From NCBI GenBank assembly GCA_963785635.1, contig CAWAWB010000015.1:1-64000 (forward strand): 64,000 bases of DNA. The letters run 5' to 3'. The notes under the pieces are model-generated. The model did not search any database, was not told the DNA's origin, and saw only the letters and a list, made by a program, of their open reading frames with translations. The stretch comes from an uncultured Phycisphaerales bacterium. GTDB lineage: Bacteria > Planctomycetota > Phycisphaerae > SM23-33 > FEN-1343. Positions within the stretch are counted from its first letter, which is position 1, and the number at the start of each line of letters is the position of its first letter. A program made the translations under genes and the position numbers. This document shows, one piece after another, positions 1 through 64,000 of this stretch.

Positions 1-92
1 TTGCGATTCTGAATTCGAATCACACGATCGGAGAGAAAGAAGAGCAGCCGGTTCTCTGTGGCCTCGCTTTTCCCCCTCTGTGTCCTCTGTGG

Positions 93-722
93 CTATTTCT
101 GCGGTTGCGACCCGGGTGATGGCGCAACCTTGATCACCCGCTGTTCGGTGAAACTGCGGCCGGTAATATAGTCCGTGAACACCACGCGGGCCGTCACTTC
201 GTTGTGGGCGGGCGGCCGCTGCCAGCGGCACTCGAACATGTACTGGTTCACAAAGCCGCTGTCGAGCCAGTACTTGGCAATTTGCTCCACTGGATAATTG
301 CACGTGCCGAGATTTTGCTCACCAGCCGAACTCGCCAGGTCAAATAGCTCGATCTTCACGGCGCCGGCGGCCTTCAAAGTTGAACCCTGTTCATCCACAG
401 GCCGCACGTACACGCGCACGCCGGAATCGAAGGTCACATTGGCCTCGCGCAGGCCGGCGGATTTGCTGGATACTTCAATGCGGTAGGGATGAAAGATCAG
501 GCTAAGCCGCTTATCGCCCAACTCCTGAAGCGTCTTGACCTGCCCCTCCAGTTCATCGATGCGGGCCTGAAGATGGGCCGTCTGGTCTTGCAGCCGCTCC
601 GTCTGTGCGCGGCTGCCTGCCAACTCCACATTCTCCTGGGCCGCCTCGCGGTGCGGCGCCTTGCATCCGGCCAACATCGCCGCGGCAATCGCGACTAGCA
701 CGATATGCGCCAGCACCTTCAC
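93..722 (-). CDS. hypothetical lipoprotein (signal peptide with LAGC lipobox, coiled-coil N-terminus)
   Basis: ORF of 209 aa. N-terminal hydrophobic segment followed by Cys (MKVLAHIVLVAIAAAMLAGC). No recognisable catalytic motifs. Confidence 0.55.
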   Translation of the reverse strand: MKVLAHIVLVAIAAAMLAGCKAPHREAAQENVELAGSRAQTERLQDQTAHLQARIDELEGQVKTLQELGDKRLSLIFHPYRIEVSSKSAGLREANVTFDSGVRVYVRPVDEQGSTLKAAGAVKIELFDLASSAGEQNLGTCNYPVEQIAKYWLDSGFVNQYMFECRWQRPPAHNEVTARVVFTDYITGRSFTEQRVIKVAPSPGSQPQK

Positions 723-736
723 GCTTCCTGCCTCCC

Positions 737-1372
737 TTAGCTCTTGGCCTGCGCGGCCGTCTCGTCAGTCTCCAGGATCTTGTCGACCACGCCGTAGGAG
801 ACGGCCTCGCCGGCATCCAGCCACTTGTTGCGGTCGCAATCCACTTCGACCTGCTCGACGGGCTTGCCGCTCTCGGCCGAAATGATTTCGTAAATGCGCC
901 TGCGCAGGCGGATGATCTCCCGCGCCTCGATATCCAGGTCCGTGGCCGGTCCGGTGACCACCCCGCGTATGAGCGGCTGGTGGATCAGCACGCGGCTATT
1001 AGGCAGCACGTAGCGCTTGCCCCGCTTCCCGCCGCACAAAAGCACCGCGCCCATGGAGGCCGCCATGCCCACGCACGTGGTGGCCACATCGCAGCGGACG
1101 AACTTCATCGTGTCGTAGATGGCCAGCCCCGCCGACACGCTGCCGCCGGGCGAGTTGATGTACAGCTTGATGTCGCTCTTGGGGTCATCGTTGGATAGGA
1201 ACAGCATCTGCGCCACGACCAGGTTGGCCACGTTGTCGTCGATCGCATCGCCTAAAAAGATGATCCGGTCCTTCAGCAGCCGGCTGTAAATGTCGTACGC
1301 CCGCTCGCCGCGGCCGCTTTGTTCGATGACGATCGGCACGAGATGTTGATTGGAGAGCATATTTTCTTCCAT
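737..1372 (-). CDS. clpP: ATP-dependent Clp protease proteolytic subunit (ClpP paralog 2)
   Basis: Contains YINSPGG, the GMAASMGA active-site serine context and an IHQP histidine motif. Adjacent to a second clpP and to tig. Confidence 0.9.
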
Positions 1373-1387
1373 TCCTCCGATGACCGC

Positions 1388-1984
1388 TTACTTTTTCTCC
1401 GGCAGGACGATCTCATCCAGCAGCCCGTATTCCTTGGCTTCCTCGGGGGTGAGGTAGCGGTCGCGCTCGGTCTCCTTCTCCACCTGGTCCACCGCGCGGC
1501 CGGTACACTTGGCCAGAATCTCATTCAAAACCCGCTTGGCCTTCAGGATTTCCTCGGCCTGGATCTGGATGTCGCTCACCTGCCCCGACACGCCGCCCCA
1601 GGGCTGGTGGATCATGATCTTGCTGTGCGGCAGGGCGAAGCGTTTGCCCTTGTCGCCGGCCGCCAGGATCAGTGCCGCGCCGCTCTGGGCCGTGCCCACC
1701 ACGTACGTGGCCACGGGGCAGGTCATGAACTGCATCGTGTCGTAAATCGCCAGCGTGTCATCCACCGTGCCGCCGGGTGAGTTGATGTACAGGCTGATCT
1801 CGCGGTCGCGGCTCTTGGCCTGTAATTCCAGCAGCCGCATGATAAGCCCGCCGCCGGAAGCGGCGTTGATCTGGCCCCACAGGAACACGATGCGTTCCTC
1901 GGCCAGCCGCTCTTCCAGCGTCATCTCCCGGCGGAACTGGTAGTCGTTCCGCGCGGCGTTGGGACTGTCGTGTGACCGTGCCAT
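1388..1984 (-). CDS. clpP: ATP-dependent Clp protease proteolytic subunit (ClpP paralog 1)
   Basis: Contains [17 protein letters not shown] (Ser retained) and IMIHQP. In tandem with the other clpP, as in genomes with ClpP1/ClpP2 heterocomplexes. Confidence 0.88.
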
Positions 1985-2034
1985 TGCCTATCCTTCCTGC
2001 CTTACCAAATCCGCAATGAATGCTATGCGGCTTA

Positions 2035-3609
2035 TTATTCTTCGGACTTTTTGCCTTCGCCCTTCTTGCCGCCGCGCGGTTTGCCTTTGGCGGCCGGCTT
2101 CTTCTCATCGGACGAGGACTCTTCCTCGCTTGCCTCTTTTTGGGATTCCTTCTTGGCCGCCGGCTCCTTTTTGGCGTGCTCCTTCTTGGCCGGCTTTTCG
2201 GCTTTTTCCGCGGCAGCCTTGGCGGGCTTTTCTTCCGCCGGTTTGCTCTCGGCCATTTCCAGCAGTTTATCCAGCGTCTTCTGCTCGCGCAGCTCGACCT
2301 CTACTTCACCCAGCGTGCCGGAGGCGTCCATCTCCTGCCGCAGCCGCTCGGGACGCCGGCCCTGCTGGCTGGCGATCTGCGCGATCCAGGCGTTGACCTC
2401 GCCCTCGGCCACGGAGATGTCCTCGGCCTTGGCGATCTTCTCCAGGATGAAACTCAGCTTCAACTCGCGCTGAGCGGTTTGGCCGGCCTGAGCCTCCAGG
2501 AATTCCAGGTTCTGGTCGATCTGCTCGCGCGGCACTCCGCGCTGCAAAAGATCGATGTACTGGCGGCGCAGCACGCGCACCGCCTGGCGGCGTGTAAACG
2601 CCTCCGGCAGATCCATCTTCGTGTTATCCAGCAGATAATCCGACACCACCTGGCGGCGCAGGCGGTTGCGCTCCTGAGTAATCTGCGCTTCGGCCCGCTG
2701 CCCAACGTACGACCGCATCGCATCGGCATTATCGAAGCCGAAATCCTTGGCCAGTTCATCCGTCAGCGGCGGCAGTTCCAATCGCTTGACCTCCTTCAGT
2801 TCAAAGGAGATGCTCACATCTTTATCGCGCCACGATTCTTCCTTGTGGCCGGCGGGAACCTTCGTCTTTATCTCCACGCTCTGGCCGCGCTTGGCGCCTG
2901 CGAGCTTCTCGCCCAGGTCTTCGATGGGAATGCCCGCCACGGCGCCGGGGGCCACGCGCAGCTCGGCGTTGTCCACTTTGTGATCGATGCCCTCGCCCTT
3001 GACCTTCACATCGGCGATGATCTGGTCGGCGATCTTCACCTCATCTTCGACGGGCACCATGGTGCCGCGTTGGGAGAGGATGCGGCGCGTGACTTCCGCG
3101 GCGTGCTCCGCGGCGGCCGGCAGCGCGGGCTCAGCCACGGGAATGCCTTTATATTCAGGCACATCGAACTTCGGCTTGACCTCCACCTCCACGGAGAACG
3201 TGAGGTTGCCCTTCTCAGGAAGCTCGATATCGTCGAGCTTGATATCCGGCTCGCCCAGGATGTCCAGCTCTTCCTGCTTATCGACGTCGCCTAAGGCCTC
3301 GGCCACCAGCGAATTGCGCACATCCTGCGCGGCGTCTTTGCCGTATCGCTTCTCCAGCAACCGCCGCGGCGCGTGGCCGATGCGAAAGCCCGGTACAAGG
3401 GCCGTCTTGTGCAATTCGCCGAAAATCTCATTGAACTTGCCATCAATCTTGGCCCGGTCGATCTCGATAGTGATCTTCTTGCGCGACTGCTCGAGGTCCT
3501 CAATAGTTACCTTGTTGGCAGGCCCCTTTTGTTCCTGCTGTTCCTGCTCCTGCTGATTATCTTTAGTCTCTGCCTGGTCTTGCGCCTGGTCCTTGCTTTC
3601 ATCGGCCAT
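2035..3609 (-). CDS. tig: trigger factor with a long Lys/Ala/Glu-rich C-terminal tail
   Basis: N-terminal ribosome-binding signature (VPGFRIGHAPRRLLEKRYG). PPIase and C-terminal arm regions present. The conserved tig-clpP order is kept. The start was chosen at the ATG at 3609 (MADESKDQ), not the upstream extension of the raw ORF. Confidence 0.85.
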   Translation of the reverse strand: MADESKDQAQDQAETKDNQQEQEQQEQKGPANKVTIEDLEQSRKKITIEIDRAKIDGKFNEIFGELHKTALVPGFRIGHAPRRLLEKRYGKDAAQDVRNSLVAEALGDVDKQEELDILGEPDIKLDDIELPEKGNLTFSVEVEVKPKFDVPEYKGIPVAEPALPAAAEHAAEVTRRILSQRGTMVPVEDEVKIADQIIADVKVKGEGIDHKVDNAELRVAPGAVAGIPIEDLGEKLAGAKRGQSVEIKTKVPAGHKEESWRDKDVSISFELKEVKRLELPPLTDELAKDFGFDNADAMRSYVGQRAEAQITQERNRLRRQVVSDYLLDNTKMDLPEAFTRRQAVRVLRRQYIDLLQRGVPREQIDQNLEFLEAQAGQTAQRELKLSFILEKIAKAEDISVAEGEVNAWIAQIASQQGRRPERLRQEMDASGTLGEVEVELREQKTLDKLLEMAESKPAEEKPAKAAAEKAEKPAKKEHAKKEPAAKKESQKEASEEESSSDEKKPAAKGKPRGGKKGEGKKSEE

Positions 3610-3837
3610 GAGAAATTCTCCCGAAAGCCCCGCCGCGACCAATGCACGCGCATCCCGGCGACAAGGGCAGCCTGCCCAGCGCTTATGGCTGGAGCGAAGA
3701 CTGTATGGGAATACTATCCCCGCGTCAACGGCGATTTGCAATGTCCGCCGTGGCGGACATTGCCGCGGCGAAGCTGAAAGCGGAGCCGGGAAGGCGAAGC
3801 CGGGCAGGTCTATGTGGCACAGCCGCGCTGTGGCTTT

Positions 3838-3910
3838 TACCTGTGCCCTGTGCCCTGTTCCCTGTAGCCTTTTTCCTGTACCCTGTGCCCTGATCCCTGT
3901 AACCTTTTTC
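3838..3910. repeat. tandem CCTGTNN heptamer array (about 8 units, arranged as 2 x about 36 bp) in the tig/nfeD divergent region
   Basis: Sequence cctgtgccctgtgccctgttccctgtagcctttttcctgtaccctgtgccctgatccctgtaacctttttcc. Confidence 0.8.
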
Positions 3911-3926
3911 CTAAGGCAGGTGAACA

Positions 3927-4571
3927 ATGGCGACCGTTCTTACGTGGTGGGGTCAATTGTCGGGCGTGAATCAGGCTTTTTACGCCGCCGCAATTTTCTT
4001 CAGCGTGTTTTTCGTGTGGCAGCTCATCTCGGCGCTGCTGGGTCTGGCGGGCGATCACGGAATCGCCGCGCATGATCTTGCCGGCGGCCACGATTTTGAT
4101 GCCCACGCCGAATCCACCTTGCACCACGAGGCCCCGCACGACGCCCACGACACCGTCCTGGCCTTCAGGCTCGTCAGCCTCCGCTCGGTGCTGGCCTTTT
4201 TGACGTTGTTTGCCTGGGCCACCGCCCTGTATATGAACAGCGGTCTGCCCCTCCACCGCAGCCTGTCCTTTGCCGCGCTGTGGGGCCTGGCCGCCATGAT
4301 CCTGGTGAGCCTGCTTGTGCACTGGCTTTCCAAACTCGGCGAAACCGGCAATATCCGCGTGGAAACCTGCATCGGCGCCACCGGCACGGTGTACCTGGAC
4401 ATCCCCGAGAAAGGCCCGGGTGAGATTCGAGTCATGTGTTCGGGCGTGTTAACCCATCTAAAAGCAGTCAGCGTCTCCGGACCCTTGAAGGCCGGCGCGG
4501 CCGTGCGCGTCATCCGCATCACCGGCCCCAATACCGTCGAAGTTCAGCAGTCCCAATCAGCGAATGCGTAG
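3927..4571 (+). CDS. NfeD-like membrane protein (flotillin-associated), with a His-rich loop
   Basis: Two or three TM helices and a C-terminal OB-fold-like segment. Directly precedes the flotillin gene, the classic nfeD-floT operon arrangement. His-rich stretch: AAHDLAGGHDFDAHAESTLHHEAPHDAHD. Confidence 0.65.
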   Translation: MATVLTWWGQLSGVNQAFYAAAIFFSVFFVWQLISALLGLAGDHGIAAHDLAGGHDFDAHAESTLHHEAPHDAHDTVLAFRLVSLRSVLAFLTLFAWATALYMNSGLPLHRSLSFAALWGLAAMILVSLLVHWLSKLGETGNIRVETCIGATGTVYLDIPEKGPGEIRVMCSGVLTHLKAVSVSGPLKAGAAVRVIRITGPNTVEVQQSQSANA

Positions 4572-4595
4572 TCGCCCCTTTAGTGAGGAGAAGTC

Positions 4596-6168
4596 ATGTT
4601 TACTCTTGGCCTAACCGATAGCCCCGCCCTGCCGGCGGACACCATCACCATCTTTCTGGCGCTGGGCATCATCTTCATCCTGTTCGTGCTGCTGGTTTCG
4701 TTTTTGAGGCGGTACAAGCGCTGCCCCTCCAACAAGATCCTGGTCATCTACGGCAAGACCGGCTGCGGGCGCCTCCAAGTGCGTGCACGGCGGCGCGGCC
4801 TTCGTCTGGCCGCTGTTCCAGGCGTACGACTACCTGGACCTGGAGCCCTTCGTCATCCCCATCGACCTGTCCAACGCCCTCTCGCAGGAGAACATCCGCG
4901 TGTCGGTGCCCACCACGGTCACCGCGGCCATCTCCAACCAGAAGGGCATCATGGAAAACGCGGCCATCCGCCTGCTGGGCCTGACCACCCAGCAGATCCA
5001 GACGCAGGCGCAGGACATCATCATCGGCCAGATGCGCGCGGTCATCGCCACCATGAAGATCGAGGACATCAACCGCGACCGCCAGTCGTTCATGGGCAAG
5101 GTGAACGAGGCCGTGGCCGTCGAGCTGGAGAAGATCGGCCTGGCCGTCATCAACGTCAACATCCGCGACATCGAGGATGAGTCGGGCTACATCAAGGCCA
5201 TCGGCCGCAAGGCCGCCGCGGAGGCCATCAACCAGGCCAACATCGACGTGGCCGAGCAGGAAAAGAGCGGCCAGACCGGCGTGGCCCAGCGTAACCGCGA
5301 TCAGCGCGTTGCCGTGGCCGCCGCCATCGCCGATGCGGAAATCGGCGAGGCCACCGCCGCGCGGAACAAGCGCCAGCAGGTGGCCAAGCTGGATGCCGAG
5401 GCCGTCAACGCCGAAACCGCGGCCAATGCCCAGAAGGCGGCCTACCGCGCCAACCAGAAAGTGGCCGAGGAAGAGGCCCGCAACAAGGGCGAATCGGCCG
5501 CCAAGCAGGCCGATGGCTCCATTCGCGTGGCGCAGGAGCAGGCGCAGAAGAACGCCGAGGACGCCCGCGCCATCCGCGAGACCTCGCGCCTGAACGCCGA
5601 GATCGTCGTGCCCGCCGAGGCGGAGAAGAAGCGCATCATCATCGCCGCCGAGGCCCAGAAGGAGCAGACCATCAAGGTGGCCGAGGGCCAGAGGCAGCAG
5701 TCCATCGAGGTCGCCCAGGGCCAGGCCCAGGCCATGCTGGCCAAGATGACCGCCGAGGGCCAGGGCACGCAGGCCGTGCTGGATGGCAAGGCCACCGGCT
5801 ACCGCAACCTGGTGCAGTCGGCGGGCGACCCGCAGACGGCCACGGCCCTGCTCTTGATCGAAAAACTGCTGGAGATCTCCAACATCCAGGCCAAGGCGAT
5901 TTCCGAACTGCCCATCGAGAAGATCATCATCTGGGATGGCGGCGGCAACGGCGATGGCGGCGGCCTGTCCACGCTGGGCAAGCGCATCATGGGCGCACTG
6001 CCCCCCATGCACGAACTGGCCCGCCAGGTGGGCCTCGACCTGCCGGAGTTTTTGGGCAAGGTGGGTAAAGGCACGGAAGGCGGCCTGGGCGGTGCGGGTC
6101 CAAAGGATGGAAAGACGCCTCCCGCCGCGCCGGATGGACCGGCGAATAAGGTGATGCCGGTGAAGTGA
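4596..6168 (+). CDS. flotillin (SPFH/band-7 family, FloT/YqiK-like), reading frame interrupted near 4765-4785
   Basis: N-terminal TM anchor plus RRYKRCPSNKILVIYGKTG (frame of 4596). GGAAFVWPLF... and a long Ala/Glu/Lys-rich flotillin coiled coil (frame of 4783). The two frames join at a C-rich run. Confidence 0.8.
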
Positions 6169-6208
6169 GGCTCACGGGTCACGGCTTACGACTGGGCTGT
6201 GCTTTTTA

Positions 6209-6264
6209 CCCCTCCCCCTTTTACGGGGGAGGGTGGCCCGAAGGGCCGGGTGAGGGTTCTTCGG
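6209..6264 (+). repeat. 55-bp double-hairpin repeat element, copy 1 of 3
   Basis: Sequence cccctcccccttttacgggggagggtggcccgaagggccgggtgagggttctt. Near-identical copies at 41611-41667 (+) and 49304-49357 (reverse complement). Confidence 0.85.
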
Positions 6265-6370
6265 TCGCATGCCCTGACGTCGCGTTCTTCTGCGATGTGC
6301 AGGCGTGAAATAAAGGAACAGCTGAGGCTTACAGCTTAAGGCTTAAGAAATGCGTCCAAAACTGATTGAC

Positions 6371-6769
6371 CTACCGGCCGGAAGTATTCTCGCGTTCGCG
6401 AATAGCTTCAGCAATCTCACGAAACTCCATTGGAACCATCGTGTGTGCTCTTACATACCATTCGCAAACATCAAGCCACTGAGAGTTTTGGTAAAACGCC
6501 AGAACAATTGGTTTAATCCCTTGGTAAGAGATATCAAACCTGTCTTTTAGCTTCTCTTCGAAAAGGCCGAAATCTGGCGTAATGTGCTTGTTCAATTGAT
6601 TGCTAACTTCCTCGAAAATATCGTGCGCATCATTTAAATCATTTTCGCCCCAGTTCATCTCGGTAACTAAAGCAGCTATTGGATTTTCGTCAGAGTCAAT
6701 CGCCTCACCCAGCAAACGAACTTGAAATTGTAGTTTTTCGATTTCGCCTTCTAAGTCTCTATCGCTCAT
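6371..6769 (-). CDS. hypothetical acidic protein (132 aa) in a low-GC islet
   Basis: Clean ORF with AT-rich codon usage distinct from its surroundings. 13-bp spacing from the upstream gene. No recognisable motifs. Confidence 0.5.
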   Translation of the reverse strand: MSDRDLEGEIEKLQFQVRLLGEAIDSDENPIAALVTEMNWGENDLNDAHDIFEEVSNQLNKHITPDFGLFEEKLKDRFDISYQGIKPIVLAFYQNSQWLDVCEWYVRAHTMVPMEFREIAEAIRERENTSGR

Positions 6770-6782
6770 AAATCGTCCTCGA

Positions 6783-7232
6783 CTATAAGTGAAGCCTCAG
6801 GTGAACCCTGGATTTTGCCGTGGAGATACCTTCCTGGATCATTGTCCTCATCTTTGAAATGATCTCAGGATGATCTGTGTCTGATTGCCCCAATTCCGAA
6901 ACTAGGCCTTGCACGGCTGAGACCATGGCTCTTATGTCTCTATCGGGGCCATCTGAAGACAACCTGTTCAGAACACCATCAAGATGCCTCTGAATTTCGC
7001 TTAATGAGCTTCCTATCTTAAATCCTCTCCGATTCGACCGAATAGCATTTTCTAAAGCATTCAATTCACTTTGCAAATGAGTAAGTGACTGTTCAATGTC
7101 AGATAAAGTTATTTGTCTAAAATCAAGTTCAACAGCTTTCTTGACCCTAAAGGCTTTAAAAGCAGCCAAAACTGAAACAAGAGCGCCGACGATTGAAGCG
7201 AAATCAGCAATGTCAGTTATTATTGAGGACAT
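6783..7232 (-). CDS. hypothetical membrane-anchored coiled-coil protein (149 aa) in a low-GC islet
   Basis: N-terminal TM helix (IITDIADFASIVGALVSVLAAFKAF) followed by predicted coiled coil. Forms an operon with 6371..6769. Confidence 0.5.
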   Translation of the reverse strand: MSSIITDIADFASIVGALVSVLAAFKAFRVKKAVELDFRQITLSDIEQSLTHLQSELNALENAIRSNRRGFKIGSSLSEIQRHLDGVLNRLSSDGPDRDIRAMVSAVQGLVSELGQSDTDHPEIISKMRTMIQEGISTAKSRVHLRLHL

Positions 7233-7417
7233 ACTCGGAAACTAATCAAACATGAAGCTCGTATCTTGTCAATGTTTTATCCTGCCGGGTGCCGTGGAGG
7301 AAAACGCATGAAGGTCGGTACTGGCAATGCGAAACAGCCCTAAAGCAACCATAAATATGCAGTTTTTGGAGATAGCTGAACCTGCAATTTCACAAACATA
7401 ACGTTCAGCCATATGGA

Positions 7418-7615
7418 TCAGGCCCGAAGGGCCGGCAGTTGGTAGCCGGCGGCGTAAGCCGCCGGACCGGGCCGTTTTTTTGGAAAAGCCCCGAAGGGGC
7501 GGCAGAATCATGGAAATCCGCAAGAATCTGTCGCCCCGTTGGGGCTCTAAACAGTTTAGCGACCATACCGGGGGCTGACGCCCCCGGCTACCAACTGTCG
7601 CCCCATTCGGGGCTT
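7418..7615 (+). repeat. cluster of six GC-rich short hairpins (REP/BIME-like), with a 12-bp long-range helix enclosing four of them
   Basis: Hairpins ggcccGAAGggcc, ccggcggcGTAAgccgccgg (+T7), gccccGAAGgggc, cgccccGTTGgggc, ccgggggcTGACgcccccgg and gccccATTCggggc. cagttggtagcc (7436-7447) is the reverse complement of ggctaccaactg (7586-7597). Confidence 0.7.
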
Positions 7616-8159
7616 ATCATGCTTGCACGAAGTGGCCGACGTCCCCATTAATTCCCATTCCTGCAGTCACGTGAGCCGAAGGCTCGCGCCATCAAATCAA
7701 TTCTGTTCTGCGCCTTTCCTCTTTCCTCTGGACCTTTGTCCCGGTGCCGTGGCTGCAACCCCTCTCCCTTGGGAGAGGGCTTGTCCTGCGAAGCTTCAGC
7801 GGAGCGGGATGCCCCGAAGGGGCGGGCTTGCCCTGCGAAGCTTTAGCGAAGCAGGGTGAGGGTTTTCCAGCAGCCACGTCTCTGGCATCGTCATATATAA
7901 GTGCCTGTCTGATAGGCTATTATGATCGACTCCTACCACAACACATTTTTCCTGCCATTTTCTGCATTTTACACCTTTACAGAATCTGGCTAACCATGTA
8001 TCATAATACTTGTCATGGTAATGCAGATTCCAATGTGGAGGATCAGAAAGAGGGATACGGAAAATTCCAGCCCCGAACCATTCCCAGAATCGCGCGGCGG
8101 AGAACCTTTGCCTTTGCGGCCGCGCAAACACTCGAGTGAACCGGGATCGCCAAAGGGCT

Positions 8160-9500
8160 GTTTACATAGATCGAAGGAATTGCGGATTGCGGATTGCGGA
8201 TTGAAGAGAGACCTGATTGGGGCGGCGCCGACTCGAATCGGCCGGCCCGCCAGCAAAGTTTCTCGAATCAAATCCACAATCCTGAACTCCCGATCCGCTA
8301 CTGGTTTTGCCTATTCCGTGTTCGCCTGTACGTTGTGACTGTGCATATGCTGTCCCTTCTTCCAATTGCGGGGTCTGTACTCTTTGCAATCCGCAATTGG
8401 AAATGTCCGTTCCATGTTCACCCCGTAACCTTGTTCCGTCTGCCGTCCCCGCTTTCGTTGTTTCAGCTCCTTTCGGCATTCTTACGGAATTGCGGCGCTG
8501 CGGTTGTGCGCGGGCTGAGAGTCTTCTCAATCCGCAATCCGAAATCCGCAATCCGCAATTCTTCACCGGCTGTTTGGACGCATGGGGTTCGCAGAGCGCT
8601 TCAGCCGATTCCAGACTTGGCTGAAACCGCCGCGTTTCCGACTCCCGCGCGAGATGGTGGAGTTTGTACTTTTTTCTTCCGCCTGCTGCATGCAGGCACT
8701 TCGGTGTGCAGCTTCCTGCCTGACAGAGGCCGGGCAGGGCGAGCGGCTGCACATCTGGTCGCCTCGGCTTCAGATGTGAGAGCCCGCACGCAAGACCGGA
8801 GGGCGTTGGCATCATCCGTTTCGGCCGCTGGTGCAGGAGAAGTGAATCCGCCGCAGGGTTCATCGGTCCGCTCGTCAAACACCGTAACTGGTCCCTTTCG
8901 AGACGGCGGTGAGCGCCCCATCCGCACGATGACAGGCAACCGCATCATCACCCAAATGATGAGCAATTGCCCCATCTGCATGATGACCGGCAGCCCTGGG
9001 ACGGTGATTCCTGCGACCGGCCGCCGTTGCCTTGAGGCGTTCGCCACGGCGCACGCGCTTGAAGCGCAATTACGGATGCTGACCCATGCCTGGCGTCACC
9101 ATAGGACCGTGGAAATGAGAAAGCCCGCCACATCCACGGGGAATTGCGGATTGCGGATTTCGGATTGCGGATTGGAGCTGCCTGAGGCTGCATCACGTTC
9201 GCTCATCGAACCTAGGTGCTGCTGTCTTACAGTTCAGCCGCAAGCCGCCAATCCAAAATCTGCAATTCCAGAGGGTCGTAGATTGCGAATTGCCAGTCGC
9301 GGATCTGAACAACTTGAGATATCTCGTTCGCTCATCGAACGTGCATCGAGTCCTCTTGCTGTTCAATCCGCAATCCGAAATCCGCAATCCGCAATTCCTC
9401 TGACCGGCGTTGCGGGGAGACCTGTTTCCTCGAACGGGCGAGTTGTTGCGCATGACCGAACGTCGACCGCGCCACGGGCGTTCCAGCCTTATTCGCGGCG
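8160..9500. repeat. non-coding block dense in GGATTGC/GCAATCC heptamer arrays arranged as inverted pairs
   Basis: Forward arrays at about 8178, 8484, 9141 and 9280. Reverse arrays at about 8383, 8524, 9247 and 9362. Two adjacent units share the palindromic core cgttcgctcatcgaac. No credible ORF; the 514-aa ORF through this block translates the repeats. Confidence 0.8.
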
Positions 9501-9982
9501 GCCCGCGGCCATGAAACTGGTTAACCATTCCCCAGAACCCCATGCGAAATCCCTAGTCCAGACGGCGCGTGTGGATCAACGCGCCCGCTGGCATACCGTC
9601 CGCCCCGCGGCGACGCTACGGATAGCGCCGCCCCGGCGCGGCGGAGTTATTCTCGAAAAATTAGCCACGGAGGACACAGGAAAAGAAAAGAGAGGACACA
9701 GAGAACTGACAATTGACAAGGTACAAATGACAAATTGATCTAATCTACAATTGACAATTCAGGGATATGTGTCCTGCTCCTCCCCCGGGTGCTGCGGCCG
9801 TCCGCGGCCGTGCGCGCGATATTCAGGAAAACACAAGGTTCACCGGAAGCCAGGGAAACCTTCATCTACTTTGTTTTTTGCACACAGCACGGCCGCCCGC
9901 GGCCGTGGCGCCCTCGCATTATTAGTACCCTCCCATCATTATTCCACCCTCCCATCATTACGATCTCCCATCTTGCCGTTTC

Positions 9983-11569
9983 CGATTAACCGATTAACAC
10001 TACAACGCCACCTGATCCATTATGCAGCAACGTATTGACGATATTCGAATGCCAAGGCTACGCAACCGTCGCTTGCGTGTTTTCACGTGGCAGCGTCGCG
10101 CTTTCTCGTTTCGTGCCTGCGTTTGAGTAATAATCTCCGCCTCCCTGGCCAGGAAGCTTTGACGAACCTGTCCCGTCAGCCACAGGGAACGCACCAGCGC
10201 CGCGGCCGCCTGGCGAATCTGGCATACGGTCAGCTGCGGATTTTTCCCCCCGCCACTGTTCCTGAACCGTGGCCAGGAACAGGTGGCTGACGGCCGTCAG
10301 CAGCAGATGACGCTTCAAGGAGCGATACCGGCGAACCTCAAAATGGTCCAGCCCCAACTCGGACTTTTCCACCTCGAAGCATTGCTCGACCCTGTACCGC
10401 GTGAAGGCCACGTGCAACATCACCTCCAGCGGCGTGCCACCCGGCGCGTTGGAGACGAAGTATTTCACCTCCTGCGGCGCCAAAATGTTGCGGGCCACAA
10501 TCAACCAATGCGCCCGCGTCGGCAGACCATCCCGTTTCAAATACAGCCGCGCCGCCTTGACCTGCCAAACCTCCGGTCCCACCGTGCTGTCCTTGACATG
10601 GAACTTCCGCCACGCTTGTTTGCGAAAAGCTGCCCCGTAGCGCAGCATGTGGCGAACCTGGATGCAGGGCAGGGTCTTGACCTTCAGACGGGGATAATGC
10701 CTCGGCCGGCCGCGCCGCGTGGCCGCACGATGCTGTTTTTGAAGAACCTCCGGTTCGCGCAGCCAGCCGTAGAAAATCGACGGCACTTCCAGGACGTAGC
10801 GCTGGCCGCACTCGTCCAGGGCGCGATGAAAGTCCGGCACTTCGCCATAACCTTCATCCCCCGTCATCCATTCAAACCGAATCCCGTTGGCCACGGCGGC
10901 GGCACGCAGTTCCAGGGCGATCTGCCACTTGGGGCGATGCTGCATTGTGTCCGGGATGCCCGCCCCCCGGCACCGAGCACGATCATCGGACCATTCCTGC
11001 GGCAAGAACATCTCCCCCGGAAGCAGGGTGTGAAAGGCGCCCGCCACATAGCTGATATGCACCGTAACCACGCAGTTATCCACCTTGCCCGTGGCGCCGC
11101 AATATTGACGCTGCACGCCGGCGGTCTTGTCGCCCTTCTTGGGATGGGCCGTCTCATCCAACACGCCAATCGACAGGGGGTGGCTGTGTTGATCGCCCAC
11201 GATCTGCATCAACCGCTGGGCCATGCGCGCATCATCCCAGTCTGCCAGCGACAGGAACTGCTGAAGCGTCCGCGGCGGAACGTCGGCCCGGTCCGCCATC
11301 GGCTCGATGCTCTTGCGCGGCAGATCCGACAATTGACCGTTGACGTAAACCCGCAGGTTGCCACAGGGCTCGCTGCGGCTGAAACAGTCGTCAAATTGTC
11401 CCAGGTACTGTTCCAACATCGGCTTGAGCTCTCGCAATTGCTTGGCATCCATGCCGTATCTCCTTTCGGGAAAAGCGCTCCCGAAAGGAACTATCGTCTG
11501 GCCGCCTGAGCTTTCTTGAGCCCAGATGGCGTTGTAGTGCTAACGGATTAACCAGTTAACCGATAAACC
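9983..11569 (-). mobile_element. IS701-family insertion sequence with imperfect terminal inverted repeats of about 28-40 bp
   Basis: Left end cgattaaccgattaacactacaacgcc. Right end ggcgttgtagtgctaacggattaaccagttaaccgataaacc (reverse complement similar). Contains a single 464-aa DDE transposase ORF. Confidence 0.8.
10058..11452 (-). CDS. transposase, IS701/IS4-superfamily DDE type
   Basis: 464 aa. Overall architecture is typical of IS701-family transposases (TGDEGYGE, HxxR-type C-terminal region). Confidence 0.8.
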   Translation of the reverse strand: MDAKQLRELKPMLEQYLGQFDDCFSRSEPCGNLRVYVNGQLSDLPRKSIEPMADRADVPPRTLQQFLSLADWDDARMAQRLMQIVGDQHSHPLSIGVLDETAHPKKGDKTAGVQRQYCGATGKVDNCVVTVHISYVAGAFHTLLPGEMFLPQEWSDDRARCRGAGIPDTMQHRPKWQIALELRAAAVANGIRFEWMTGDEGYGEVPDFHRALDECGQRYVLEVPSIFYGWLREPEVLQKQHRAATRRGRPRHYPRLKVKTLPCIQVRHMLRYGAAFRKQAWRKFHVKDSTVGPEVWQVKAARLYLKRDGLPTRAHWLIVARNILAPQEVKYFVSNAPGGTPLEVMLHVAFTRYRVEQCFEVEKSELGLDHFEVRRYRSLKRHLLLTAVSHLFLATVQEQWRGEKSAADRMPDSPGGRGAGAFPVADGTGSSKLPGQGGGDYYSNAGTKRESATLPRENTQATVA

Positions 11570-11639
11570 AGTTCACTAGGCGAAACCTCTCTAGCCCCAA
11601 CGCCTTGCGGGCCGATAGCAGTTAGGAAAGGTTCGCATC

Positions 11640-13193
11640 ATGCCAACCGGCAAAAAGAAAAGCTCCGCCGCGCGGCCGTCATCCGCGCAGGCAGCGCCAG
11701 ACCCGGTGCTATCCACCATCTGCGGCCTTCTGGAAGACTACAGCGAGGCCGTGGTTATCCTGGACGTCAGCACTCTGCGCATCCTCTGGGCCAACCCCAA
11801 GGCCGCCGGGCTGTGGGCGTGGCCGCGCGAACAGTTTGCGGGAATGCACGTCCGCGAGCTGTATCCCCCGGAAAACAGGATCTACAAGGATGAGGAGGTG
11901 AAGAGAATCAACCTCGCCGGAGGCCTGGTGGATATGTTCGCCCCGATTCAGCGGACCGATGGAACTTCCGTGGAGTCGCTGATGACGGCGTTGACGGTTT
12001 TTATCGAGGGCAGACCGTTTTCCATCGGCTTCTTCCGCCAAGACAGCGTCAATCAGTTGCACTCGGCCCTGCGTCAGGCACAGGGAACCATGCATCTGAC
12101 CGAGCAGACGTACAAGCAGTTGCTGGAAGCGATGAGCGAGGGCCTGGTGATGGCCGATGCGCACTGCCGCATCAGCTTCGTGAACGACCAGCTTTGCCGC
12201 ATGTTCGGCTTTAAGCCGGAGGAACTGATCGGACGCCAGCCGCGCGAATTCATGAGCCCCGGGGATAGCGCGGCAATCCAGGAGCAGTTTTCGCGCAACG
12301 CCCAGGGCCAGGCACGCTCCTTCGAGCGGACCTGGAAGACCCCCGATGGCCGGGACGTCCACACGCTTACTTCTACACGTCCCCTTTATAACGAGTGCGG
12401 CCAGTACAAAGGGGCCGTCTGGGTAATCACGGACCTGACCGAAAACCACCGCCTCCAGCAGCAGTTCATCCAGGCCCAGCGCATGGAGTCCATCGGCCGC
12501 CTGGCCGGCGGCGTGGCACACGATATCCGCAACCAGCTCACCGTGATCAAAGGCTATGCGGATCTGCTGGCGGCCGAGCGCAGCCCGAAAGCCGTCGATG
12601 AGTATCTGCGGCAGATCGCGGCGGCCACGGCGCGTGCGGAGAAAACCACGAGCCAGCTCCTGGCCTATAGCCGCCAGCAGCTGCTCTCGCCCCAGCGGCT
12701 CGACCTGGCGACGGTATTGGAAGAGTTACGCAAGCCTCTGGCGCACCTGCTGGGGGAAAATATTCGACTGGACCTGGATGTGGACAAGCCCGTAAGCCGC
12801 GCGCTGGTGGACCGCGCGCTGCTGGAGCAGGCCGTCATCAACCTGGCCATCAACGCCCGCGATGCCATGGGCAAGAGCGGAAAAGTTCGCGTTTCGCTGC
12901 ACGACGCGCTCATCGACCAGGAGTTCGCCTGGCCCGTGCTGGATGAAATCGCGCCCGGGCGGTACGTGGCCATTGAATTTGCGGATACCGGCTGCGGCAT
13001 GGACAAAACAACGCTCAAGAGAATCTTCGACCCGTTCTTCACCACCAAGGAAATCGGCAAGGGCACGGGGCTGGGGTTGGCCATGGTGTACGGATTCCTG
13101 CGCCAAAGCGGCGGCGCCGTGGGCGTCCATAGCGAGCCGGGCGCGGGCACAACGTTCTGGCTGTACCTGCCGCCGGCCGACCGGCCTGCTTGA
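11640..13193 (+). CDS. PAS-domain sensor histidine kinase (soluble; PAS-PAS-HisKA-HATPase_c)
   Basis: H-box RMESIGRLAGGVAHDIRNQL. ATP-binding G-boxes DTGCGMD and GTGLGLAMV. Confidence 0.88.
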   Translation: MPTGKKKSSAARPSSAQAAPDPVLSTICGLLEDYSEAVVILDVSTLRILWANPKAAGLWAWPREQFAGMHVRELYPPENRIYKDEEVKRINLAGGLVDMFAPIQRTDGTSVESLMTALTVFIEGRPFSIGFFRQDSVNQLHSALRQAQGTMHLTEQTYKQLLEAMSEGLVMADAHCRISFVNDQLCRMFGFKPEELIGRQPREFMSPGDSAAIQEQFSRNAQGQARSFERTWKTPDGRDVHTLTSTRPLYNECGQYKGAVWVITDLTENHRLQQQFIQAQRMESIGRLAGGVAHDIRNQLTVIKGYADLLAAERSPKAVDEYLRQIAAATARAEKTTSQLLAYSRQQLLSPQRLDLATVLEELRKPLAHLLGENIRLDLDVDKPVSRALVDRALLEQAVINLAINARDAMGKSGKVRVSLHDALIDQEFAWPVLDEIAPGRYVAIEFADTGCGMDKTTLKRIFDPFFTTKEIGKGTGLGLAMVYGFLRQSGGAVGVHSEPGAGTTFWLYLPPADRPA

Positions 13194-13262
13194 TTCCTTC
13201 TCCCCCCGCACTTACCATAGCAGAACTTTACGGCCTGTCCGGCGCATCCACTAGGAGAGCAT

Positions 13263-14592
13263 ATGGGCCAGCAGGAGACAATCGGCATCGCCCTGGTCGG
13301 CTGCGGCACGGTGGGCAGCGCCGTCGTGCGGCTGCTGGTGCGCGACAACGAACTTTTGACCCGCCGCGCGGGCGTGCGGCCGCTGCTGCGCCACGTGGTG
13401 GATGTGGATTTCACCAAGGCCCGCCAGGCCGGGGCCGATCCCGCCATCTTCCGCAAGGATCTCGCCGAGGCGCTGGATGATGTGCAGACCCGCATCATCG
13501 TCGAGCTGGTCGGCGGCACGACCTTCGCGCGCACGGTCGTGGAGCGCTCGCTCAAGGCCGGCAAGCACGTCGTCACCGCGAACAAGGCGCTACTGGCCCA
13601 CCATGGCAACGAGCTGTGGGCTTTGGCCCGCGCCAACGGCGTGTGCATCGCCTTTGAAGGCAGCCTGCGTGGGCGGCGTGCCGGTGATCGGCACGTTGCT
13701 CAACGGCCTTTTAGCCAACGATATAGAGGCGATGTACGGCATCGTCAACGGCACGTGCAATTACATCCTGTCCAACATGTCCGCGCACGGCGCGCGCTAC
13801 GGCGATGTGCTGCTCCAGGCCCAGCAGGCGGGGCTGGCTGAGGCCAATCCCTCGCTGGATGTGCAGGGCACGGACTCCGCGCACAAGATCGCCATTTTAG
13901 GCGCACTGGCCTTCGGCCAGCGCATCGACTTCGACAAGATCCACATCGAAGGCATCGACAAGCTGGATGTGGCCGACATCCGCTACGGCCAGGAACTGGG
14001 CTACACGGTCAAGTTGCTGGCCATCGCCGAGCGGCTGGACGAAGGCGTGAGCCTGCGCGTACACCCCTCGTTCATTCCGGCCACTCATCCGCTGGCGCCG
14101 GTGTCGGGAGCGTTCAACGCGCTCTCCATTTTCGCCCACGCCACGGGCCACACGCTGTATTACGGGCGTGGCGCGGGCGGCATGCCCACGGCCTCGGCGG
14201 TGGTGTCGGATATCCTGTCCATCGGCCTGGATATCGCCCCGCGGCAGTTCCGCCAGTTGGGCATCTGGCCGGACCGGTCCAGGCAAGCCAACCAGTTGCC
14301 CATCGAGGATATCCGCAGCCGCTATTACCTGCGCATCACCGGCGAAGACCGGCCGGGCGTCTTAGGCGCGATCGCCGATGTGCTGGGCCGGCACGAGATT
14401 TCCTGCGCCAGCGTGCTCCAGCACGAGTCGCCATCCCCCGCGGGAGATGGCGTCCCCGTTATTATCACGACCTACGAGGCGGTCGAAGGCAATATCGCCA
14501 ACGCCCGCGCGGAAATCGACGGCCTGGAGAGCGTGAAGGCGCCCACGGTCATCATCAGAATTGTCATGGAGCACGAGGAACCAGTCGTTTAA
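13263..14592 (+). CDS. hom: homoserine dehydrogenase with C-terminal ACT domain, frame interrupted near 13660-13670
   Basis: NAD-binding GIALVGCGTVGSAV, catalytic core and ACT domain. ORFs 13263.. and 13402..14592 are one gene split by a small indel at FEGS|VGGVPVIG. Confidence 0.85.
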
Positions 14593-14593
14593 G

Positions 14594-14745
14594 AAATCCT
14601 AAATTCGAAATCCGAAATCCTAAACAATAAGACACAAAACTCGAATAAGAACAAAAGAACAGACAGGTAACGACATTTGCTCCGGGTTTGGGATTTTGAA
14701 ATTGTTTCGGATTTAGAATTTAGGATTTCGGATTTTTCGATTTTG
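14594..14745. terminator. long imperfect hairpin built from inverted heptamer arrays (AAATCCT/AAATCCG units and complements); putative bidirectional terminator between hom and apgM
   Basis: Left arm aaatcctaaattcgaaatccgaaatcctaaac. Right arm ...cggatttagaatttaggatttcggatttttcgattttg. Confidence 0.55.
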
Positions 14746-14762
14746 ATGACGATAGAAATCCT

Positions 14763-15975
14763 ATGAAATACGCATTGATCATCATCGACGGCGCGGCGGA
14801 CAATCCTCTGCCCGAACTGGGCAACAAGACTCCCCTCGCCGCCGCCCATAAGCCAGTGATCGATTCCATCGCCCGCATGGGCCGCCTGGGCACCGCCAAA
14901 AACGTGCCCGAGGGCATGCATCCCGGCAGCGACGTGGCCATTTTAAGCATGCTGGGCTACGACCCGCGCCACCTGCTACAGCGGCCGCGCGCCCCTGGAG
15001 GCCGCCGCGCAGGGCCTGCACATCGAGGATGATGACTGGGTCCTGCGCTGCAACCTGGTGACCATCGTGGACGGCGTCATGGCCGACTATTCCGCCGGCC
15101 ACATTTCCAGCGAAGAGGCGGCCAAGCTTATCGCCGACCTGAACGCGGAACTGGCCTCCAGCGTGGTGCACTTTTATCCCGGCGTCTCCTACCGTCACCT
15201 TTTAACCATCAAGGCCGACCTGGAAGTCTCCACCACTGCCCCGCACGACATCATGGGCCAGAAGGCCGCCGACCACCTGCCCCAAGGCCGCGGCAAGGAG
15301 CTGCTGACCGACCTGATCCAGCGCAGCGCGCCCGTGCTGGCCGCCAGCGAGATCAACGCGGTCCGCCGCGACCTGGGTGAAAATTTAGCAACCTCGATCT
15401 GGCTGTGGGGCCAGGGCAAGCGGCCGCAGCTCCCATCCTTCCAGGCCAAATACGGCCACAGCGCGGCGGTGATCACCGCGGTGGACCTCGTGCGCGGCAT
15501 TGCCAAACTGACCGGCATGGATCTGATCGAGGTCCCCGGCGCCACCGGCTACGTCGATACCAACTACGCCGGCAAAGGCGCGGCCGCCGTGGCGGCGCTC
15601 GACAATCACGACATGGTGATCGTGCATGTCGAGGCGCCCGATGAGTGCGGCCACAACGCCGAACCCGAACTGAAAAAGAAATCCATCGAGGACATCGACC
15701 GCTTAATCGTCGCGCCGGTTTTAAAACACCTGGAATCGCAGGGCGACGACTGGCGGATCTTGATCGGCCCGGACCACCCCACCCCCTGCCAGGTGCGCAC
15801 CCACACCACCGATCCGGTTCCGTTTGTAATTGCCGGCAAAGACATACCGAATTTGGTCAGCCGGCCGTTTGATGAGTCCACCGCCGCGCAGGGCGATTTC
15901 CACATCGAATTCGGGCACGAGTTGATGGAATATCTGCTCAAGCCCGCACCGCCGCGCGGCGGCAGGACTGCCTGA
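14763..15975 (+). CDS. apgM: cofactor-independent phosphoglycerate mutase, archaeal-type (ApgM), frame interrupted near 14970-14985
   Basis: MKYALIIIDGAADNP... metalloenzyme N-terminus and PhosphMutase C-terminal region. The two ORFs join at YDPRH|YSGRAPLEAAAQGLHIEDDDWVLRCNL. Confidence 0.8.
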
Positions 15976-16142
15976 CTTTTTTGCCTCACATGTCGGTGGG
16001 CCTATGGAGATGTGCGCATTTCGTCCGGATAAGGTATTTAGACTACACCCATCACAACTCCTGCCTCCTATGCTTTCCTCAGAGGTGGAACCGCTTAACG
16101 CTAAAAAGTGCGCATTTTTTCGCTTTTGGCGTAAAAAGGGCC

Positions 16143-16172
16143 TTGTGTTAATAAGAATAGCTACTGATACTA
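16143..16172 (+). promoter_or_regulatory. candidate sigma70-like promoter (TTGTGT - 17 bp - GATACT) in an AT-rich patch
   Basis: Sequence inspection only. Would start a roughly 180-nt transcript ending at the terminator at 16306-16362. Confidence 0.3.
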
Positions 16173-16305
16173 GTCTACAAGCGGCGCGTCTTATGAGCGC
16201 GGCTATGAAGCCGCGTCGTGAAAAACCCGATACGCTCGTGCAGCGGCATAATTGGGGCCGGATTTTCCGGTCCCGCCTTGTCGGACAGGATTAAGGCCTG
16301 TCAGT

Positions 16306-16362
16306 CGAAGGCACAGACGCCCTCTGAGCGATCGGCGGGCGCCTGTGCCTTTTTGTTTTGCG
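16306..16362 (+). terminator. intrinsic terminator (GC stem aggcacag(a)cgccc / gggcgcctgtgcct followed by TTTTTGTTTTG), 15 nt before the start codon of ORF 16377
   Basis: Stem-loop plus U-tract read directly from the sequence. Confidence 0.7.
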
Positions 16363-16376
16363 AGGCTGCATAGCGG

Positions 16377-16780
16377 ATGGATACGCCCAATGCACAATCC
16401 GGCGCTTCCCTGCCTCACAGCGGGGTTGTCGCGCTCCTGGTACGCGATCCTGGAATCGCAGCCGCCGCTTCACCGCTGGCCGCCGACGGCTTCACCTGCC
16501 GCAGAACAAAGACGTCTGGAGAACTTCTGGCCGCGCTGGGTGAAGGACGCTCGCCGCGGTACTGGAGGTAAGCCATGATCATGCCGATTCGATGGCCGCC
16601 CTGCGGACCGTTGGCGCAAATGCAAACGTCGTGACGGTTGCTCGCGACGTCACGGCGGATCTGGCGCTGGAGCTGATTCGCATCCGGCTGGGCGCCTTTT
16701 GTCTGATTCCGGAAGAAACGGATGACTCCTCACCACCCTTCGCAACATCATCCGCCGCGAGAAAATGCAGCGGTTCATGA
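16377..16780 (+). pseudogene. atypical or degenerate receiver (REC-like) domain gene, frame interrupted near 16550-16560; Glu at the expected phospho-Asp position
   Basis: Joined translation ...GVVALLVRDPGIAAAASPLAADGFTCRRTKTSGELLAALGEGRSP|AAVLEVSHDHADSMAALRTVGANANVVTVARDVTADLALELIRIRLGAFCLIPEE follows CheY-fold spacing, but the conserved acidic residues are altered. Confidence 0.3.
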
Positions 16781-17139
16781 CAGACGCGCGGCTGAGGCTT
16801 TCGCAGTCCGCGCAAAAGCTGGAGGACTGGCAGTCCCTGCACAGCCGCGCCGCGGCCAGCGAGGGTGCGCAGGATATCGAATGGTATTTCCAGTACGGCG
16901 GCCTCCAGATTCAGCAGATGTTGGCCAGCCTGGGGCAGCTTGGCTCCTCGCTTTTTTCCGGTCAGCCGGTGATGACCGCCTGCCAGTTTTTCACTTGTCC
17001 GCGGCTGGAGTCGTACACGCGGGCCGTCAAAGAGGCCATCGCCACGCTGGATAAAACCCGCCGCGCATTCAAATCGCAAGATCTGGCCATCCTGCGGGAA
17101 AAGCTGGAGGCCCTGCTGGAGCGAAATCAGAAACTGTAA
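16765..17139 (+). CDS. hypothetical protein (124 aa)
   Basis: ORF only. Could be the continuation of the upstream REC-like gene in another frame. Confidence 0.3.
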   Translation: MQRFMTDARLRLSQSAQKLEDWQSLHSRAAASEGAQDIEWYFQYGGLQIQQMLASLGQLGSSLFSGQPVMTACQFFTCPRLESYTRAVKEAIATLDKTRRAFKSQDLAILREKLEALLERNQKL

Positions 17140-17422
17140 TTCCTAATTAAAGCGTCCCTCAAAGCGAGCCGATGACCTGACGGGAAAGAGGCCGGTTTAC
17201 ATCGCCGGCCGCCTTGTCGGGCAGGAGCATCTGCAAGTCGAAGGCACGGAGAGACTCGCCGCGAAACGGCGGGCGATCTCCGGGCCTTCATTTTTTTGCG
17301 CTCTATGCGAGCTGCCCGCGTGGACGACGAGTGGACCATTAAGGGACAGCTTACATCCAGCCCTGCCTTTGCTCGTCACGGGCGATGGCAGGCGGCTCCA
17401 GAACCATAGAAAGGGACTCCTC

Positions 17423-19403
17423 ATGGCACGGCAGATGACGGTGGGCAAGAAGATCGCGGCGGGATTCAGCATCGTTCTGGTGTTGCTCGTAGTCGTAGGA
17501 ACGATAGCCTGGTTTGCCTTGCACCAGGCTTCCGGCGGTTTTAGCCGCTTTGGAGTCATGGCGCATATCTGCAACGTGATGGGCGACCTCAAGGCTCAGA
17601 TGCTGACGCTCCAGATGGACGTCAAGGACTACCTCATCAGCAACTCCGACAACCATAAGCAGGACTTCGACACGTGCATCAAGGCCATGCGCGACAACCT
17701 GGAAAACACCAGGAAAGAGGTCAGCAGCCCGGAGCAGCTGGCGCTGCTTTCGTCCGTGGATAAACAGGTGACAGAATACGAAACGGTATTCGGCAAAGTC
17801 GTCGCGCTGACCGGCGAGCGCAACAGGCTCATCTTCAACGTGCTGGGACCCGCCGGCGTGAAGATCGAAGAGCACCTGGTTGCGCTGATGACCGCGGCCA
17901 ATGCGGACAACGACGTGCAGGGCGCGTACCTGGGCGGCCAGGTGGTCCGCTTCATGCTCTCGGGCCGGATGAGCGCCTGGCGTTTCATCCAGAAGCCCGA
18001 CCAGTCGCACGTCGATGCGGTACACAAGCACTGGGCGAACCTGGAGGAGCAACTGGCCGCGCTGGATAAGCAGCAGACCAACGCCGACCGCCGCAAGCTG
18101 GTGGCCGCCGCTCAACCTCTGGCGGCGGACTACATCAAGAAATTCGATGAGCTGGTGGCCGACACGAATGAGTGCAACGCGCACGTGGACAATCTCATCC
18201 AGCACGTCGGACCGGAATTCGAGCGCGTCACGACCGACATCGATAAGGCTGTCCGGAAGGACAAGAACGCCCTGGGCGACGCCGTGGCCTCCAACAACGC
18301 CATGGCGGCCCTGGTCATCACCATCGTCGGCGGCGCGGCCGTCGCGCTGGGTGTGCTCATGGCCACGCTGATCACGCGCGGCATTGCCAGGAAGCTGCGC
18401 CAGGTGATCGAGGGATTGACCAGCGGGTCTGAGCAGACCTCCTCCGCCGCGGGCCAGGTTTCCTCGGCCAGCCAGTCGCTGGCGCAGGGCGCATCGGAGC
18501 AGGCCGCGGCCATCGAAGAGACCACCTCGAGCATCGAGGAAATGGCCTCCATGACCAAGCAGAACGCCGGCAACGCCAACGAGGCCAAGCGCATGGCCGA
18601 TGTGGCGCAGGCAGCCGTGGAGAGCGGCACGGCGGCCATGACGCGCATGTCCGGCGCGATCGAACAGATCAAGAAATCCGCCGACCAGACGGGCAAGATC
18701 ATCAAGACCATCGACGAGATCGCCTTCCAGACCAACCTGCTGGCCTTAAACGCGGCCGTGGAAGCGGCCCGCGCGGGCGAGGCGGGCAAGGGCTTCGCCG
18801 TGGTGGCCGAAGAGGTGCGCAACCTGGCGCAGCGCTCGGCCGAGGCGGCGCAACACCGCGTCGCTGATTGAAGAGTCGCTCAAGAACGCCGAGAACGGCG
18901 TACACATCACGGGCGAGGTGGCCAAGTCGCTGACCGAGATCGCCACGGGCAACAAGAAGAGCAACGAGCTCATCCGCGAGATCGCCGCGGCCTGCTCCGA
19001 GCAGGCGCAGGGCATCGAGCAGGTGAACGTGGCGGTGAGCCAGATGGACCAGGTGACGCAATCCAACGCGGCCAACGCAGAAGAATCCGCCTCGGCCTCG
19101 GAGCAGCTTTCCGCACAGGCCCTGGAGCTCAACAGCATGGTGCAGCAACTGGCGGCCATGGTGGGCGGTGCGAATGCGGCTTCGGCAACCTCCGCTGGAA
19201 CATCACCTGCGGCCAAGGTGTACGGCGGCGCAGCCGCGCAGCGTGCAGCCTCAGCCGGCGTGAAGGGATCGGGCAAGGCGGCGGCCAAATCGGCCCGCGC
19301 AGGGTTGTCGGCGGAGCATAACATCAAGCTGCCGCCGCCCTCGGGCCACTCGTCCAAGGATGAGTTCGTGCTGCAGGAATCGGAAGAGATTGCAAAGTTT
19401 TAG
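17423..19403 (+). CDS. methyl-accepting chemotaxis protein (4HB sensor, TM, HAMP, MCP signalling domain), frame interrupted near 18850-18860
   Basis: Highly conserved MCP signalling hairpin ([44 protein letters not shown]). Continues in the next frame as [30 protein letters not shown].... Confidence 0.85.
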
Positions 19404-19431
19404 TTAAATAGTGACATAATTTCCGCAATCC

Positions 19432-19460
19432 AGCGGGGCGTCAGAAATGGGCGCCCCGCT
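19432..19460 (+). other. 9-bp GC hairpin (agcggggcg / cgccccgct) immediately after the MCP stop, no U-tract; followed by an inverted pair of GGATTGC arrays (19466-19500 forward, 19655-19690 reverse)
   Basis: Direct inspection of the sequence. Confidence 0.6.
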
Positions 19461-19684
19461 CTACTCATTGCGGATTGCGGATTGCGAATTGCGGATTGCT
19501 TTGGACAGAGACTTTGCTTTATCTATTCCGCCATCCGCGCAACCCATCGAGTTAATCGTTCAGCCCTTGATGCCCGCTTCAATTTCAATGGAGGATTGAG
19601 AAGGCAAAATAGCATCGGCTTGGCGTCCCTTATGCGGAACGTGGTTGGGAGCGAAATCCGCAATCCGCAATCCGCAATCCGAAA

Positions 19685-22038
19685 TTATTTTCCCGCCGTC
19701 ACGCCCTCCACCTCGCGAATCACGGCGATGAGCGATTCGGAGCTGCCGGACTTGGTGAGATAGGCGCTGGCGCCGGCGCTCAGCATGGCGGCCGCGCGGT
19801 CGGCCTGGTCGTACATGGACAGGCCGATGATGTGGATATCCGGCTGCTCGGCATGGATGACTTTGGTGGCCTCCACACCGTCCATAATGGGCATGCTGGC
19901 GTCCATGAGGATGACATCCGGGTGCAACCGCCGCGCCTGGTTGACTGCCTCCTGGCCGTCGCCAGCCTCGCCCAGGATCTCGATATCCGGCTCCTCCCGA
20001 AGCAGCGTGGCCAGGCCCTGCCGCATCACGGCGTGATCATCGGCCAGCAGCACGGAGATTTTTTCGCCGGCCACACGATGCGCGGCGATCAGTTCCTGCT
20101 TCTCGCCATCGGTCAAGCCGACCGCCGCCTTCAACGACGCCTCCGCCTTGGCCGAAAGGCGGCTGGGCGCGATCAACGTCACGCGCGTGCCCTTGCCGGG
20201 GGCGCTGTCGATATCCAGGCAACCGCCCAGGAGGAAGAGCCGCTCGCGAATGGAGAACAGGCCGAACCCGCCGGTGGCGGATTCCTGGTCGCCGGCGATC
20301 TGCTGGGCATCCCTGAAGCCTTTGCCCTCGTCGCTCACGACAATCTCCACATAATCTTCATCCACGCGCGACAACTTCACGGTCGCCTTGTCCACGCCGG
20401 CGTGTTTGACCACGTTGAAGAGCAGCTCGCGTATGGATTGGAACAACAGGATCTGGAGGTCCTTGCGCTCGAGCTGAATGTCTTCGACGATCTCCAGGTG
20501 TACGCTGAGGCCGTGCTTTTCCTGCATCCAGCGCGCCAGCCATTCCAGACCGGCGATCAGGCCGGCCTCCTTCAGGATCGCCGGGGAGAGGCTCGGCCGT
20601 CAACGCGCGGCAGGTCCTGATCGATTCCTCCGCCAGTCCCATGGCGCGCTCCAACTTGCCCCGCAGCGCATCGCTGGCCTGGCGGAGAGATACCTCCAGG
20701 CCGAACTTGATGCCTACCAGGAGCTGCTGGAGATGATCGTGCAGCACCTGCGCCAGCCGCTGCCGCTCGGCCTGTTCCACCATGGTCAGTTCGGAAGCCA
20801 GGCGGGAAAGCTGCGCGCACCCGGTGCTGAAGCTCGCACGTGCGCTCCTGAACGCGATCCTCCAGCTCATTGCGTGCCTTGACCAGGGCATCCTGGGCCT
20901 GCTTGTAGGCGGTGATGTCCCGGATGGCCGTAAAGCGTGTGGAGGAATCGTATGGAAAAGGCTTTCCGTGAGTCTCCACGTAAATCGCAGAGCCGTCCTT
21001 GCACAGCATGGGATGGTCCAGGTGGCTCTCCAGACCCCGAGAGATATTGTGCATGATGCGAGCGCGATCCGGCGGCCGAACAAACCGGGCGATCGGCTGG
21101 CCAATCAGTTCCTCGCGCCGATACTTTAACATTCCGGCCAGTTGGTCATTGATATCCACGTACTTTCCGTGATGGATGATGGCAATACCTTCAAATGTGG
21201 CCTCCGCCAGGCGGCGAAAGCGTTCCTCGCTGCGCTGCACGGCCTCCTGGGCCTGCTTGAGAGCGGTGATGCATTGGGCGGTGCCCGTCATGCGCACCGG
21301 CCTGCCGGAGTCATCGTAAATAGCCCGGCCGCAGGCTAAGATCCAGTGGATGCTCCCATCATCGTGCATGGCGCGGAATTCAACCGAATAATAAGCATGG
21401 CGATGAATCGCCTCTTCAACGCTGGTGCGAACCTTAGGCACATCCTCAGGATGCACCCGGCTGAAAAACACCTCGTAGGACTTGGGCGTATCTGTCGGAA
21501 GCCCCAGCAGGCGGCTGGCCTGATCACCCCATTTCAGATCATTGCCGACCAGGTCCCAGTCCCATGTCCCCACTTCAGCGGCCTCGGTCGTCAGCCGCAG
21601 CCTTTCCTCACTACTGGCCAGCGACTCCTGCGCGGCGGTCCGTTCGGCGAGTTCCCGGGCCATCTCATCGCGGTGGATTATGGCTTGCCGGCGCGCGGAG
21701 CGAATAATGTGCCCAAAAAGCACAATAAACGTAAACAACACGAAGTACGTGACAACCGAGATCGCATCACCGACATCGACAAAAGTCCAGGTGTAGCGAG
21801 GTATGTCAAAAAAATAATCGCCCACAAAATAACCGAGGATACCGGCCAGAATGGATGGTCCCAGACTGCCGAACCAGGCTACGGCGACTACAGCCATCAG
21901 GAACATAAACAACGGCGCGCGCGGACCCAGATACGGGTCCAGCAGCAACCTCACCACAAAAGCGATTGCAACTGCCGAAATGGCCGCAAGATACCCCCCC
22001 ACCAGTGCACAAGCTTTGGATTTGCGCATTACACCCAC
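19685..22038 (-). CDS. hybrid sensor kinase (DUF4118-like membrane N-terminus, 2 x PAS, HisKA_3 H-box, HATPase_c, C-terminal receiver), two frame interruptions near 20583-20595 and 20812-20825
   Basis: Three overlapping minus-strand ORFs join into one protein: ...ELEDRVQERT | SELTMVEQAERQRLAQVLHDHLQQ | ...LIAGLEWLARWMQEKHGLSVHLE...NVVKHAG... + REC (ISVLLADDHAVMRQGL...). Confidence 0.75.
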
Positions 22039-22085
22039 ACCTAATTCTATATATTTTCACAGCCATGCGGGCAGGGCAAGGGGCG

Positions 22086-22238
22086 GGAATTTCAAAAGGC
22101 AAATTTCGAATTTCAAATTGGGCGTGGCCGAAGAATCGGATCCCTATTTGCAGAATTGAGCTTGATGTGGGTTGCATTGCAACAGGAGCTTCTGACATTG
22201 GTAAGCAAATTCAAAATCTGAGATTCGAAATTTGAAAT
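22086..22238. repeat. inverted pair of AATTTCA/AATTTCG heptamer arrays flanking a gttgcattgcaac palindrome
   Basis: Left gaatttcaaaaggcaaatttcgaatttcaaatt. Right gcaaattcaaaatctgagattcgaaatttgaaatc. Confidence 0.7.
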
Positions 22239-22257
22239 CAACAAAGGAAGGTCGTGC

Positions 22258-23631
22258 CTATTCTGTATTTGTCGTCCCTTTTTGAAGCGTCTCCACATCC
22301 GCCCCCGCCAGGGCCTCCAGTTCCACCAGGCGCTTCTCCCGCTCCGTGCGAACCTGGGCCACGAGCAGGCGCAGGTTTAAAAGCGTGCGCTGCGTGTCGA
22401 TCAGGTCCGAATAGCTGACCGTGCCGGCGGCATAGGCCTGGAGCGAACTGGTCATGGCTTCCTGAGCCAGCGGCAGGACCTCCTGCTCCAGCACGGCGGT
22501 CTGCTGCTCGGCATTGCGCATGAAATAGAGCGCGGCAATAAATGAGGCGGCACGGTCCAGCCGCATCTGGCGGGACGTGGCCCGCGACTCATCCAGCATG
22601 GCCTGGGCCTCGCTGATAGCCCCGCGGATGGCCGGAATATTCGTGGGCAGCATGAAGCCGGCGCCGACGTTTTGAGCGATCGAACCGGTAAAAGAGATTT
22701 GAGGGACAATATCGGGAATGTAGCGCAGCCGCGCAAGTTCCAGGGCCTCCTTGCGGCCGGCCACCTGGTGGGCCAGCTCGGCCAGTTCAGGATTTTCCGT
22801 AACGCCCAGGGCGATAAGCCGATCATCCGAGGCGACTTGCCGCGGCGGCGGCAAATTGGCTGGAAGTTCCAAGGGCTCTTCAGGAATGCGGCAAAGCACG
22901 GCATTCAAGACCGCCTGCCGGCCTTTTACCTGCGCCTGCATCGTCGCCAGTTCATTTTGGGCCAGGCGATATTCTATCTGCACCTTGAGCAGGTCCTGCT
23001 GGGGGCTGCCCGCCTCGACGCGCGATCTGGCGGACTGAACCAACTGGCCCAGCAGGTCCACGTTATCCTGCTGGATGCGAAGCTGCTCCTCCATCAGCGC
23101 CAGCTCGTAGTACATGTCCAACACCCGCCGCTGGAGATCGAATTTTGCGCGGCGGAAATGCTCGGCCGCCGCGCGGGCCTCCTCCAGGGCCACTTTGCCG
23201 GCCTGGCGGGTCTTGGTGGGGAACTGGAGCGTCACTGAGGGATCGAAGGTTGCGCCCAGGGTGGTGCGATCCCAGCTTTTGATGTTCCCGCCGGAGAACA
23301 GGTAGTTATAGGTGACCATGCCGTTGCTGTTGGGCCAGGAGGCGGCCTGATCGATGCGAGCCACCGCCGCGCGCCATTGGTCGTAGGAGGCTTCAAGATC
23401 CCCATTGGCCAAAAAAGCGCGGCGGAGCACATCCTCCCAGCCGGCCGGGGTGGGCAGCGGCGGGATTTCACGCTTCTCCACCGGCTGGGCAAATTGCCCC
23501 TGCTGGTTGCGAAGCCTTTCCCGCTCCTGTGCGCGGCCGCGCGGGACGAGGATGCAGCCGGGCAAGAGCAGAAGGATTATGACAGGCAACAGGAGCTTTC
23601 TAATCGCGTACATAAGAGATGATGCAAGCAT
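22258..23631 (-). CDS. TolC-like outer-membrane efflux protein (OEP family), lipoprotein-type signal
   Basis: 457 aa with a two-repeat OEP architecture. N-terminus LLLLPGC. Confidence 0.75.
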   Translation of the reverse strand: MLASSLMYAIRKLLLPVIILLLLPGCILVPRGRAQERERLRNQQGQFAQPVEKREIPPLPTPAGWEDVLRRAFLANGDLEASYDQWRAAVARIDQAASWPNSNGMVTYNYLFSGGNIKSWDRTTLGATFDPSVTLQFPTKTRQAGKVALEEARAAAEHFRRAKFDLQRRVLDMYYELALMEEQLRIQQDNVDLLGQLVQSARSRVEAGSPQQDLLKVQIEYRLAQNELATMQAQVKGRQAVLNAVLCRIPEEPLELPANLPPPRQVASDDRLIALGVTENPELAELAHQVAGRKEALELARLRYIPDIVPQISFTGSIAQNVGAGFMLPTNIPAIRGAISEAQAMLDESRATSRQMRLDRAASFIAALYFMRNAEQQTAVLEQEVLPLAQEAMTSSLQAYAAGTVSYSDLIDTQRTLLNLRLLVAQVRTEREKRLVELEALAGADVETLQKGTTNTE

Positions 23632-23785
23632 CGTGTTTGCCCTGCCGCCAGCCGTCCGGGTGAAAGAGACGCAACTCCTGTTGGCATCGTAACCTGTGCG
23701 AACCTACTCCTTCAAGTCCCCCATCTAAACGACCCAGGAGGACTGAAGGTTCCATTGAAAGGCCTTCTCCAGCCAACAAGCGGGG

Positions 23786-23877
23786 CACAAAGAGCACCAA
23801 GGACACCAAGAGCACGAAGAGTAATGAAAAAGCTTCTTTCTTGGTGCTCTTTGTGATCTTGGTGTGCTTGGTGTTAA
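23786..23877. repeat. inverted pair of CACCAAG-type heptamer arrays (same unit family as 29083-29162)
   Basis: Left cacaaagagcaccaaggacaccaagagcacgaagag. Right ctttcttggtgctctttgtgatcttggtgtgcttggtgtt. Confidence 0.75.
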
Positions 23878-24077
23878 AGCTTTTTCGCAACGAGACTTGT
23901 ATATAGGCTGGGCTTAGTTTACCCATCCTCTACAGACTGTGTAGTTTATGTATTTTACCTATTTTAACATTTTGCTTGTAGTTATTTTGCCCAGTCTACC
24001 GATCCTACCCATGTTACGCAACTTACCCAGTTTAACAGGAACCGAAAAAACTGGCCTCGCGGCCGCGAATAAGAAAG

Positions 24078-24821
24078 GTGGAGCAAATGGAAATCGTGGA
24101 AGTCTTCAAGCAGTACCTGGAGCATCTGTTCGAAGGCAAGCGGTGCGAGGCCCGAGAACTGATCATGGCGGCTCAGGACCGCGGCGTGCCCTCCAATACG
24201 CTGCTTTTGAGCGTGGTGTGGCCGGCCATGGAGCAGATCGAAAAACTGTATCGCGAAGGGCAGATCAGCCGGATCACCGAGCACATGGCCACGCGGATCA
24301 ATCGCCTGGTGGCCGACCAGCTCCAGGGCTGCATGGCCCGCAAGCCCAAGAGCGGCAAGCGCATGATCGTGGTGTGCGGCGACGGCGAGAGCGAGGAACT
24401 GGGCGCGCAGATGACCAGCGACCTGTTCGAGGTGGAAGGCTGGCACGTGTGGTTCCTGGGCTCGGGCGTACCCGAGGATGAGGTGCTCCAGCTCGTGGGC
24501 CAGCTCGAACCGGATATCCTGTGCCTGTATGGCACGACCCCGCGCGGCGTACCGGGCGTGCGGCGGCTGATCGACACGGTCCGCGGCATCAATGCCGTCC
24601 CCAATATGCAGGTGCTGACGCTGGGCGGCGTGTTCGGCCGCGCGGAAGGGCTGGCCGAGGAAGTACACGCCGACCTGTTCGCCCGCAACGTCCGCGAGGC
24701 GCTCAATCTGGTGGATGATCATCCCATTCGCATCGCCCAGGCGGATGTCCCGCAGCCGGGCCGCCGCCGCAAGCGGAAACGCACGGGCACGCCGGCGACG
24801 AGCCTGGCGGCCGCGGATTAA
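24078..24821 (+). CDS. cobalamin-binding-domain-like protein (B12-binding_2 helical cap plus Rossmann-like B12-binding fold), canonical DxHxxG His not evident
   Basis: Domain order and motif context (MIVVCGDGESEELGAQMTSDLFEVEGWHVWFLGSGVPEDEV). Arg/Lys-rich C-terminal tail. Confidence 0.45.
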   Translation: MEQMEIVEVFKQYLEHLFEGKRCEARELIMAAQDRGVPSNTLLLSVVWPAMEQIEKLYREGQISRITEHMATRINRLVADQLQGCMARKPKSGKRMIVVCGDGESEELGAQMTSDLFEVEGWHVWFLGSGVPEDEVLQLVGQLEPDILCLYGTTPRGVPGVRRLIDTVRGINAVPNMQVLTLGGVFGRAEGLAEEVHADLFARNVREALNLVDDHPIRIAQADVPQPGRRRKRKRTGTPATSLAAAD

Positions 24822-24860
24822 AGCGGCCGTTCGGAAAAAGCAATCTTGAGCAGAAATGCA

Positions 24861-24892
24861 GAGACCACCTGATTGGGGTGGTCTCTTTTTTT
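24861..24892 (+). terminator. rho-independent terminator (gagaccacc-tgattgg-ggtggtctc + TTTTTTT)
   Basis: Perfect 9-bp stem followed by a 7-T run directly after 24078..24821. Confidence 0.85.
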
Positions 24893-24937
24893 GGGGCTTA
24901 CGGCTCACGGCTTAGGGCTTAGGCAGACCAAGAAACA

Positions 24938-25082
24938 GCGAATATCGAATGTCGAACACGGAATGTCGAATGTTGAAGTGAAGATTCGCCGTTGAGCCGC
25001 CCGCTGGAGGAAGGAGGCGCTCACCTCCGACTTCATCATTCGAAATTCCTTGTTCGATATTCGATATTTCCTTTCGATTCAA
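24938..25082. repeat. inverted pair of TGTCGAA/TATCGAA heptamer arrays
   Basis: Left gcgaatatcgaatgtcgaacacggaatgtcgaatgttgaag.... Right ...attcgaaattccttgttcgatattcgatatttcctttcgattc. Confidence 0.75.
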
Positions 25083-25186
25083 CGCCGCCGTGACTTGGCC
25101 AACCCGGCTTTTCGCTCCCGGGGTTGCCTAAGCCCCATTGGGCCCTTCTGCTTGACAATTCCTCCAACTGCGGTTGCACTAGCCGC

Positions 25187-26330
25187 ATGAGCGACGCTCA
25201 AAGGCCCACAATCTTCCTCACCGCCGCGGAAACCAGCGGCGACATGCACGGCGCAAACCTCATCCGCGCGCTATCTGCGCGGCTGCCGGATGCGCATTTT
25301 GTCGGCGTCGGGGGTCCTGAGATGCGCGCGGCCGGATGCGAGCTTTTAGAGGATGTGGTCGCGCACGCGGCCATGGGGCTGGATGCGGCGGTGAAGTTCC
25401 CCTACTTTCGCCGCGTGATCAAGACTGTGGCCAAAGAGATGGCCGCGCGGCGGGCCAGCGTGCTTGTACCTATCGATTCGCCCGGCCTGAACTGGCACAT
25501 GGCGAAGGCGGCGAAAAAGCTGGGGGTGCCGGTGATGTATTACGTCTCGCCGCAGGTGTGGGCCTGGGCGCCGTGGCGCGTGAAAAAGATGCGCAGGCTG
25601 ACGAATCACGTGGCCTGCCTGCTGCCCTTTGAGCAGGAATACCTGCGCGCCTGCGGCGTGGCAGCCACGTTTGTGGGCCACCCGATGTTCGATCATTTGC
25701 CCGCGCGGTCTGCGCAGCCGCGGCAGAATTCCTGAGGATGGGAGTTGGCGGATTTTGCTGCTGCCCGGCAGCCGCAAAAAAGAAATTCTGCGGCACGCGG
25801 CGGCCATGGGGGGGGCGGCGGCCACGATCCGGCAAGCATTTCCCAAGGCGACTTTGCAGATGGCCGTGGCGGACAGCCGCGCGGCGGAGCTGGCGAAGGA
25901 AAAGTTGGGCGGTGATATCCCTATCATTTCGGGGAGAACTTACGAGTTGCTGGCGGGGGCGGATTTTGCCATCGCGGTCTCGGGCACGGTGACGCTGGAG
26001 GCGGCGTACCTGGGCGTGCCGATGGTTATCTGCTACCGCGCAAACCGCGTGGTCTTTGAGCTCTTCCGCCACACGCTGGCTTCCACGCGGTATTTTTCGC
26101 TGCCGAATATTCTGGCGGGGTGCGAGCTCGTGCCGGAGCTGATGCCTTGGAACGGCCGCGCGGAGGCGATTTCGGCGGCGGCTTTGCACTTGCTCGGCAA
26201 TCCGCAGGGACTGCTGGAAGTTTCCCACAAGCTGATGCAGTTGGCCGATCCTTTGAAAGAGCCGCTCTCCAAGCCAACCTGTCAGGCGGTGGCCGAGCTG
26301 GTAATCCAGACGATGCGCGCTGGAGCGTAG
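25187..26330 (+). CDS. lpxB: lipid-A-disaccharide synthase, frame interrupted near 25720-25730
   Basis: N-terminus IFLTAAETSGDMHGANLIRAL. C-terminal ILLLPGSRKKEILRH motif in the second frame. Confidence 0.8.
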
Positions 26331-26658
26331 CGGCCACCTGCACATCTTCAGATTAATGCTGAGCGGTTGGTCGGTCAGCAGGCTCAGGGCACGCTAGGGA
26401 ATTTTTTGCCACTTGGGTAAGACCCTTCAAGCACCTCGCTGAAACTCCTTTGCGCCCCGCCAGATACTGCCGCGCCAATTTTTTTGGGCGGATGAGGATT
26501 TGGCGGGTGAGACAGTAACAATTGTTATGCAGACACCCGGCAGTGGTGCACGAATGCCGGAGGTAGTTAAACAGGCATTGGGACTGCAAGGGGCCTGGCA
26601 CTTGGAAAGTAGTTCTTCCAACAAACGCAGGCTGAATGCGGCCCAAAGGAGTACATAT

Positions 26659-27741
26659 ATGAAAGCGTGCTTAAAGATACCCGTGACAGGAGCGCTGCTG
26701 GCGCTGCCGCTGGCGGTATGCGCCTTCGGCCAGAGCACCAGACCCCAAGATTCGCCCGCCAAAGATCCGCCCAGCATATCCGGCCTGCGCGCCGAGGCGG
26801 ACAGGGTGATTGCCAATGCCAAGGCCACCGATCCGACGCTTGATCCTTTTTTCACCAACTCCAGGGGTTATGTGGTTTTTCCGAAGGTCGGCAAGGGTGG
26901 ATTCATTTTTGGCGGGGCTTTCGGCAAGGGACTGCTGTATGAGAATGGCGTTCCCACGGCCTATGTCGAGATGACGCAGGGCACCGTGGGCGGACAGATC
27001 GGCGGGCAGAAGTTCAGCGAGCTGATCTTCTTTGAGACCAATGATGCGCTGCAAAAATTCAAGACGAGTGAATGGGCCATGACTGCGCAGGCCACGGCCG
27101 TGGCGCTTGAATCGGGCAGGGCCAAAAACGCGAAGTACACCGAGGGCGTGGCGGTCTTTACGCTGGCGCCCAAGGGGTTGATGGCGGAGGCGGTGGTAGG
27201 CGGACAGAAGTTCAAGATCCGGTCGATCATTGAATCTTCAGCTCCGAGCGCGGCAGCGGATGTGTGTCCGCCGGATCTTCGGGCCAGGGCTGACAACACA
27301 ATCGCCGATGCCAAGGCCATGGATTCCTGGCTGAAGCAGTATTTCAGCAGTTCCGCGGGGTATGTTGTTTTTCCCACTGTCGGCAAGGGCGGGCTGGTGG
27401 CTGGGGCCGCGTACGGCAAGGGCATTCTCTATGAGAAGGGCGTGCCCAAGGCCTGCGTGACCTTGACCCAGGGCACGGTCGGGGCCCAGGCCGGCGGGCA
27501 GGAGTACAGCGAGCTCATTTTCTTCGACAGCCAGCAGTCTGTGGACAAGTTCAAGGCCGGCAATTACACGCTGGACGCCCAGGCCAGCGCCGTGGCCATC
27601 AAGAGCGGCGCCGCGGCCAACGCCAGCTACAGGCATGGGGTGGCGATCTTTACGCTGGCGCCCAAGGGATTAATGGCGGAGGCGGCGGTAGGCGGGCAGA
27701 AATTCAACGTGCTCCCGCTTAACACCGAGGCCGCCCGCTGA
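26659..27741 (+). CDS. lipoprotein with two tandem SYLF/Ysc84-like (DUF500) domains
   Basis: Internal duplication, each copy carrying YVVFPKVGKGG...G.GKG.LYE.G.P.A...TQGTVG.Q.GGQ..SELIFF......KFK...AQA.AVA..SG...NA.Y..GVAIFTLAPKGLMAEA.VGGQKF. Signal peptide plus Cys. Confidence 0.5.
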   Translation: MKACLKIPVTGALLALPLAVCAFGQSTRPQDSPAKDPPSISGLRAEADRVIANAKATDPTLDPFFTNSRGYVVFPKVGKGGFIFGGAFGKGLLYENGVPTAYVEMTQGTVGGQIGGQKFSELIFFETNDALQKFKTSEWAMTAQATAVALESGRAKNAKYTEGVAVFTLAPKGLMAEAVVGGQKFKIRSIIESSAPSAAADVCPPDLRARADNTIADAKAMDSWLKQYFSSSAGYVVFPTVGKGGLVAGAAYGKGILYEKGVPKACVTLTQGTVGAQAGGQEYSELIFFDSQQSVDKFKAGNYTLDAQASAVAIKSGAAANASYRHGVAIFTLAPKGLMAEAAVGGQKFNVLPLNTEAAR

Positions 27742-27873
27742 CGGATAGAAACTTCGCTTTAACATTTTGGGGATGAGTTTCACAGGGCTGCCGGATGCCT
27801 TGCATTTGGGCAATCGGGGATCGGTTCCTCGCAAGCCGCACGGCCGATCGGCAGACCAATGGGGAGTTAGCTC

Positions 27874-28116
27874 ATGTGTAGGTTATGGAAAGTAATAGTG
27901 GTTTCGTTAGTAGCTCTGCAAATGGCGGCGTGCTCCTGTTGTGCCCCCAAGCATGAGGCCACGGCCTCGACATGCGGGACATGCTCGACGCCGCCCAAGA
28001 GCACGTGCCAGCAGCAGCCCAAGAGCACGTGCGCACCTTCGCCCAGCAGTACGTGCCCGCCCAGCGCTGCTTCGCCGGAAGTTGCCGCGGCGGACAATTC
28101 GGGGATGAGCCAGTAG
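27874..28116 (+). CDS. small Cys-rich lipoprotein-like peptide (80 aa) with KSTC/STC repeats; resembles the N-terminal leader of the 28290 SYLF lipoprotein
   Basis: Signal-like N-terminus followed by MAACSCC. Repeats ...STCGTCSTPPKSTCQQQPKSTCAPSPSSTC. Confidence 0.35.
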   Translation: MCRLWKVIVVSLVALQMAACSCCAPKHEATASTCGTCSTPPKSTCQQQPKSTCAPSPSSTCPPSAASPEVAAADNSGMSQ

Positions 28117-28289
28117 GCCGTCCTGGGTTTGGAAACAGGTTCACGTTCCTGGCGCGGCCGCGGGGTGGGGCCACGATCAGGTACATCTGGTCACCCCAGG
28201 TCAGAAGGGGCTCTTCGACCGGCTTGCACACGGGAGCAGTTCCGTAAGAGGCAGGACAGGTTGACAGCCCAGTGACAGGAGTGCAATGT

Positions 28290-28931
28290 ATGAGCAACGT
28301 ATTGAAGATCCTTTTAGTGGCATTGGCCGTGGTGCCGCTGGCCGCCTGCGGCTGTTGTGGCAGTTGCTGCGGGCACCATGAGACGGCCAAGTCGACGTGT
28401 GGTGCACCGCCTCCCTGTGCTGCACAGAATCCGCCTCCCTGCCCGGCTAACCCGTGCCCGGCGGAGCTGCGGGCTGATGCGGACCGGGCGATTGCCGATG
28501 CCAAGGCGGCGGATCCCTCGCTGGATTGCTATTTCCAGAATTCCGCGGGCTATGCCGTATTTCCCAAGGTCGGCAAGGGCGGCCTGGTGGTCGGCGGCGC
28601 TCATGGCAAGGGCGTGCTGTATGAGCATGGCACTCCCACGGCCTGCGCGGACATGACGCAAGCCACCGTGGGCGCACAGGCCGGCGGCCAGGAGTACAGT
28701 GAGATTATCTTCTTTGAAACGCAGGATTCCCTGAATCGTTTCAAGCAGGGTAAGTACACGACCAGCGCCCAGGCCTCGGCGGTCGCGCTGCAAAGCGGCG
28801 CGGCATCCAATGCCAGGTACGAGCACGGGGTGGCCATCTTTACGTGGTGCGCCTCGGGAATGATGGCTGAAGCATCGGTAGGCGGACAGAAGTTCACCAT
28901 CTATCCGATGCGCGAAACCGGCATGGGCTAG
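28290..28931 (+). CDS. single-domain SYLF/Ysc84-like lipoprotein with a Cys/Pro-rich N-terminal region
   Basis: Same domain signature as 26659..27741. N-terminus LAACGCCGSCCGHHETAKSTCGAPPPCAAQNPPPCPANPCP. Confidence 0.5.
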   Translation: MSNVLKILLVALAVVPLAACGCCGSCCGHHETAKSTCGAPPPCAAQNPPPCPANPCPAELRADADRAIADAKAADPSLDCYFQNSAGYAVFPKVGKGGLVVGGAHGKGVLYEHGTPTACADMTQATVGAQAGGQEYSEIIFFETQDSLNRFKQGKYTTSAQASAVALQSGAASNARYEHGVAIFTWCASGMMAEASVGGQKFTIYPMRETGMG

Positions 28932-29082
28932 GTCTGGCTGATTTGACTTCGGACCCGGCGGCAGCCTTCATGTCCGAGATGTGCAGGACATGAAGACTGC
29001 CGTCGTTGTTTTTTTGGCATAGGACTTAGGGCTCAGGGTTTTGCAGCAAGGCCGGCTTTGCGCGGGCTAGCGCAAAAGTCAA

Positions 29083-29162
29083 AACACCAAGAACACCAAG
29101 CTCACCAAGAGCACCAAAAAGAGTATTTGGAATTGTTTAGTGTCCTTGGCGCTCTTGGTGAT
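29083..29162. repeat. inverted pair of CACCAAG-type arrays
   Basis: Left aacaccaagaacaccaagctcaccaagagcaccaaa. Right tagtgtccttggcgctcttggtgat. Confidence 0.75.
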
Positions 29163-29319
29163 TCAGAGCGTTTACCCCCAAGGCGCCGGTGTGTCGGCCT
29201 AAGCCCTAAGCCCGCAGCCCTAAGCCCTGCTTCCAATTCCGCTTTTCCCCTCCCGCGCTTACGGCTATAATCGCCGCTCTAACACCTTAACGATCCGCCC
29301 CTTTCAGGAGATTCGCGCC

Positions 29320-31078
29320 ATGGCAAACGGAGTTGGAAACGCCCGTATCGCAAGAATCAGCTTCATCATGCTGTTAACCATCCTCGTTGCGGCCGCCGCA
29401 ACATCCGCGGCCACGCCCGCCAGTTTACCTGCCACCGGCAAGACTGAATTTCCCGCCGGCGCGGCGGCGGGCGGCGAGCTGCTCTACAACGGCATCGTGC
29501 TGCCCAGCCAGTGGCCGCCCAAGCTGGATGAGCAAAAAGATGTGCAGGATAGAAAACCTCTGGCCACGCCCTACTACCTGAAGAATCCCCCGGCCGTAAT
29601 TGGGATCGATGTGGGCCGCCAGACTCTTCGTGGATGATTTCCTCATCCAGGACAGCACGCTGAAGCGCGAGTGCCACACCGCCGCGTATGTCGAAGGCAA
29701 CCCGGTATTCAGGGGCGGCATGGTCTTCAGCGACGGCGTGTTCTACGACCCGACGGACAAGCTGTACAAGATGTGGTACCACGCCGACGGCACATCGCTG
29801 ACGACCAGCAAGGACGGCATTCACTGGGGCGAAGGCAAGATGGTTTGCCCGCTGCCCATGATCAAGAAAACCGATGCCAATGGTGTTTCGACGAGGGTTA
29901 AGGGCAAGATTGACTCGACCACCGTGTGGCTGGACCTGGAGACCAAGGACAGCAGCCAGCGCTTCAAGATGGTGCGCGTGACCGCGGGTGAGCCCTATCG
30001 CGGCATGATTTACACCTCCGCCGACGGCATCAACTGGGTGGACACGGGCAAAGTGACCGGCGGCCTGGGCGACCGCAGCACGATCTTTTTCAACCCGTTC
30101 CGCAAGGTCTGGGTGTTCTCGAACCGCCATGGCTGGGGCAAGCCGCGCGCCCGCCGGTACTGGGAAGTGAGCGACATGGTCGCGGGCCCATTGTGGGAAA
30201 ACACCGACCAGGCGCCCATCTGGGTGGGCGCGGATGAGCTCGACCCGCCGCGCGAGGATTACAAGCTCAAGTGCGAACTGTATAACCTCGACTGCGCGGG
30301 CTACGAGAGCCTGATGCTGGGGTTGTTCACCATCTGGCGCGGCGATTACAGCGATATCGTCAAGAAGGCCAAAGCGGAGAAGGACCCCGAGGCCAAGGCC
30401 GCGATAGAAAAGCAGCTTGAGGGGTTGAAGCCGCGGCAGAAACCGAACGAGGTGTGCGTGGGCTTCAGCCGCGATGGATTCTTCTGGAGCCGGCCGGATC
30501 GCCGCACGTTTATCGGCGTCAATGAGGATCGTGACGCCTGGAATAATGCCAATGTCCAGTCGGCCGGCGGCTGCTGCCTGGTGGTGGGCGACAAGCTGTA
30601 TTTCTACACCAGCGCCCGCGATGCCAATGGCGGCAACGTGTGTACCGGTCTTTCCACGTTGCGGCGAGATGGGTTTGCCTCCATGGCCGCCAAAGAAGAA
30701 GGCACGCTCACCACGCGGCCGATCAAGTTCTCGGGCAAACATCTGTTTGTGAACGTGGATGATCCCAAAGGCGAGCTGACCGTGGAAGTGCTGGATGAGG
30801 CCGGCAAGGTGATCGCCCCCTTCACGGCGGCCCAGTGCAGGCCGGTGAAAGCCGACAGCACCATCGCCCAGGTGAAATGGAATGGCGCATCCAGCCTGGC
30901 CGATGTGGCGGGCAAGAATGTGCGGCTGCGCTTCCACCTGACCAACGGCCGGTTGTACGCGTTCTGGGTGAGCCCGGACGCCTCCGGCGCCAGCAACGGC
31001 TACGTGGCCGCCGGCGGCCCCGGTTTCACCAGCGATAAGGACACGGTCGGCGAGGCGAGCTATAAGGCGGCGAAGTAG
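29320..31078 (+). CDS. secreted beta-propeller glycoside-hydrolase-like protein (GH32/43/130 superfamily-like, family unresolved), frame interrupted near 29615-29630
   Basis: Signal peptide in ORF 29320. The body is in ORF 29600 (WYHADG, FSRDGFFWSRPDRRTFIG, LSTLRRDGFASM-type blades). Joined at IDVGRQ|LFVDDFLI. Confidence 0.4.
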
Positions 31079-31153
31079 TATGCGGCGCGGATCACCTCCA
31101 GGCCGCGCGACCCTCACCCTACCCTCTCCCAGGGGAGAGGGGTAAAGAAGGGC

Positions 31154-33220
31154 ATGCGCAATGGAGATATGCGGATGAGGTGTAAGAGCGGGCTGTTATT
31201 GCAGGTTGTTTTCAGCGCCGCGATTGTTGGAATCGTGCTGTTTCAGGGATGTTCATCATCCCAGGAGCACCACCGCGCAGACAGCCGCGCGGCGGAGGCG
31301 GAGCAGGCGACAAGCTTCGTGTACAAGGGCGAAATGCCTAAAGAGTTTCACGAAGCGCCCATGCTGGCAGAACTGGTCAAGGCGGGCAAGCTCCCCGCCG
31401 TCAAAGACCGGCTGCCCGCCAAGCCGCTGGTCATTCCGCCCATCGAGCAGATCGGCAAGTACGGCGGGACGTGGCGCCGCGCCTTTACCGGCCCGGCGGA
31501 TTTCCAGACCATCGATCGTATCCAGCATGATTTCCTGCTGTACTATGACCTGGACGGCAAGACCATCCTGCCGCACATTCTGAAAAGCTGGGACATCAGC
31601 GACGGCGGCAAGGTGTTCACCTTCCATCTGCGGCCGGGCATGAAGTGGTCGGATGGCGAGCCGTTTACCGCGGACGATTTCGTTTTCGCCTACGAAGATA
31701 TCGACCGCAACGACAAGATAAATTTCCGCCTGCCCTTTTACTTCCGGACCCGCGACGCGAATGAGCCGGACGGATTCTCTGAAGCGCGCCTGGAGAAGGT
31801 GGATGACTACACCATCCGTTATATCTTCAAATCGCCCTACTACGTGTTCGTGGAGATGGCCGCCTCCCAGAACATCAGCGGCCAGACGCACCGCGGCTGG
31901 AACGGCCCCATCTACGCGCCAAAGCATTACCTCAAGCAGTTCCACCCCCGCTATGCGCCCGTGGAAAAGCTCGAGGAGCAGGCCAGGGGCGAGGGTTTGA
32001 AGGACTGGGTGATGCTGTTCCAGCACAAGGCCCGCATGCAGGAAAACCCTGATCTGCCGGTGGTGGGTCCCTGGCGGACGGTGACGCCGATGACGACGCA
32101 GGCCTTCACCCTGGAGCGCAATCCCTATTACTTTGCCGTGGATCCCAACGGCAACCAGCTTCCGTACATCGACCGGATCTCCATGCAGCTCACGCAGAGC
32201 CTGGAGGTGGTGAACCTGCGCGCCATGCAGGGCCAGATCGACATGCAGCTTCGGCATATACAACTGGTCAAGTATCCCCAGCTTGTGAAGAAGGCCGCAG
32301 AGGGACAGTACCACATATATCGCTGGCCCAGCATAGGCGGCTCAGACGCGGCGGTCTATATCAACCAGAGCTGGGAGGGCGACGACGAGGTGGCCAAATG
32401 GCTGCGCTGCCGCGATTTCAGAATCGCGCTTTCACTGGCAACCAACCGCAAGGAGATCAACGAGCTGGTCTTCATGGGCCTGGGAACGCCGCGGCCGTTC
32501 ATGGCCCCCAGGGACAATCCCTATTATCCCGGCCGGGAGTACGAGCAACTCAACGCCCAGTTCGACCCGGACAAGGCCAACAGAATGCTGGATGACCTGG
32601 GCCTGACCAGCCGGGATAAGGAGGGCTATCGCCTGCGCACGGATGGACAGGGCAAGCTCATCCTGAGCCTGTCCATTATGGGCGACGCCATGATGGATTT
32701 CGCCCCGGTGGGCGAACTCCTGGAGCGGCAGTGGGCCAGGATCGGCGTCAAACTGGACCTGTCCATGGAAGAACGCACGCGCTGGATTCTGCGCCGCGAC
32801 AACAACGAACAGCAGATGTGCATATTTGACGGCGGCTGCGAGAACCCCTGGACGTACGGCGGATTCATGATCCCCGTGGCCCGAGGCTGTCCCTGGGCCC
32901 CGGCCGTGGGGCTCTGGTACGACACCGACGGACAAAAAGGCATGCCTCCCACCGATGAGATGCGCAGGCTTCAGGAACTATCTGAAAAAGGCGCTGGGCT
33001 GCCCCTGGAGCAACGGATCGAGGTCGGCAGGGAAATGTGGCGCATCCATGCACAGAACGCATTTGTGATCGGCGCCGTGGCTGAGTCGCCCGCCTTCAAC
33101 GGCCTGGCCATCGTGAAGGACAATTTTCACAACGTGCCGCGCATGGCGCCCAACAGTTCCGCCTTGCAGACCGAAGGCATTGCGCGGCCGGAACAGTTTT
33201 ACTTCGACCCCCTGCCGTAG
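31154..33220 (+). CDS. ABC transporter substrate-binding lipoprotein, family 5 (OppA/DppA-like)
   Basis: 688 aa, lipobox LFQGC, SBP_bac_5-type sequence. A paralog lies downstream. Confidence 0.8.
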   Translation: MRNGDMRMRCKSGLLLQVVFSAAIVGIVLFQGCSSSQEHHRADSRAAEAEQATSFVYKGEMPKEFHEAPMLAELVKAGKLPAVKDRLPAKPLVIPPIEQIGKYGGTWRRAFTGPADFQTIDRIQHDFLLYYDLDGKTILPHILKSWDISDGGKVFTFHLRPGMKWSDGEPFTADDFVFAYEDIDRNDKINFRLPFYFRTRDANEPDGFSEARLEKVDDYTIRYIFKSPYYVFVEMAASQNISGQTHRGWNGPIYAPKHYLKQFHPRYAPVEKLEEQARGEGLKDWVMLFQHKARMQENPDLPVVGPWRTVTPMTTQAFTLERNPYYFAVDPNGNQLPYIDRISMQLTQSLEVVNLRAMQGQIDMQLRHIQLVKYPQLVKKAAEGQYHIYRWPSIGGSDAAVYINQSWEGDDEVAKWLRCRDFRIALSLATNRKEINELVFMGLGTPRPFMAPRDNPYYPGREYEQLNAQFDPDKANRMLDDLGLTSRDKEGYRLRTDGQGKLILSLSIMGDAMMDFAPVGELLERQWARIGVKLDLSMEERTRWILRRDNNEQQMCIFDGGCENPWTYGGFMIPVARGCPWAPAVGLWYDTDGQKGMPPTDEMRRLQELSEKGAGLPLEQRIEVGREMWRIHAQNAFVIGAVAESPAFNGLAIVKDNFHNVPRMAPNSSALQTEGIARPEQFYFDPLP

Positions 33221-33262
33221 GTTTAAGTGCGCCGCGGAATGATGACCACGGAATAGCAGAAG

Positions 33263-35295
33263 ATGAAAAAGGTACTGGTGCTGCTGGGTCTGGTTGCCGC
33301 CATCGGCTTATGCTGGTGGCTGGCGACAAAGAGCGCTCGGCAGACAACCACTGGGACCGCCGCGCCAAAACTTCCCCAGGCCGGGAGCTTTGCCTATCAC
33401 GGCGAGCTGCCCCGCGAATTTCACGAAGCGCCCGTGCTTACCCAGCAGGTGCGCGCGGGCAGACTTCCCCCCGTAAAAGAGCGCCTGCCGGATGAGCCGA
33501 TGGTCGTGCCGGTGGTCGAGAAGATCGGCACGTACGGCGGCACGTGGCATCGCGCCTTCACCGGGCCGACTGACTACCAGAACATCGATCGGCTGATGCA
33601 CGATTTACTGCTGTGCTTCGATCTGGACGGCCGAACGCTGCTGCCCAATATCGCCAAGAGCTGGGAGACAAGCGAGGACGGCCGCGTGTTCACGTTTCAT
33701 CTGCGGCCGGGAATGAAATGGTCGGATGGGGAGCCGTTCACCGCCGATGATTTTGTCTTCGCCTACGAGGATATCGCCCTGAACGACGAAATCAACTCGC
33801 GCAAGCCCGACGCTCTGCGTCTGCGCTCATTGAACGGCCCATCAGAATTTGGCCGGCTGGAAAAAGTGGACGACTTCACCATCCGCTATGTCTTCCCCCA
33901 GCCCAATTACACGTTCATCGACATGGCCGCCGGACTGACAGTCGGCGGCCAGTACGCGCGCGCGTGGGAGTTCCCGCCGTTCGCGCCCGGCACTACCTCA
34001 AGCAGTTTCTCCCCAAGTACGCCGGGGCGGAAAAACTGGAGATGTTGGCCAGGCAGGAGTCGGTTTCCAACTGGGTGGTTCTCTTCCAGAAAAAAGCCCG
34101 TCCGTCTGAAAATCCCGATCTGCCCGTGGTGGGTCCGTGGCGCGTGGCGGCGCCCATGACCGACCAGGTCTGCAAACTGGAGCGAAACCCCTATTACTGG
34201 GCGGTCGACCCCAACGGAAACCAGCTCCCGTACATCGACAACATTTCTCTTCAGCTCACGCAGGAACTGGAGGTGCTGAATCTGCGGGCGATGAGCGGCC
34301 TGATCGACATGCAGCACCGCCACATCCAGTTGGCCAAGTATCCCCTGTTCATGGCCAACGCCAAAAAGAACGGTTACCACGTGTATTGCTGGCCCGGCCT
34401 GTGCGGATCAGAGGCGGCGGTGCTGTTTAACCAGACCTGGCAGGGCGATGCGGAAATAGAAAAGTGGCTGCAAAGCAGGGAATTCCGCGTCGCGCTGTCC
34501 CTGGCGACCGACCGGCGGCAGATCAACGAGCACATTTTCTACGGCCTGGGCGAACCCCGACCGTTCATGGCCCTGGCGGGCAATGTTTATTACCCCGGCA
34601 AGGAATACGAGTTCAAGAACGCCGGATTTGACCTCGCCCAAGCCAACGCGATGCTGGACAGGCTGGGCCTGAACCGGCGGGATGATGCGGGCTACCGGCT
34701 GCGCAGCGATGGCGAAGGCCGGCTCGAGTTGACTATTTCGCTGCCCACGGGCCAATTGCTGGATTACGTGGCTATCGCCGACCTGCTCGTCCAGCAGTGG
34801 GCCAAGGCAGGCATCAAGCTGGACATGGCCGTGGAAGACCGCACCCTCTGGTCCATGCGGCGAGCCACGAACCAGCAGCAGCTTTCTATCTGGGAAGGCA
34901 CAGGCGCGGAGGATCCCTGGTCGGGCGGGGGCACGATCGTGGCCATCGGCGGCAGTTCCGGCATCGCCTCGGCCGTCGGTTTGTGGTGGATGACCGACGG
35001 CGAAAAAGGCCAGCCGCCCACAGGCGATATTCGCAGGCTCCTGGAGCTGTATGAGCGCGGCCGCGCGTTGCCGCTGGATCAGCGCATCGAAATCGGCCGG
35101 GAAATGTGGCGGATTCACGCGGAGAATCAGTTCGTGCTGGGCCTGGTGGGCAACTCCCCCGCCTTTAACGGCGTGGTCATCGTGAAGAATAACTTTCACA
35201 ATGTGCCGGAGCTTGCGCCGAATTCCACGTTCCTGCAAAACCCCGGCATCGCGCGGCCGGAACAGTTTTACATGGATGCTCCGGCCGCCCGGTAA
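33263..35295 (+). CDS. second family-5 substrate-binding protein (paralog), frame interrupted near 33975-33990 (1-bp loss in a C run)
   Basis: About 45% identical to 31154..33220 along its whole length. Joined at ...WEFPPFAP|RHYLKQFLPKYAGAEKLE. Confidence 0.8.
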
Positions 35296-35334
35296 TCTGG
35301 TTGTGCGACAGATGTGGGCACTTTTAGCAGCAGG

Positions 35335-35482
35335 CAAATCCCAAATCCCAAAATCCAAATTCCAAACAAATTCCAAGCACCAAATTCCAAAGAAGAAAAG
35401 CCCTTCGCTTAGAGTCGATCTCTCCCCTTGGCGTTTGGAATTTGGAATTTGGAGTTTGTTTGCAGTTTGGTGCTTGGGATTT
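35335..35482. repeat. inverted pair of AAATCCCA/AAATTCCA arrays
   Basis: Left caaatcccaaatcccaaaatccaaattccaaac.... Right gcgtttggaatttggaatttggagtttgtttgcagtttggtgcttgggatttc. Confidence 0.75.
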
Positions 35483-35567
35483 CACTCTAAGATTGGTGAC
35501 AAAGATGCCCGGCAACGTTTAAAATCGCCGTCCGGCTTCAGTTTAAACGCAGTGAAACCGAGGTAGC

Positions 35568-36566
35568 ATGCTGGTCTTCATTCTTCGCCGCTTGATGATG
35601 GCCGTCACGACACTCGCGGGCATCTCCGTGCTCTCGTTTGTCATCATCCAGCTTCCCCCGGGGGATTTTTTGACCACGGAACTGGCCACGCTCCAGGCCC
35701 AGGGCGACCAGACCAGCCTCCAGCAGATGGCGTCGCTGCGGGCCAGCTACGGCCTGGACCGGCCCATGCACGTGCAGTACCTGATGTGGATGAAGAACAT
35801 CCTGCACGGCGATTTCGGCCTGTCCTTCGAGTACAAGCGGCCCGTGTGGGAACTCATTCGCGAGAAACTCTTTCTGACCGGTGTGGTGGCGCTGTCGACG
35901 CTGCTGCTCACCTGGATCGTCTCCATTCCCATCGGCATCTATTCCGCCGTGTACCAGAGGTCCCTCGGCGACTATGTCTTCACCTTCCTGGGCTTCATCG
36001 GCATCGCGGTGCCGAATTTTCTGCTGGCGCTGGTGCTGATGTACTTCTCGTATTCCTGGCTGCACCTGTCGATCGGAGGGTTGTTCTCCGCACAATATCA
36101 GGATGCCGCCTGGAGTTTCCCCCGCGTGCTGGACATGCTCAAGCACCTGTGGATTCCCTCCTTCGTGCTGGGCGCGGCGGGCATGGCGGGCTTCATCCGC
36201 ATCCTGCGGGCCAATCTCATCGATGAGCTGCGCAAACCCTACGTCGTCACCGCCCGCGCCAAGGGCCTGCCCAAGTGGAAGGTCATTTTGAAATACCCCG
36301 TGCGCGTGGCGCTGAATCCCTTCCTCTCCACGATGGGCTTCATCCTGCCGCACCTGGTCTCCGGCAGCGTGATCGTGGCGGTGGTGCTGGATTTGCCGAT
36401 CATCGGCAAGGACCTGCTGAAGGCCTTAAAGTCGCAGGATATGTACCTGGCCGGCACGATCATTCTCATGCTGGGCCTGCTCACGGTGATGGGCACGCTT
36501 ATCTCGGACATCTGCCTGGTCGTCCTGGACCCGCGCATCCGCATGGAAAAGGGCGCGGACAAATGA
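35568..36566 (+). CDS. ABC transporter permease (OppB/DppB-like, BPD_transp_1)
   Basis: 332 aa, 6 TM helices, EAA-loop region. Start overlaps the stop of the following gene (ATGA). Confidence 0.85.
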   Translation: MLVFILRRLMMAVTTLAGISVLSFVIIQLPPGDFLTTELATLQAQGDQTSLQQMASLRASYGLDRPMHVQYLMWMKNILHGDFGLSFEYKRPVWELIREKLFLTGVVALSTLLLTWIVSIPIGIYSAVYQRSLGDYVFTFLGFIGIAVPNFLLALVLMYFSYSWLHLSIGGLFSAQYQDAAWSFPRVLDMLKHLWIPSFVLGAAGMAGFIRILRANLIDELRKPYVVTARAKGLPKWKVILKYPVRVALNPFLSTMGFILPHLVSGSVIVAVVLDLPIIGKDLLKALKSQDMYLAGTIILMLGLLTVMGTLISDICLVVLDPRIRMEKGADK

Positions 36567-37719
36567 CCGAGCAGATTACGTCCATGCCCGAAGCCGCGCC
36601 GCCGCACGAGGCCGCCCGCGCACCCGGCGACAAGGCGGAAAAACTCTACCGCGCCAGCCAGTGGCAATTGATGTGGCGCCGCCTCAAGAAGCACCGCCTG
36701 GCGATGGTCGCGATGGTGATCGTGGGATTTCTGTACGTGGTGGCGATCTTCGGCGAGGTCTTTGCCACGGGCCGACCGGAAAATACCAGCGAGCTGGCGC
36801 ACCTGCCGCCGCAGCAATTGCACTTTTTCGACCGGGGCCGGCTCTTCCCGCACGTTCAGGGCCTCTTGGCCCAGCGCGACCCCGAGACGCGGGAGTGGAT
36901 TTACGTTAACGACCCCGAGGTAAAAATTCCCGTCCACATCTTCGGCAAAGGTTTTGCCTACAAGCTTCTGGGCTTCATCCCGTGCAGCCGCCACATCCTG
37001 TGCGTTGAGCCGGGCCAAACGCGACAGGACATTTATCTTTTAGGCACGGACGACATCGGCCGCGACATGTGGAGCCGCCTGGTCTTCGCCACGCGCATCT
37101 CCATGTCCATCGGCCTGGTGGGCGTATCACTCAGCTTGATCCTGGGCATCACCATCGGCGGCATCTCGGGCCTGTACGGCGGCTGGGTGGATAGTCTCAT
37201 TCAGCGTGTGATCGAGCTTATCCGCTCCATCCCCACCATTCCCCTGTGGATGGGCCTGGCCGCGGCGGTTCCCAAGGGCTGGTCGGTTTTGCAGGTGTAC
37301 TTCACGATCACGATTATCATCTCGCTTTTGGGCTGGACGCAGCTGGCCCGCGTGGTCCGCGGCAAGTTCCTCTCGCTGCGCGAGGAGGATTTCGTCACCG
37401 CCGCGCGGCTGATGGGCTCCGGGCCCATGCGGATCATCTTCCGCCACCTGGTGCCCAACTTCATCAGCCACATCATCGCCGCCACCACGCTGGCGATTCC
37501 GGGCATGATCTTAAGCGAGACGGCGCTGAGCTTCCTGGGCCTGGGGCTTCGCCCGCCGGCCATCAGTTGGGGCGTGCTGCTCCAGCGGCGCAGAACATCC
37601 AGACCATCGCCCAGTACCCCTGGCTGCTGATCCCGGCCATCGCGGTCATCGCGGCGGTGCTGGCGTTCAACTTTTTAGGGGATGGCCTGCGGGATGCGGC
37701 CGACCCATATTCACGGTGA
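36563..37719 (+). CDS. ABC transporter permease (OppC/DppC-like), frame interrupted near 37575-37590
   Basis: N-terminal OppC-type extension plus BPD_transp_1. Joined at WGVLLQ|[18 protein letters not shown]...[15 protein letters not shown]. Confidence 0.8.
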
Positions 37720-37844
37720 TTGCGGATTGCGGATTTCGTATTTCGGATTGAAAGAGAATCAGTCGCCTCATTCCGTTGAAACGTCGATGAATTATTGGCT
37801 ACCCTGTTTGCGGTGATAGTGCAGGGCAAATCGAGGAACACATT

Positions 37845-38471
37845 ATGAACCTGCCGGAAACAGAGCAGATACCAAAAAGCAGTGCCCGCCTGAGCGTCGA
37901 GGACGGCATCAGCGAGATCTTTTACGGCTTTGCACTGGTGCTGATCGGCCTGGCGTTTTTTGTGGAGGCGGCGTTGGGGCCGCGCATTCGCTCCCTGGGG
38001 TCCGGTGGGCTGATCGTGGTTTCACTCGGAGCGTTTTTTTCGGGCCGATGGCTCCTCCCGAAGTTCAGAAGCGCGCTCACAGTTGCGACGGCCGGCGCGG
38101 CTGTTAATCGGCAGATTTCCGCCGGCATAAAACTGCTGGTGCTGAACATGCTCGCTCTGGCGGGGCTTTTTATCGCGGGCGTGTGCGTGCTGGCCATCCG
38201 CTCAGGCTCCGCGGCGATGCCGAACTGGCTGGCCCTGGCCAACGGGCTGGTGGTCGGTTTATTCCTGGCGTGGGCCGCCGCGCAGACCCGCCTCAAGCGA
38301 TTCTGGGCCGTGGCCGCGGTTTCCGCCCTGGCCGGTCTGATTATCTTCCTCACCCGCCTGGCCGGCAGCCTCGGCGCGGCGGCGTACTTCTTCGCCCTCG
38401 GCGCGGCTCTGATGACCTCGGGGGGAGTGGCACTCAAGAGGTTTTTGCGGCGACTAACGGAGAAGTGTTGA
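37845..38471 (+). CDS. hypothetical polytopic membrane protein (208 aa)
   Basis: 5-6 predicted TM helices, Ala/Leu/Gly-rich. No motifs. Confidence 0.45.
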   Translation: MNLPETEQIPKSSARLSVEDGISEIFYGFALVLIGLAFFVEAALGPRIRSLGSGGLIVVSLGAFFSGRWLLPKFRSALTVATAGAAVNRQISAGIKLLVLNMLALAGLFIAGVCVLAIRSGSAAMPNWLALANGLVVGLFLAWAAAQTRLKRFWAVAAVSALAGLIIFLTRLAGSLGAAAYFFALGAALMTSGGVALKRFLRRLTEKC

Positions 38472-38497
38472 GGGTTGGGGAAGCCGGAACAGGTACT

Positions 38498-38625
38498 GGC
38501 TGTAGGCTGTAGGCTGTAGGCTGTAGGCTGTAGGCTGTAGGCTGTAGGCACAACCGGAATACTACCGGTCGTCCCTTTTCCAGCCGTTCCTACAGTCTAC
38601 AGACTACAGTCTACAGTCTACAGCC
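38498..38625. repeat. inverted octamer arrays: (GGCTGTAG) x 6.5 on the left, (CTACAGTC)-type x 4.5 on the right
   Basis: Read directly from the sequence. The right-arm units differ from the exact complement by one position per unit; on the plus-strand RNA these would be G-U wobble pairs. Confidence 0.85.
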
Positions 38626-39342
38626 TCTTCCGCCGCAAAACCGCCGCCGCGCCCACTGCCATGAGCGCCAGTGTGGCCGGCTCGGCGCGTAGGGAGTCTG
38701 CGAGAAGACAAAACTCGCCGGCGCGGCGGCTCCAGGAGTTGCATCGATCACCAGATCGCCGGTGCCGAATCCGGGCATGAACACATCATTCGCCGCAACG
38801 GCGCCGCCAAGTGCCTGAAGCTTCTGCGTGTTTACCCAGTTGACCTGAGTGAAGGGGTCGATGGAAAAACCGTTGACGCCGCCGGCGTTGGTCAACGTCT
38901 CGTTGAACTGCACGCCGGTTCCCGTGAGGGACCACTCGAATTCGTGCCAGTCTGAGCCGGTGAAGTTGTTGATGGTCTCATCCTCGATGATCAATCGCGG
39001 GGCCGTGGCGGAGGCCGTGCCGATCTGCGTAAAGGTCAGATCAATGGGCCCATCGGAGTGAAAGTCCTTCATGATTTCCAGCGCGATGAACTTCTGCCCG
39101 TCGCTGCTGGTCCCCGTGCCATCCTCCACCACACCCAAGTTGGCCGTGGGGTCGGAGCAGGAAACCTGCCAGCCCGCATCCGGAAAGGAGAACGTTGTTA
39201 CTGGCGGGACCGGTGTGAAGGCGGCGGCGCGAAGTGCGCACAAACTTAACGTGAAAATGAATAGCGATATCCACCGTAGACCCATTGAGCATCCTCCGTT
39301 TTTCCTCGCTACTGTAAGTTGAGCAATGAGCGGCAGTAGCAA
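38611..39342 (-). CDS. secreted protein with a PEP-CTERM sorting tail, frame interrupted near 38670-38676 (1-bp loss in CCGG)
   Basis: Signal peptide. After the shift the tail reads ...SFVFSQTPYAPEPATLALMAVGAAAVLRRKRL* (PEP motif, TM segment, basic end). True stop near 38618. Confidence 0.6.
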   Translation of the reverse strand: MLLPLIAQLTVARKNGGCSMGLRWISLFIFTLSLCALRAAAFTPVPPVTTFSFPDAGWQVSCSDPTANLGVVEDGTGTSSDGQKFIALEIMKDFHSDGPIDLTFTQIGTASATAPRLIIEDETINNFTGSDWHEFEWSLTGTGVQFNETLTNAGGVNGFSIDPFTQVNWVNTQKLQALGGAVAANDVFMPGFGTGDLVIDATPGAAAPASFVFSQTPYAPSRPHWRSWQWARRRFCGGRGCRL

Positions 39343-39608
39343 GCAAAAAGCATTACGTCAGCAGGGCCGGGAAAAGCAATTGTGCCTCCAGGTCCAAATA
39401 CCTTGCCGGGACCATGCTGAGCAAAAACAATTACAGCGAGCATCATAAGCTTAAGGCAAAGTTGAAATCCTGTCAATGCGGATTCTGGGGTCGGGCCGGC
39501 CTGTAATCAAAAAAAATGAGCAGGGATGCAGGGATACAAGGGATAAGAAGTAAATGGCAAGAGTGCACCCATCCGAGATGCTTTTTCTACAGCCTACAGT
39601 CTACAGCC

Positions 39609-40286
39609 TCAATCTTCGCAGCATAGCCTTCCATCGCGCAATCGCATCGTCCTTGCCGCCTTCGCCGCTACGGCCGCATCATGGGTCGTAAAGACCACCG
39701 TAGTGCCCTCGGCGCGATTCAGTTGGATGACCAGATCGAGCAGCGCGGCCGCGTGGGCGGAGTCGAGCGAACTGGTCGGTTCATCCATCAACACCAGTTG
39801 TGGACTGTGGGCTACCGCCCGCAGGATAGCCACCTGCTGGCGCTGACCGTTGGACAGCGCATCCGGATAAGATTTTGCCCTGCTCAATAGTCCCGCCTGA
39901 CCGAGCAGATGGTTCACCCGCTCGGTCCTCTGCGCGGCGGATAGCCCGTTAACCACCAAAGGCAATTCGATATTCTGCCAGGTGGTCATCGTCGGCAAGA
40001 GGTCCAGGCTCTGGAACACAAAGCCGATATTGGCGCTGCGCAGGCGGGTTTTGGCCGATTCTTTCAGGCTTCCCAGTTCCTGCCCCAACAGATTAATGCT
40101 GCCGGCAGTCGGCGAGCACAGCCCCGCTGCCAGGTTTAAAAGCGTCGTCTTGCCGCTGCCCGAAGCGCCCACGATGGAAACCAGTTCGCCGCCGGCAATG
40201 GACAGGCTCACATCGCTCAGCGCCGTACACGCCGCGGCACCGCTGCCGTACGTCAACGTCACGTTCTGGAACTCGATGGCCATCAC
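39609..40286 (-). CDS. ABC transporter ATP-binding protein (MacB/LolD/FtsE-type)
   Basis: Walker A GASGSGKTT, signature LSNGQRQQ, Walker B LVLMDEPTSSLD. Confidence 0.9.
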   Translation of the reverse strand: MMAIEFQNVTLTYGSGAAACTALSDVSLSIAGGELVSIVGASGSGKTTLLNLAAGLCSPTAGSINLLGQELGSLKESAKTRLRSANIGFVFQSLDLLPTMTTWQNIELPLVVNGLSAAQRTERVNHLLGQAGLLSRAKSYPDALSNGQRQQVAILRAVAHSPQLVLMDEPTSSLDSAHAAALLDLVIQLNRAEGTTVVFTTHDAAVAAKAARTMRLRDGRLCCED

Positions 40287-41440
40287 AGCGATCGCATCGC
40301 CTCCACCACGCTGATCCGCCCCGCGCGGCGGGCCGGAAAGAATGAGGCGATAAACGCGCTAAGGAGCGTGGCGCCGAAGGGCAGCAATACCGCCGTCACC
40401 GTCACTCGCGGCAGTACTTGCCAGGTCCCACCCGCCACCGCGCTGTACTTGAAAAGCGGCGTCAGGTTTATACCGCCGGCGGTTGTCGTGATATAAATTG
40501 CCGCCAATCCCAGAAGCATACCGATCAAACCGGCCGAGGCCACCAGCACCACGGTCTCGGCAACCACCAGCAGCGAGATCCGCCAGGGCGCCAACCCCAC
40601 CGTCTTATAGATGCCGAACTCGCGCATCCGCTGGGCCACCGAGACGAAGGTCATGCTGGCAATGCCAAACGAGAGGATCAGTGCCACAAAAGCCACCGTC
40701 AGCATGGAGGCGGCCGAAGTCATATCAATGAGATCGCGAATGAAGCCCAGCAGTCCCTGCCAGGTGTTAATCCCGGCTTCAGGCAGTAATTTATGGATCG
40801 CGGCGGCCACGTCCTTAGCCTGGCCGGGCGACTTAACCAGGACCGCCAGCTCCATGTTGTCCCCAGTTTCTGGAGCAAAGCCCGTGACTGATTCCATGCT
40901 GGATCTTTCAAGATTGAGCAGTACCTTCACGCGCAGTGGCCTGCGCTCGGTCAGCGAGAACATGGCCTCGACGGTATCTCCCGGTTTGGCATCCAGCAGC
41001 GAGGCCGAGAATTCGGACAGCAGGATTTCATCCGGTCCCGGGTCAAAACGAGGTTCAAGCTCCAAGGAACCGAAAAAGCCGGCCTTTCTTTCGGCCCCCG
41101 TATCCAGGCCTATAAGATGCACCGGCGAGGTCTTGTCTCCGTGGGTTAAAACACCCCAGCGTGCGGTGCGCAGCGCCGCCGCGCCACATGCGGCAAGGTC
41201 CGGGCCTGGTCCAGCACCGCCAGCGATGGATTGTCGTCGAACTGCCACCAGGCCGCCACGTGTCCGTGTCCCATTCGGCAGGCGCGATCGATGGCATCAT
41301 CGGTGACACCGTTTAAAAAAGCCTGGAGGAACACCAGCACGGCCACTGAAAAGGCCGTGCCGGCGAACATGATGCGCAAACGCGCCAGCCGCCTCCGCAG
41401 CGCCTGGCCCGTGATGGCCAGCCAGAAAGACCAATTATGA
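40283..41440 (-). CDS. ABC transporter permease, FtsX/MacB-like, frame interrupted near 41170-41245; start codon uncertain
   Basis: N-terminal ...ALRRRLARLRIMFAGTAFSVAVLVFLQAFLNGV (TM1) in ORF 41146..41379. FtsX C-terminal TM bundle in ORF 40283..41248. Confidence 0.7.
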
Positions 41441-41610
41441 AAGGGCGAGAATCTCAGACAGTCACTCCCAATGAAGTTTCAATGCTCATGAGGTGCAATT
41501 CTAACATGCTGGATCACGGAGAGAAACGACCTGCACAGCAGGCTTGGGGCCTGAGACTTGAGGCCTTCGGCTTGGGGCTTGAGAAAACACTGGGAGGGTG
41601 CCACGGCCAA

Positions 41611-41667
41611 CCTCTCTCCCTCTTACGGGAGAGGGTGGCCTGAAGGGCCGGGTGAGGGTTCTTGCGG
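41611..41667 (+). repeat. 55-bp double-hairpin repeat element, copy 2 of 3
   Basis: Sequence cctctctccctcttacgggagagggtggcctgaagggccgggtgagggttcttgcgg. The flank gccgtgcgcaag is also shared with copy 3. Confidence 0.85.
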
Positions 41668-41851
41668 CCGTGCGCAAGATTGTCATGGGGAATGAAGGGT
41701 CGACCGGAAACCTGCCAGGCCTGCTTTCCCCTCCCACGCACAGCGCACGGCCGCGGACGGCCGTGGCACCCCCCCCACCTTTTTTTGAAAACAATGCCCC
41801 GGTGCGACGTTGCCGCCGCCCGGGGCTGATCTCTGTTCCATTCAAGCTGGA

Positions 41852-43548
41852 CTACTTCGGCATCTCTTCGGCTGGGATCTTTTTGCTTTCGCCGAAGGAT
41901 CCTACCACCACGCAGGAGGCAACCCCATCTATCTGGCGGAACTTCACTACCAAACCGTTCTGGACGCCGGAGCCGTCAGCTTGCCGAACCAGGCACGGCA
42001 CAACCGGTCCAATGGTGCAGTTTGGGTCGTTGGCCGCTGGACCAACGCTTACAATCGCCGCGGCAGGACTATTCTCACCCTGAACCTCCCGCCAATTATC
42101 CTCGTTGAAAAGCGATGCCATCGGCAACAGCTTGGCGGCCTTTGCCCGATCGTTATCAATGAAGGCTTGTATCAGTTGCCTGCAGACCTCCACCGCCGCC
42201 TGGTCCTGCGTCATCTGGCCCTGCACGATTCCATCTCCCGGCTCGTTGCACAGCCGAGCCGCTTGTTCCAGGCTCACCCCATGCTGCTGAGGGCCTTTTG
42301 TGAGGTTCCGCGTATTACCACCTCTTACTACGATGCAGGATTCGCGGCCACCGGCCTGGCGGAACTTCACCACAAAATGTATTTCATAGTCCGATCCATC
42401 CTTCCCGCGGAAGATGCACTGAACGATGATTTGGTCCGGATTATCCGGGTCGCTATGCACGGGCCCAACACTCTCGACCGCCACCATAGCGCCATCGCCA
42501 CGAGCCTTCTGCTCCCACTGTTGGGCCGTCCAATGTGCCAGAGCCGGGCAGCATTTTCCTGCTGCCACCTGGTCATCATCCACGAAGGCCTGGGCCAGCC
42601 GACGAACAACCTCTACGGCCGCCTCTTCACGCGTTCCTCCACCGACTGCTACGCCGACGTTGGGATCGTTGCTCTGTCCCGCCACCTTCGCGCCGGCGGG
42701 AGGATTCAGCACGAACCGCTCATCCGAAATGGGCACATCGTAAGTAATCTGGTCCACCACCAATTCCGGATCACCCTCGCGCTTGTCATTGTTCCATTGC
42801 TTGAGCTTGATGGGCAGCTTCGTCTCCTGGTCGAACTCCCACCACCACGACTGCTTATCCATCGTGTCCACAACGAACACCGAGTCGCGCCCGGTCTGTT
42901 CATCTTTGCCATAGGTAACCGACCATTCCTTCGACTTGACCTCCATCATTTTGAAGATGGAAGAAAACCATGGCTGCATGTGCAGGAATCGTCCATCCCA
43001 CACCGAAAGCGTATTGGTCTGCGGGTTGTACACGCGCGAGTCCTGCGCGACCACGATAATGTCGCCGCGCGGCGTCTCCACGCGTATCGGACCGGCTTCA
43101 TCGCCTCGGCTCGATTTTCTGGCCCAGAAGGTAAACGCCACTCGCTCGCCCTCCTGCGCACCATCGCGCCGGGAAACTCATTAAACGCCTTAGCGCTCCA
43201 GTTTCCTTTCATACACATGGTCCGAACATTGGCCATGGCCGCATCGGCCTCTTCCGCCGCCCAGGCGGCATTGTGGTGCGTGGGTGTAAGCGTGGCAAGA
43301 TGGATCACCAATCCCGCGGCGATCACCACGGCCGCGGCGGTGCAGTAACGTAAGGCGGGACTGCTTATCAAAAAGCGAAACATGGCTATCAATCTCCAGT
43401 GGTTGCGAGCCGCCGCGCGATGCTTGCCCCCCTGCCGCAGCGCACGGACCAGCTCTTGTTCCAGGCGGTCGCGGTGGGCGGCTTCGGGGGCATCATCCCT
43501 GGGCAGGCTCTTGATGTAGGTTTCAAATTGTTTTTCCAAATCAGACAT
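41852..43548 (-). CDS. anti-sigma factor (cytoplasmic N-terminus, 1 TM, large periplasmic region with LolA/RseB-like part and a tandem-duplicated roughly 100-aa domain), probable frame interruption near 43140-43160
   Basis: ORF 42946..43548 starts at the ATGA overlap with the sigma gene and has a TM helix. Its out-of-frame Arg-rich tail is replaced by ORF 41852..43141. Internal repeat EEAAVEVVRRLAQAFVDDD... / QDQAAVEVCRQLIQAFIDND.... Confidence 0.5.
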
Positions 43549-44125
43549 GCTCGTTTACCTCCCCTGGCCAGTCAGCGCCCATCCGCCGCCGCAGCTTCTT
43601 TAAGGCACGAGAAATCTGGCTGCGAACGGTGGATGCACTGCCGCCCAGTGCCTCGCTGATCTGTGACACATCGAGGCCTTCAAAGAAACGCAACGTGATC
43701 AGGGCCTGCTGGCGAGGTTTAAGTCCGCGGATGGCCGCCGAAAGTTTCGCCATTCGCTCATCGGCCAAAGGCCCGGGCTCGGGGGTCGGCCAGTGCGCAT
43801 CTGGCCGGTGGCCCCGGAAGTTTTCCAGGAATCGCTCCCACAGCCGGCCGCGCCGGTAGTGGGCGTTGATCAGGTTCGTGGCGATGGCGTACAGCCAACT
43901 GCCCACGGCCCGCTCATCGGTGAATGTCACTCGCTGAAACCGCTCCAGCATCTTGGTGAAGACACTGGAGGTAAGGTCCTCCGCCGCCGCGCGGCTGCCG
44001 ACTCGGTGGATGCAGTAACGGAAGATGGGGTCGTAGTGGAGGCGGTAAAGCCGCGTGAAAGCGGCGGGGTCCGTCCTCGCCTCGGCGAACACTTGCCCTT
44101 GGGCCTCTGTCATCGCCTCACTCAT
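43541..44125 (-). CDS. ECF-type RNA polymerase sigma factor (sigma-70 regions 2 and 4)
   Basis: Region 2 FTRLYRLHYDPIFRYC.... Region 4 LITLRFFEGLDVSQISEALGGSASTVRSQISRALKKLR. Start chosen among in-frame Met codons. Confidence 0.8.
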   Translation of the reverse strand: MSEAMTEAQGQVFAEARTDPAAFTRLYRLHYDPIFRYCIHRVGSRAAAEDLTSSVFTKMLERFQRVTFTDERAVGSWLYAIATNLINAHYRRGRLWERFLENFRGHRPDAHWPTPEPGPLADERMAKLSAAIRGLKPRQQALITLRFFEGLDVSQISEALGGSASTVRSQISRALKKLRRRMGADWPGEVNEHV

Positions 44126-44367
44126 TACCCGCCCCGCATCACCCGCATGCACCGGCAGAACGCTCATAGGTGCATACCCGCCCTCTCTGCACATATCAAT
44201 GCGCGGCAGTCCCAGATCGTGGCAAAAATCTCCAAATAGTTGGCGCAAAACACGTGCTCCGGGACAAGAATTGAAATAAGTAGAAATTTATCTCTTTATA
44301 AGCCTCTACAGCCACAGGAGATACCACAATAACGGACTGATTTTCCACAATTATTTAGATTTTCCTC

Positions 44368-44395
44368 TTGACAAGTCGGATAATCATGGTAGAAT
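44368..44395 (+). promoter_or_regulatory. strong sigma70 consensus promoter (TTGACA - 16 bp - TGgTAGAAT, extended -10) in a low-GC intergenic patch; reads toward the antisense of the mtlD-like gene
   Basis: Perfect -35 hexamer, 5/6 -10 hexamer with a TG motif. A second TTGACAAGT copy lies at 44465. Confidence 0.45.
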
Positions 44396-44677
44396 CCGGT
44401 TCTATTGGTGCGACAGCTTCGCGCAGACATTACGCAACCGGCGCTAGGCCGGCTGAAGAGCTATTTGACAAGTGAATAGTGAAGAATCGAGCCCGGTGTG
44501 ACAGGCGGCCAAGGTTTACATAGCGGTGCCAATCACACCGCCTGCCGCCCGGAATAAGCGCTACGTTCGCGTTAAGATGGGTAAGATAGAAAGGCCAATT
44601 ATGCAAATCTGCATAAGGCGTCTAGGTTTTACAAGGACTTACGTTATGCAATATGCAATATTGCATAATGAATAACG

Positions 44678-45855
44678 CTATAGCCCAGTGTCATAAAGCT
44701 TCACGATCTCATCGATGACGGCATCATCTACGCCGGGCCGCAGGCCGCACACTTCCGCCAGCATGGCCTTAACGCCCTTGGCGGCAAGCTGGGCCTGGAA
44801 CTTTTCATCCGCCGGAAACATCCGCCCCGCCTCATCCACCGCCTTGAACTTCAGGCGCAGGCAACGGTCCGACAAATTGGCGACACATTACCGCCGGTCG
44901 ATTGCACCAGGCGCAGCGCGCCGATGCACCGGTCATCCGGCGCCAGCTTGCGGTACAAATCCCGGCCGACGCGATACACCGAATCATTCAGCGCCACGTT
45001 GCCAAACCGCCGCAAGAGGTCCTCCACGTGCTCCCGCTGATTGGGCTCGTTGAATTCCGTGGGATATCGCTTAATCAAGGCCAGCGCCGAGGCCCACATC
45101 GCCTCCCGCGCGGCGGCGAGAATCTTCGGATCCGCAACGCACTGCGGCAAGAAGTGTTTGCCCGCCAGATGGCCGTGATACGCGGCGGTGGCGTGGCCGA
45201 GGTTGTGAATAAAGAGTTTGCGGTCCACGTAAGCCGCAAAGTTATCTTTCAGCACCAGCCCCGGCACGTTGGGGATTTCGCCCATGAAGGCGGCCCTGTC
45301 GGCGATGATCTGGTTATAGGCCTCCGCCCAAATGACCAGCGGGTCCGCCGCCACCACTGCCGCGGGCATGATGGGCACCATCTTGCCGATCGAAGTTTCG
45401 ACCAGGCCCACGGAGGACATGTCAAACCCGTCGGGCAGCAACGGCATGAGTTTTTCGCGCATCATCGCCGCCGCGCCGCGAAGGTTCTCGCACATGATGA
45501 TGGAAAGCGGCCTTCCCTTGCGGCGGGCGATGCCCGCGGCGATCACATTGGCCAGGCGCGGCAGCACCGCCGGCCCCACCGCAGTGGCCGCCACATCCGC
45601 CTCGCTAAGCGCTGCGGCCACGGCGGCAGTATCGCGGGCATCGAGGGCGCTGACCTTATCCACATGAATGCGGTCCGGCGCCCCCGGCGGCAAGCTATCT
45701 TTGACGATCACATCGTAGCCGCGCCGCTGGTTGAGGGCCTCCACCAGGGATGTGACGGCATCCACAAAAATGACCTCATAGCCGGCCTTGGAAAAAAGCT
45801 GGCCCACCAGCGACCGGCCGATATTGCCGGCCCCAAACTGAACAATCCGCTTCAT
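44678..45855 (-). CDS. mannitol-1-phosphate/polyol dehydrogenase family protein (MtlD-like), frame interrupted near 44865-44880
   Basis: N-terminal MKRIVQFGAGNIGRSLVGQLF Rossmann motif. C-terminal 65 aa sit in the adjacent frame (ORF 44678..44875). Confidence 0.6.
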
Positions 45856-45989
45856 CGCCTTCACCTGAACAAAGTAGCATGGGCGTCTCGCCCATGAGTC
45901 CCACGGGCCTCTGGCCCGTGGCCAGCCCGGGAAAAATAAAACTGACACGCCGAGATGGCCGTGTTACTCACGGGCAAGATGCCCGCGCT

Positions 45990-46345
45990 ACGCGGCATTG
46001 TGGAGCAATTGGCCGGCCATTGCAACGGGTGGCACAGGCTTTCCAGCCTGTGATTCTGCCCACAGCCTTGAAAAGGCTGCTCCACCAGTTTTCGTCACAC
46101 AATCTGGAAAGGCCGTGCCACGGAACGGCCTTGCCGAAAGCCTCCAACCGGTGTAAGCTGCACGGGTTAACGTTATGCGGATGGACGGCCGCGCGGCGTC
46201 TCAGGTCGGCGGCCAAGCACCGGACATTGTTTTCGGGTAACATATTTTCCGGGCCGAGTCTGTGGGCCCTGGGCACGGTCAGGTGGCACAGGCTTTCAAG
46301 CCTGTGGCAGAATCACAGGCTGAAAAGCCTGTGCCACCCTAACGG
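45990..46345 (+). promoter_or_regulatory. ino1 upstream leader with two copies of a double-hairpin module (GGCACAGGC-N6-GCCTGTG...CACAGGC-N6-GCCTGTGCC)
   Basis: Copy 1 at 46020-46075, copy 2 at 46283-46340. The outer arms are reverse complements. Confidence 0.4.
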
Positions 46346-46355
46346 GGTAACCAGA

Positions 46356-47563
46356 ATGAACAAGATTCGAGTCTCCATTGTGGGCGTGGGCAACTGCGCC
46401 TCCTCCCTGATCCAGGGCATTTATTACTATGGCGATCAGTTCGCCAAGGGTGACAAGTCGGGCGTCGGCCTGGCCCACTCGATGCTGGGCGGCTACGCCC
46501 CCGGGGATATCCAGATCGTCGGCGCCATCGACATCGACGCCCGCAAGGTCGGCAGGCCCCTGCACGAGGCCATGTTCGCCCAGCCCAACAACACCAAGGT
46601 CTTCTACGACAGTTTCCAGACCGATGGCGTGGTCGTGCAGATGGGCAACGTCCTGGACGGCGTGGCCGAGCACATGGCCAACTACCCCGAGCGACCAGCG
46701 GTTCGTCGTGGCCGAACGGCCCTTCCGCCACCCGGGCGGAGATCGAAAAGCTCCTGCGCGACACCGGCACGGAAATCCTGATGAACTACCTGCCGGTGGG
46801 CTCGCAGAAGGCCGCGGAGTTCTACGCCGAGTGCTGCCTGGCCACGGGCGTGAGCCTGATCAACTGCATCCCCGTGTTCATCGTCTCCAACCCCGTCTGG
46901 GGCCGCCGGTTCGCCGAGGCCGGCATCCCCTGCATCGGCGACGACATCAAGGCCCAGGTCGGCGCGACCATCGTCCACCGCGTCCTGGCCCGGCTGATGC
47001 AGGAGCGCGGCGCGAAGATCGACGCCACCTACCAGCTCAACACCGGCGGCAACACCGACTTCCTGAACATGCTCAACCGCAGCGCCTGGGCTCCAAGAAG
47101 ATCTCCAAGACCGAGGCCGTGCAAAGTCCAACTCGGACGTGCCCCTGCCGGCTGACCAGGTGCACATCGGCCCGGCCGATTACGTGCCGTGGCAGAAGGA
47201 CAACAAGGTCTGCTTCCTGCGCATCGAGGCCAGGGGCTTCGGCGGCGTGCCGCTGAACCTGGAAGCTGCGGCTGTCGCGTGGAGGATTCGCCCAACTCCG
47301 CCGGCGAGACCATCGACGCCATCCGCTGCTGCAAGCTGGCCCGCGAGCGCGGCGTGGCCGGACCGCTGGAGGCGGTCAGCGCCTATACCATGAAGCATCC
47401 GCCGCGCCAGTTTGCCGATTATACGGCCCGCGAGATGCTGGAGGCCTTCATCAACAACGGCACGGACGCGCGGTACGAGGCCTCGCCTGCGGATGTAGCC
47501 CAGGCGGCTTCAACCTCCATCCCGCGCCCCAGTGCGAAACCGGCGAGAATGGCGAAGGCTTAA
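46356..47563 (+). pseudogene. ino1: myo-inositol-1-phosphate synthase (bacterial/archaeal Ino1 type) disrupted by at least 5 frame changes (about 46690, 46725, 47090, 47132, 47275); pseudogene or error-dense region
   Basis: Recognisable MIPS segments lie in all three frames in order: MNKIRVSIVGVGNCASSLIQG..., [35 protein letters not shown]..., [57 protein letters not shown], ...ETIDAIRCCKLARERGV.... Confidence 0.6.
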
Positions 47564-47722
47564 CGACAGGCTGCGGGCTTCGGCAGTCCTCTCCTGCGTT
47601 CAAGCAGGTCTGGCTGTTAAAAGCAGGGCCGCCTGCTTGAGAAAATCGAAAGTTTGAATCAAATGACCAATCTCGCAGATATGCGGGTTTGGTCATTTGT
47701 TTGAGATTTCGCGTTTGGAGCT

Positions 47723-47797
47723 TCTTTGTAGTTTGTAGTTTGTAGTTTGCAGTTTGTAGTTTGTAGTTTGAAGTTTGTAGTTTGAAGTTTGAAATTT
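47723..47797 (+). repeat. direct tandem array (TTTGTAG) x about 10 immediately upstream of the HAD hydrolase gene
   Basis: Sequence ctttgtagtttgtagtttgtagtttgcagtttgtagtttgtagtttgaagtttgtagtttgaagtttgaaatttc. Confidence 0.9.
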
Positions 47798-47810
47798 CTG
47801 AAAGCAAGTT

Positions 47811-48503
47811 ATGGCAACCGACTTCTCCCTTCTCGGCGTGATCTTTGATATGGATGGTGTTCTCTGCGACAGCGAGCCGTTGATCCGCGCGGCCGCGATG
47901 CAGATGTTCACCGAGACGTACGGCCTGACCGTGCAGCCGGAGGATTTTCTGCCCTTCGTCGGTGCGGGCGAGGACCGCTACCTCGGCGGCGTGGCGGAGA
48001 AGCACGGCCTCAAGCTGACCATGCCGCGTGACAAAGACCGCACATATCAGATCTACCTGGAGATCATCAAGGGGCGGCTAAAACCCCTGCCGGGCGTAAG
48101 GGAGTTCATCGCAGAATGCCGCCGCCGCGGGCTCAAGCTGGCCGTGGCCACCAGCGCCGATCAAATCAAGATGATCGGCAACCTGAAGGAGATAGGCCTG
48201 CCGCGGGAAACCTTCGATACCCTGGTCAATGGCAGCGAGGTAGCACACAAGAAACCTCATCCTGAGATTTTTGCCACCGCCGCCGCGCGGCTGCACCTTC
48301 CGGCTGAGCGATGCCTCGTCATCGAGGACGCCCCCAACGGCATTCGCGCAGGCAAGGCCGCCGGCTGCAAATGCCTGGGCCTGTCAACGACCTTCCCCGC
48401 CGAAGAACTGACCAAGGCCGGCGCAGACTGGACGGCCCCAGACCTTTCGGGGACGGAGCACTTAATTCAGACTGGAAGAAATGGGGCTGCTCGAATCAAT
48501 TGA
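47811..48503 (+). CDS. HAD-superfamily hydrolase, subfamily IA (beta-phosphoglucomutase-like phosphatase)
   Basis: Motif I FDMDGVLCDSEP, motif II ATSAD, motif III/IV K...EDAPNGIRAGKAAG. Confidence 0.8.
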   Translation: MATDFSLLGVIFDMDGVLCDSEPLIRAAAMQMFTETYGLTVQPEDFLPFVGAGEDRYLGGVAEKHGLKLTMPRDKDRTYQIYLEIIKGRLKPLPGVREFIAECRRRGLKLAVATSADQIKMIGNLKEIGLPRETFDTLVNGSEVAHKKPHPEIFATAAARLHLPAERCLVIEDAPNGIRAGKAAGCKCLGLSTTFPAEELTKAGADWTAPDLSGTEHLIQTGRNGAARIN

Positions 48504-48534
48504 ATGAAGGGAATTAAGTGCTCCGTCCCCGAAA

Positions 48535-49134
48535 TTACCTGAGAAAGCTTCTGATCCCCGTAAAGATCAACTGCGCGGCTAAACTCGCCAGGACCAAGCC
48601 GGTCAGCTTGGTCAGGACGGACATGATGCGCGGCGACAATAAACGGCCCAGCCGCGCGGCGATGTAGAGCATCGCCCCCACCGACAGCACGGCCGCCAGC
48701 ACGGCCGCGACGGGTACAATCCGCTCTGCAAGCCCGCCGCGGGATACATCCGCGCCGAGAACCAATAGGGCGCCCGTGGTGCCCGGGCCTACAGTCACGG
48801 GCATGGCCAGGGGAACGACCGCAATATCTTCGTCTTCGCCGATGGGCCTGTGATCACCGGTGCCGACCACCAGCGACACGGATGAGAGAAACAGCAGGGC
48901 GCCCGCGCCGATCCTGAACGAATCGACCGTAATGCCCAGCACGCGGAAAACCTGGTTGCCGAAAATGTAGATGCCCAGCGCAAAGAAGATGATCGCCAAT
49001 ATCGTCCGCATGGCGATGCGCTTGCGCTGCCGCGTGTCCATCGCGGCGGTCATCGACAGAAACGTCGAGATCACGAAGAACGGAGTGAGGAGGAAAAACA
49101 AGGTGATGTATGTGCTTACAAATGTGTCGAGCAT
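48535..49134 (-). CDS. MarC-family (UPF0056) integral membrane protein
   Basis: 199 aa, 6 TM helices, characteristic MarC-like sequence. Confidence 0.75.
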   Translation of the reverse strand: MLDTFVSTYITLFFLLTPFFVISTFLSMTAAMDTRQRKRIAMRTILAIIFFALGIYIFGNQVFRVLGITVDSFRIGAGALLFLSSVSLVVGTGDHRPIGEDEDIAVVPLAMPVTVGPGTTGALLVLGADVSRGGLAERIVPVAAVLAAVLSVGAMLYIAARLGRLLSPRIMSVLTKLTGLVLASLAAQLIFTGIRSFLR

Positions 49135-49303
49135 AATTGTATGTGCTCCACATAAAGAAAAGACTTCTTGGGTGCCACGGCTGCGTCGTTTGCAGCCGTG
49201 CGCCGTGCGAACACTGGAGCAGAAGGTCTTGGAAGGAAACTGAACTAACCTTCATTCCAATCCCGTTGAACCTTCATCTCATTAGACTGTCTTGCGCACG
49301 GGT

Positions 49304-49357
49304 GCAAGAACCCTCACCCGGCCCTTCGGGCCACCCTCTCCCGTAAAAGGGAGAGGG
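49304..49357 (-). repeat. 55-bp double-hairpin repeat element, copy 3 of 3 (reverse complement), directly downstream of the E1 gene
   Basis: Sequence caagaaccctcacccggcccttcgggccaccctctcccgtaaaagggagagggg. Confidence 0.85.
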
Positions 49358-49390
49358 GTTGCACCTGCGGCACCTTCACAATACTTAGTC

Positions 49391-51862
49391 TCATACGCCC
49401 TCCCTCGCCCGCCGAAGCTGGTCGGCCGCATCGCACGCGCGCTGCACGGAGTAACCTTTAAGGGGCAGCACGAACGTGTGTACTCCATCCAGGATGTCCG
49501 AGACCTGCGGGAAGAAGGCATCCTCCACTTCATCGGCCGGCGTGATCCAGTTGCGGGCGCCCACTACCACGGGCGGTGCATCCAGCTCATCGAAGGCCAG
49601 TTGCGTAATGTTGGAGGCCATGGTGTGGAGGTAACTGCCGCGCTCGCAGGCATCGCTGGCCAGGAGAATCTTGCGGGTCTTGGCGACCGATTCCAGCACC
49701 GGCGCATAATTGAAGGGCACCAGCGACCGGGCGTCGATGATCTCCACGGAGAGGCCAAACTGTTTTTCCAGCGCGGCGGCGGCATCCATTGCCCGGTACA
49801 GGGTCGCGCCGATGGTGAGGATGGTCAGATCGCTGCCGGTCTTCTTGATGGCCGGCTCGCCGATGGGGATCTCGTAGCGGCCCCGCGGCACGCCGCCGCT
49901 CTGGAACAATTCGGGCATGTCGTAGATCCGCTGGCTCTCGAAGAAGACGACCGGGTCGGTGCCGGTAAGCGCCGAGTACATCAACCCCTTGGCATCATAG
50001 GGCGTGGCGGGGAACACGACCTTCAGGCCCGGGATGTGGGCACACATGCTCGTCCAGTCCTGGCTGTGCTGGGCGCCGTACTTGGAGCCCACGGACACCC
50101 GCAGCACCACGGGCATCTTCAAAAGCCCGCCGCTCATGGACTGCCACTTGGAGAGCTGATTAAAGATTTCATCGCCCGCGCGGCCCATGAAGTCGCAATA
50201 CATCAGCTCCGCAATCGCGCGGCCGCCTTCCAATGCATAGCCCACGGCCGTGCCAACGATCGCGCCCTCGGAGATCGACGAATTGAAGAGCCGATGATAC
50301 GGCAGCGCCTCGGTCAGGCCGCGATAGACGGCGAACGCCCCGCCCCAGTCGCGGTTCTCCTCGCCGTAGGCGATCAGCGTCGGATCGACGTAGAACTGGT
50401 CGAGAATGGCCTCGAAGATCGCGTCGCGCAGGACCACGCACTTCTGCTTGGAGATAGGTTTGCCCGCCTCATCCAGGCCAAAGCGGCTGCGATTGGCCAG
50501 TTGCTGCACGCGCGGATTCTCCTCCTTGGCGATCAGCACTTCCGCCTTGCGGTTGGGCGCCAGCGATTCGACCTTGGCGTTGGAGAACATTGTCTTATCC
50601 AGCAGGCAGCCGCTCGCCTTCAGGTCCTCGCGCGGCGAGATGGTCAGGTCGGTGGCCTTCTTGAAGGCCTTCAATATCAACGTTTCGGCCTGCGCCGTGA
50701 TGGCGTCGATATCCGCCTGCCCGCACACCTTGGCCGCCACGAGCTGCTGGGCGAAGTTCAGGAGCGGATCGACCTGCTGCCAGCTTTCCAGCTCCTCCTT
50801 GGTGCGATAGCTGGAGGCATCGGAAGGCGAGTGGCCGCTGAAGCGGTATGTGATGGTGTCCAGCAGGACGGGCCCATCGCCGCGCTTCAGGATTTCCTTT
50901 TTGCGGCGGAAGGCGTCGATCACGGCCAGCGGGTTGTAGCCATCCACGCGCTCGGCGTGCACCTGCGTGGGGGAGAGGCCCGCGCCCAGCCGCGCGAGGA
51001 TGCCGAAGCCCATGGTTTCGCCCACGGGCTGGCCGCCCATGCCGTAAAAATTGTTCACGAAATTGAAGATGATGGGCAGTCCGCCGCGATGGGCCTGATC
51101 CCACAGCAGCTTGAACTGGTCCATGTTGGCGAAGCACAGCCCTTCCCACACGGGGCCGCAGCCGGCGGAGGCATCGCCGATATTCGCCACGATAATGCCG
51201 CCGGCCTTGTTTACGTGCTTGAAGAGAGCCGCGCCCACGGCGATATCGCCCGAGCCGCCCACGATGGCGTTGTTGGGGTAGATGCCAAAGGGCGGGAAGA
51301 AGGCGTGCATGGAGCCGCCCATGCCCTTATTGAAACCCTCGCGCCGGGCAAAGATTTCCGCCAGGGCGCCATAGATAAGGTAATCGATGGCCAGTTCGGT
51401 GACACTGCCGTGCTTGCCATCATCCACCACCCGCAGCGTGGCGCCGCCGAAATAGTTTCGCATGATCCGCATGAGCGCCGAATCATCCAGCTTGGCGATG
51501 GCGGACAAACCCTTGGCCAGGATCTCGCCGTGGCTGCGGTGGCTGCCGTAGATATGGTCATCCACGTTCAGCACGAAGGCCTGCCCCACCGCCGCGGATT
51601 CCTGTCCCACGGACAAGTGAGCGGGGCCGCGATGGTTGTACTCGATGCCCTGAAAACTGCCCTTGAGCTTGACCTCGTTGAGCATGGACTCGAACGCGCG
51701 AATGATGGCCATGTCGCGCTGTATGCCCAGCAGCTCATCGCGGCTGTAATTGGCGGTTTCCTGGGCGATAGTCTTGTTGTACTGGCAGACCGGAATCGGC
51801 TGGAACTGGATCGTGCCGCCACTACGCTCGCGCTTGGGATCGATCAACTGAGACTTCGGCAT
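49391..51862 (-). CDS. 2-oxoacid dehydrogenase E1 component, fused alpha-beta (TPP-dependent; acetoin/pyruvate/branched-chain type)
   Basis: 823 aa. The N-terminal half is E1-alpha-like (TPP-binding [13 protein letters not shown]...). The C-terminal half is E1-beta/transketolase-like. Intact, with no frame breaks. Confidence 0.88.
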
Positions 51863-51954
51863 GACTACAACTCCTCATTTCGATTGCGGATTGCGATTGC
51901 GGATTGACTCAACTCAGTGAAGGTTCAATCAGCCATCGCAACGTGCAACCTGGT

Positions 51955-52779
51955 TCATGATTTATTCTCTGAAAGAACCGCCTCGGTGGGCGGTGTGATA
52001 ATCTCGATTTTCCGCTCGTGGAGAAAACGTTGCCATTCGGCTGAAGGAGCGCGATCCGTGATAATCACCGATACTGCATCCCATTCGATGATGCGGCACA
52101 GCGAGGGGGAGGTGAACTTGCTGTGGTCGGCCAGCACCACGGTCTGCCGCGCATTGCGCACGGCCAGGCCGAAGAGGTGCGCACTTTCGATGTCGCTGGC
52201 GGTCAGGCCGAATTCCATGGACAGGCCGTCGGCCCCGATGAACGCGACATACCCTCTCAACCGCTCCAGCGCGGCCGTGGCCAGGGGGCCGATCGTGTCC
52301 ATCCGCCCCGGGCGATACTGGCCCCCGAGCATGATCACGTTGACGTTGGGGGAATCGAGCTCCAGGGCCAGCCGCGCGGAGTTGGCAATGACGGATAGGC
52401 CTTTCTTGCTCTTTAAATGCGGGATCATTTCAAAGCAGGTCGTGCCGGAATCGACAAAAATCTGATCCCCATCCTCCACCCGCGCGGCAGCCAACTGCCC
52501 GATAATTCGCTTGGCCTCCACGTTACGTAAGGCCTTGGAACGAAATGAGAAATCGCTCTTTTTGGGCAGCACCGCCCCGCCGTACACCAGCTCCAGCTCC
52601 CCCGCCTTGGCCATGGCGTGCAGATCGCGGCGAATGGTCGCCCCGGAAGCACCCAGCGATGCGGCCAGGGCAGAAGCGGTAACTTCTCTCTGTTCAAGCA
52701 ATTGCGCAATAATACGGTCGCGCCTCTGGCGTGTGGATGATCGCGTTGCGAAGCCGGGATTTCCGAACTTGTCGGTCAT
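51955..52779 (-). CDS. DeoR/GlpR-family transcriptional regulator
   Basis: N-terminal HTH (RQRRDRIIAQLLEQREVTASALAASLGASGATIRRDL) and DeoR C-terminal sugar-phosphate-binding domain. Confidence 0.85.
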   Translation of the reverse strand: MTDKFGNPGFATRSSTRQRRDRIIAQLLEQREVTASALAASLGASGATIRRDLHAMAKAGELELVYGGAVLPKKSDFSFRSKALRNVEAKRIIGQLAAARVEDGDQIFVDSGTTCFEMIPHLKSKKGLSVIANSARLALELDSPNVNVIMLGGQYRPGRMDTIGPLATAALERLRGYVAFIGADGLSMEFGLTASDIESAHLFGLAVRNARQTVVLADHSKFTSPSLCRIIEWDAVSVIITDRAPSAEWQRFLHERKIEIITPPTEAVLSENKS

Positions 52780-52892
52780 GCTACAGATATTATTACATCA
52801 AACCTGCTCAATTGCAACAGTTTTATGAGCATTTAGTGATCAACTTCGATTGACTACTGATTATCTATGCCGTATAGTTGAAGTGGAAGAAA

Positions 52893-53068
52893 GGCGTTAC
52901 GGATCATGGAACTGGGGAATTTCCCCAGTTCCACAATCCGTAACACGCTTTTCCGACTGCCCAAATTGGGCAGTCGTCGGCTTGGTGGATCAGGTGTGTA
53001 GCGTATACACCTGCGGTCAAGGCAACAATTCAACTGGCAACCGTTGCCAGTTGCACGACCCGACTGAT
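52893..53068. promoter_or_regulatory. array of four distinct palindromes in the DeoR-E2 divergent intergenic region (candidate operators or 5-UTR hairpins)
   Basis: gttacggatcatggaactgggg-aattt-ccccagttccacaatccgtaac (22-bp arms, 2 mismatches). cgactgccc-aaatt-gggcagtcg. ggtgtgta-gcg-tatacacc. caactggcaac-cg-ttgccagttg (11-bp perfect). Confidence 0.5.
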
Positions 53069-53082
53069 ATGGATCGAAATAG

Positions 53083-54606
53083 ATGAAGAAGCTGACACTG
53101 CCTGAGGCGGTAAAGGGAATGATGAGCGGCACCATAATGGCCTGGCTGAAAAGGCCGGGCGATGCAGTTGCCGCAGGCGATGCGCTGGCCAAGGTGCAGG
53201 CCAAGCGCGACATTTTCATTGTCCAATCGCCTGCGGCGGGAAGGCTGGGTGAGATTGCCGCCCCGCAGGGTGCAACGGTCGGTGTGGGAGAGCCCATCGC
53301 GATGCTTGCCGGTGAAGGCGAGACCGCCGCGCCTGCTGCGTCGGCACAGAAAACGCCGGAGCAAGGAAGACCCGCGGCCCCCCCCGCCGCTCCTGCCGGA
53401 GTTGTACCCATCCTCATGCCCAAGGCGGGCAATTCGATGGAGGAAGGCACGATCGTCTCCTGGAAGGTCAAGGAAGGCGAGCGGATTAACAAGGGACAGA
53501 TTCTATTTGAGGTGGAGACAGACAAGGCCGTCGTGGAAGTGGAGGCGGATGTCGCCGGGCGCCTGGCTAAGATCATCGTCGGCGAAGGGCAGACGATCGC
53601 CGTCCTCCAGCCTGTGGCGTATCTGGCGGAAGATGATGGCGCCGTGGCCAATTTCCTGAGTGCGCATGGCGCGGCCGCCGCGCAAGGTGGCGCGGGTCAG
53701 GCTGCGCCGGCAAAGCAGCCATCACCGGTGGCGGCGCAGGCCGCCGCGCCGGCCTGGACTGGCACGCCCGGCAGGGAAGGCCGTCCCAAGGCCTCCCCCG
53801 CCGCGCGAAAGCTGGCTAATGAGCGAGGCGTGGATTTATTGGCCATGGCGTCAGGCAGCGGGCCGGGCGGAAGGATTCTGTCCCCCGATGTGGCCGCCGC
53901 CGTGGCAACAGGAGCGGCCCCCGCCGCACCCGCGCCGGCTGTGGAAGGCGTGGTCTTTCGCCCGCTGGGCCGAATGCGGAAATCCATCGCCAAGAATCTC
54001 ACGCTCTCCAAGCAGACCGTGCCGCATTTTTACATCGAACTGACCATCAATGCCGGCCCCATGATGGACTTCTATCGGCAGGAGAAGGCGAAATATCCGC
54101 TGAGCGTCAACGACGTGCTCATTCGGGCATGCGGGCAGGCGCTGATGGAGTTTCCCGCATTCCGGCGGCGGCTGGAAGGCGATCAATACGCAGAATATCC
54201 TTCGGCCAATATCGGCATGGCGGTGGCCATGGAAGATGGACTCGTCGTGCCCGTGGTTGTGGGCGTGGAGAAAATGAACCTCGAGGAACTGGGGCGGCAG
54301 ACGGCGAAATTGGCGCAGGCGGCCCGCGGCGGGCGCATCGAAACCGCCGCGCCGGCGGTCATGACCATCAGCAACCTGGGCATGTTCGGCACGGAGCGCT
54401 TCAGCGCCATCATCAACCCGCCGGAGGCCAGCATCCTGGCCGTGGGAGCGGTGCGCGAGGAACCCGTCGTGTCCGAGGGTAAAATCATTCCCGCGCGGCG
54501 GCTGACCATGACGCTAAGCTGCGATCATCGCGTGGTGGACGGCGTCATCGCCGCCAAATTCCTGGCGCGGCTGAAGGAACTTCTGGAACAGCCGGCGGCG
54601 GGCTAA
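53083..54606 (+). CDS. dihydrolipoamide acyltransferase (E2) with two lipoyl domains; the first domain is non-canonical at the lipoyl-Lys motif
   Basis: Second lipoyl domain with EVETDKAVVEVEA. E3-binding region. Catalytic C-terminus ...SCDHRVVDGVIAAKFL. Confidence 0.88.
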   Translation: MKKLTLPEAVKGMMSGTIMAWLKRPGDAVAAGDALAKVQAKRDIFIVQSPAAGRLGEIAAPQGATVGVGEPIAMLAGEGETAAPAASAQKTPEQGRPAAPPAAPAGVVPILMPKAGNSMEEGTIVSWKVKEGERINKGQILFEVETDKAVVEVEADVAGRLAKIIVGEGQTIAVLQPVAYLAEDDGAVANFLSAHGAAAAQGGAGQAAPAKQPSPVAAQAAAPAWTGTPGREGRPKASPAARKLANERGVDLLAMASGSGPGGRILSPDVAAAVATGAAPAAPAPAVEGVVFRPLGRMRKSIAKNLTLSKQTVPHFYIELTINAGPMMDFYRQEKAKYPLSVNDVLIRACGQALMEFPAFRRRLEGDQYAEYPSANIGMAVAMEDGLVVPVVVGVEKMNLEELGRQTAKLAQAARGGRIETAAPAVMTISNLGMFGTERFSAIINPPEASILAVGAVREEPVVSEGKIIPARRLTMTLSCDHRVVDGVIAAKFLARLKELLEQPAAG

Positions 54607-54654
54607 TATGCTCTGTTGCCGTGACGTTTGCGGCCGCGACTAGATGGGAATCAC

Positions 54655-56077
54655 ATGAGCAAGAACCATTTCAATATCGTGCTGCTCGGCTCGGCCCGGG
54701 CGGCTACATCGCGGCCATCAAGGCGGCGCATCTTGGCGCATCCGTGGCCGTGGTGGAAAAGGCGCAACTGGGCGGCACCTGCCTCAATAACGGCTGCATT
54801 CCCTCCAAGGCGCTCCTGGCCTCGGCGGCGATGATGCACGAGATCGGCGAGGCGGGCAAGCTCGGCATCAAGGTTGCGGGTGAAGTCATCTGCGACTGGA
54901 CGGCCGTGCAGCAGCGCAAGGACCGCACGCTGGCCCGCCTGCGGCAGGGCATCGCCAATCTCTTCAAGGGCGGCAACATCGAGCTTTTCCAGGGCACGGG
55001 CAAGCTGGATGGCCCGGGGCGAATCGCCGTGATGGACGCCAAAGGCCAGACGCAGATTATCACCGCCGACAAAATCGTGCTGGCCACGGGCTCGGTGCCT
55101 TCGCGGATCCCCGGCTGGCCGACCGATCCGGCGCTGGTGTGCACCTCGGATGAGGCGCTGCACTGGAAGGACCTGCCTGGGCGCCTTTTGATCGTTGGCG
55201 GCGGCGTCATCGGCTGCGAATTCGCGTGCATGATGCAGGCCGTAGGCGTAAAGGTGACGGTAGTGGAAATGATGCCGCGACTTTTGCCGGAGATGGATAG
55301 CGACCTGTCCGCCGAGCTAACCAAGGTCTTTAAAGCGCGGCAGATCGCCTGCCACGTGGGTACGAAGGTTGCGGATCTCTCTATCGCGGATGGCCGCGTG
55401 AAAGCGCGGCTGGATAATGGCCAGACGATCGACGCCGACCGCGTGCTGGTGGCCACGGGCCGCCGCGCGGCCACGCAGGATATTGGCCTGGAAAGCGTGG
55501 GACTCACAACCGACCGCGGCTTTATCCGCGTGAATGACCGGATGGAAACCGCCGTCAATTGCATCTATTGCATCGGCGACGCCAACGGCCGCATTCTGCT
55601 GGCCCACGCGGCCAGGCGCAGGGCGAAGTCGCCGTGGCCAATGCGCTCGGCGCAAATCGAATCTTCGATGCCCCGGTGCCGCTGACCGTGTACACGTTCC
55701 CGGAGATTGCCGGCGTGGGCCTGACCGAAGAGCAGGCGGACAAGCGGAACATTCCCATCTCCGTGGGCGCGTTCCCCATCGGCTACCTGGGCAAGGCCAT
55801 GGCGGTGGGACACGGCGAGGGCATGATCAAGGTCATCCGCGACCACTCCAATGATGCGCTCTTAGGCGTACACATGTTCGGCCACAACGTGACGGAGGTA
55901 ATTGCCTGCACCACGGCCATGCTGGGCGAAAAGGCCACGGTGACTGAACTTGCCGAGACGATCTTCGCCCACCCGACCATCTCCGAGGCGGTCAAGGAGG
56001 CCGCCGAGGATTCCTTTGGCCAGGCCATCCACCTGCCGCCGAAGAAGGTGGTTTCAGTCATGGCGGGAGTCGTTTAA
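54655..56077 (+). CDS. lpdA: dihydrolipoamide dehydrogenase (E3), two frame interruptions near 54697 and 55612 (1-bp losses)
   Basis: FAD-binding MSKNHFNIVLLGSG|PGGYIAAIKAA, redox-active GGTCLNNGCIPSK, NAD-binding region, and dimerisation domain in the third ORF (...AHPTISEAVKEAAE). Confidence 0.85.
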
Positions 56078-56094
56078 TTTGCCCCAAATGAAGA

Positions 56095-56267
56095 GGAACA
56101 CAAAGACCACAAAGGTCACAAAGAACACAAAGGTCACAAAGAACACAAAGAAAGAAAACTCAGAGTAAAAGCCAGACCAAGACACGGGCTCTTCTTTTCT
56201 TTTGACATTGGATTTATTCTTTCTTCGTGTCCTTTGTGTTCTTTGTGACCTTTGTGTTGCTCTTTGT
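56095..56267. repeat. inverted pair of CACAAAG-type heptamer arrays between lpdA and the dehydrogenase gene
   Basis: Left gaacacaaagaccacaaaggtcacaaagaacacaaaggtcacaaagaacacaaag. Right tcttcgtgtcctttgtgttctttgtgacctttgtgttgctctttgtt. Confidence 0.85.
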
Positions 56268-56282
56268 TTACAGAGGCTATTC

Positions 56283-57983
56283 ATGATCGCATCGCAGCAA
56301 ACGATTCCGCAGACGCAGCAGGCCGTGCAACTGGTCGGGCCGGATGTTTTGAAGCTCAATACCGCCAAGCCCGTGCCGCCGGTGGGCCCGCATCATCTGC
56401 TGGTGCGCGTGGATGCGGTGGGGCTGTGTTTTTCTGATCTAAAACTGCTCAAGCAGTTCAATGCGCATCCCCGCAAGGGTAAAGTGGTTTCCGGCGTTGA
56501 TCCGCAGGTGCTCGCCGCGCTGCCCAGCTACGTTCCTGATAAGGCCCCTACCGTGCCGGGGCATGAAGTTGTCGGCCAGATCGTGGCCGTGGGCAAAGAG
56601 GTCAAAAAGCATAAACTGGGCGAGCGCGTGTTGATCCAGGCGGATTTTCGCCTGCTGCGCACGGCCGGCTCCAACGGCGCGTTCGGGTACAACTTCGAGG
56701 GCGGGCTCCAGCAGTACGTGCTGTTTGATGAGCGGGTGGTGCTGGAAGCGGACACAAACCAGAGATACCTCATCCCCGTCGGGCCGGAGCTGTGTAATTC
56801 CGCCGTGGCGCTGGTCGAGCCCTGGGGCTGCGTCGAAAACGCCTACGCCAATGGAGAGCGGCAATCGATATTGCCGCGCGGCCGGTTGCTGGTCGTGACC
56901 GACAAGGGCCGCAACATCCTGGGCCTGCGCGAGAGTTTTGCCTCCGTCTCCGCCGATCACGCCCCCGCCTCTATCGCTGCGGTCTGCGGAGAAGATGCAC
57001 AATACGAAGCCATCGCCAGGCTCGGCCCATCCTTTATCCGTACAGACGACATCGACAGCCTCGCCAACGAAGGCTTCGACGATATCGTCTATTTCGGCCG
57101 CGAGGCGGCGACCATAGAAAAACTGAACGATAAACTGGCCGCGCGGGGAATCATCAACATCGTCCTGGGGGGCCAGGTCATAGGCCGCAAGGTTTCCGTA
57201 GGCGTGGGCCGCCTGCACTACGGTTTTACGCGCTGGATCGGCACGACGGATACGAGCGCGGCCGCCGCGTATCGCACGATTCCGGCCAATGGCGAACTCC
57301 GGGCGGGCGATAGAATCTGCATCGTCGGGGCCGGCGGGCCCATGGGGCAGATGCACACGCTGCGAGCCGTGTGCAGCGGCCGCAAAGGCATCGAGGTCAT
57401 CGGCACGGACATCGACGATGGACGCCTGGAGGCGCTGCGGAAAAAGGCCGAGCCTTTTGCACGCAGAAACGGCATCTCTTTGAACCTTGTGAATACCAAC
57501 CGCCAGAAGCTGGAAGGCGAGTTCTCGTACTTCGCGCTCATGGCCCCCGTGGGCCAGCTTGTGGCCGAAGCCATCGCCCGCGGCGGCGAGGGCGCACTGA
57601 TCAACGTGTTCGCCGGCATCCCCGCACCCATTCGCCACGAGCTGGACCTGGATGCGTACATCCAGCGCGGCCATTTCATGTTCGGCACGAGCGGCTCGCG
57701 CATCGAGGATATGCGGGCCGTGCTGGATAAAGTCACCGCCGGCACGCTGGATACCAACGCCTCCGTTGACGCCGTGTGCGGCATGGCCGGGGCCATCGAC
57801 GGCATTCACGCAGTGGAAAATAGAACGTTGGCCGGCAAGATTATCGTGTATCCGGCCCTTACGGAAATGGGGCTCATACCCCTGTCGGAACTAGGCAAAG
57901 AATTCCCGGCCGTCGCCGCGAAACTGGAACACGGCATGTGGACGGGCGCGGCCGAACGGAAATTTTTGAAATCGGCACGGTAA
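56283..57983 (+). CDS. MDR-superfamily (zinc-type alcohol dehydrogenase-like) oxidoreductase, unusually long (566 aa) with a large internal insertion
   Basis: GroES-like N-terminal domain (HHLLVRVDAVGLCFSDL) and Rossmann fold ICIVGAGGPMGQMHTL. Confidence 0.6.
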   Translation: MIASQQTIPQTQQAVQLVGPDVLKLNTAKPVPPVGPHHLLVRVDAVGLCFSDLKLLKQFNAHPRKGKVVSGVDPQVLAALPSYVPDKAPTVPGHEVVGQIVAVGKEVKKHKLGERVLIQADFRLLRTAGSNGAFGYNFEGGLQQYVLFDERVVLEADTNQRYLIPVGPELCNSAVALVEPWGCVENAYANGERQSILPRGRLLVVTDKGRNILGLRESFASVSADHAPASIAAVCGEDAQYEAIARLGPSFIRTDDIDSLANEGFDDIVYFGREAATIEKLNDKLAARGIINIVLGGQVIGRKVSVGVGRLHYGFTRWIGTTDTSAAAAYRTIPANGELRAGDRICIVGAGGPMGQMHTLRAVCSGRKGIEVIGTDIDDGRLEALRKKAEPFARRNGISLNLVNTNRQKLEGEFSYFALMAPVGQLVAEAIARGGEGALINVFAGIPAPIRHELDLDAYIQRGHFMFGTSGSRIEDMRAVLDKVTAGTLDTNASVDAVCGMAGAIDGIHAVENRTLAGKIIVYPALTEMGLIPLSELGKEFPAVAAKLEHGMWTGAAERKFLKSAR

Positions 57984-58141
57984 GGGATGTGGCATGGGCA
58001 TCTTGCCCATGAATGGCCGTCTCGCCCGTGCATAAGTTTTCGCAAATTAATTGTAGGAGCAAGATGCTCCCGCGACTGGAGGGCAAGAGGCCGTGCCACC
58101 AAAGAATCGCCGCGGCCGCTGTAATTCCTTGTTTCCTTCTT

Positions 58142-61100
58142 CTACACCACGCGAATGATGAAATCCGTGAAGCTCTCGGGGGTCGCATCTGTCGGATTGG
58201 GCCAGGTGTAGCTCGTCGTGGCATCGTGGTAATTCAGCCGCGTAATGGAGTTGGCTGCCAGGCCGAACTTCTTGCCGGTGTTGTCGAACTTCGCGTAGGC
58301 GATATTCATCGTCCCCAGCTTGGCCGCCACGATATCGCTGTTGATGAAGCTGTCCACGTGGCTGCGGGATTCCAGCAGGCCGCGCACGGTCACCGAGCCG
58401 ATGCTCGCATACGGGTTAAAGACGGTGTCATCCAGCGGTGTCGCGGGCAGTCCGGCCAGCGCACTTGCGGCGAAGTCGCCCGCGTCCAGGTAGCCGGCGT
58501 AAATGTTGCTGTCGGTTATGGTTCCCGCCTGGATGGACCCGATATTTCCGTTGGAGAGAATGTCGCTGGACATGATCGAGCCGGCCACCTTCAGGCTGGA
58601 TAGCGCCCGCGTCGGCGCCGCCTCCTGGCTGAATATGCCGGTCCATTGATTCACATCGGCACCGACCGTAATGTTTCCGGCGGATATAATCGTCCACTGG
58701 CCAGACAGGTTTCCGAAGATATATGCCGCGCTGACTGAACCGTGCTCGACATCCAACGTGGCGGCGAAGCTGCCATCCGCGGCGCCGCTGTTTCGGTTCA
58801 ACCTCGTGGCGATCAGGCCGACGGTTCCACTGGAGGTCAGTGTTCCGGTAAACCAGCGGCCTACCGTCAACGAGCGCACGTTGCCGACAGTCCAATCACC
58901 CACACTGACGGTGCCGGCGATGGATGCCGTCAGCGCCGGCATGCTTGCGCCGCTGCCATTCAAAGTGACATCCGGCTGGAAATCCCCCGGGTGCCCGCTG
59001 GCGCCGGTAACCATCAGGTTGGCCAGGGATGGAGCCGTAATCGAGTCTAACTGACCACTGCTTTGGCCGTCCAGCCAGCTTACGGCCTTCAGCGATTTGA
59101 TGGCCATATCGGAATCAATCTGAAGGTCCTGCACATTGCCCAGCGTGATGGCCGTGGCGAGCTTGCCCGCAGGAAACGCGTGCGTCTGGCCGTCAGAAGC
59201 GAGCTTCTGATCGATGGAAAGCACGTCTTCCGCACCGGAAGCCGCCGTCACGTCGCCCAGCACAATCTGCGCGGCCGTGCCGTTAATGGTCATATTCCCA
59301 TCCAGCACGACGTGAGGGGCGACAATGGATGCCACACTGCCATCCGCGCTGATCTCGCCGATGGAGGTGGTCGTGCCAAACGGCGTGGTGATGGTGACGT
59401 GCGTCCTGGCTGTTGCGCCGCCGATATCCAGCGCATCGATCTTGCCGGTGGTTGTGGCGTCCATCGTCAACTGAACATATCCGCCGCCGGAGATGGAGAT
59501 GGTAACCGGGGTGCCATTCTCATCGGTGACCGTTGCGCAGGCCACCGATATGGACCAGACGGCTCTGCTGGCCGGCATCCAGGGCGGTCAGCCCCGCCGC
59601 GCCATTGGCCAGCAGCCAGAGCGGCTGCTGGGTGGCGGTATTGATGCTGACCTGGCGGCCGGCGTAGCTATAGTCGTTAGCCGTTGTGCCATCGGATGCC
59701 TTAACGCTCCAGGCGCTCTTATACGTCGATTGGATCACAATGTGAGAAAGATCCAGCAGGCTGAGGATGTCAATCCCGCCCTCGTATCCGACCATGGCCG
59801 TCGTGCCGGAAACCGACAGCGTGGGCAGCACATTCTTGGCCGAATAAGTATGCGCCAGAAGGCCATGAGACGCGGGTGGCCGAAAGTCGAAACGTTATAG
59901 ACGCGCAGGCCATCGCTGCAAAGGACATACAACCTGTTGCCGTCCATGGCGGAGGCGAAGATGGCCTTTTTCACCAGGACCTGGTCAATCTTTACGTACG
60001 CACTGCCGGAAAGAATCTCGTTTTGGTCACCTTCAAAATTAAGGATAGTTCGTGTTTGCGACTGGCTCTTACTGTCGAAAGATACGATGTATCCATTGAG
60101 ATCCACATCCAGGACGTAGCCGTTGCTGACATAGACCCCCGTCGCCCAGGGAATATTCAAAGTTATATTCTCGGGCACTGGGGGAAGTTCTCGTATTTTA
60201 TGGAGGTGGCAAACGAAGGATATAACGATACGATAACCCGCAGGGGCTTGCGGGCATCCTGGGTGGCATTCGGCGTGGGGTCATGGCCAAGCACCTTCGG
60301 GTTGGTCACATCCAGCATGTACAGGCCCTGGCCCGGCGTGCCCACATAAGCAATCCGGTCCACCTCGGAGCCGAACTGCGTGGTCGAGCGGTCCTCAACC
60401 GTCACGGAATCGGCGTCCATGCTGAAAGTATCGAGATACTGGAGAACATTCGTCGTGTCGGTGGGATTGATCCTCAGGCTGACCAATCCCTGCGCACCGG
60501 CGGCCAGTAACAGCACCTGGTATGGGCCATTCGCATCCTGGTAGGTCAGCAGCTTCATGTCGTTAATTGAAAGCGAAGTACTCGAACTGGGGTTCCAGGC
60601 GCCGACGGGCGTGGGATCGGAGTTATTCGTCGTCAGATCGGAATTCTTATAGACCTCAAGCCCCTGGTCGGGCGTGCCCACAAACAGGAAATCGTCGGTC
60701 TGCATGGAGAAAACGGCCGTGTCATCCAGGTGCCATTGGGGCTGGACGACCTGGGTGGGACCGGGCGTGTTCGGCGCAAAAACGATGTTGAAGTTCTGGC
60801 TCTTGGGACGCTGCGTCGTATTGGTGGTCTGGTCCAGGACATTGTTGACATCCTGTTCTTCCCTGACCGTCACGTTCACGGTCACCACGCCGTAGAAGCC
60901 ATTCGGCGCGGTGATGGTGAAGATTCCGCTGTCGTTGGTTACCGTCGGTTCCTGCACCGTGCCGGTCATGCCGCTGATGATCTGGATCGAGCTATGCACG
61001 ACCTGGTCATCGGCGACGTTCAGCTTGAAGTAGGCCACATTGCTCGTCACCGCCGTCTGGTCGGCCGAAGTATTGCCGCTGGCATCCGTCAGCGTCAGTG

Positions 61101-64000
61101 TGTCGAATGTGGGCCTGCTGGCGCCCAGGCAGCTTACATAGAACTGAAAGACGGGCGACACCACGTTCCCGCCATCGGCTGACTGCGTCCACACCCATAT
61201 CCAAAACGGCTGAAGGTTTTGGCTGTAGTCGGATGGAAGCTCGACCTGCATCATGTACACGGCCAGAGACTTGTTCTTGCCCTGATAATTATCGGAGATG
61301 GTCCGGACCTTGATCTGGACATCGCTGCCCCCCGCGTCGGGCACATACGAATCGGCCGTCCTGACCACGATCCCCTGGCTGTCAGGTGCGGACTGGTCGC
61401 CCGATAGGTTCGTTGGATTCGTCGACTCGAAGCGCATCTCGATTTCCGGCTGGTAGGCGCTGAGGTCCTGATTGGTGAGGTTATCACTGCCGTCGGAGAC
61501 AGTGTTCACCATCTGAAGCTGGTTAACGGAGGACTTCGCCAGGATGCTGATGGTTTTTGTGACCGCCGTGCCACTGGAGTCGGTAACCGTAATCTGCACC
61601 TGCGCCGGACCGGTGAAGTTCTTGTCCGCGCTGACCATCAGGACCGCATCCTGATTATTCTGGCTGGAATTGATGATCTGCACGGATTTGAGCCGCGGCT
61701 CCGCAACGGGCTTGCCGCTGGCATCCGCTGGCCTATCAATAATCGCATTTAATGTATCCCAGCCGCTGATCATCTGACCGAAAATCGCATACCCGCTGGC
61801 GTTTACGGGCTCCTGCGTAATGAAGAAGCGGCAATCGCCGGTGCCGTCGCCCCCGTTGTTGGCCATGGCCAGAACGCCCGAACCCGCAAAGCTAAGATTT
61901 TTGTAGACCGTCGTGGTTTCAAAGGATGTGTTAATGTCGCCCAGCCCCGAAGAGCCCGTGCCATCGCCTTTCACCGCGTCGCCCGTCAGGAAAACCTCCC
62001 CAGGCACAACGCCGTACACCGGCACATTCGTGTAAAAGGCCGGGTGTGTGCTGTCAGGGGCGACCAGCTTGCCGTTGACGACGGCCTCTTGGGCCAGATC
62101 GATAAACCGCTGCACCGCGGCGGGCGCGAGGCTCTTATACAGCATCACGTAGATCGTGCCGAGCGTCCCATCATCCACCAGCGTCTCGGGAATGCCGTCG
62201 CCGTTGTTGTCCACCAGGTGCGTGCTGTCAAAGGTCAGCTTGGCGTAGACAACGGGCTGTTGCTGCTCCCAGGTGAAGGTCAGGCCGGGAGTATCGCTGG
62301 TCACGCTGTATGTCAGGCCCTGGCCAGGGGCATCCGTTCCTGCGATGGGGATGGCCAGTTGCGTGCCATCCGTGGGCGCCTGGAACACCGAGCCGGGGAT
62401 GTTCATGCCGGTCTGGAGGCCCGCGATCTGGAAGCTCTGCTCCTGGCTGGGCTCATCCGGCAATTCATTTACGCTCGCGCTGACCGTGGCATTGAAGGCC
62501 GAGCCGTCGTACGAGGTCGGCAAGGTCACGTGCAGAGTCCAGCCGCCGGCCGCATCGCCGTCGACGGAATAGTTAATGGCGCCAGGCCCCTGGTAGTTAT
62601 TTGACAAGGTGATTTGCAGCGTCCGCACAAAGTCTGGATCATCCACAAATCCTATGTTCAGCGGAATATTGAGCTGGCCGCTGGCGGCGTTGGAAATATC
62701 CGCTATGGGCGGCAGGTCAAATTGCTTCAGATTGACCGTGAAGGTCATGGACGAAACCGACGTGCCGCCCACAGGCGTAACGCTGACCGTCACATGCGCG
62801 GTGGCGGCGGTATTGGAGACTGGAGGCCGTCAGCACCAGCGTGTTGGCATTGTTGTTAACAGTCTGGAAACTGGCAGTCAGTCCGGATACAGCGGAACCG
62901 TCATCGGCCAGGATACTCGTTACCGTGGGGTTGTAATACTGTTGAATCTCGATCGGCAGGTTCAGCGTCTGGCCATCCAGCAGCACCTGGTCGGCAACCT
63001 GGGTAATCGGGCCTGAAGTAGCCGAAAGATTCTGTACCACCGGCGTGGCGTTGCCGAAATTGGTCAAGTCGGCCTCGATGATCACCGTGAAGGTTGAATT
63101 GTCATACAGGGCCCCCGGCGTCAGCTTCACCTGCCAGTTGCCATTGCCCAGATTTGTGTTCTGCACCAGCATCTGGTCGGCGGGATGGTAATTGGAAAAG
63201 GCCGTCACATTCAGGTTAAAGCCCTGAGGGCTGTTGTAGGTCACCGTGTACTGCTGGCCGGGCTGCTCCAGATCGATCGAGGAAATCCCCGAGATGGACG
63301 GCAGGTCCGGCTCGGTGGATTGAATGACAAAGGTCTGCGTCGTTACGCCGCCATGGCCATCATCCAGTTTTACCGATATCTGCTCCGAACCGCTGAAGCC
63401 GGCATCCGGCGTGATCAGAAGGGAGCCGGCCTCATTGTTGTGGACGATGGTCACGGACTGAAGTTTCGGCGTGTCCAATGGTTTGTTGTTGGAATCGGCC
63501 TGCCGGTTGATGATGTCGGTAATCACGTCCCAGCCCGAAATGACCTGGCCGAAGATGGGATACATCTGGGCAGGGGTTTTCGTGCCGTCGCCACTGGCCG
63601 AGAACGGCGCATCGGTAATGAAGAACTGATCGTTGCCCGTGTTAGGAACCGCGTTGCCGCTTTGATCTCCCTGCTCCGCCAGGCCCAGCACGCCCACGCC
63701 CTCATAGCCAAAAATGCCGAGGTTATTGTCGCCGGCGGTGGCGCCGTAAGAATCAGTAACGTTCGGCAAGGGGCTGGTGCCCGTGCCGTCGCCGTTGGTG
63801 GCGTCGCCGGATTGAATGATGAACTCCGGAATGACGCGGTGCACCAGCACATTCGTGTAGAAAGCCGGGTCGGCGGCGGTGGGATTCTGGGCCTTGCCGC
63901 CGGAGGTGATGTACTTCGTCGCCAGCGTGATAAACTGCTGCGCGGCCGTGGCGCCGGCAGTCCCAAATAAACTCGGATCATCAAATAACTGGATCACGAC
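58142..64000 (-). CDS. giant secreted/surface protein (more than 1,900 aa, continues beyond the window end) containing two cyclophilin-type PPIase-like domains; at least 4 frame interruptions (about 62825, 60170, 59850, 59565)
   Basis: Contiguous minus-strand ORFs 62717..63997, 60163..62793, 59735..60178, 59520..59831 and 58142..59578 join end to end. Two cyclophilin-like segments (...AFYTNV.VH/YGV.PG.....GD...GDGTG.S......FITQ/D.P.....Y.IFGQ.ISGWD). Thr/Ser/Gly/Asn-rich beta-repeat-like regions. Confidence 0.65.

Follow-up and report, generated by a model that had tools for sequence, protein, structure and literature searches.

Three adjacent genes within a window of 64,000 nucleotides (the whole stretch of DNA that was analysed) raise the question of whether SYLF proteins, a Cys-rich leader and a free-standing Cys-rich peptide form an envelope module of a new kind or a local variant of a known family. 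The analysis leads to the second answer: the locus is a lineage-specific variant of the SYLF family, which is large and already known, with over 4,200 homologues across many phyla, and its novelty is confined to the tether of g3, to g2 and to the fusion in g1.

The three open reading frames, read directly from the sequence, lie on one strand (+). The first, g1 (26659..27741), encodes an exported protein of 360 aa with two tandem SYLF domains; g2 (27874..28116) is an 80-aa ORF corresponding to a leader without a domain; g3 (28290..28931) encodes a SYLF lipoprotein of 213 aa. Each ATG is preceded at 7-8 nt by a Shine-Dalgarno-like sequence with a common GGAG motif, read from the same strand: AAGGAG at 26646..26651 (7 nt before the ATG of g1), GGGGAG at 27861..27866 (7 nt before that of g2) and CAGGAG at 28276..28281 (8 nt before that of g3). 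An intrinsic terminator is located after g3 (28952..29017, +) and consists of a long, GC-rich hairpin, with arms at 28956-28975 and 28986-29005, followed by a T-run. Its RNA fold has an energy of -35.4 kcal/mol (z = -4.77; 0 of 200 shuffles equally stable), and no comparable structure is found in the g1-g2 and g2-g3 intergenic RNA folds (z = -1.07 and -0.30). The common strand, the GGAG spacing and the lone strong terminator are operon-like traits; since nothing resembling a terminator lies between the genes and a single strong one stands after g3, all three are probably co-transcribed as one unit ending at that hairpin.

The surrounding ORFs, annotated with Pfam and NCBIfam from about 17 kb to 38.5 kb, include a TolC-like OEP, a B12-binding protein, LpxB and a peptide ABC transporter; one further ORF has a faint beta-propeller match and is otherwise unannotated. 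Neither a Dsb gene nor a metal-transport or other linked gene was seen near g1-g3 among these ORFs, and the adjacency to lpxB is not conserved at homologous loci. Several genes of the assembly are split, which indicates imperfect sequence quality. The 12-bp palindrome reported upstream of g1 in the initial annotation is real and perfect (TAACAATTGTTA); its position is 26516-26527, 131 bp upstream of the ATG, and not 26513-26524, an error of 3 bp. Its occurrence is not beyond chance: of perfect 12-bp palindromes the window contains 29, where shuffles give 21.6 +/- 5.0, and of AT-rich ones 2, where shuffles give 1.5 +/- 1.2. A related site was not found anywhere else in the window.

The assignment of g1 and g3 to the SYLF/Ysc84 family, first made from the sequence alone, is confirmed by profile, sequence and fold. 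Both proteins match Pfam PF04366 (Ysc84) above its gathering cut-off of 25.1 bits, g1 with 46.5 bits (E = 3.8e-12, in two stretches) and g3 with 30.3 bits (E = 3.8e-7); g2 has no match to this family. The best NCBIfam match is lipo_BPSL1445 (NF049970), with 139.5 bits for g1 and 70.8 bits for g3, neither of which reaches the equivalog cut-off of 200 bits; by these sequence scores the two proteins are related to the BPSL1445 family but are not equivalogs. Among PDB sequences, g1 matches 7OFN (9.2e-14) and 7RFQ (6.3e-10), and g3 matches 7OFN (1.5e-12) with 7RFQ second-best. The AF2 model of g3 (mean pLDDT 69.8, the domain mostly confident) returns the same two structures in a Foldseek search of the PDB, with 7OFN at the top (E = 5.6e-6, prob 1.00), followed by 7RFQ (E = 1.7e-5).

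The domains of g1 were located by tblastn at about 26785-27237 and 27265-27723 (+), and are 62-66% identical to the g3 domain (28455..28928, +), which is delimited by Pfam, the PDB match, alignment, tblastn, the AF2 model and Foldseek. At the DNA level three copies are present, at 26772-27071, 27264-27563 and 28454-28753, with a mutual identity of 66-72%. The Gly-rich motifs GYAVFP.VGKGG, GG.GKG, GGQ..SE and G.M.EA..GGQ.F are invariant in the three window domains and 13 homologues. The alignment and the DNA copies agree with the tandem-domain and single-domain architectures originally described, and the G-rich signature, GKGG...GG.GKG...GGQ, is invariant in the alignment. Homology and, for g3, the modelled fold establish a pair of SYLF domains in g1 and a single one in g3. 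The SYLF fold is lipid-binding and membrane-active, binding of membrane lipids or phosphoinositides being known from the literature for SH3YL1, BPSL1445 and BefA. Bacterial SYLF proteins carry export signals (PMC3105542). BPSL1445 is presented as a lipid/phosphoinositide-binding SYLF lipoprotein by Quilici 2022, in the account given in PMC10787603, and BefA makes both liposomes and bacterial membranes permeable (bioRxiv 10.1101/2022.03.24.485696). The description of bacterial SYLF proteins as little studied is thus only partly correct, given two solved structures and the membrane-permeabilising activity demonstrated for BefA.

The double-domain protein g1 has three Cys residues: C4 and C21 belong to the signal peptide, and C203 lies in the linker between the domains. 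Its putative lipobox, L-A-V-C, has a non-canonical Val at -1, and for this reason its lipoprotein status, read from the sequence, is uncertain; cleavage by signal peptidase I between AFG and Q appears as plausible as lipobox cleavage. The Cys-rich leader that had also been ascribed to g1 is found in g3 only. The linker (...SSAPSAAADVC-PPDLRARAD) contains a single Cys matching the last Cys of the g3 leader (C-PAELRADAD), and over the domain the second g1 copy is 66% identical to g3. A fused double-domain SYLF protein of this kind is absent from 118 close homologues and 85 fetched loci, g1 is a singleton in the protein collection (P0002), and even two tandem but separate SYLF genes occur at only 4 of 80 genome loci.

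The g3 product begins with the signal peptide MSNVLKILLVALAVVPLAA-C, ending in the canonical lipobox LAAC, and its leader reads CGCCGSCCGHHETAKSTCGAPPPCAAQNPPPCPANPCP, exactly as quoted in the initial annotation, which had correctly seen a lipoprotein signal followed by a Cys/Pro-rich leader. Cys residues occupy positions 20, 22, 23, 26, 27, 37, 43, 51 and 56. The tether between the lipobox Cys and the domain (28347..28457, +; residues 20-56, CGCCGSCCGHHETAKSTCGAPPPCAAQNPPPCPANPC) comprises about 37 residues, including nine Cys and nine Pro, and is predicted to be disordered, with pLDDT below 50 at residues 19-44 of the AF2 model. Alignment with 13 homologues shows it as roughly 30 inserted residues. 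Relatives have a short tether, C-S-T-A-P-K-[ST]...ER, which the Cys/Pro-rich tether replaces in g3; C-x-T-A-P-K-[ST] directly follows the lipobox Cys in 27 of the 118 homologues, and remnants of the motif are seen as ...AKSTCGAPP in g3 and as PPKSTC/QPKSTC in g2. Eight Cys are present in the first 45 mature residues of g3, compared with 0-2 in 69 other lipoprotein-like ORFs. The Cys-rich tether was not found in any of the 118 close homologues or 85 fetched loci and is known from one MAG only, g3 being a singleton in the protein collection (P0001).

The ORF g2 encodes a lipoprotein-type signal peptide, MCRLWKVIVVSLVALQMAA-C. In its lipobox, MAAC, the Met at -3 lies outside the strict canonical pattern [LVI][ASTVI][GAS]C and is accepted by broader lipobox patterns. 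The tail of 61 residues is rich in Ser, Ala, Pro, Cys and Thr, with Cys at 20, 22, 23, 34, 37, 45, 53 and 61. Inside the gene a 24-bp (8-codon) tandem repeat of family D6 (27992..28057, +; 2.8 copies, TRF score 72, 77% matches) encodes PPKSTCQQ / QPKSTCAP / SPSSTCPP, one Cys every 8 residues; KSTC, originally counted three times, occurs twice, beside SSTC and ASTC. The proposal that g2 resembles only the g3 leader is upheld by BLASTP (E = 7e-4), by the local score of the mature parts (75 against 44.6 +/- 7.6 in composition-preserving shuffles, p = 6e-4) and by the signal peptides, which score 42 against each other, the maximum for g2 against 54 other SYLF lipoprotein signal peptides being 37. 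Overall identity is only about 36%, and the best-conserved stretch is C-x-CC...H-E-x3-STCG. These comparisons identify g2 as a leader-only paralogue of the g3 5' end, with a likeness beyond composition. No SYLF relic or coding signal was detected in the intergenic DNA flanking it, and in six frames over about 0.8 Mb no second small ORF combines a lipoprotein start with a Cys-rich tail. As a candidate ORF it is probably a real gene start, because its Shine-Dalgarno spacing is like that of its neighbours, its n-region, h-region and lipobox are intact at about 36% identity, and it is unique in about 0.8 Mb.

Neither a Cys-rich SYLF leader nor a free-standing leader peptide has a counterpart in the 118 close homologues, the 85 loci and the 70 lipoprotein-like ORFs, which agrees with the earlier impression that the arrangement has not been described. 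The three-gene module does not recur elsewhere either; in the closest homologues the gene stands singly, with unrelated neighbours, and the named matches among those of g3 belong to Phycisphaerales and Tepidisphaeraceae. The best named matches of the PDH E2 encoded in the window are almost all from Phycisphaerae or Planctomycetota (best non-self match 64% identical), and the host is, from its protein sequences, an uncultured Phycisphaerae-like planctomycete.

Taken as a whole, the reading that we tentatively prefer is a lineage-specific tandem expansion of exported SYLF envelope proteins of the BPSL1445/BefA type, in which a disulfide tether is the likeliest role of the added segment. The g1 and g3 proteins would reside on the side of a membrane that faces the periplasm, with g3 held there by its acylated N-terminal Cys and g1 either anchored or soluble, and would bind or perturb membrane lipids in the service of envelope maintenance. 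A g3-like copy may have been fused behind another copy to give g1, with loss of its signal peptide and retention of the final Cys of the tether. From the short ancestral form C-S-T-A-P-K-[ST], the g3 tether would have grown into the segment of about 37 residues predicted to be disordered, and g2 would have arisen by partial duplication of the 5' end of g3, comprising ribosome-binding site, signal peptide, lipobox and tether without the domain, its tether lengthened further by the 24-bp slippage repeats with one Cys codon each. Periplasmic disulfide cross-linking is the most likely role that can be suggested for the tether Cys, because these residues lie outside the cytoplasm, are spaced by Pro and, leaving aside the acylated Cys, come in odd numbers (in g3 eight in the tether and 11 overall, in g2 seven). 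Intra- and intermolecular disulfides could then produce a stiff, cross-linkable stalk with g2 as its small Cys-rich lipoprotein partner, functionally like the Cys-rich proteins in the envelopes of other PVC bacteria, to which it has no homology. Against this role, the vicinal CC pairs, together with the adjacent GHH, resemble metal ligands more than disulfide partners.

It is possible, although we think it doubtful, that neutral low-complexity drift and a gene relic account for these features; the tether would be a functionless, fast-evolving and slippage-inflated disordered linker, g2 what a partial duplication or deletion left behind without function, or else unexpressed, and only the SYLF domains would matter. 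The failure to find relatives fits this explanation. A phmmer search of 1.84 billion representative proteins gave no match to g2 at E <= 1e-3, and a word-indexed search of a 5.8-billion-protein collection gave none and lacked g2 itself, which was therefore never gene-called in the source record; no family was found in Pfam (E <= 1) or NCBIfam, and the best PDB sequence match (E = 4) is not meaningful. The initial annotation had held that the ORF might be spurious if not conserved, and no conservation is detectable outside the locus, which bears out that doubt in part. Both g2 and the tether are without orthologues and come from one MAG only. Drift would also agree with the absence of the tether from the 118 close homologues and 85 loci, its predicted disorder, the slippage repeat within g2, the codon usage of g2, which falls below 97% of in-frame windows, and the 13 more Cys-dense 30-residue windows in off-frame ORFs of this GC-rich window. 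However, the certainly coding g3 leader scores about as poorly in codons (-0.16 per codon against -0.20 for g2), which makes the measure uninformative. The Shine-Dalgarno spacing, signal peptide, lipobox and 80-codon frame of g2, intact at about 36% identity, are hard to square with long neutral decay; mature g2 lacks Arg and Trp, unlike off-frame junk ORFs; residue order, and not composition alone, is common to g2 and the g3 tether; and the last tether Cys is kept in g1 domain 2.

A membrane-proximal metal (Cu, Zn, Cd or Ni) or redox-sensing site in the manner of metallothioneins, with g2 as a metal-buffering lipopeptide, is unlikely. Candidate ligand clusters do adjoin the lipid anchor (C-x-C-C-x-x-C-C-x-H-H for g3, C-x-C-C-x3-H for g2), and their CxC, CC and CxxC spacings, with His alongside, conform to the classic thiolate/imidazole ligand patterns of metallothioneins and metallochaperones. 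Furthermore, what g2 and g3 conserve best is exactly C-x-CC...H-E-x3-STCG, and vicinal Cys pairs make poor disulfide partners. Against this, no metallothionein or metallochaperone family is matched at E <= 1, so that the term metallothionein-like, applied to these clusters at the outset, holds for composition only. Metal-resistance, transport or regulator genes are absent from the neighbourhood; once exported to the periplasm, Cys clusters are as a rule oxidised, and Cu(I) sites there mostly employ Met and His; and the distal halves of the tethers present single Cys 5-8 Pro/Ser/Thr-rich residues apart, which is not a chelating geometry. Quite improbable is the boldest proposal, that the acyl-anchored Cys cluster (C-x-CC-x-x-CC-x-HH) and g2 constitute, in an early-branching planctomycete, an undescribed envelope module in which g2 would be disulfide-linked to the SYLF tether, or share a metal/redox site with it, and would couple lipid binding to a cross-linked or redox-sensing layer as an independently evolved functional analogue of OmcA/OmcB.

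An assembly artefact, in which indel or chimera errors of the MAG produced the double-domain g1 and a truncated g2, is very hard to credit: genes are indeed split between frames in the window (lpxB, the SBP_bac_5 gene, the MCP gene and possibly a hybrid kinase), but g1 domain 2 has no signal-peptide remnant and follows an in-frame 9-residue linker that a simple indel cannot yield, the g2 and g3 starts are only 416 nt apart, too short for a SYLF gene and without domain relic or coding signal, and domain copies 66-72% identical in DNA are not collapsed or duplicated reads. Equally remote, and already disfavoured, is a RiPP precursor with a Ser/Thr-Cys-rich core forming lanthionine-type rings; mature g2 has five S-T-C motifs and 43% Ser + Thr + Cys, but LanB, LanC, LanM, radical-SAM and YcaO-type enzymes are absent among the ORFs scanned from about 17 kb to 38.5 kb, g2 starts with a Sec/lipoprotein signal peptide, a homologue of the g3 one, and not with a RiPP leader, and in g3 the same type of sequence is joined to a SYLF domain.

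Little depends on this locus at present, its SYLF domains being ordinary and its oddities confined to one uncultured genome. It is a clean small example of architecture evolution by domain fusion, partial 5' duplication and repeat-driven tether growth, and would be of modest importance if the tether is functional. To our knowledge bacterial SYLF proteins still have no assigned physiological role, and a cross-linkable or metal-binding stalk with a free copy, if true, would help to trace the site and manner of their action in the envelope, and would be a second, independent case among PVC bacteria of small lipoproteins rich in Cys.

The preferred reading, an expansion of exported SYLF proteins with a likely disulfide tether, may be compared with several known systems. 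Metallothioneins and Cys-rich metallochaperone tails have CxC, CC and CxxC with nearby His in common with the start of mature g3 (its first 11 residues); unlike them, the g3 tether is extracytoplasmic, Pro-spaced, without Pfam or NCBIfam match and without metal-related gene context. The chlamydial 9-kDa small cysteine-rich outer-membrane lipoprotein OmcA, part of a disulfide-cross-linked envelope complex of a PVC-superphylum bacterium (PMC2811131), is an analogue of g2 only, with no sequence relationship (Pfam E <= 1, phmmer); g2 is an orphan, and OmcB or MOMP partners were not seen. The YTV wall proteins are likewise Cys- and Pro-rich, exported, located in the envelope and found in the same phylum as the host of g2 and g3. 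They are reported only from Planctomycetales and as absent from early-diverging lineages such as Phycisphaerae (PMC8567305), which makes the PVC analogy a loose one; neither g2 nor g3 contains a YTV domain, Ysc84 being the only Pfam match at E <= 1.

Within the fold itself, Brucella EipA (DUF1134, 5UC0) is the third fold match and a weak Pfam match to g1 (E = 0.0042, below threshold). According to PMC10787603, EipA is a periplasmic beta-barrel-like envelope-integrity protein structurally similar to SYLF; it differs in belonging to another family and in its genetic link to LPS O-antigen, the lpxB adjacency here not being conserved. Eukaryotic SYLF proteins (SH3YL1, Ysc84/Lsb3/Lsb4) have the Pfam PF04366 domain in common with g1 and g3, and it binds phosphoinositides and lipids (PMC3105542), but they are cytosolic, with SH3/FYVE fusions and an N-terminal amphipathic helix and without signal peptide or acyl anchor. 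The secreted bacterial SYLF protein BefA (Aeromonas veronii beta-cell expansion factor A, 7RFQ), the second-best sequence and fold match, differs from g1 and g3 in its extra N-terminal domain, its lack of a lipobox or Cys-rich segment, and its action on host cells. The closest known relative is BPSL1445 of Burkholderia pseudomallei (7OFN; NF049970), the best NCBIfam, PDB-sequence and fold match to the window proteins, at an identity of only about 22% to 7OFN. The SYLF fold, Gly-rich motifs, export signal and, in g3, the lipobox are common to both; compared to BPSL1445, g3 adds a Cys/Pro-rich tether of about 37 residues, and g1 differs in the fusion of two domains and in its non-canonical lipobox.

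Three adjacent ORFs on the forward strand, found where the initial annotation had described them and largely as it had described them, represent a known protein family in an architecture specific to their lineage, marked by the fusion of two domains, a tether rich in Cys and Pro, and a duplicate of the leader alone. These are g1 (26659-27741, 360 aa), encoding an exported protein with two fused SYLF domains, g2 (27874-28116, 80 aa), a small Cys-rich ORF, and g3 (28290-28931, 213 aa), encoding a single-domain SYLF lipoprotein. A frameshifted lpxB lies on one side of the locus and a strong terminator on the other. A GGAG-type motif precedes each ATG on the same strand: AAGGAG (26646-26651) for g1, GGGGAG (27861-27866) for g2 and CAGGAG (28276-28281) for g3, the SD spacing of g2 being the same as that of the other two (7-8 nt). 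Downstream of g3, a long hairpin with arms at 28956-28975 and 28986-29005 precedes a T-run; its folding energy is -35.4 kcal/mol (z = -4.77; 0 of 200 shuffles equally stable). The hairpin escaped the terminator scan because of its 10-nt loop and was recovered by RNA folding, in which the g1-g2 and g2-g3 spacers gave z = -1.07 and -0.30, nothing like the hairpin. Since the only such structure follows g3, co-transcription of the three genes is likely. No promoter was found by a sigma-70 scan, and an Rfam scan of the locus and its surroundings revealed no riboswitch or other RNA family.

The SYLF assignment of g1 and g3 proposed in the initial annotation has been confirmed. Both proteins exceed the gathering score (25.1 bits) of the Pfam Ysc84 model (PF04366), g1 with 46.5 bits over two stretches and g3 with 30.3 bits. 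The top NCBIfam model is that of the BPSL1445-family SYLF lipoproteins, with 139.5 bits for g1 and 70.8 bits for g3, both below its equivalog cut-off of 200 bits. The only significant PDB sequence matches are 7OFN (BPSL1445) and 7RFQ (BefA). The AlphaFold model of g3 (mean pLDDT 69.8, domain mostly confident) retrieved the same two entries first (probability 1.00 each), then Brucella EipA. Thus g1 and g3 belong to the SYLF family; they also carry export signals. Between the three copies of the domain, DNA identity is 66-72%, and the g1 domains share 62-66% protein identity with that of g3. The family is very large and broadly distributed, with more than 4,200 proteins at E <= 1e-3 in the g3 search, and its loci in the genome profile scan span Pseudomonadota, Myxococcota, Bacteroidota, Planctomycetota, Verrucomicrobiota, Gemmatimonadota and others. 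The description of bacterial SYLF proteins as little studied is only partly true, because the domain has been defined as a phosphoinositide-binding module, with export signals noted for bacterial members (PMC3105542), the solution structure of BPSL1445 has set the SYLF fold and revealed its resemblance to the envelope-integrity protein EipA (Quilici 2022, as cited in PMC10787603), and BefA makes both liposomes and bacterial membranes permeable (bioRxiv 10.1101/2022.03.24.485696).

The source lineage is deep and sparsely sampled, which limits all conservation tests given here. The pyruvate dehydrogenase (PDH) E2 of the window has named matches almost exclusively in Phycisphaerae or Planctomycetota, the best non-self match being 64% identical, and where the closest homologues of g3 have a named organism, it belongs to Phycisphaerales or Tepidisphaeraceae. 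Each of g1 and g3 is a singleton, both come from a single 88-kb contig, and a scan of genome and metagenome collections with g3-specific peptides found no relative. The profile-based genome scan gave 80 loci, with an identity of 58% for the best; a leader rich in Cys, two SYLF domains fused in one ORF and a g2-like ORF are absent from all of them. The closest homologues (64% identity) are lone genes in unrelated neighbourhoods. Synteny of the SYLF locus is not conserved, and the three-gene module recurs nowhere. That the locus might be functionally tied to lpxB, as EipA is connected with LPS, has been rejected: neither lpxB nor any other window neighbour stands beside a SYLF gene in the 85 loci fetched. 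The genes adjoining the locus include no Dsb, metal-homeostasis or regulator gene.

The first unusual feature is the fused double-domain protein g1. In the g3 protein search it scored 419 bits and the next-best protein 203 bits, a gap indicating that a closely related double-SYLF protein is absent from the collection. The second domain of g1 begins with C-PPDLRARAD, matching C-PAELRADAD of g3, which suggests that the fusion took in a g3-like copy from the last tether Cys onward. Two separate tandem SYLF genes occur at each of four loci (L006 1787-2879, L031 3869-5034, L034 1819-2919 and L045 4242-5450) in gammaproteobacterial MAGs (Lysobacterales, Chromatiales and others), each gene with its own signal peptide and an AFEPD-type signal peptidase I site; SYLF tandem duplication thus arose independently elsewhere.

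The long tether of g3, the segment linking the lipobox Cys (residue 20) to the domain, reads CGCCGSCCGHHETAKSTCGAPPPCAAQNPPPCPANPC. It is an insertion predicted to be disordered (pLDDT < 50 at residues 19-44), and neither the 118 close g3 homologues nor the 85 loci contain a similar Cys-rich tether. Of the first 45 mature residues, eight are Cys in g3 and 0-2 in the others (70 lipoprotein-like ORFs compared). A genome-wide habit of such tethers has been rejected, as the only other clear lipoprotein of the window (minus strand, start 722) is without one. In the relatives the tether is short, and 27 of the 118 homologues carry C-x-T-A-P-K-[ST]. This motif, as C-S/E-T-A-P-K-S/T, lies directly after the acylated Cys (27/118; 46/118 in a looser form) and recurs at ten loci (L004, L014, L015, L021, L028, L030, L054, L060, L076 and L079); its carriers with named organisms are mostly planctomycetal. 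It could serve as a sorting or modification signal. The PKSTC repeats and AKSTCGAPP of the window look derived from it.

The second ORF, g2, consists of a lipoprotein-type signal peptide (MCRLWKVIVVSLVALQMAA-C) and a Ser/Ala/Pro/Cys/Thr-rich tail with no domain, in which a 24-bp tandem repeat (2.8 copies) gives one Cys per 8 residues. Its paralogy to the g3 leader is established by alignment: BLASTP gives E = 7e-4, the mature parts reach a local score of 75 against 44.6 +/- 7.6 in shuffles (p = 6e-4), and the g2 signal peptide is nearer to that of g3 than to those of the 54 other SYLF lipoproteins compared. The starts of g2 and g3 are only 416 nt apart, and the spacers flanking g2 show neither a remnant of SYLF nor a sign of coding, so that g2 cannot be a SYLF gene broken by a frameshift; judged from these comparisons, it is a leader-only duplicate of the g3 5' end. 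Although identity to g3 is only about 36%, the n-region, h-region, lipobox and open frame are all intact. The mature part lacks Arg and Trp, in which it differs from the Cys-dense off-frame ORFs of the GC-rich window, and when about 0.8 Mb were searched in six frames for small ORFs combining a lipoprotein start with a tail rich in Cys and poor in Arg, g2 alone was returned. These features speak for g2 as a real gene, and it is probably expressed. The codon score per codon is atypical (-0.20, in-frame mean 0.36) but not telling, since the certainly coding g3 leader is equally low (-0.16). What speaks against g2 is that conservation beyond the locus was not detected: a word-indexed search over 5.8 billion proteins gave no match, and as g2 itself did not appear, the source record must be without this gene call; phmmer against 1.84 billion representatives gave no match at E <= 1e-3, and Pfam, NCBIfam and PDB gave none.

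As members of the family, the SYLF domains would contact a membrane from its periplasmic side and bind its lipids. From composition and location, the tether cysteines would form disulfides and thereby a stiff, cross-linkable stalk; disulfides are favoured because the cysteines lie outside the cytoplasm, are separated by prolines and, not counting the acylated residue, come to an odd number. The CxCC..CC.HH cluster may just as well be a site for metal or redox chemistry, and the whole tether could have grown neutrally, as low-complexity sequence, through slippage. Reading g2 as a RiPP precursor is disfavoured, as no modifying enzyme is encoded nearby and its N-terminus is a Sec-type signal peptide. 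That g1 and g2 are assembly artefacts is unlikely, even with several other genes of the window split.

Among these, lpxB falls into two ORFs (25124-25735 and 25629-26330, +) that overlap but are read in different frames, matching positions 1-171 and 188-344 of the Pfam LpxB profile; the shift, near 25700-25735 and with no obvious homopolymer, reflects an indel of the assembly or a pseudogene. Apparently split as well are an SBP_bac_5 solute-binding protein (33263-34159/33964-35295, +), a methyl-accepting chemotaxis protein (17369-18871/18918-19400, +) and possibly a PAS sensor, parted from its HATPase and receiver half (20572-22038/19685-20527, -), which suggests assembly indel errors or widespread pseudogenisation. 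The perfect 12-bp palindrome TAACAATTGTTA, singled out initially, is unique in the window and lies at 26516-26527, within the 328-nt spacer that precedes g1; with 29 perfect 12-bp palindromes observed against 21.6 +/- 5.0 in shuffles, it is at chance level, and the reading of it as an operator has been rejected. Directly 3' of the locus, a 492-aa ORF (29600-31078, +), overlapped by an antisense 583-aa ORF (29366-31117), has no Pfam match above threshold and a faint BT_1020-like beta-propeller match (E = 0.069); a peptide/oligopeptide ABC importer follows (SBP_bac_5 genes 31154-35295, permease genes 35568-37630). Upstream in the window are an IS701-family transposase (10058-11452, -; 314 bits, above cut-off), a flotillin-like protein (4783-6168, +; FloT model, below cut-off) and two Acido-Lenti-1 sRNA matches on opposite strands about 100 nt apart (7420-7465, -, and 7568-7614, +; 51.6 and 42.9 bits, each over the gathering score), here in a Phycisphaerae-like genome, outside the phyla named in the motif.

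The cross-linkable stalk favoured for g3, of which g2 would be a possible partner, would recall the Cys-rich 9-kDa lipoprotein OmcA of chlamydiae (PMC2811131) and the Cys-rich wall proteins of planctomycetes (PMC8567305), in both cases by analogy and not by homology.

Follow-up and report, generated by a model that had tools for sequence, protein, structure and literature searches.

Four stacked palindromes in the predicted leader of an E2-E3 operon resemble sites of mobile-element ParB-like proteins and may form an orphan, lineage-specific cassette

Our comparative analysis gives good support to the view that the units of a block of four palindromes, stacked upstream of an E2 gene, belong to a family of sites associated with ParB-like proteins of mobile elements. 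It likewise supports well that the block is not an operator set of the DeoR-family regulator encoded beside it, which appears to be a neighbor rather than a partner. The reading that we favor on balance is that the block gives the predicted E2 leader an orphan, lineage-specific set of heterologous ParB-type sites, a cassette that would most likely serve as a transcriptional roadblock or sensor in which DeoR has no part. The palindromes lie in a window of 64 kb, by which we mean the whole stretch of DNA that was analyzed, and their surroundings are as the original prediction had described them, with E1 and DeoR on the minus strand divergent from E2 and E3 on the plus strand:

49391-51862, minus strand: E1, a fused alpha-beta E1
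51955-52779, minus strand: DeoR-family regulator, Pfam HTH_DeoR and DeoRC
52789-52817, minus strand: predicted deoR promoter, TTGCAA-17-AATAAT, the TTGCAA being kept in relatives
52850-52878, plus strand: predicted sigma-70-type promoter of E2-E3, TTGACT-17-TATAGT, 10 of 12 consensus matches
52889-53060, no strand: window-specific block of about 165-170 bp in the interval from the conserved promoter to the E2 start codon, as seen in alignment with relatives
52894-52948, no strand: H1, a composite of outer arms GCGTTACGGAT and ATCCGTAACaCGC around a perfect 13+1+13 core
52907-52933, no strand: core of H1, perfect 13+1+13 palindrome TGGAACTGGGGAA-T-TTCCCCAGTTCCA, GGGG type of the ParB-like-associated family
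52954-52976, no strand: H2, perfect 11+1+11 palindrome CGACTGCCCAA-A-TTGGGCAGTCG, with the family frame and a new core variant
52991-53013, no strand: H3, CAGGTGTGTA-GCG-TATACACCTG, with 10-bp arms, one G-T mismatch and a 3-nt center
53031-53053, no strand: H4, perfect 11+1+11 palindrome CAACTGGCAAC-C-GTTGCCAGTTG
53083-54606, plus strand: E2, with two lipoyl domains, an E3-binding domain and an acyltransferase, the start codon aligning with relatives

Transcription of E2-E3 is expected to start at about 52885, as predicted from the promoter, which places the palindromes at about +10 to +169. On the far side of DeoR, the array noted earlier is real, a GATTGC array at 51877-51906 made of a 13-nt unit in 2.3 copies.

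All four palindromes announced by the original prediction are present (H1 to H4, together spanning 52894-53053), and three of them are perfect. Their arms had in part been counted too short, as H2, given with 9-bp arms, has 11, and H3, given with 8, has 10 with one G-T mismatch; H3 is the weakest member and is symmetric at 9 of 11 positions when read as an odd palindrome. Nor are the sequences different and unrelated, as had been claimed, since H1, H2, and H4 share an ACTG-N11-CAGT frame in the same register and the palindromes make up one family. This frame occurs three times in the window, against 0.37 expected, and every time within the cluster. Perfect hairpins with arms of at least 9 bp and loops of at most 5 nt number 11 in the 64 kb, three of them in the block, while hairpins with one mismatch allowed number 22 in the window compared with 5.9 ± 1.6 in Markov shuffles. 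The palindrome cluster is far beyond chance, and further copies of H1 to H4 or other palindromes of the family were not found in the 64-kb window.

Counterparts of these palindromes are carried by phages, plasmids, and viral contigs. The core of H1 occurs as an exact 25-mer in three JGI metagenome contigs (L015-L017) that represent one element, a Mu-like phage, where it lies inside a 293-aa open reading frame directly upstream of a 739-aa open reading frame and a MuB/TniB-like ATPase; by PHROGs, the 293-aa protein is a "ParB-like partition protein" and its neighbor ATPase is a DNA transposition protein. With the center base left free, the 21-mer of H1 recurs in 14 viral stretches whose flanks are completely different (consensus CAACTGGGGAA-N-TTCCCCAGTTG), and one 34-kb virus holds at least five copies of the H1-type 21-mer. 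Among the plasmids of PLSDB, those of Leptospira interrogans have the H1-type 21-mer within the annotated parB and once more upstream of the ParA-type ATPase gene next to it, and an Agrobacterium plasmid has an H1-type site, matching at 23 of 24 bases, inside the gene of a "ParB N-terminal domain-containing protein." H4 is found as a 23-mer inside a homologue of the 293-aa ParB-like gene, in the viral contig L018, with its center base complemented, the match being on the minus strand, so that the center base reads G. A second variant, CCACTGGCAAC-G-GTTGCCAGTGG, lies 100 bp off in the same gene, and the inner pair AC/GT of H4 is the "A/C" variant of the family, which is found in L018 too.

The counterparts of H2 and H3 are partial. 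H2 agrees in register with a site in the ParB-like gene of L038 (CAACTGTCCAA) at 9 of 11 arm positions (null P of about 0.001) and is also close to a member of the L079 stack, CGACTGCGCAA; an exact ParB-linked match for H2 was not found in the viral and plasmid scans. H3 agrees in register, over eight consecutive arm positions of 11 (null P of about 0.009), with the perfect palindrome GAGGTGTGTGA-T-TCACACACCTC at L083:10498, and viral scans gave no exact match for H3. L083 comes from a Verrucomicrobiota metagenome-assembled genome, and its site falls within a ParB-like gene that belongs to a Mu-like prophage; other features of that prophage are Portal_Mu, an S24 repressor, and a TniB-like ATPase. 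With the whole-palindrome matches of H1 and H4 and the partial matches of H2 and H3, all four palindromes have counterparts embedded in ParB-like genes. H1, H2, and H4 fit the frame CNACT-N4-AA-N-TT-N4-AGTNG, H4 as the A/C variant, and H3 fits it loosely, with a CAGGTG head. Two further matches of H2 were judged to be due to chance, namely a relaxed match in L073, which is a low-GC coding repeat, and an exact 21-mer in Saprospira plasmids, which is a plain A-tract/stem/T-tract terminator. The GenBank phage collection gave no meaningful DNA match to the block and two weak protein matches to the ParB-like protein.

The outer 7-mers of H1, GCGTTAC and GTAACGC, recur as hairpin arms at 909-937 of L016, which belongs to the Mu-like phage with the H1 core. 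This hairpin covers the early promoter between two divergent genes that, judged by eye, appear to encode ribbon-helix-helix repressors, and we regard the likeness of the outer arms of H1 to it as tentative.

In plasmids, phage-plasmids, and Mu-like transposable phages, palindromes of the form CNACTnnnnAA-N-TTnnnnAGTNG and its variants appear to be the double-stranded DNA sites to which a family of ParB-like helix-turn-helix proteins is cognate. They lie within the parB-like gene and, in elements with a parA-parB operon, also around the operon. A viral scan with the degenerate pattern CAACTGNNNAANTTNNNCAGTTG, in which the palindromy of the free triplets serves as a built-in control, returned 57 matches, 25 of them fully palindromic where about one would be expected by chance. 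In ten viral loci the palindromic matches lie inside the ParB-like gene, and in one more (L035) the match abuts parA, whereas none of the 32 non-palindromic matches lies in or beside a ParB-like gene. The reverse test, which started from the protein, led to the same arrangement, as in each of the four fetched loci (L083, L085, L086, and L087) the gene contains a 23-bp odd palindrome whose arms match at 9 or more of 11 positions. Most homologues of the ParB-like protein have PF02195. In one viral contig, covered by L056 and L058, which overlap, a parA-parB operon is accompanied by seven copies of an AGG variant: two in parB, one just downstream, two parA-proximal and just beyond the gene, and two that come from L056.

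The sites also appear to follow the proteins in their specificity. The third residue of the VD[x]KTV helix-turn-helix motif covaries with base 5 of the half-site in 43 of 43 cases: histidine goes with G (36 of 36), aspartate or glycine with C (6 cases, two of which may be regex artifacts), and asparagine with A (1 case). Fisher's test gives P = 3e-8 for this covariation, a value that ignores phylogeny and uses bases inferred from protein signatures. Divergent helices pair with divergent sites, CSPTTV with CAACTGTCCAA (L038), VSHTFA with CAACTGGCAAC (L018), and VGNQMV with the L083 site given above. By such comparison, H1 would correspond to the "VDHKTV" and H4 to the "VSHTFA" specificity type, with H3 near "VGNQMV" and H2 near "CSPTTV." The suggestion that several regulators act on the palindromes thus survives in part, in that the four sites match four ParB-like specificity types, but none of those proteins is host-encoded in the window.

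Several features of the gene-embedded sites point to recognition of double-stranded DNA rather than to a selected RNA structure. Among homologous genes the DNA of the palindrome is translated in all three frames (TGEIPQL, LGNFPS, and NWGNSPV), which argues that it is selected as DNA and not as peptide, and its position varies, being before the helix-turn-helix in some genes and after it in others. In all variants complementarity extends up to the single center base, as one would expect of duplex DNA bound by a protein dimer more than of an RNA hairpin, the loop of which is unconstrained. The link between protein and site that we propose for this family is a comparative one. As to the genes themselves, some lie directly upstream of MuA/MuB-like genes and many are without a ParA partner, and some of the proteins appear to be fused to DNA methyltransferases, to judge by eye from C-terminal DPPW/DPPH-type motifs.

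The window appears to come from a Planctomycetota/Phycisphaerae-like bacterium. The block itself is well supported as lineage-specific when the window is compared with its closest available relatives, in which DeoR is 77-79% identical and the synteny E1-DeoR | E2-E3 is kept; closer DeoR relatives were not found in the protein database. In three of these (L001, L013, and L014) the DeoR|E2 intergenic region measures about 135-145 bp, compared with 303 bp in the window, and the palindrome block of about 165 bp is absent. The original prediction had named conservation in orthologous regions as one of two touchstones, the other being binding by DeoR, and on conservation the reading as DeoR operators fails, the palindromes being missing from these three regions. 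Similar hairpins were not found upstream of DeoR in eleven related loci (L001-L011) either. Alignment of the window with L001, L013, and L014 delimits a shared core of about 100 bp, after which the leader of the relatives is 35-45 nt long. Within this core TTGCAA is invariant, three of the four sequences reading ATTGCAA. The -35 element GATTGACT is likewise invariant and followed by a 17-nt spacer, and the -10 element is invariant in its first two bases (TA) alone; the promoter scan, independent of the alignment, called TTGACT-17-TATAGT in this place.

Stacks of such sites occur elsewhere as well. In a viral scan for two family frames within 30 bp, real stacks were confined to one family of viral elements, L024, L030, and L079; the remaining matches were mostly unrelated low-GC coding repeats. 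In these elements the space that separates the portal gene from the capsid-protease gene contains, beside a terminator, 3-6 different family members packed into 60-150 bp, and the individual palindromes differ from one related element to another. The order along the elements is terminase, portal, stack, capsid/protease, decoration protein, single palindrome, AlpA-like gene, and integrase, with about 48 bp from the single palindrome to the AlpA-like gene that follows it. A ParB-like gene was not detectable in the DNA of L024, L030, and L079 that was examined. These look like satellite-type elements with orphan sites, and the cassette in the window appears to be a second example of an orphan stack. 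The window, too, is without a ParB-like gene, as tblastn found none and a profile of 120 homologues gave no hit at E ≤ 10, and phage or plasmid genes were not found in the 24-64 kb part of it that was examined.

We propose that H1 to H4 would be bound in trans by ParB-like dimers supplied by resident or invading mobile elements. Because the sites lie at +10 to +169 of the predicted E2-E3 transcript, their occupancy would be expected to block or silence transcription of E2-E3, and the state of the operon would in this way depend on whether such mobile elements are present. In the unoccupied state, the sole effect of the cassette may be a very stable four-hairpin leader.

Two other explanations are substantial rivals. 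The first, which we consider unlikely, holds that the block is a functionless recent acquisition from a phage or satellite, the palindromes owing their perfection to youth or to hairpin-templated repair. The block is indeed missing in all relatives compared, is unique in the 64 kb, has no gene for a cognate protein nearby, and resembles stacks that are modules in one viral family. Against this reading, we found no flanking phage sequence beside the block and no clear terminal repeat or target duplication at its edges. Three of the four palindromes are perfect, and perfect palindromes of some length tend to be unstable. A block placed precisely between the promoter and the start codon would, moreover, probably not be neutral for E2-E3.

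The second rival, somewhat more doubtful in our estimation, places the function at the level of RNA: four stable hairpins in the E2-E3 leader would tune mRNA stability or translation or would cause attenuation, and the likeness to ParB sites would reflect the origin of the DNA only. The block should be transcribed from the conserved promoter that precedes it, and its folding energy is extreme, with a z-score of -9.5 for 52860-53100 and of -8.6 when counted from the predicted transcription start and with individual hairpins at -12 to -44 kcal/mol, H1 being the one at -44 kcal/mol. The satellite stacks, moreover, are intergenic and beside a terminator, and on the plus strand H1 is followed by a weak terminator-like tail, CGCUUUUCC, with four U residues. 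U-tracts are absent after H2, H3, and H4, however, and a scan for terminators found none on the plus strand of the block and scored solely H1 on the minus strand. An Rfam scan of 51500-53500 gave no real match either, the only ones being to miRNA models at 20-28 bits against cutoffs of 50-100 bits. Pairing that leaves a one-base center is not what selection on RNA would maintain, the same sequences lie inside coding regions, and the covariation with the helix-turn-helix points to DNA recognition; the relatives, for their part, express the same operon from a leader of about 40 nt. The structured 5' UTR first suggested for this region is a fair prediction, since the block would be transcribed from the conserved TTGACT-17-TATAGT upstream, but center-base complementarity and identical sites embedded in genes favor a double-stranded DNA site.

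We consider it very improbable that DeoR or another transcription factor of the host uses the palindromes as operators. They do lie in a divergent regulatory region beside deoR, palindromes suit dimeric regulators, and the E. coli operators deoO1, deoO2, and deoOE are likewise palindromic sites near the deoR gene. The DeoR recognition helix, however, is nearly unchanged between the window and relatives that are without the block (ATIRRDLHAMA versus ATVRRDLHAMA), which argues that the palindromes are not DeoR operators and that a DeoR operator is to be expected in the shared core of about 100 bp rather than in DNA that only the window has. The link to DeoR drawn by the original prediction is thus not supported. 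In contrast to the E. coli operators, moreover, the sites in the window do not accompany the regulator in its relatives, show no DeoR-type consensus among themselves, and come after the promoter, and sites identical to them occur in unrelated phage and plasmid genes.

Hardly more credible is a mobile palindromic repeat of this genome of the REP/BIME or MITE kind, despite the resemblance of stacked extragenic hairpins with a strongly structured transcript to the BIMEs of enterobacteria, the nested palindromes in H1, and the presence of another repeated hairpin family, CCCTCTCCC...GGGAGAGGG, which is distinct from H1 to H4 and has four copies: none of H1 to H4 has another copy in the 64 kb; a GTAG-type head is absent, and the edges of the block show no clear terminal inverted repeat or target duplication; members lie inside coding genes of phages and plasmids from other phyla; and, whereas REPs are imperfect, follow one consensus, and number hundreds of copies per genome, the palindromes here are perfect, mutually different, unique in the window, and shared with phage genes. 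Other candidates were rejected, attC sites since there is no GTTRRRY core, a LexA box since neither the spacing, which is one base off, nor the context agrees, telomere-resolvase sites since those are even palindromes, a degraded prophage remnant since the flanks have no phage similarity, and an assembly artifact since the gene context is intact on both sides.

Among known systems, the cassette of ParB-type sites that we favor is most readily compared with parS, the centromere sites of ParABS partition systems, which often lie in parB or beside it. Both consist of palindromic double-stranded DNA sites that are present within the parB-like gene and also ahead of parA (as in the Leptospira plasmids and L056/L058), and in both the specificity variants track the helix-turn-helix of the protein. 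The sites described here differ in being 23-bp odd palindromes instead of the canonical 16-bp site, and the proteins are non-canonical ParB-like ones, many without a ParA partner; those in the window are, in addition, orphan sites of four apparent specificities in a gene leader. KorB of RK2 and VirB of Shigella are ParB-family proteins that regulate transcription through dispersed parS-like operators, and they offer a parallel for ParB-family sites at promoters or leaders, away from partition. Regulation of this type would account for a site within the leader of an operon as well as for the lone palindrome that precedes the AlpA-like gene of L024. With KorB and VirB, however, regulator and sites are on one replicon, whereas here the sites are chromosomal, their specificities are stacked, and the 64-kb window has no cognate gene. 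A third parallel is the cross-talk between P4 and P2, as the late promoters of the satellite P4 hold binding sites for Ogr-type activators of P2. There, too, an element without the regulator holds the regulator's sites and responds to another element, and the stacks of L024, L030, and L079 fit such a scheme; unlike P4, the cassette in the window belongs to a chromosomal metabolic operon and not to a satellite, and any helper is putative.

One partition system does not need stacked sites of different specificities, which counts against the reading that we favor. We also mention a more speculative extension, which we hold to be more doubtful than either of the substantial rivals, namely that the host chromosome and, independently, satellite-like elements hold cassettes of docking sites for the ParB-like proteins of several Mu-like phages or phage-plasmids. 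Such a cassette might sense several phages and switch the adjacent operon, it might titrate ParB-like proteins as a decoy and so bring about incompatibility or interference, or it might confer local immunity against transposition, an option suggested by the position of the ParB-like gene directly upstream of MuA/MuB-like genes.

Parts of this picture have been reported separately. In Mu-like roseophages, ParB homologues lie directly upstream of the transposase A and B genes and have no function assigned (PMC5488378), fusions of the ParB-CTPase fold to methyltransferases in phages have been catalogued, their role being unknown (PMC12704722), and the Leptospira plasmids lcp1-3 have functional parAB-rep modules (PMC4338851). 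A search of the searchable literature by sequence string and by topic found no description of the palindrome, which is not in itself proof of novelty. What appears to be new here is the occurrence of orphan, multi-specificity parS-like sites in an operon leader.

If our reading is correct, it would define a cognate DNA site for a large and otherwise uncharacterized group of phage and plasmid ParB-like proteins, a group that takes in those encoded beside Mu-type transposition genes and the apparent ParB-methyltransferase fusions. The readable specificity code, in which H, D, and N are paired with G, C, and A, makes these proteins directly testable. For the annotation of genomes, our findings carry the caution that conspicuous palindromes beside a regulator gene need not be the operators of that regulator. 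It would also follow that ParB-type sites can be orphaned and stacked, both in the leader of a host operon and in satellite-like elements, and such orphan stacks would suggest cross-talk of mobile-element ParB-like proteins with genes that are not their own.

In the window, the spacer that separates the end of DeoR from the E1 start holds a tandem array (51877-51906) in which a 13-nt unit, ATTGCGATTGCGG, is repeated 2.3 times, whereas in all three syntenic relatives the same spacer (L001 4826-4999, L014 ~4660-4875, and L013 ~1738-1907) carries long inverted 9-mer arrays instead, of the type CACAAAGAT/CACGAAGGA ... CCTTCGTG/CTTTGTG. The L001 arrays fold into a single long hairpin (fold z = -4.7). 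Both regulatory spacers of the E1-DeoR-E2-E3 locus have thus undergone remodelling in the window lineage. The E3 gene (dihydrolipoamide dehydrogenase; window 54621-56077) is split by a single-base frameshift near 55613: frame 3 matches residues 64-391 of the L014 orthologue and frame 2 matches its residues 392-544. The gene is either a pseudogene or the product of an assembly or sequencing error.

Other palindromes occur in the window, including four hairpins of the form CCCTCTCCC-loop-GGGAGAGGG, one of them directly 3' of the E1 stop. These could be a REP-like repeat or a favoured terminator of this genome.

Palindromes of the window outside the ParB-type family (23-bp odd palindromes embedded in ParB-like genes)
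6210-6233, CCCTCTCCC-loop-GGGAGAGGG hairpin
7756-7783, CCCTCTCCC-loop-GGGAGAGGG hairpin
31122-31141, CCCTCTCCC-loop-GGGAGAGGG hairpin
49334-49357, CCCTCTCCC-loop-GGGAGAGGG hairpin
3738-3763, strong palindrome with 12-bp arms, GCAATGTCCGCC-GT-GGCGGACATTGC
44642-44670, strong palindrome, TTATGCAATATGCAATATTGCATAA

The Mu-like phage that carries the 25-mer of H1, one of the four palindromes upstream of E2, is a single element represented by L015, L016 and L017. It has two small divergent genes, which by eye read as putative ribbon-helix-helix (CopG-like) repressors, and in this region (L016 874-940) a hairpin, TGCGTTACATTGCGCTACAACGTAACGCA, overlies the rightward promoter. The outer arms GCGTTAC/GTAACGC are common to this promoter hairpin and window H1, a possible second link between H1 and the phage, with one 7-mer as its whole basis.

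Two satellite-like viral elements contain a lone palindrome of the family (L024 9643-9665 and L030 1242-1264), CCACTTCCAAC-G-GTTGGAAGTGG, with an additional half-site after it. This palindrome lies ~48 bp 5' of genes for an AlpA/excisionase-like protein and an integrase. No ParB-like gene was detectable in the satellite-like element bearing this site, which looks like an operator bound by a protein provided in trans.

In a viral contig with a parA-parB operon, a fragment of the parB-like gene (KKRLGRDGKTRFKNATEEFPQL...) is duplicated on the parA-proximal side, just outside the gene (L058 1540-1817 and L056 13259-13529), and includes two family palindromes; site clusters here seem to expand through duplication of a site-containing gene piece. 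When L087 1944-1966 was compared with other ParB-like homologues, the palindrome-encoded peptide GEFPQL was found to resemble EFPDLS and WPDQS, which are native to many homologues directly ahead of the helix-turn-helix, and this resemblance hints that the embedded palindrome was derived from, or accommodated by, that linker.

Several palindrome-bearing ParB-like proteins, among them those of L025, L044, and L076 (Agrobacterium pAtCFBP5507b 33321-34664), have long C-terminal extensions with DPPW/DPPH- or NPPY-type motifs, which we read as putative DNA methyltransferase domains. A candidate role for such proteins would be that of a clamp-like loader bringing a methylase from a defined site.

Follow-up and report, generated by a model that had tools for sequence, protein, structure and literature searches.

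Among bacteria, the cyclophilins examined so far are small, soluble enzymes. In eukaryotes, cyclophilins are also found in multidomain proteins, among them Cyp40 (with TPR), the WD40-cyclophilins, and RanBP2 (reviewed in PMC13162259). For the giant exported proteins of the Omnitrophota, a conserved parvulin-type peptidyl-prolyl isomerase (PPIase) gene lies beside secretion genes (bioRxiv 10.1101/2023.11.21.568195). The stretch of DNA analyzed here (the window; 64,000 nt) ends in a gene for a giant protein whose nearest relatives are in the Planctomycetota, and its source is probably a planctomycete. This protein is one member of a large uncharacterized family with strongly conserved cyclophilin catalytic residues. 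We found no published paper describing a family that combines cadherin-like, cyclophilin, propeller, and beta-helix domains.

Five ORFs lie on the minus strand between positions 58142 and 64000 (stop to stop, 64000-62720, 62829-60166, 60280-59738, 59894-59523, and 59587-58145, in frames 0, 1, 0, 2, and 0, respectively). The first-pass annotation had read these contiguous ORFs as a single giant protein, and this reading was correct. They are one gene encoding a beta-rich, multidomain protein of ~2,000 amino acids (aa) or more, because they are collinear with intact relatives, because synteny is conserved, and because a complete propeller extends across frameshifts 2 to 4. By tblastn, all five pieces were collinear with the intact ortholog P0012 (2,617 aa; segments aa 120-458, 495-630, 1178-1995, 1998-2082, 2072-2200, and 2204-2617), and the same collinear alignment was obtained with P0002 and other relatives, including the L001, L002, and L012 proteins. 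The neighborhood of the P0012 gene (L080) is that of the window gene (ADH_N, lpdA, E2, DeoR, E1). The giant protein is 38 to 43% identical to its ortholog versus 64 to 87% for the neighboring genes, a difference that fits an exposed, fast-evolving protein.

The window holds the C-terminal ~1,952 codons of this gene (58142..64000, minus strand) plus its stop codon at 58142-58144, and the joined translation is thus ~1,952 aa long. As had been proposed, the protein exceeds 1,900 aa and continues past the window: the source's own gene call, P0019, adds 22 aa to the frame past position 64000. The N-terminal ~100 to 120 aa lie beyond that position, and the full length is about 2,050 to 2,100 aa. Its described richness in Thr, Ser, Gly, and Asn was borne out by the composition of the corrected protein (10.4, 9.2, 9.1, and 6.4%, respectively).

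Two cyclophilin-fold segments had been recognized from the sequence alone, and both scored well above the gathering threshold of Pfam family PF00160, which is 21.7 bits. Cyclophilin domain 1 (63446..64000, minus strand) scored 65 bits (E = 1.2e-17; aa 10-183 of ORF 62717-63997) and was aligned by phmmer to the cyclophilin 4s1j. Cyclophilin domain 2 (61678..62163, minus strand) scored 67.6 bits (E = 1.9e-18; aa 211-372 of ORF 60163-62793) and was aligned to 2poe and 2gw2. The joined protein matched the model in two stretches, with 128.4 bits and an E value of 3.7e-37. Neither a lack of cyclophilin score nor a division into separate genes, either of which would have undone the first-pass annotation, was found. 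The GDGTG-type loop and the FFIT motif that it had listed are each present in two versions in the corrected protein (GDATNGDGTG and GDAVKGDGTG; FFIT...YPIFGQVISGWD and FFIT...YAIFGQMISGWD).

The residue tables separate the two domains. In cyclophilin A (CypA) numbering, domain 1 retains R55, F60, Q63, A101, Q111, and F113; it deviates at N102 (E) and H126 (Y) and has insertions in two loops. Domain 2 has lost four of the five core positions (R55G, F60E, Q63L, and Q111R; F113 is still F), and its counterpart in P0012 is degenerate as well (E, G, Y, E, F). Conservation of the catalytic residues, raised earlier as a check, therefore holds for domain 1, apart from H126, and not for domain 2. A catalytic module and a degenerate binding domain had been offered as alternatives; both apply, one to each domain. 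Judged by these residues, a PPIase role is plausible for only one of the two domains, and domain 1 is apparently an active PPIase. Its N102E change and two loop insertions could impair catalysis.

The remaining domains, all on the minus strand, are of types typical for extracellular proteins, as had been suggested. The order within the window is cyclophilin 1, Ig, ~95-aa repeats, cadherin-like, cyclophilin 2, Ig, further beta domains, propeller, and beta-helix. Directly after cyclophilin 1 is an Ig-like domain of the Big_9/Cadherin_5 type (63314..63463; PF17963, 29.7 bits; PF17892, 27.2 bits). Two copies of a ~95-aa repeat (63023..63307 and 62425..62718) were detected by jackhmmer within the family set; the repeat is family specific and has no Pfam model. 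A cadherin-like domain precedes cyclophilin 2 (62193..62391; alignment columns 1-60) and matches the precyclophilin segment of the relatives, with a profile match from position ~5. After cyclophilin 2 is a Big_9-like Ig domain (61543..61662), which is below the cutoff for PF17963 (E = 0.0038) and aligns with the segment after domain 1 and with its equivalents in the relatives.

A seven-bladed beta-propeller of the LVIVD-repeat type follows (59547..60753), with frameshifts 2 and 3 inside it and its end at frameshift 4; when corrected across these frameshifts, the stretch is predicted to form a complete propeller. The window protein gave no match to LVIVD (PF08309) at E ≤ 1, but its propeller region aligns with the homologous region of relatives that do score (P0012, 24.4 bits; P0002, 50.7 bits; P0003, 53.8 bits). 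The C terminus is a right-handed beta-helix of 467 aa (58145..59545) that is conserved in the family and ends in ...FTDFIIRVV; the nearest proteins in fold are the secreted adhesins EtpA, HMW1, UpaB, and Ag43.

We defined the family as proteins having a cadherin-like/cyclophilin/Ig head, then a propeller, and then a C-terminal beta-helix, in that order, with a hydrophobic ...(I/V)R(V/L)(V/I) strand as the last of the helix. The window protein falls within this definition (profile matches at 32-207 and 642-798 for the cyclophilins, 1101-1511 for the propeller, and 1511-1976 for the helix). At least 333 genomic loci, nearly all in metagenome-assembled genomes of Planctomycetota, encode family members, and the module is matched by at least 569 cluster representatives (E ≤ 1e-30). 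The claim that cyclophilins embedded in giant surface proteins are unusual thus stands against characterized proteins only, and fails within the Planctomycetota. Most members are 1,000 to 2,600 aa long, and their cyclophilin lies ~110 residues into the protein, as a rule preceded by an LE.R.LL motif. Among 139 relatives, 102 are at least 1,000 aa long, the median start of the first cyclophilin is aa 109, this start falls within the first 200 residues in 125, and 92 have the LE.R.LL motif; all 68 that have both propeller and beta-helix have the order cyclophilin, propeller, beta-helix. In the ortholog and most relatives, the region corresponding to the off-window N terminus consists of this LE.R.LL (LEPR-XLL) motif and, after it, a cadherin-like domain. 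The motif is LESRLLL at aa 25 in P0012, and P0002 scored 16.3 bits against the LEPR-XLL model (NF012209), for which the cutoff is 17.

All five core residues are retained in 146 of 177 family cyclophilin domains. Both R55 and F60 are present in all 85 domains from genomic loci, and R55 is present in 110 of 112 single-cyclophilin proteins. Other family members also have two or three cyclophilin domains; in such proteins the core is intact in 25 of 28 first copies versus 18 of 32 later copies (Fisher P = 0.009).

The gene is broken into its five ORFs by four 1-nt frameshifts, all on the minus strand. Frameshift 1 is one extra base, placed at 62812 as the best guess (range, 62720-62829) from the frame map, the junction reading, the P0012 sequence ASVTAATARVTVTA, and the reconstruction. 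At frameshift 2 (60181) one base is missing from a C5 run (TTCCCCCAG), where P0012 reads KYQNFPRATQL. Frameshift 3 (59852) is also a missing base (TGGCGC[C]ATACT; P0012, ISFWRHEYSAG) and falls where a predicted beta-strand ends. Frameshift 4 (59546) is one extra base (P0012, MVQISTRATIRDVNGTP). We infer that these are assembly errors, which is likelier than gene decay because the housekeeping genes hom, apgM, lpxB, and lpdA in the window are split too, as are an SBP gene, ino1, and an MCP gene. The C5 run at one junction and the absence of in-frame stops are further points in favor of error. That the ORFs are separate genes, as in the public annotation (e.g., P0001, 861 aa; P0019, 449 aa), is extremely improbable. 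The source record does list separate proteins, but the alignments to intact, undivided proteins run without a break through each junction, the ORFs overlap in differing frames with no intergenic space, and two junctions are within one propeller fold with a third at its C-terminal end; we rejected this reading. More serious, albeit still unlikely, is that the frameshifts are real mutations and that the protein is no longer produced in this organism. Loss of surface-protein genes is common, a homopolymer of at least 4 bases is present at just one of the four sites, and the density of frameshifts, 4 in 5.9 kb, is ~6-fold that in the other 58 kb (Poisson P ~0.006), although the 7 counted there are a lower bound. 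However, 1-nt indels of the same type in essential or housekeeping genes of the window demonstrate that an error process was operating, and a hypervariable gene is a likely site of consensus errors in metagenome assembly. In addition, there is no nonsense codon in the ~1,950 codons of the reconstruction, the GC3 (0.73 to 0.78) resembles that of other genes, and the corrected sequence retains the conserved family positions and a complete predicted propeller and beta-helix.

With the gene read as intact, its protein is probably exported and adhesin-like, acting at or beyond the cell surface; the adhesin-like features are a beta-helix fold near those of EtpA, HMW1, UpaB, and Ag43 and the cadherin-like, Big_9, and LVIVD domains. 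A point against this is that the N-terminal regions of the relatives do not resemble Sec signal peptides of the classical type. In the protein as we picture it, the propeller and beta-helix would serve for binding or as a scaffold, the N-terminal cyclophilin would be a working prolyl isomerase, and cyclophilin 2 would be a noncatalytic copy kept for structure or binding. On balance we favor this combination, namely, one gene with assembly-error frameshifts and an exported adhesin-like product having an active N-terminal foldase and a noncatalytic second cyclophilin. Because cyclophilin 1 would come out ahead of the rest of the protein during export, it could isomerize prolines of the long beta-rich chain behind it as that chain folds, and it may act on other exported proteins too. 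Our more specific proposal, that it is a foldase fused in cis for the ~2,000-residue chain, and perhaps for other exported giants, with the degenerate copies being relic spacers or binders, is tentative. The conserved pocket would fit binding of proline peptides without turnover just as well. It is possible, if doubtful, that the cyclophilins are nonenzymatic adhesin heads gripping a proline-peptide ligand on prey, host, or substrate. Such a head would be N terminal, at the opposite end from the beta-helix, as two-partner and autotransporter adhesins likewise have a distal functional head; the conserved pocket residues double as binding residues, and the degenerate copies kept by the window protein, and by its ortholog as well, imply that the fold is valuable without catalysis. 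From CypA enzymology, however, R55 is required for catalysis rather than binding, and its near-invariance in the genomic-locus and single-cyclophilin sets, together with the significantly better conservation of first copies, argues against a purely binding role. We think it improbable that the beta-helix degrades polysaccharides outside the cell as a lyase, hydrolase, or depolymerase, which would make the protein a large extracellular enzyme and no adhesin.

In the Planctomycetota, whose surface biology is poorly understood, a large family of giant, probably exported proteins has as its constant N-terminal module a cyclophilin whose active site is conserved. Outside the cytoplasm there are no ATP-driven chaperones. 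If active, the module would give very large beta-rich proteins a self-contained catalyst of folding there; alternatively, it would represent a new type of adhesin head, one directed at proline. Were the cis-foldase proposal true, a built-in catalyst of folding would be present in hundreds of giant surface proteins of planctomycetes, a mode of extracytoplasmic folding undescribed for any bacterial adhesin. As the window also shows, the many 1-nt indels of this assembly break up long genes, and public databases then list the pieces as if each were a protein in its own right.

Compared with single-domain cyclophilins (human CypA and bacterial PpiA and PpiB; PF00160), the window domains have the same fold, HMM family, and CypA-type GDGTG loop, and domain 1 has the six CypA residues given above. 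They differ in being set between cadherin-like and Ig domains of a ~2,000-aa protein, in the N102E, H126Y, and loop changes of domain 1, and in the lost catalytic core of domain 2. SurA, PpiD, PrsA, and Legionella Mip resemble domain 1 in the role proposed for it, that of an extracytoplasmic PPIase with exported proteins as its substrates, and Mip, a PPIase exposed at the surface, has a part in the interaction with the host. These proteins are of the parvulin or FKBP type, small, separate, acting in trans, and experimentally studied, and we found no sequence relationship between them and the window protein. With EtpA, HMW1, FHA, UpaB, and Ag43 only the beta-helix fold is shared (12 to 16% identity). 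Unlike the helix of two-partner-secretion and autotransporter adhesins, that of the window protein is C terminal, not N terminal; no Pfam or NCBIfam match to a TPS domain or a C-terminal beta-barrel translocator was found in it, and there was no conserved partner or neighbor gene among 42 loci.

The likeness to the LVIVD-repeat cell-surface proteins (PF08309; PMC2447325) is through the relatives and the ortholog, which score for LVIVD, whereas the window protein itself does not. The family shares its N-terminal LE.R.LL with the LEPR-XLL giant proteins (NCBIfam NF012209), although the window protein's own N terminus lies off the window. Eukaryotic multidomain cyclophilins likewise join a cyclophilin to protein interaction modules, one of which is a beta-propeller in the case of the WD40-cyclophilins (PMC13162259), but are intracellular with other partner domains, whereas the window protein is bacterial, with extracellular-type domains and an N-terminal cyclophilin. 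The Omnitrophota giants differ in having a separate parvulin gene by a secretion system, whereas here the cyclophilin is fused in cis with no adjacent secretion genes. Both cases are from the PVC superphylum and tie a very large exported protein to a PPIase (bioRxiv 10.1101/2023.11.21.568195), and the Omnitrophota pairing offers an analogy for a foldase.

Five minus-strand reading frames with short overlaps tile positions 58142 to 64000 (stop to stop: 64000-62720, frame 0; 62829-60166, frame 1; 60280-59738, frame 0; 59894-59523, frame 2; and 59587-58145, frame 0). The long pieces all have GC3 values of 0.73 to 0.78, resembling the rest of the window's genes. When the cadherin-like/cyclophilin/Ig module (alignment A1) was the query, a full HMMER profile search yielded an intact relative of 2,617 aa, P0012. 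It is collinear with all five pieces (aligned stretches aa 120-458, 495-630, 1178-1995, 1998-2082, 2072-2200, and 2204-2617), and, as the first-pass annotation had proposed, the five frames make up one protein rather than separate genes, since the alignment bridges every junction at 35 to 43% identity. The same order is found in the shorter relatives P0002 and P0003 and in the giant ORFs of five further family loci (L001, L002, L008, L011, and L012). The frameshift-corrected protein has 1,976 aa, counting two X placeholders where pieces join and 22 residues taken from P0019, which is the source record's call for the first ORF, and contains no internal stop codons. Because position 64000 aligns to about aa 110 to 160 of the relatives, roughly 100 to 120 N-terminal residues are missing from the window. 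We hold the single gene and its architecture, taken together, to be very probable.

P0012 is encoded on the ENA metagenome contig ERZ27297438 k141_1238095 (locus L080), where the order E1, DeoR, E2, lpdA, ADH_N, giant protein, spanning 18291-27343, is that of the window (49394-58000). Its neighbors ADH_N, lpdA, E2, DeoR, and E1 are 64 to 87% identical to the window copies, versus 38 to 43% for the giant protein, and on the strength of these neighbors P0012 is a syntenic ortholog. It has an additional module of ∼550 aa with a third cyclophilin, which is degenerate too. Around the start of the window's ADH_N-type gene are two mutually inverted tandem arrays of 9-nt units, GAACACAAA (6.3 copies) and TTCTTTGTG (4.2 copies); of the two arrays, at 56096-56152 and 56221-56258, one lies in the gap after lpdA and the other just inside the ADH_N frame. 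Such arrays might pair into a long hairpin or serve as a repeated regulator-binding site. A scan downstream of the giant gene's stop codon found no terminator.

Reading the junctions against P0012 placed four single-base indels: an extra base at ∼62812 (inside the 62720-62829 overlap), a missing base at 60181 in a C5 run, a missing base at 59852 (TGGCGC[C]AT), and an extra base at 59546. Programmed frameshifting was rejected because the four shifts go in both directions and share no slippery motif, and because like indels occur in unrelated housekeeping genes. Single-base indels split into two frames the genes for homoserine dehydrogenase (13221-14589), phosphoglycerate mutase (apgM, 14724-15972), LpxB (25094-26327), and a family-5 solute-binding protein (33257-35292), and probably an MCP gene (17147 to ∼19400) and ino1 (45774-47152); lpdA (54483-56074) is also in two frames, with the junction near 55613. 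On this contig a frameshift occurs about once per 8 kb or more, and the proteins called from it in public databases are broken up as a result.

These splits in housekeeping and other genes argue for an indel-error process acting contig-wide, so that an assembly artefact is the more economical, and most likely, account of the giant gene's fragmentation. That the gene is instead a real pseudogene is suggested by the density of its frameshifts, 4 in 5.9 kb versus at least 7 in 58 kb elsewhere (Poisson P of ∼0.006, with the figure for the rest of the window being a lower-bound count). Consensus errors are also likely in a gene that evolves fast within a mixed population. We consider a pseudogene unlikely.

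Both cyclophilin segments named in the first-pass annotation score far above the 21.7-bit cutoff of Pfam PF00160, the first in the first ORF (aa 10-183, E value of 1.2e-17, 65 bits) and the second in the second ORF (aa 211-372, 1.9e-18, 67.6 bits), and the motifs it quoted are in the sequence. After each comes a Big_9/Cadherin_5 Ig-like match. The annotation had left open whether such modules are catalytic or degenerate, and alignment to human CypA, the roles of whose residues are known, gives a different answer for each: the core is kept in domain 1 and lost in domain 2. Domain 1 keeps R55, F60, Q63, A101, Q111, and F113; its departures are E at N102, Y at H126, and insertions in two loops. 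The alignment at A101-N102-A103 is ambiguous, in that HMMER puts a 7-aa insertion before "NA" whereas MAFFT and the ortholog favor N102E, which is the more likely reading. In domain 2, positions 55, 60, 63, and 111 are G, E, L, and R, a reading borne out independently by phmmer alignments to 2poe and 2gw2. Judged by these residues, domain 2 cannot be a conventional PPIase, and only domain 1 of the two could be catalytic. The cyclophilin fold of domain 2 is nevertheless retained. The ortholog's counterpart is degenerate as well, and thus the catalytic loss is older than the split of the two lineages.

The first-pass annotation, largely right otherwise, regarded this architecture as unusual, but it is common in Planctomycetota. 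Scanning one genome per species with a degenerate pattern confirmed at least 333 loci. The full profile search, which was required to bring the family into view, turned up 569 representatives of clusters at 50% identity (E values of ≤1e-30); word-indexed homolog searches gave only 3 and 4 matches. Almost all of the 79 distinct loci that were kept come from Planctomycetota MAGs; Verrucomicrobia, Lentisphaeria, and Bryobacteraceae contribute a few. The ORFs usually measure 1,000 to 3,300 aa, several have two cyclophilins, and the closest match to the window protein in the scan is 38 to 43% identical. At two Pirellulaceae/Planctomyces loci (L022, 3451-13834; L035, 9230-19174), giant cyclophilin genes of ∼1,450 to 1,790 aa each are paired in tandem, which suggests local duplication. 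Across 42 loci there was no conserved neighbor gene (transporter or partner); the recurring neighbor clusters proved to be shadow ORFs within the giant gene.

Architecture was counted in the 139 nonredundant cyclophilin-bearing proteins among the best 150 profile matches. The median start of the first cyclophilin is aa 109, and in 125 of the 139 it begins within the first 200 aa. Lengths reach at least 1,000 aa in 102, the propeller is found in 87, and the beta-helix is found in 70; all 68 relatives with both have the order cyclophilin, propeller, helix. Near the N terminus, 92 of the 139 carry LE.R.LL, the motif that NCBIfam calls LEPR-XLL (on that model P0002 reaches 16.3 bits, cutoff 17). 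R55 and F60 are kept in 85/85 domains from genomic loci, where the search pattern partly fixed Q111 and F113 but not R55, F60, or Q63. All five core residues are kept in 146/177 domains of the protein set. In 25 of the 28 proteins with two or three cyclophilins the first copy is intact, as against 18 of 32 later copies (Fisher P = 0.009).

Between the modules sits a family-specific repeat of ∼95 aa that has no Pfam model (signature ...NY.G.G...Y.L.V.LP..YDG..F.V.V.A...). Two clear copies are at 63023-63307 and 62425-62718 on the minus strand, and P0016, another family member, has up to 16 (aa 318-2550); the repeat probably represents a new Ig-like spacer domain. The C terminus has an adhesin-like fold. 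The C-terminal domain and the short ORFs match no known family in Pfam or NCBIfam, and a PDB sequence search with the domain gave no match; a faint match to CglE (E value of 0.0024, 17.8 bits versus a cutoff of 70) was set aside as a chance match. The last strand at the very C terminus is alike in many family members, ...GDF.VR(L/V)(V/I) (FTDFIIRVV in the window, 58145-58180, minus strand), and may be a beta-helix cap or a sorting or anchoring signal.

The protein is T/S/G/N rich, contains 4 Cys, and is poor in charged residues. From this composition, from recognizable domains that are all of extracellular type, and from evolution much faster than that of its neighbors, we infer that it is exported. 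That an intact cyclophilin sits so constantly at the leading end suggests that this domain would act as a foldase in cis for the beta-rich chain trailing out of the cell or, alternatively, as a proline-directed binding head at the distal end of an adhesin. Either specific mechanism is tentative, and somewhat less likely than not to be correct. R55 is important for turnover, not binding, and its near-universal retention favors true catalysis. That giant exported proteins need a PPIase is plausible by analogy, because Omnitrophota, a related phylum, pair such proteins with a conserved parvulin PPIase gene beside the secretion genes (bioRxiv 10.1101/2023.11.21.568195).

Our literature search found no paper on giant bacterial surface proteins with embedded cyclophilins or on this family, and no relevant paper joining cyclophilin with LVIVD, planctomycetes, or LEPR-XLL. 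In the passages of a 2026 review of microbial cyclophilins (PMC13162259) that a term search matched, the multidomain forms treated are of eukaryote type only. All domains of the window protein fall into known folds or families, and relatives are already tagged PF00160 and PF08309 in public databases. Having no TPS domain, barrel, or partner gene, the protein falls outside the TPS and autotransporter adhesins. Among multidomain or extracytoplasmic PPIases it is best regarded as a variant with a new architecture, and within its large planctomycete family, itself uncharacterized, as an ordinary member. It does not amount to a categorically new system, but it lends itself well to a simple biochemical test.
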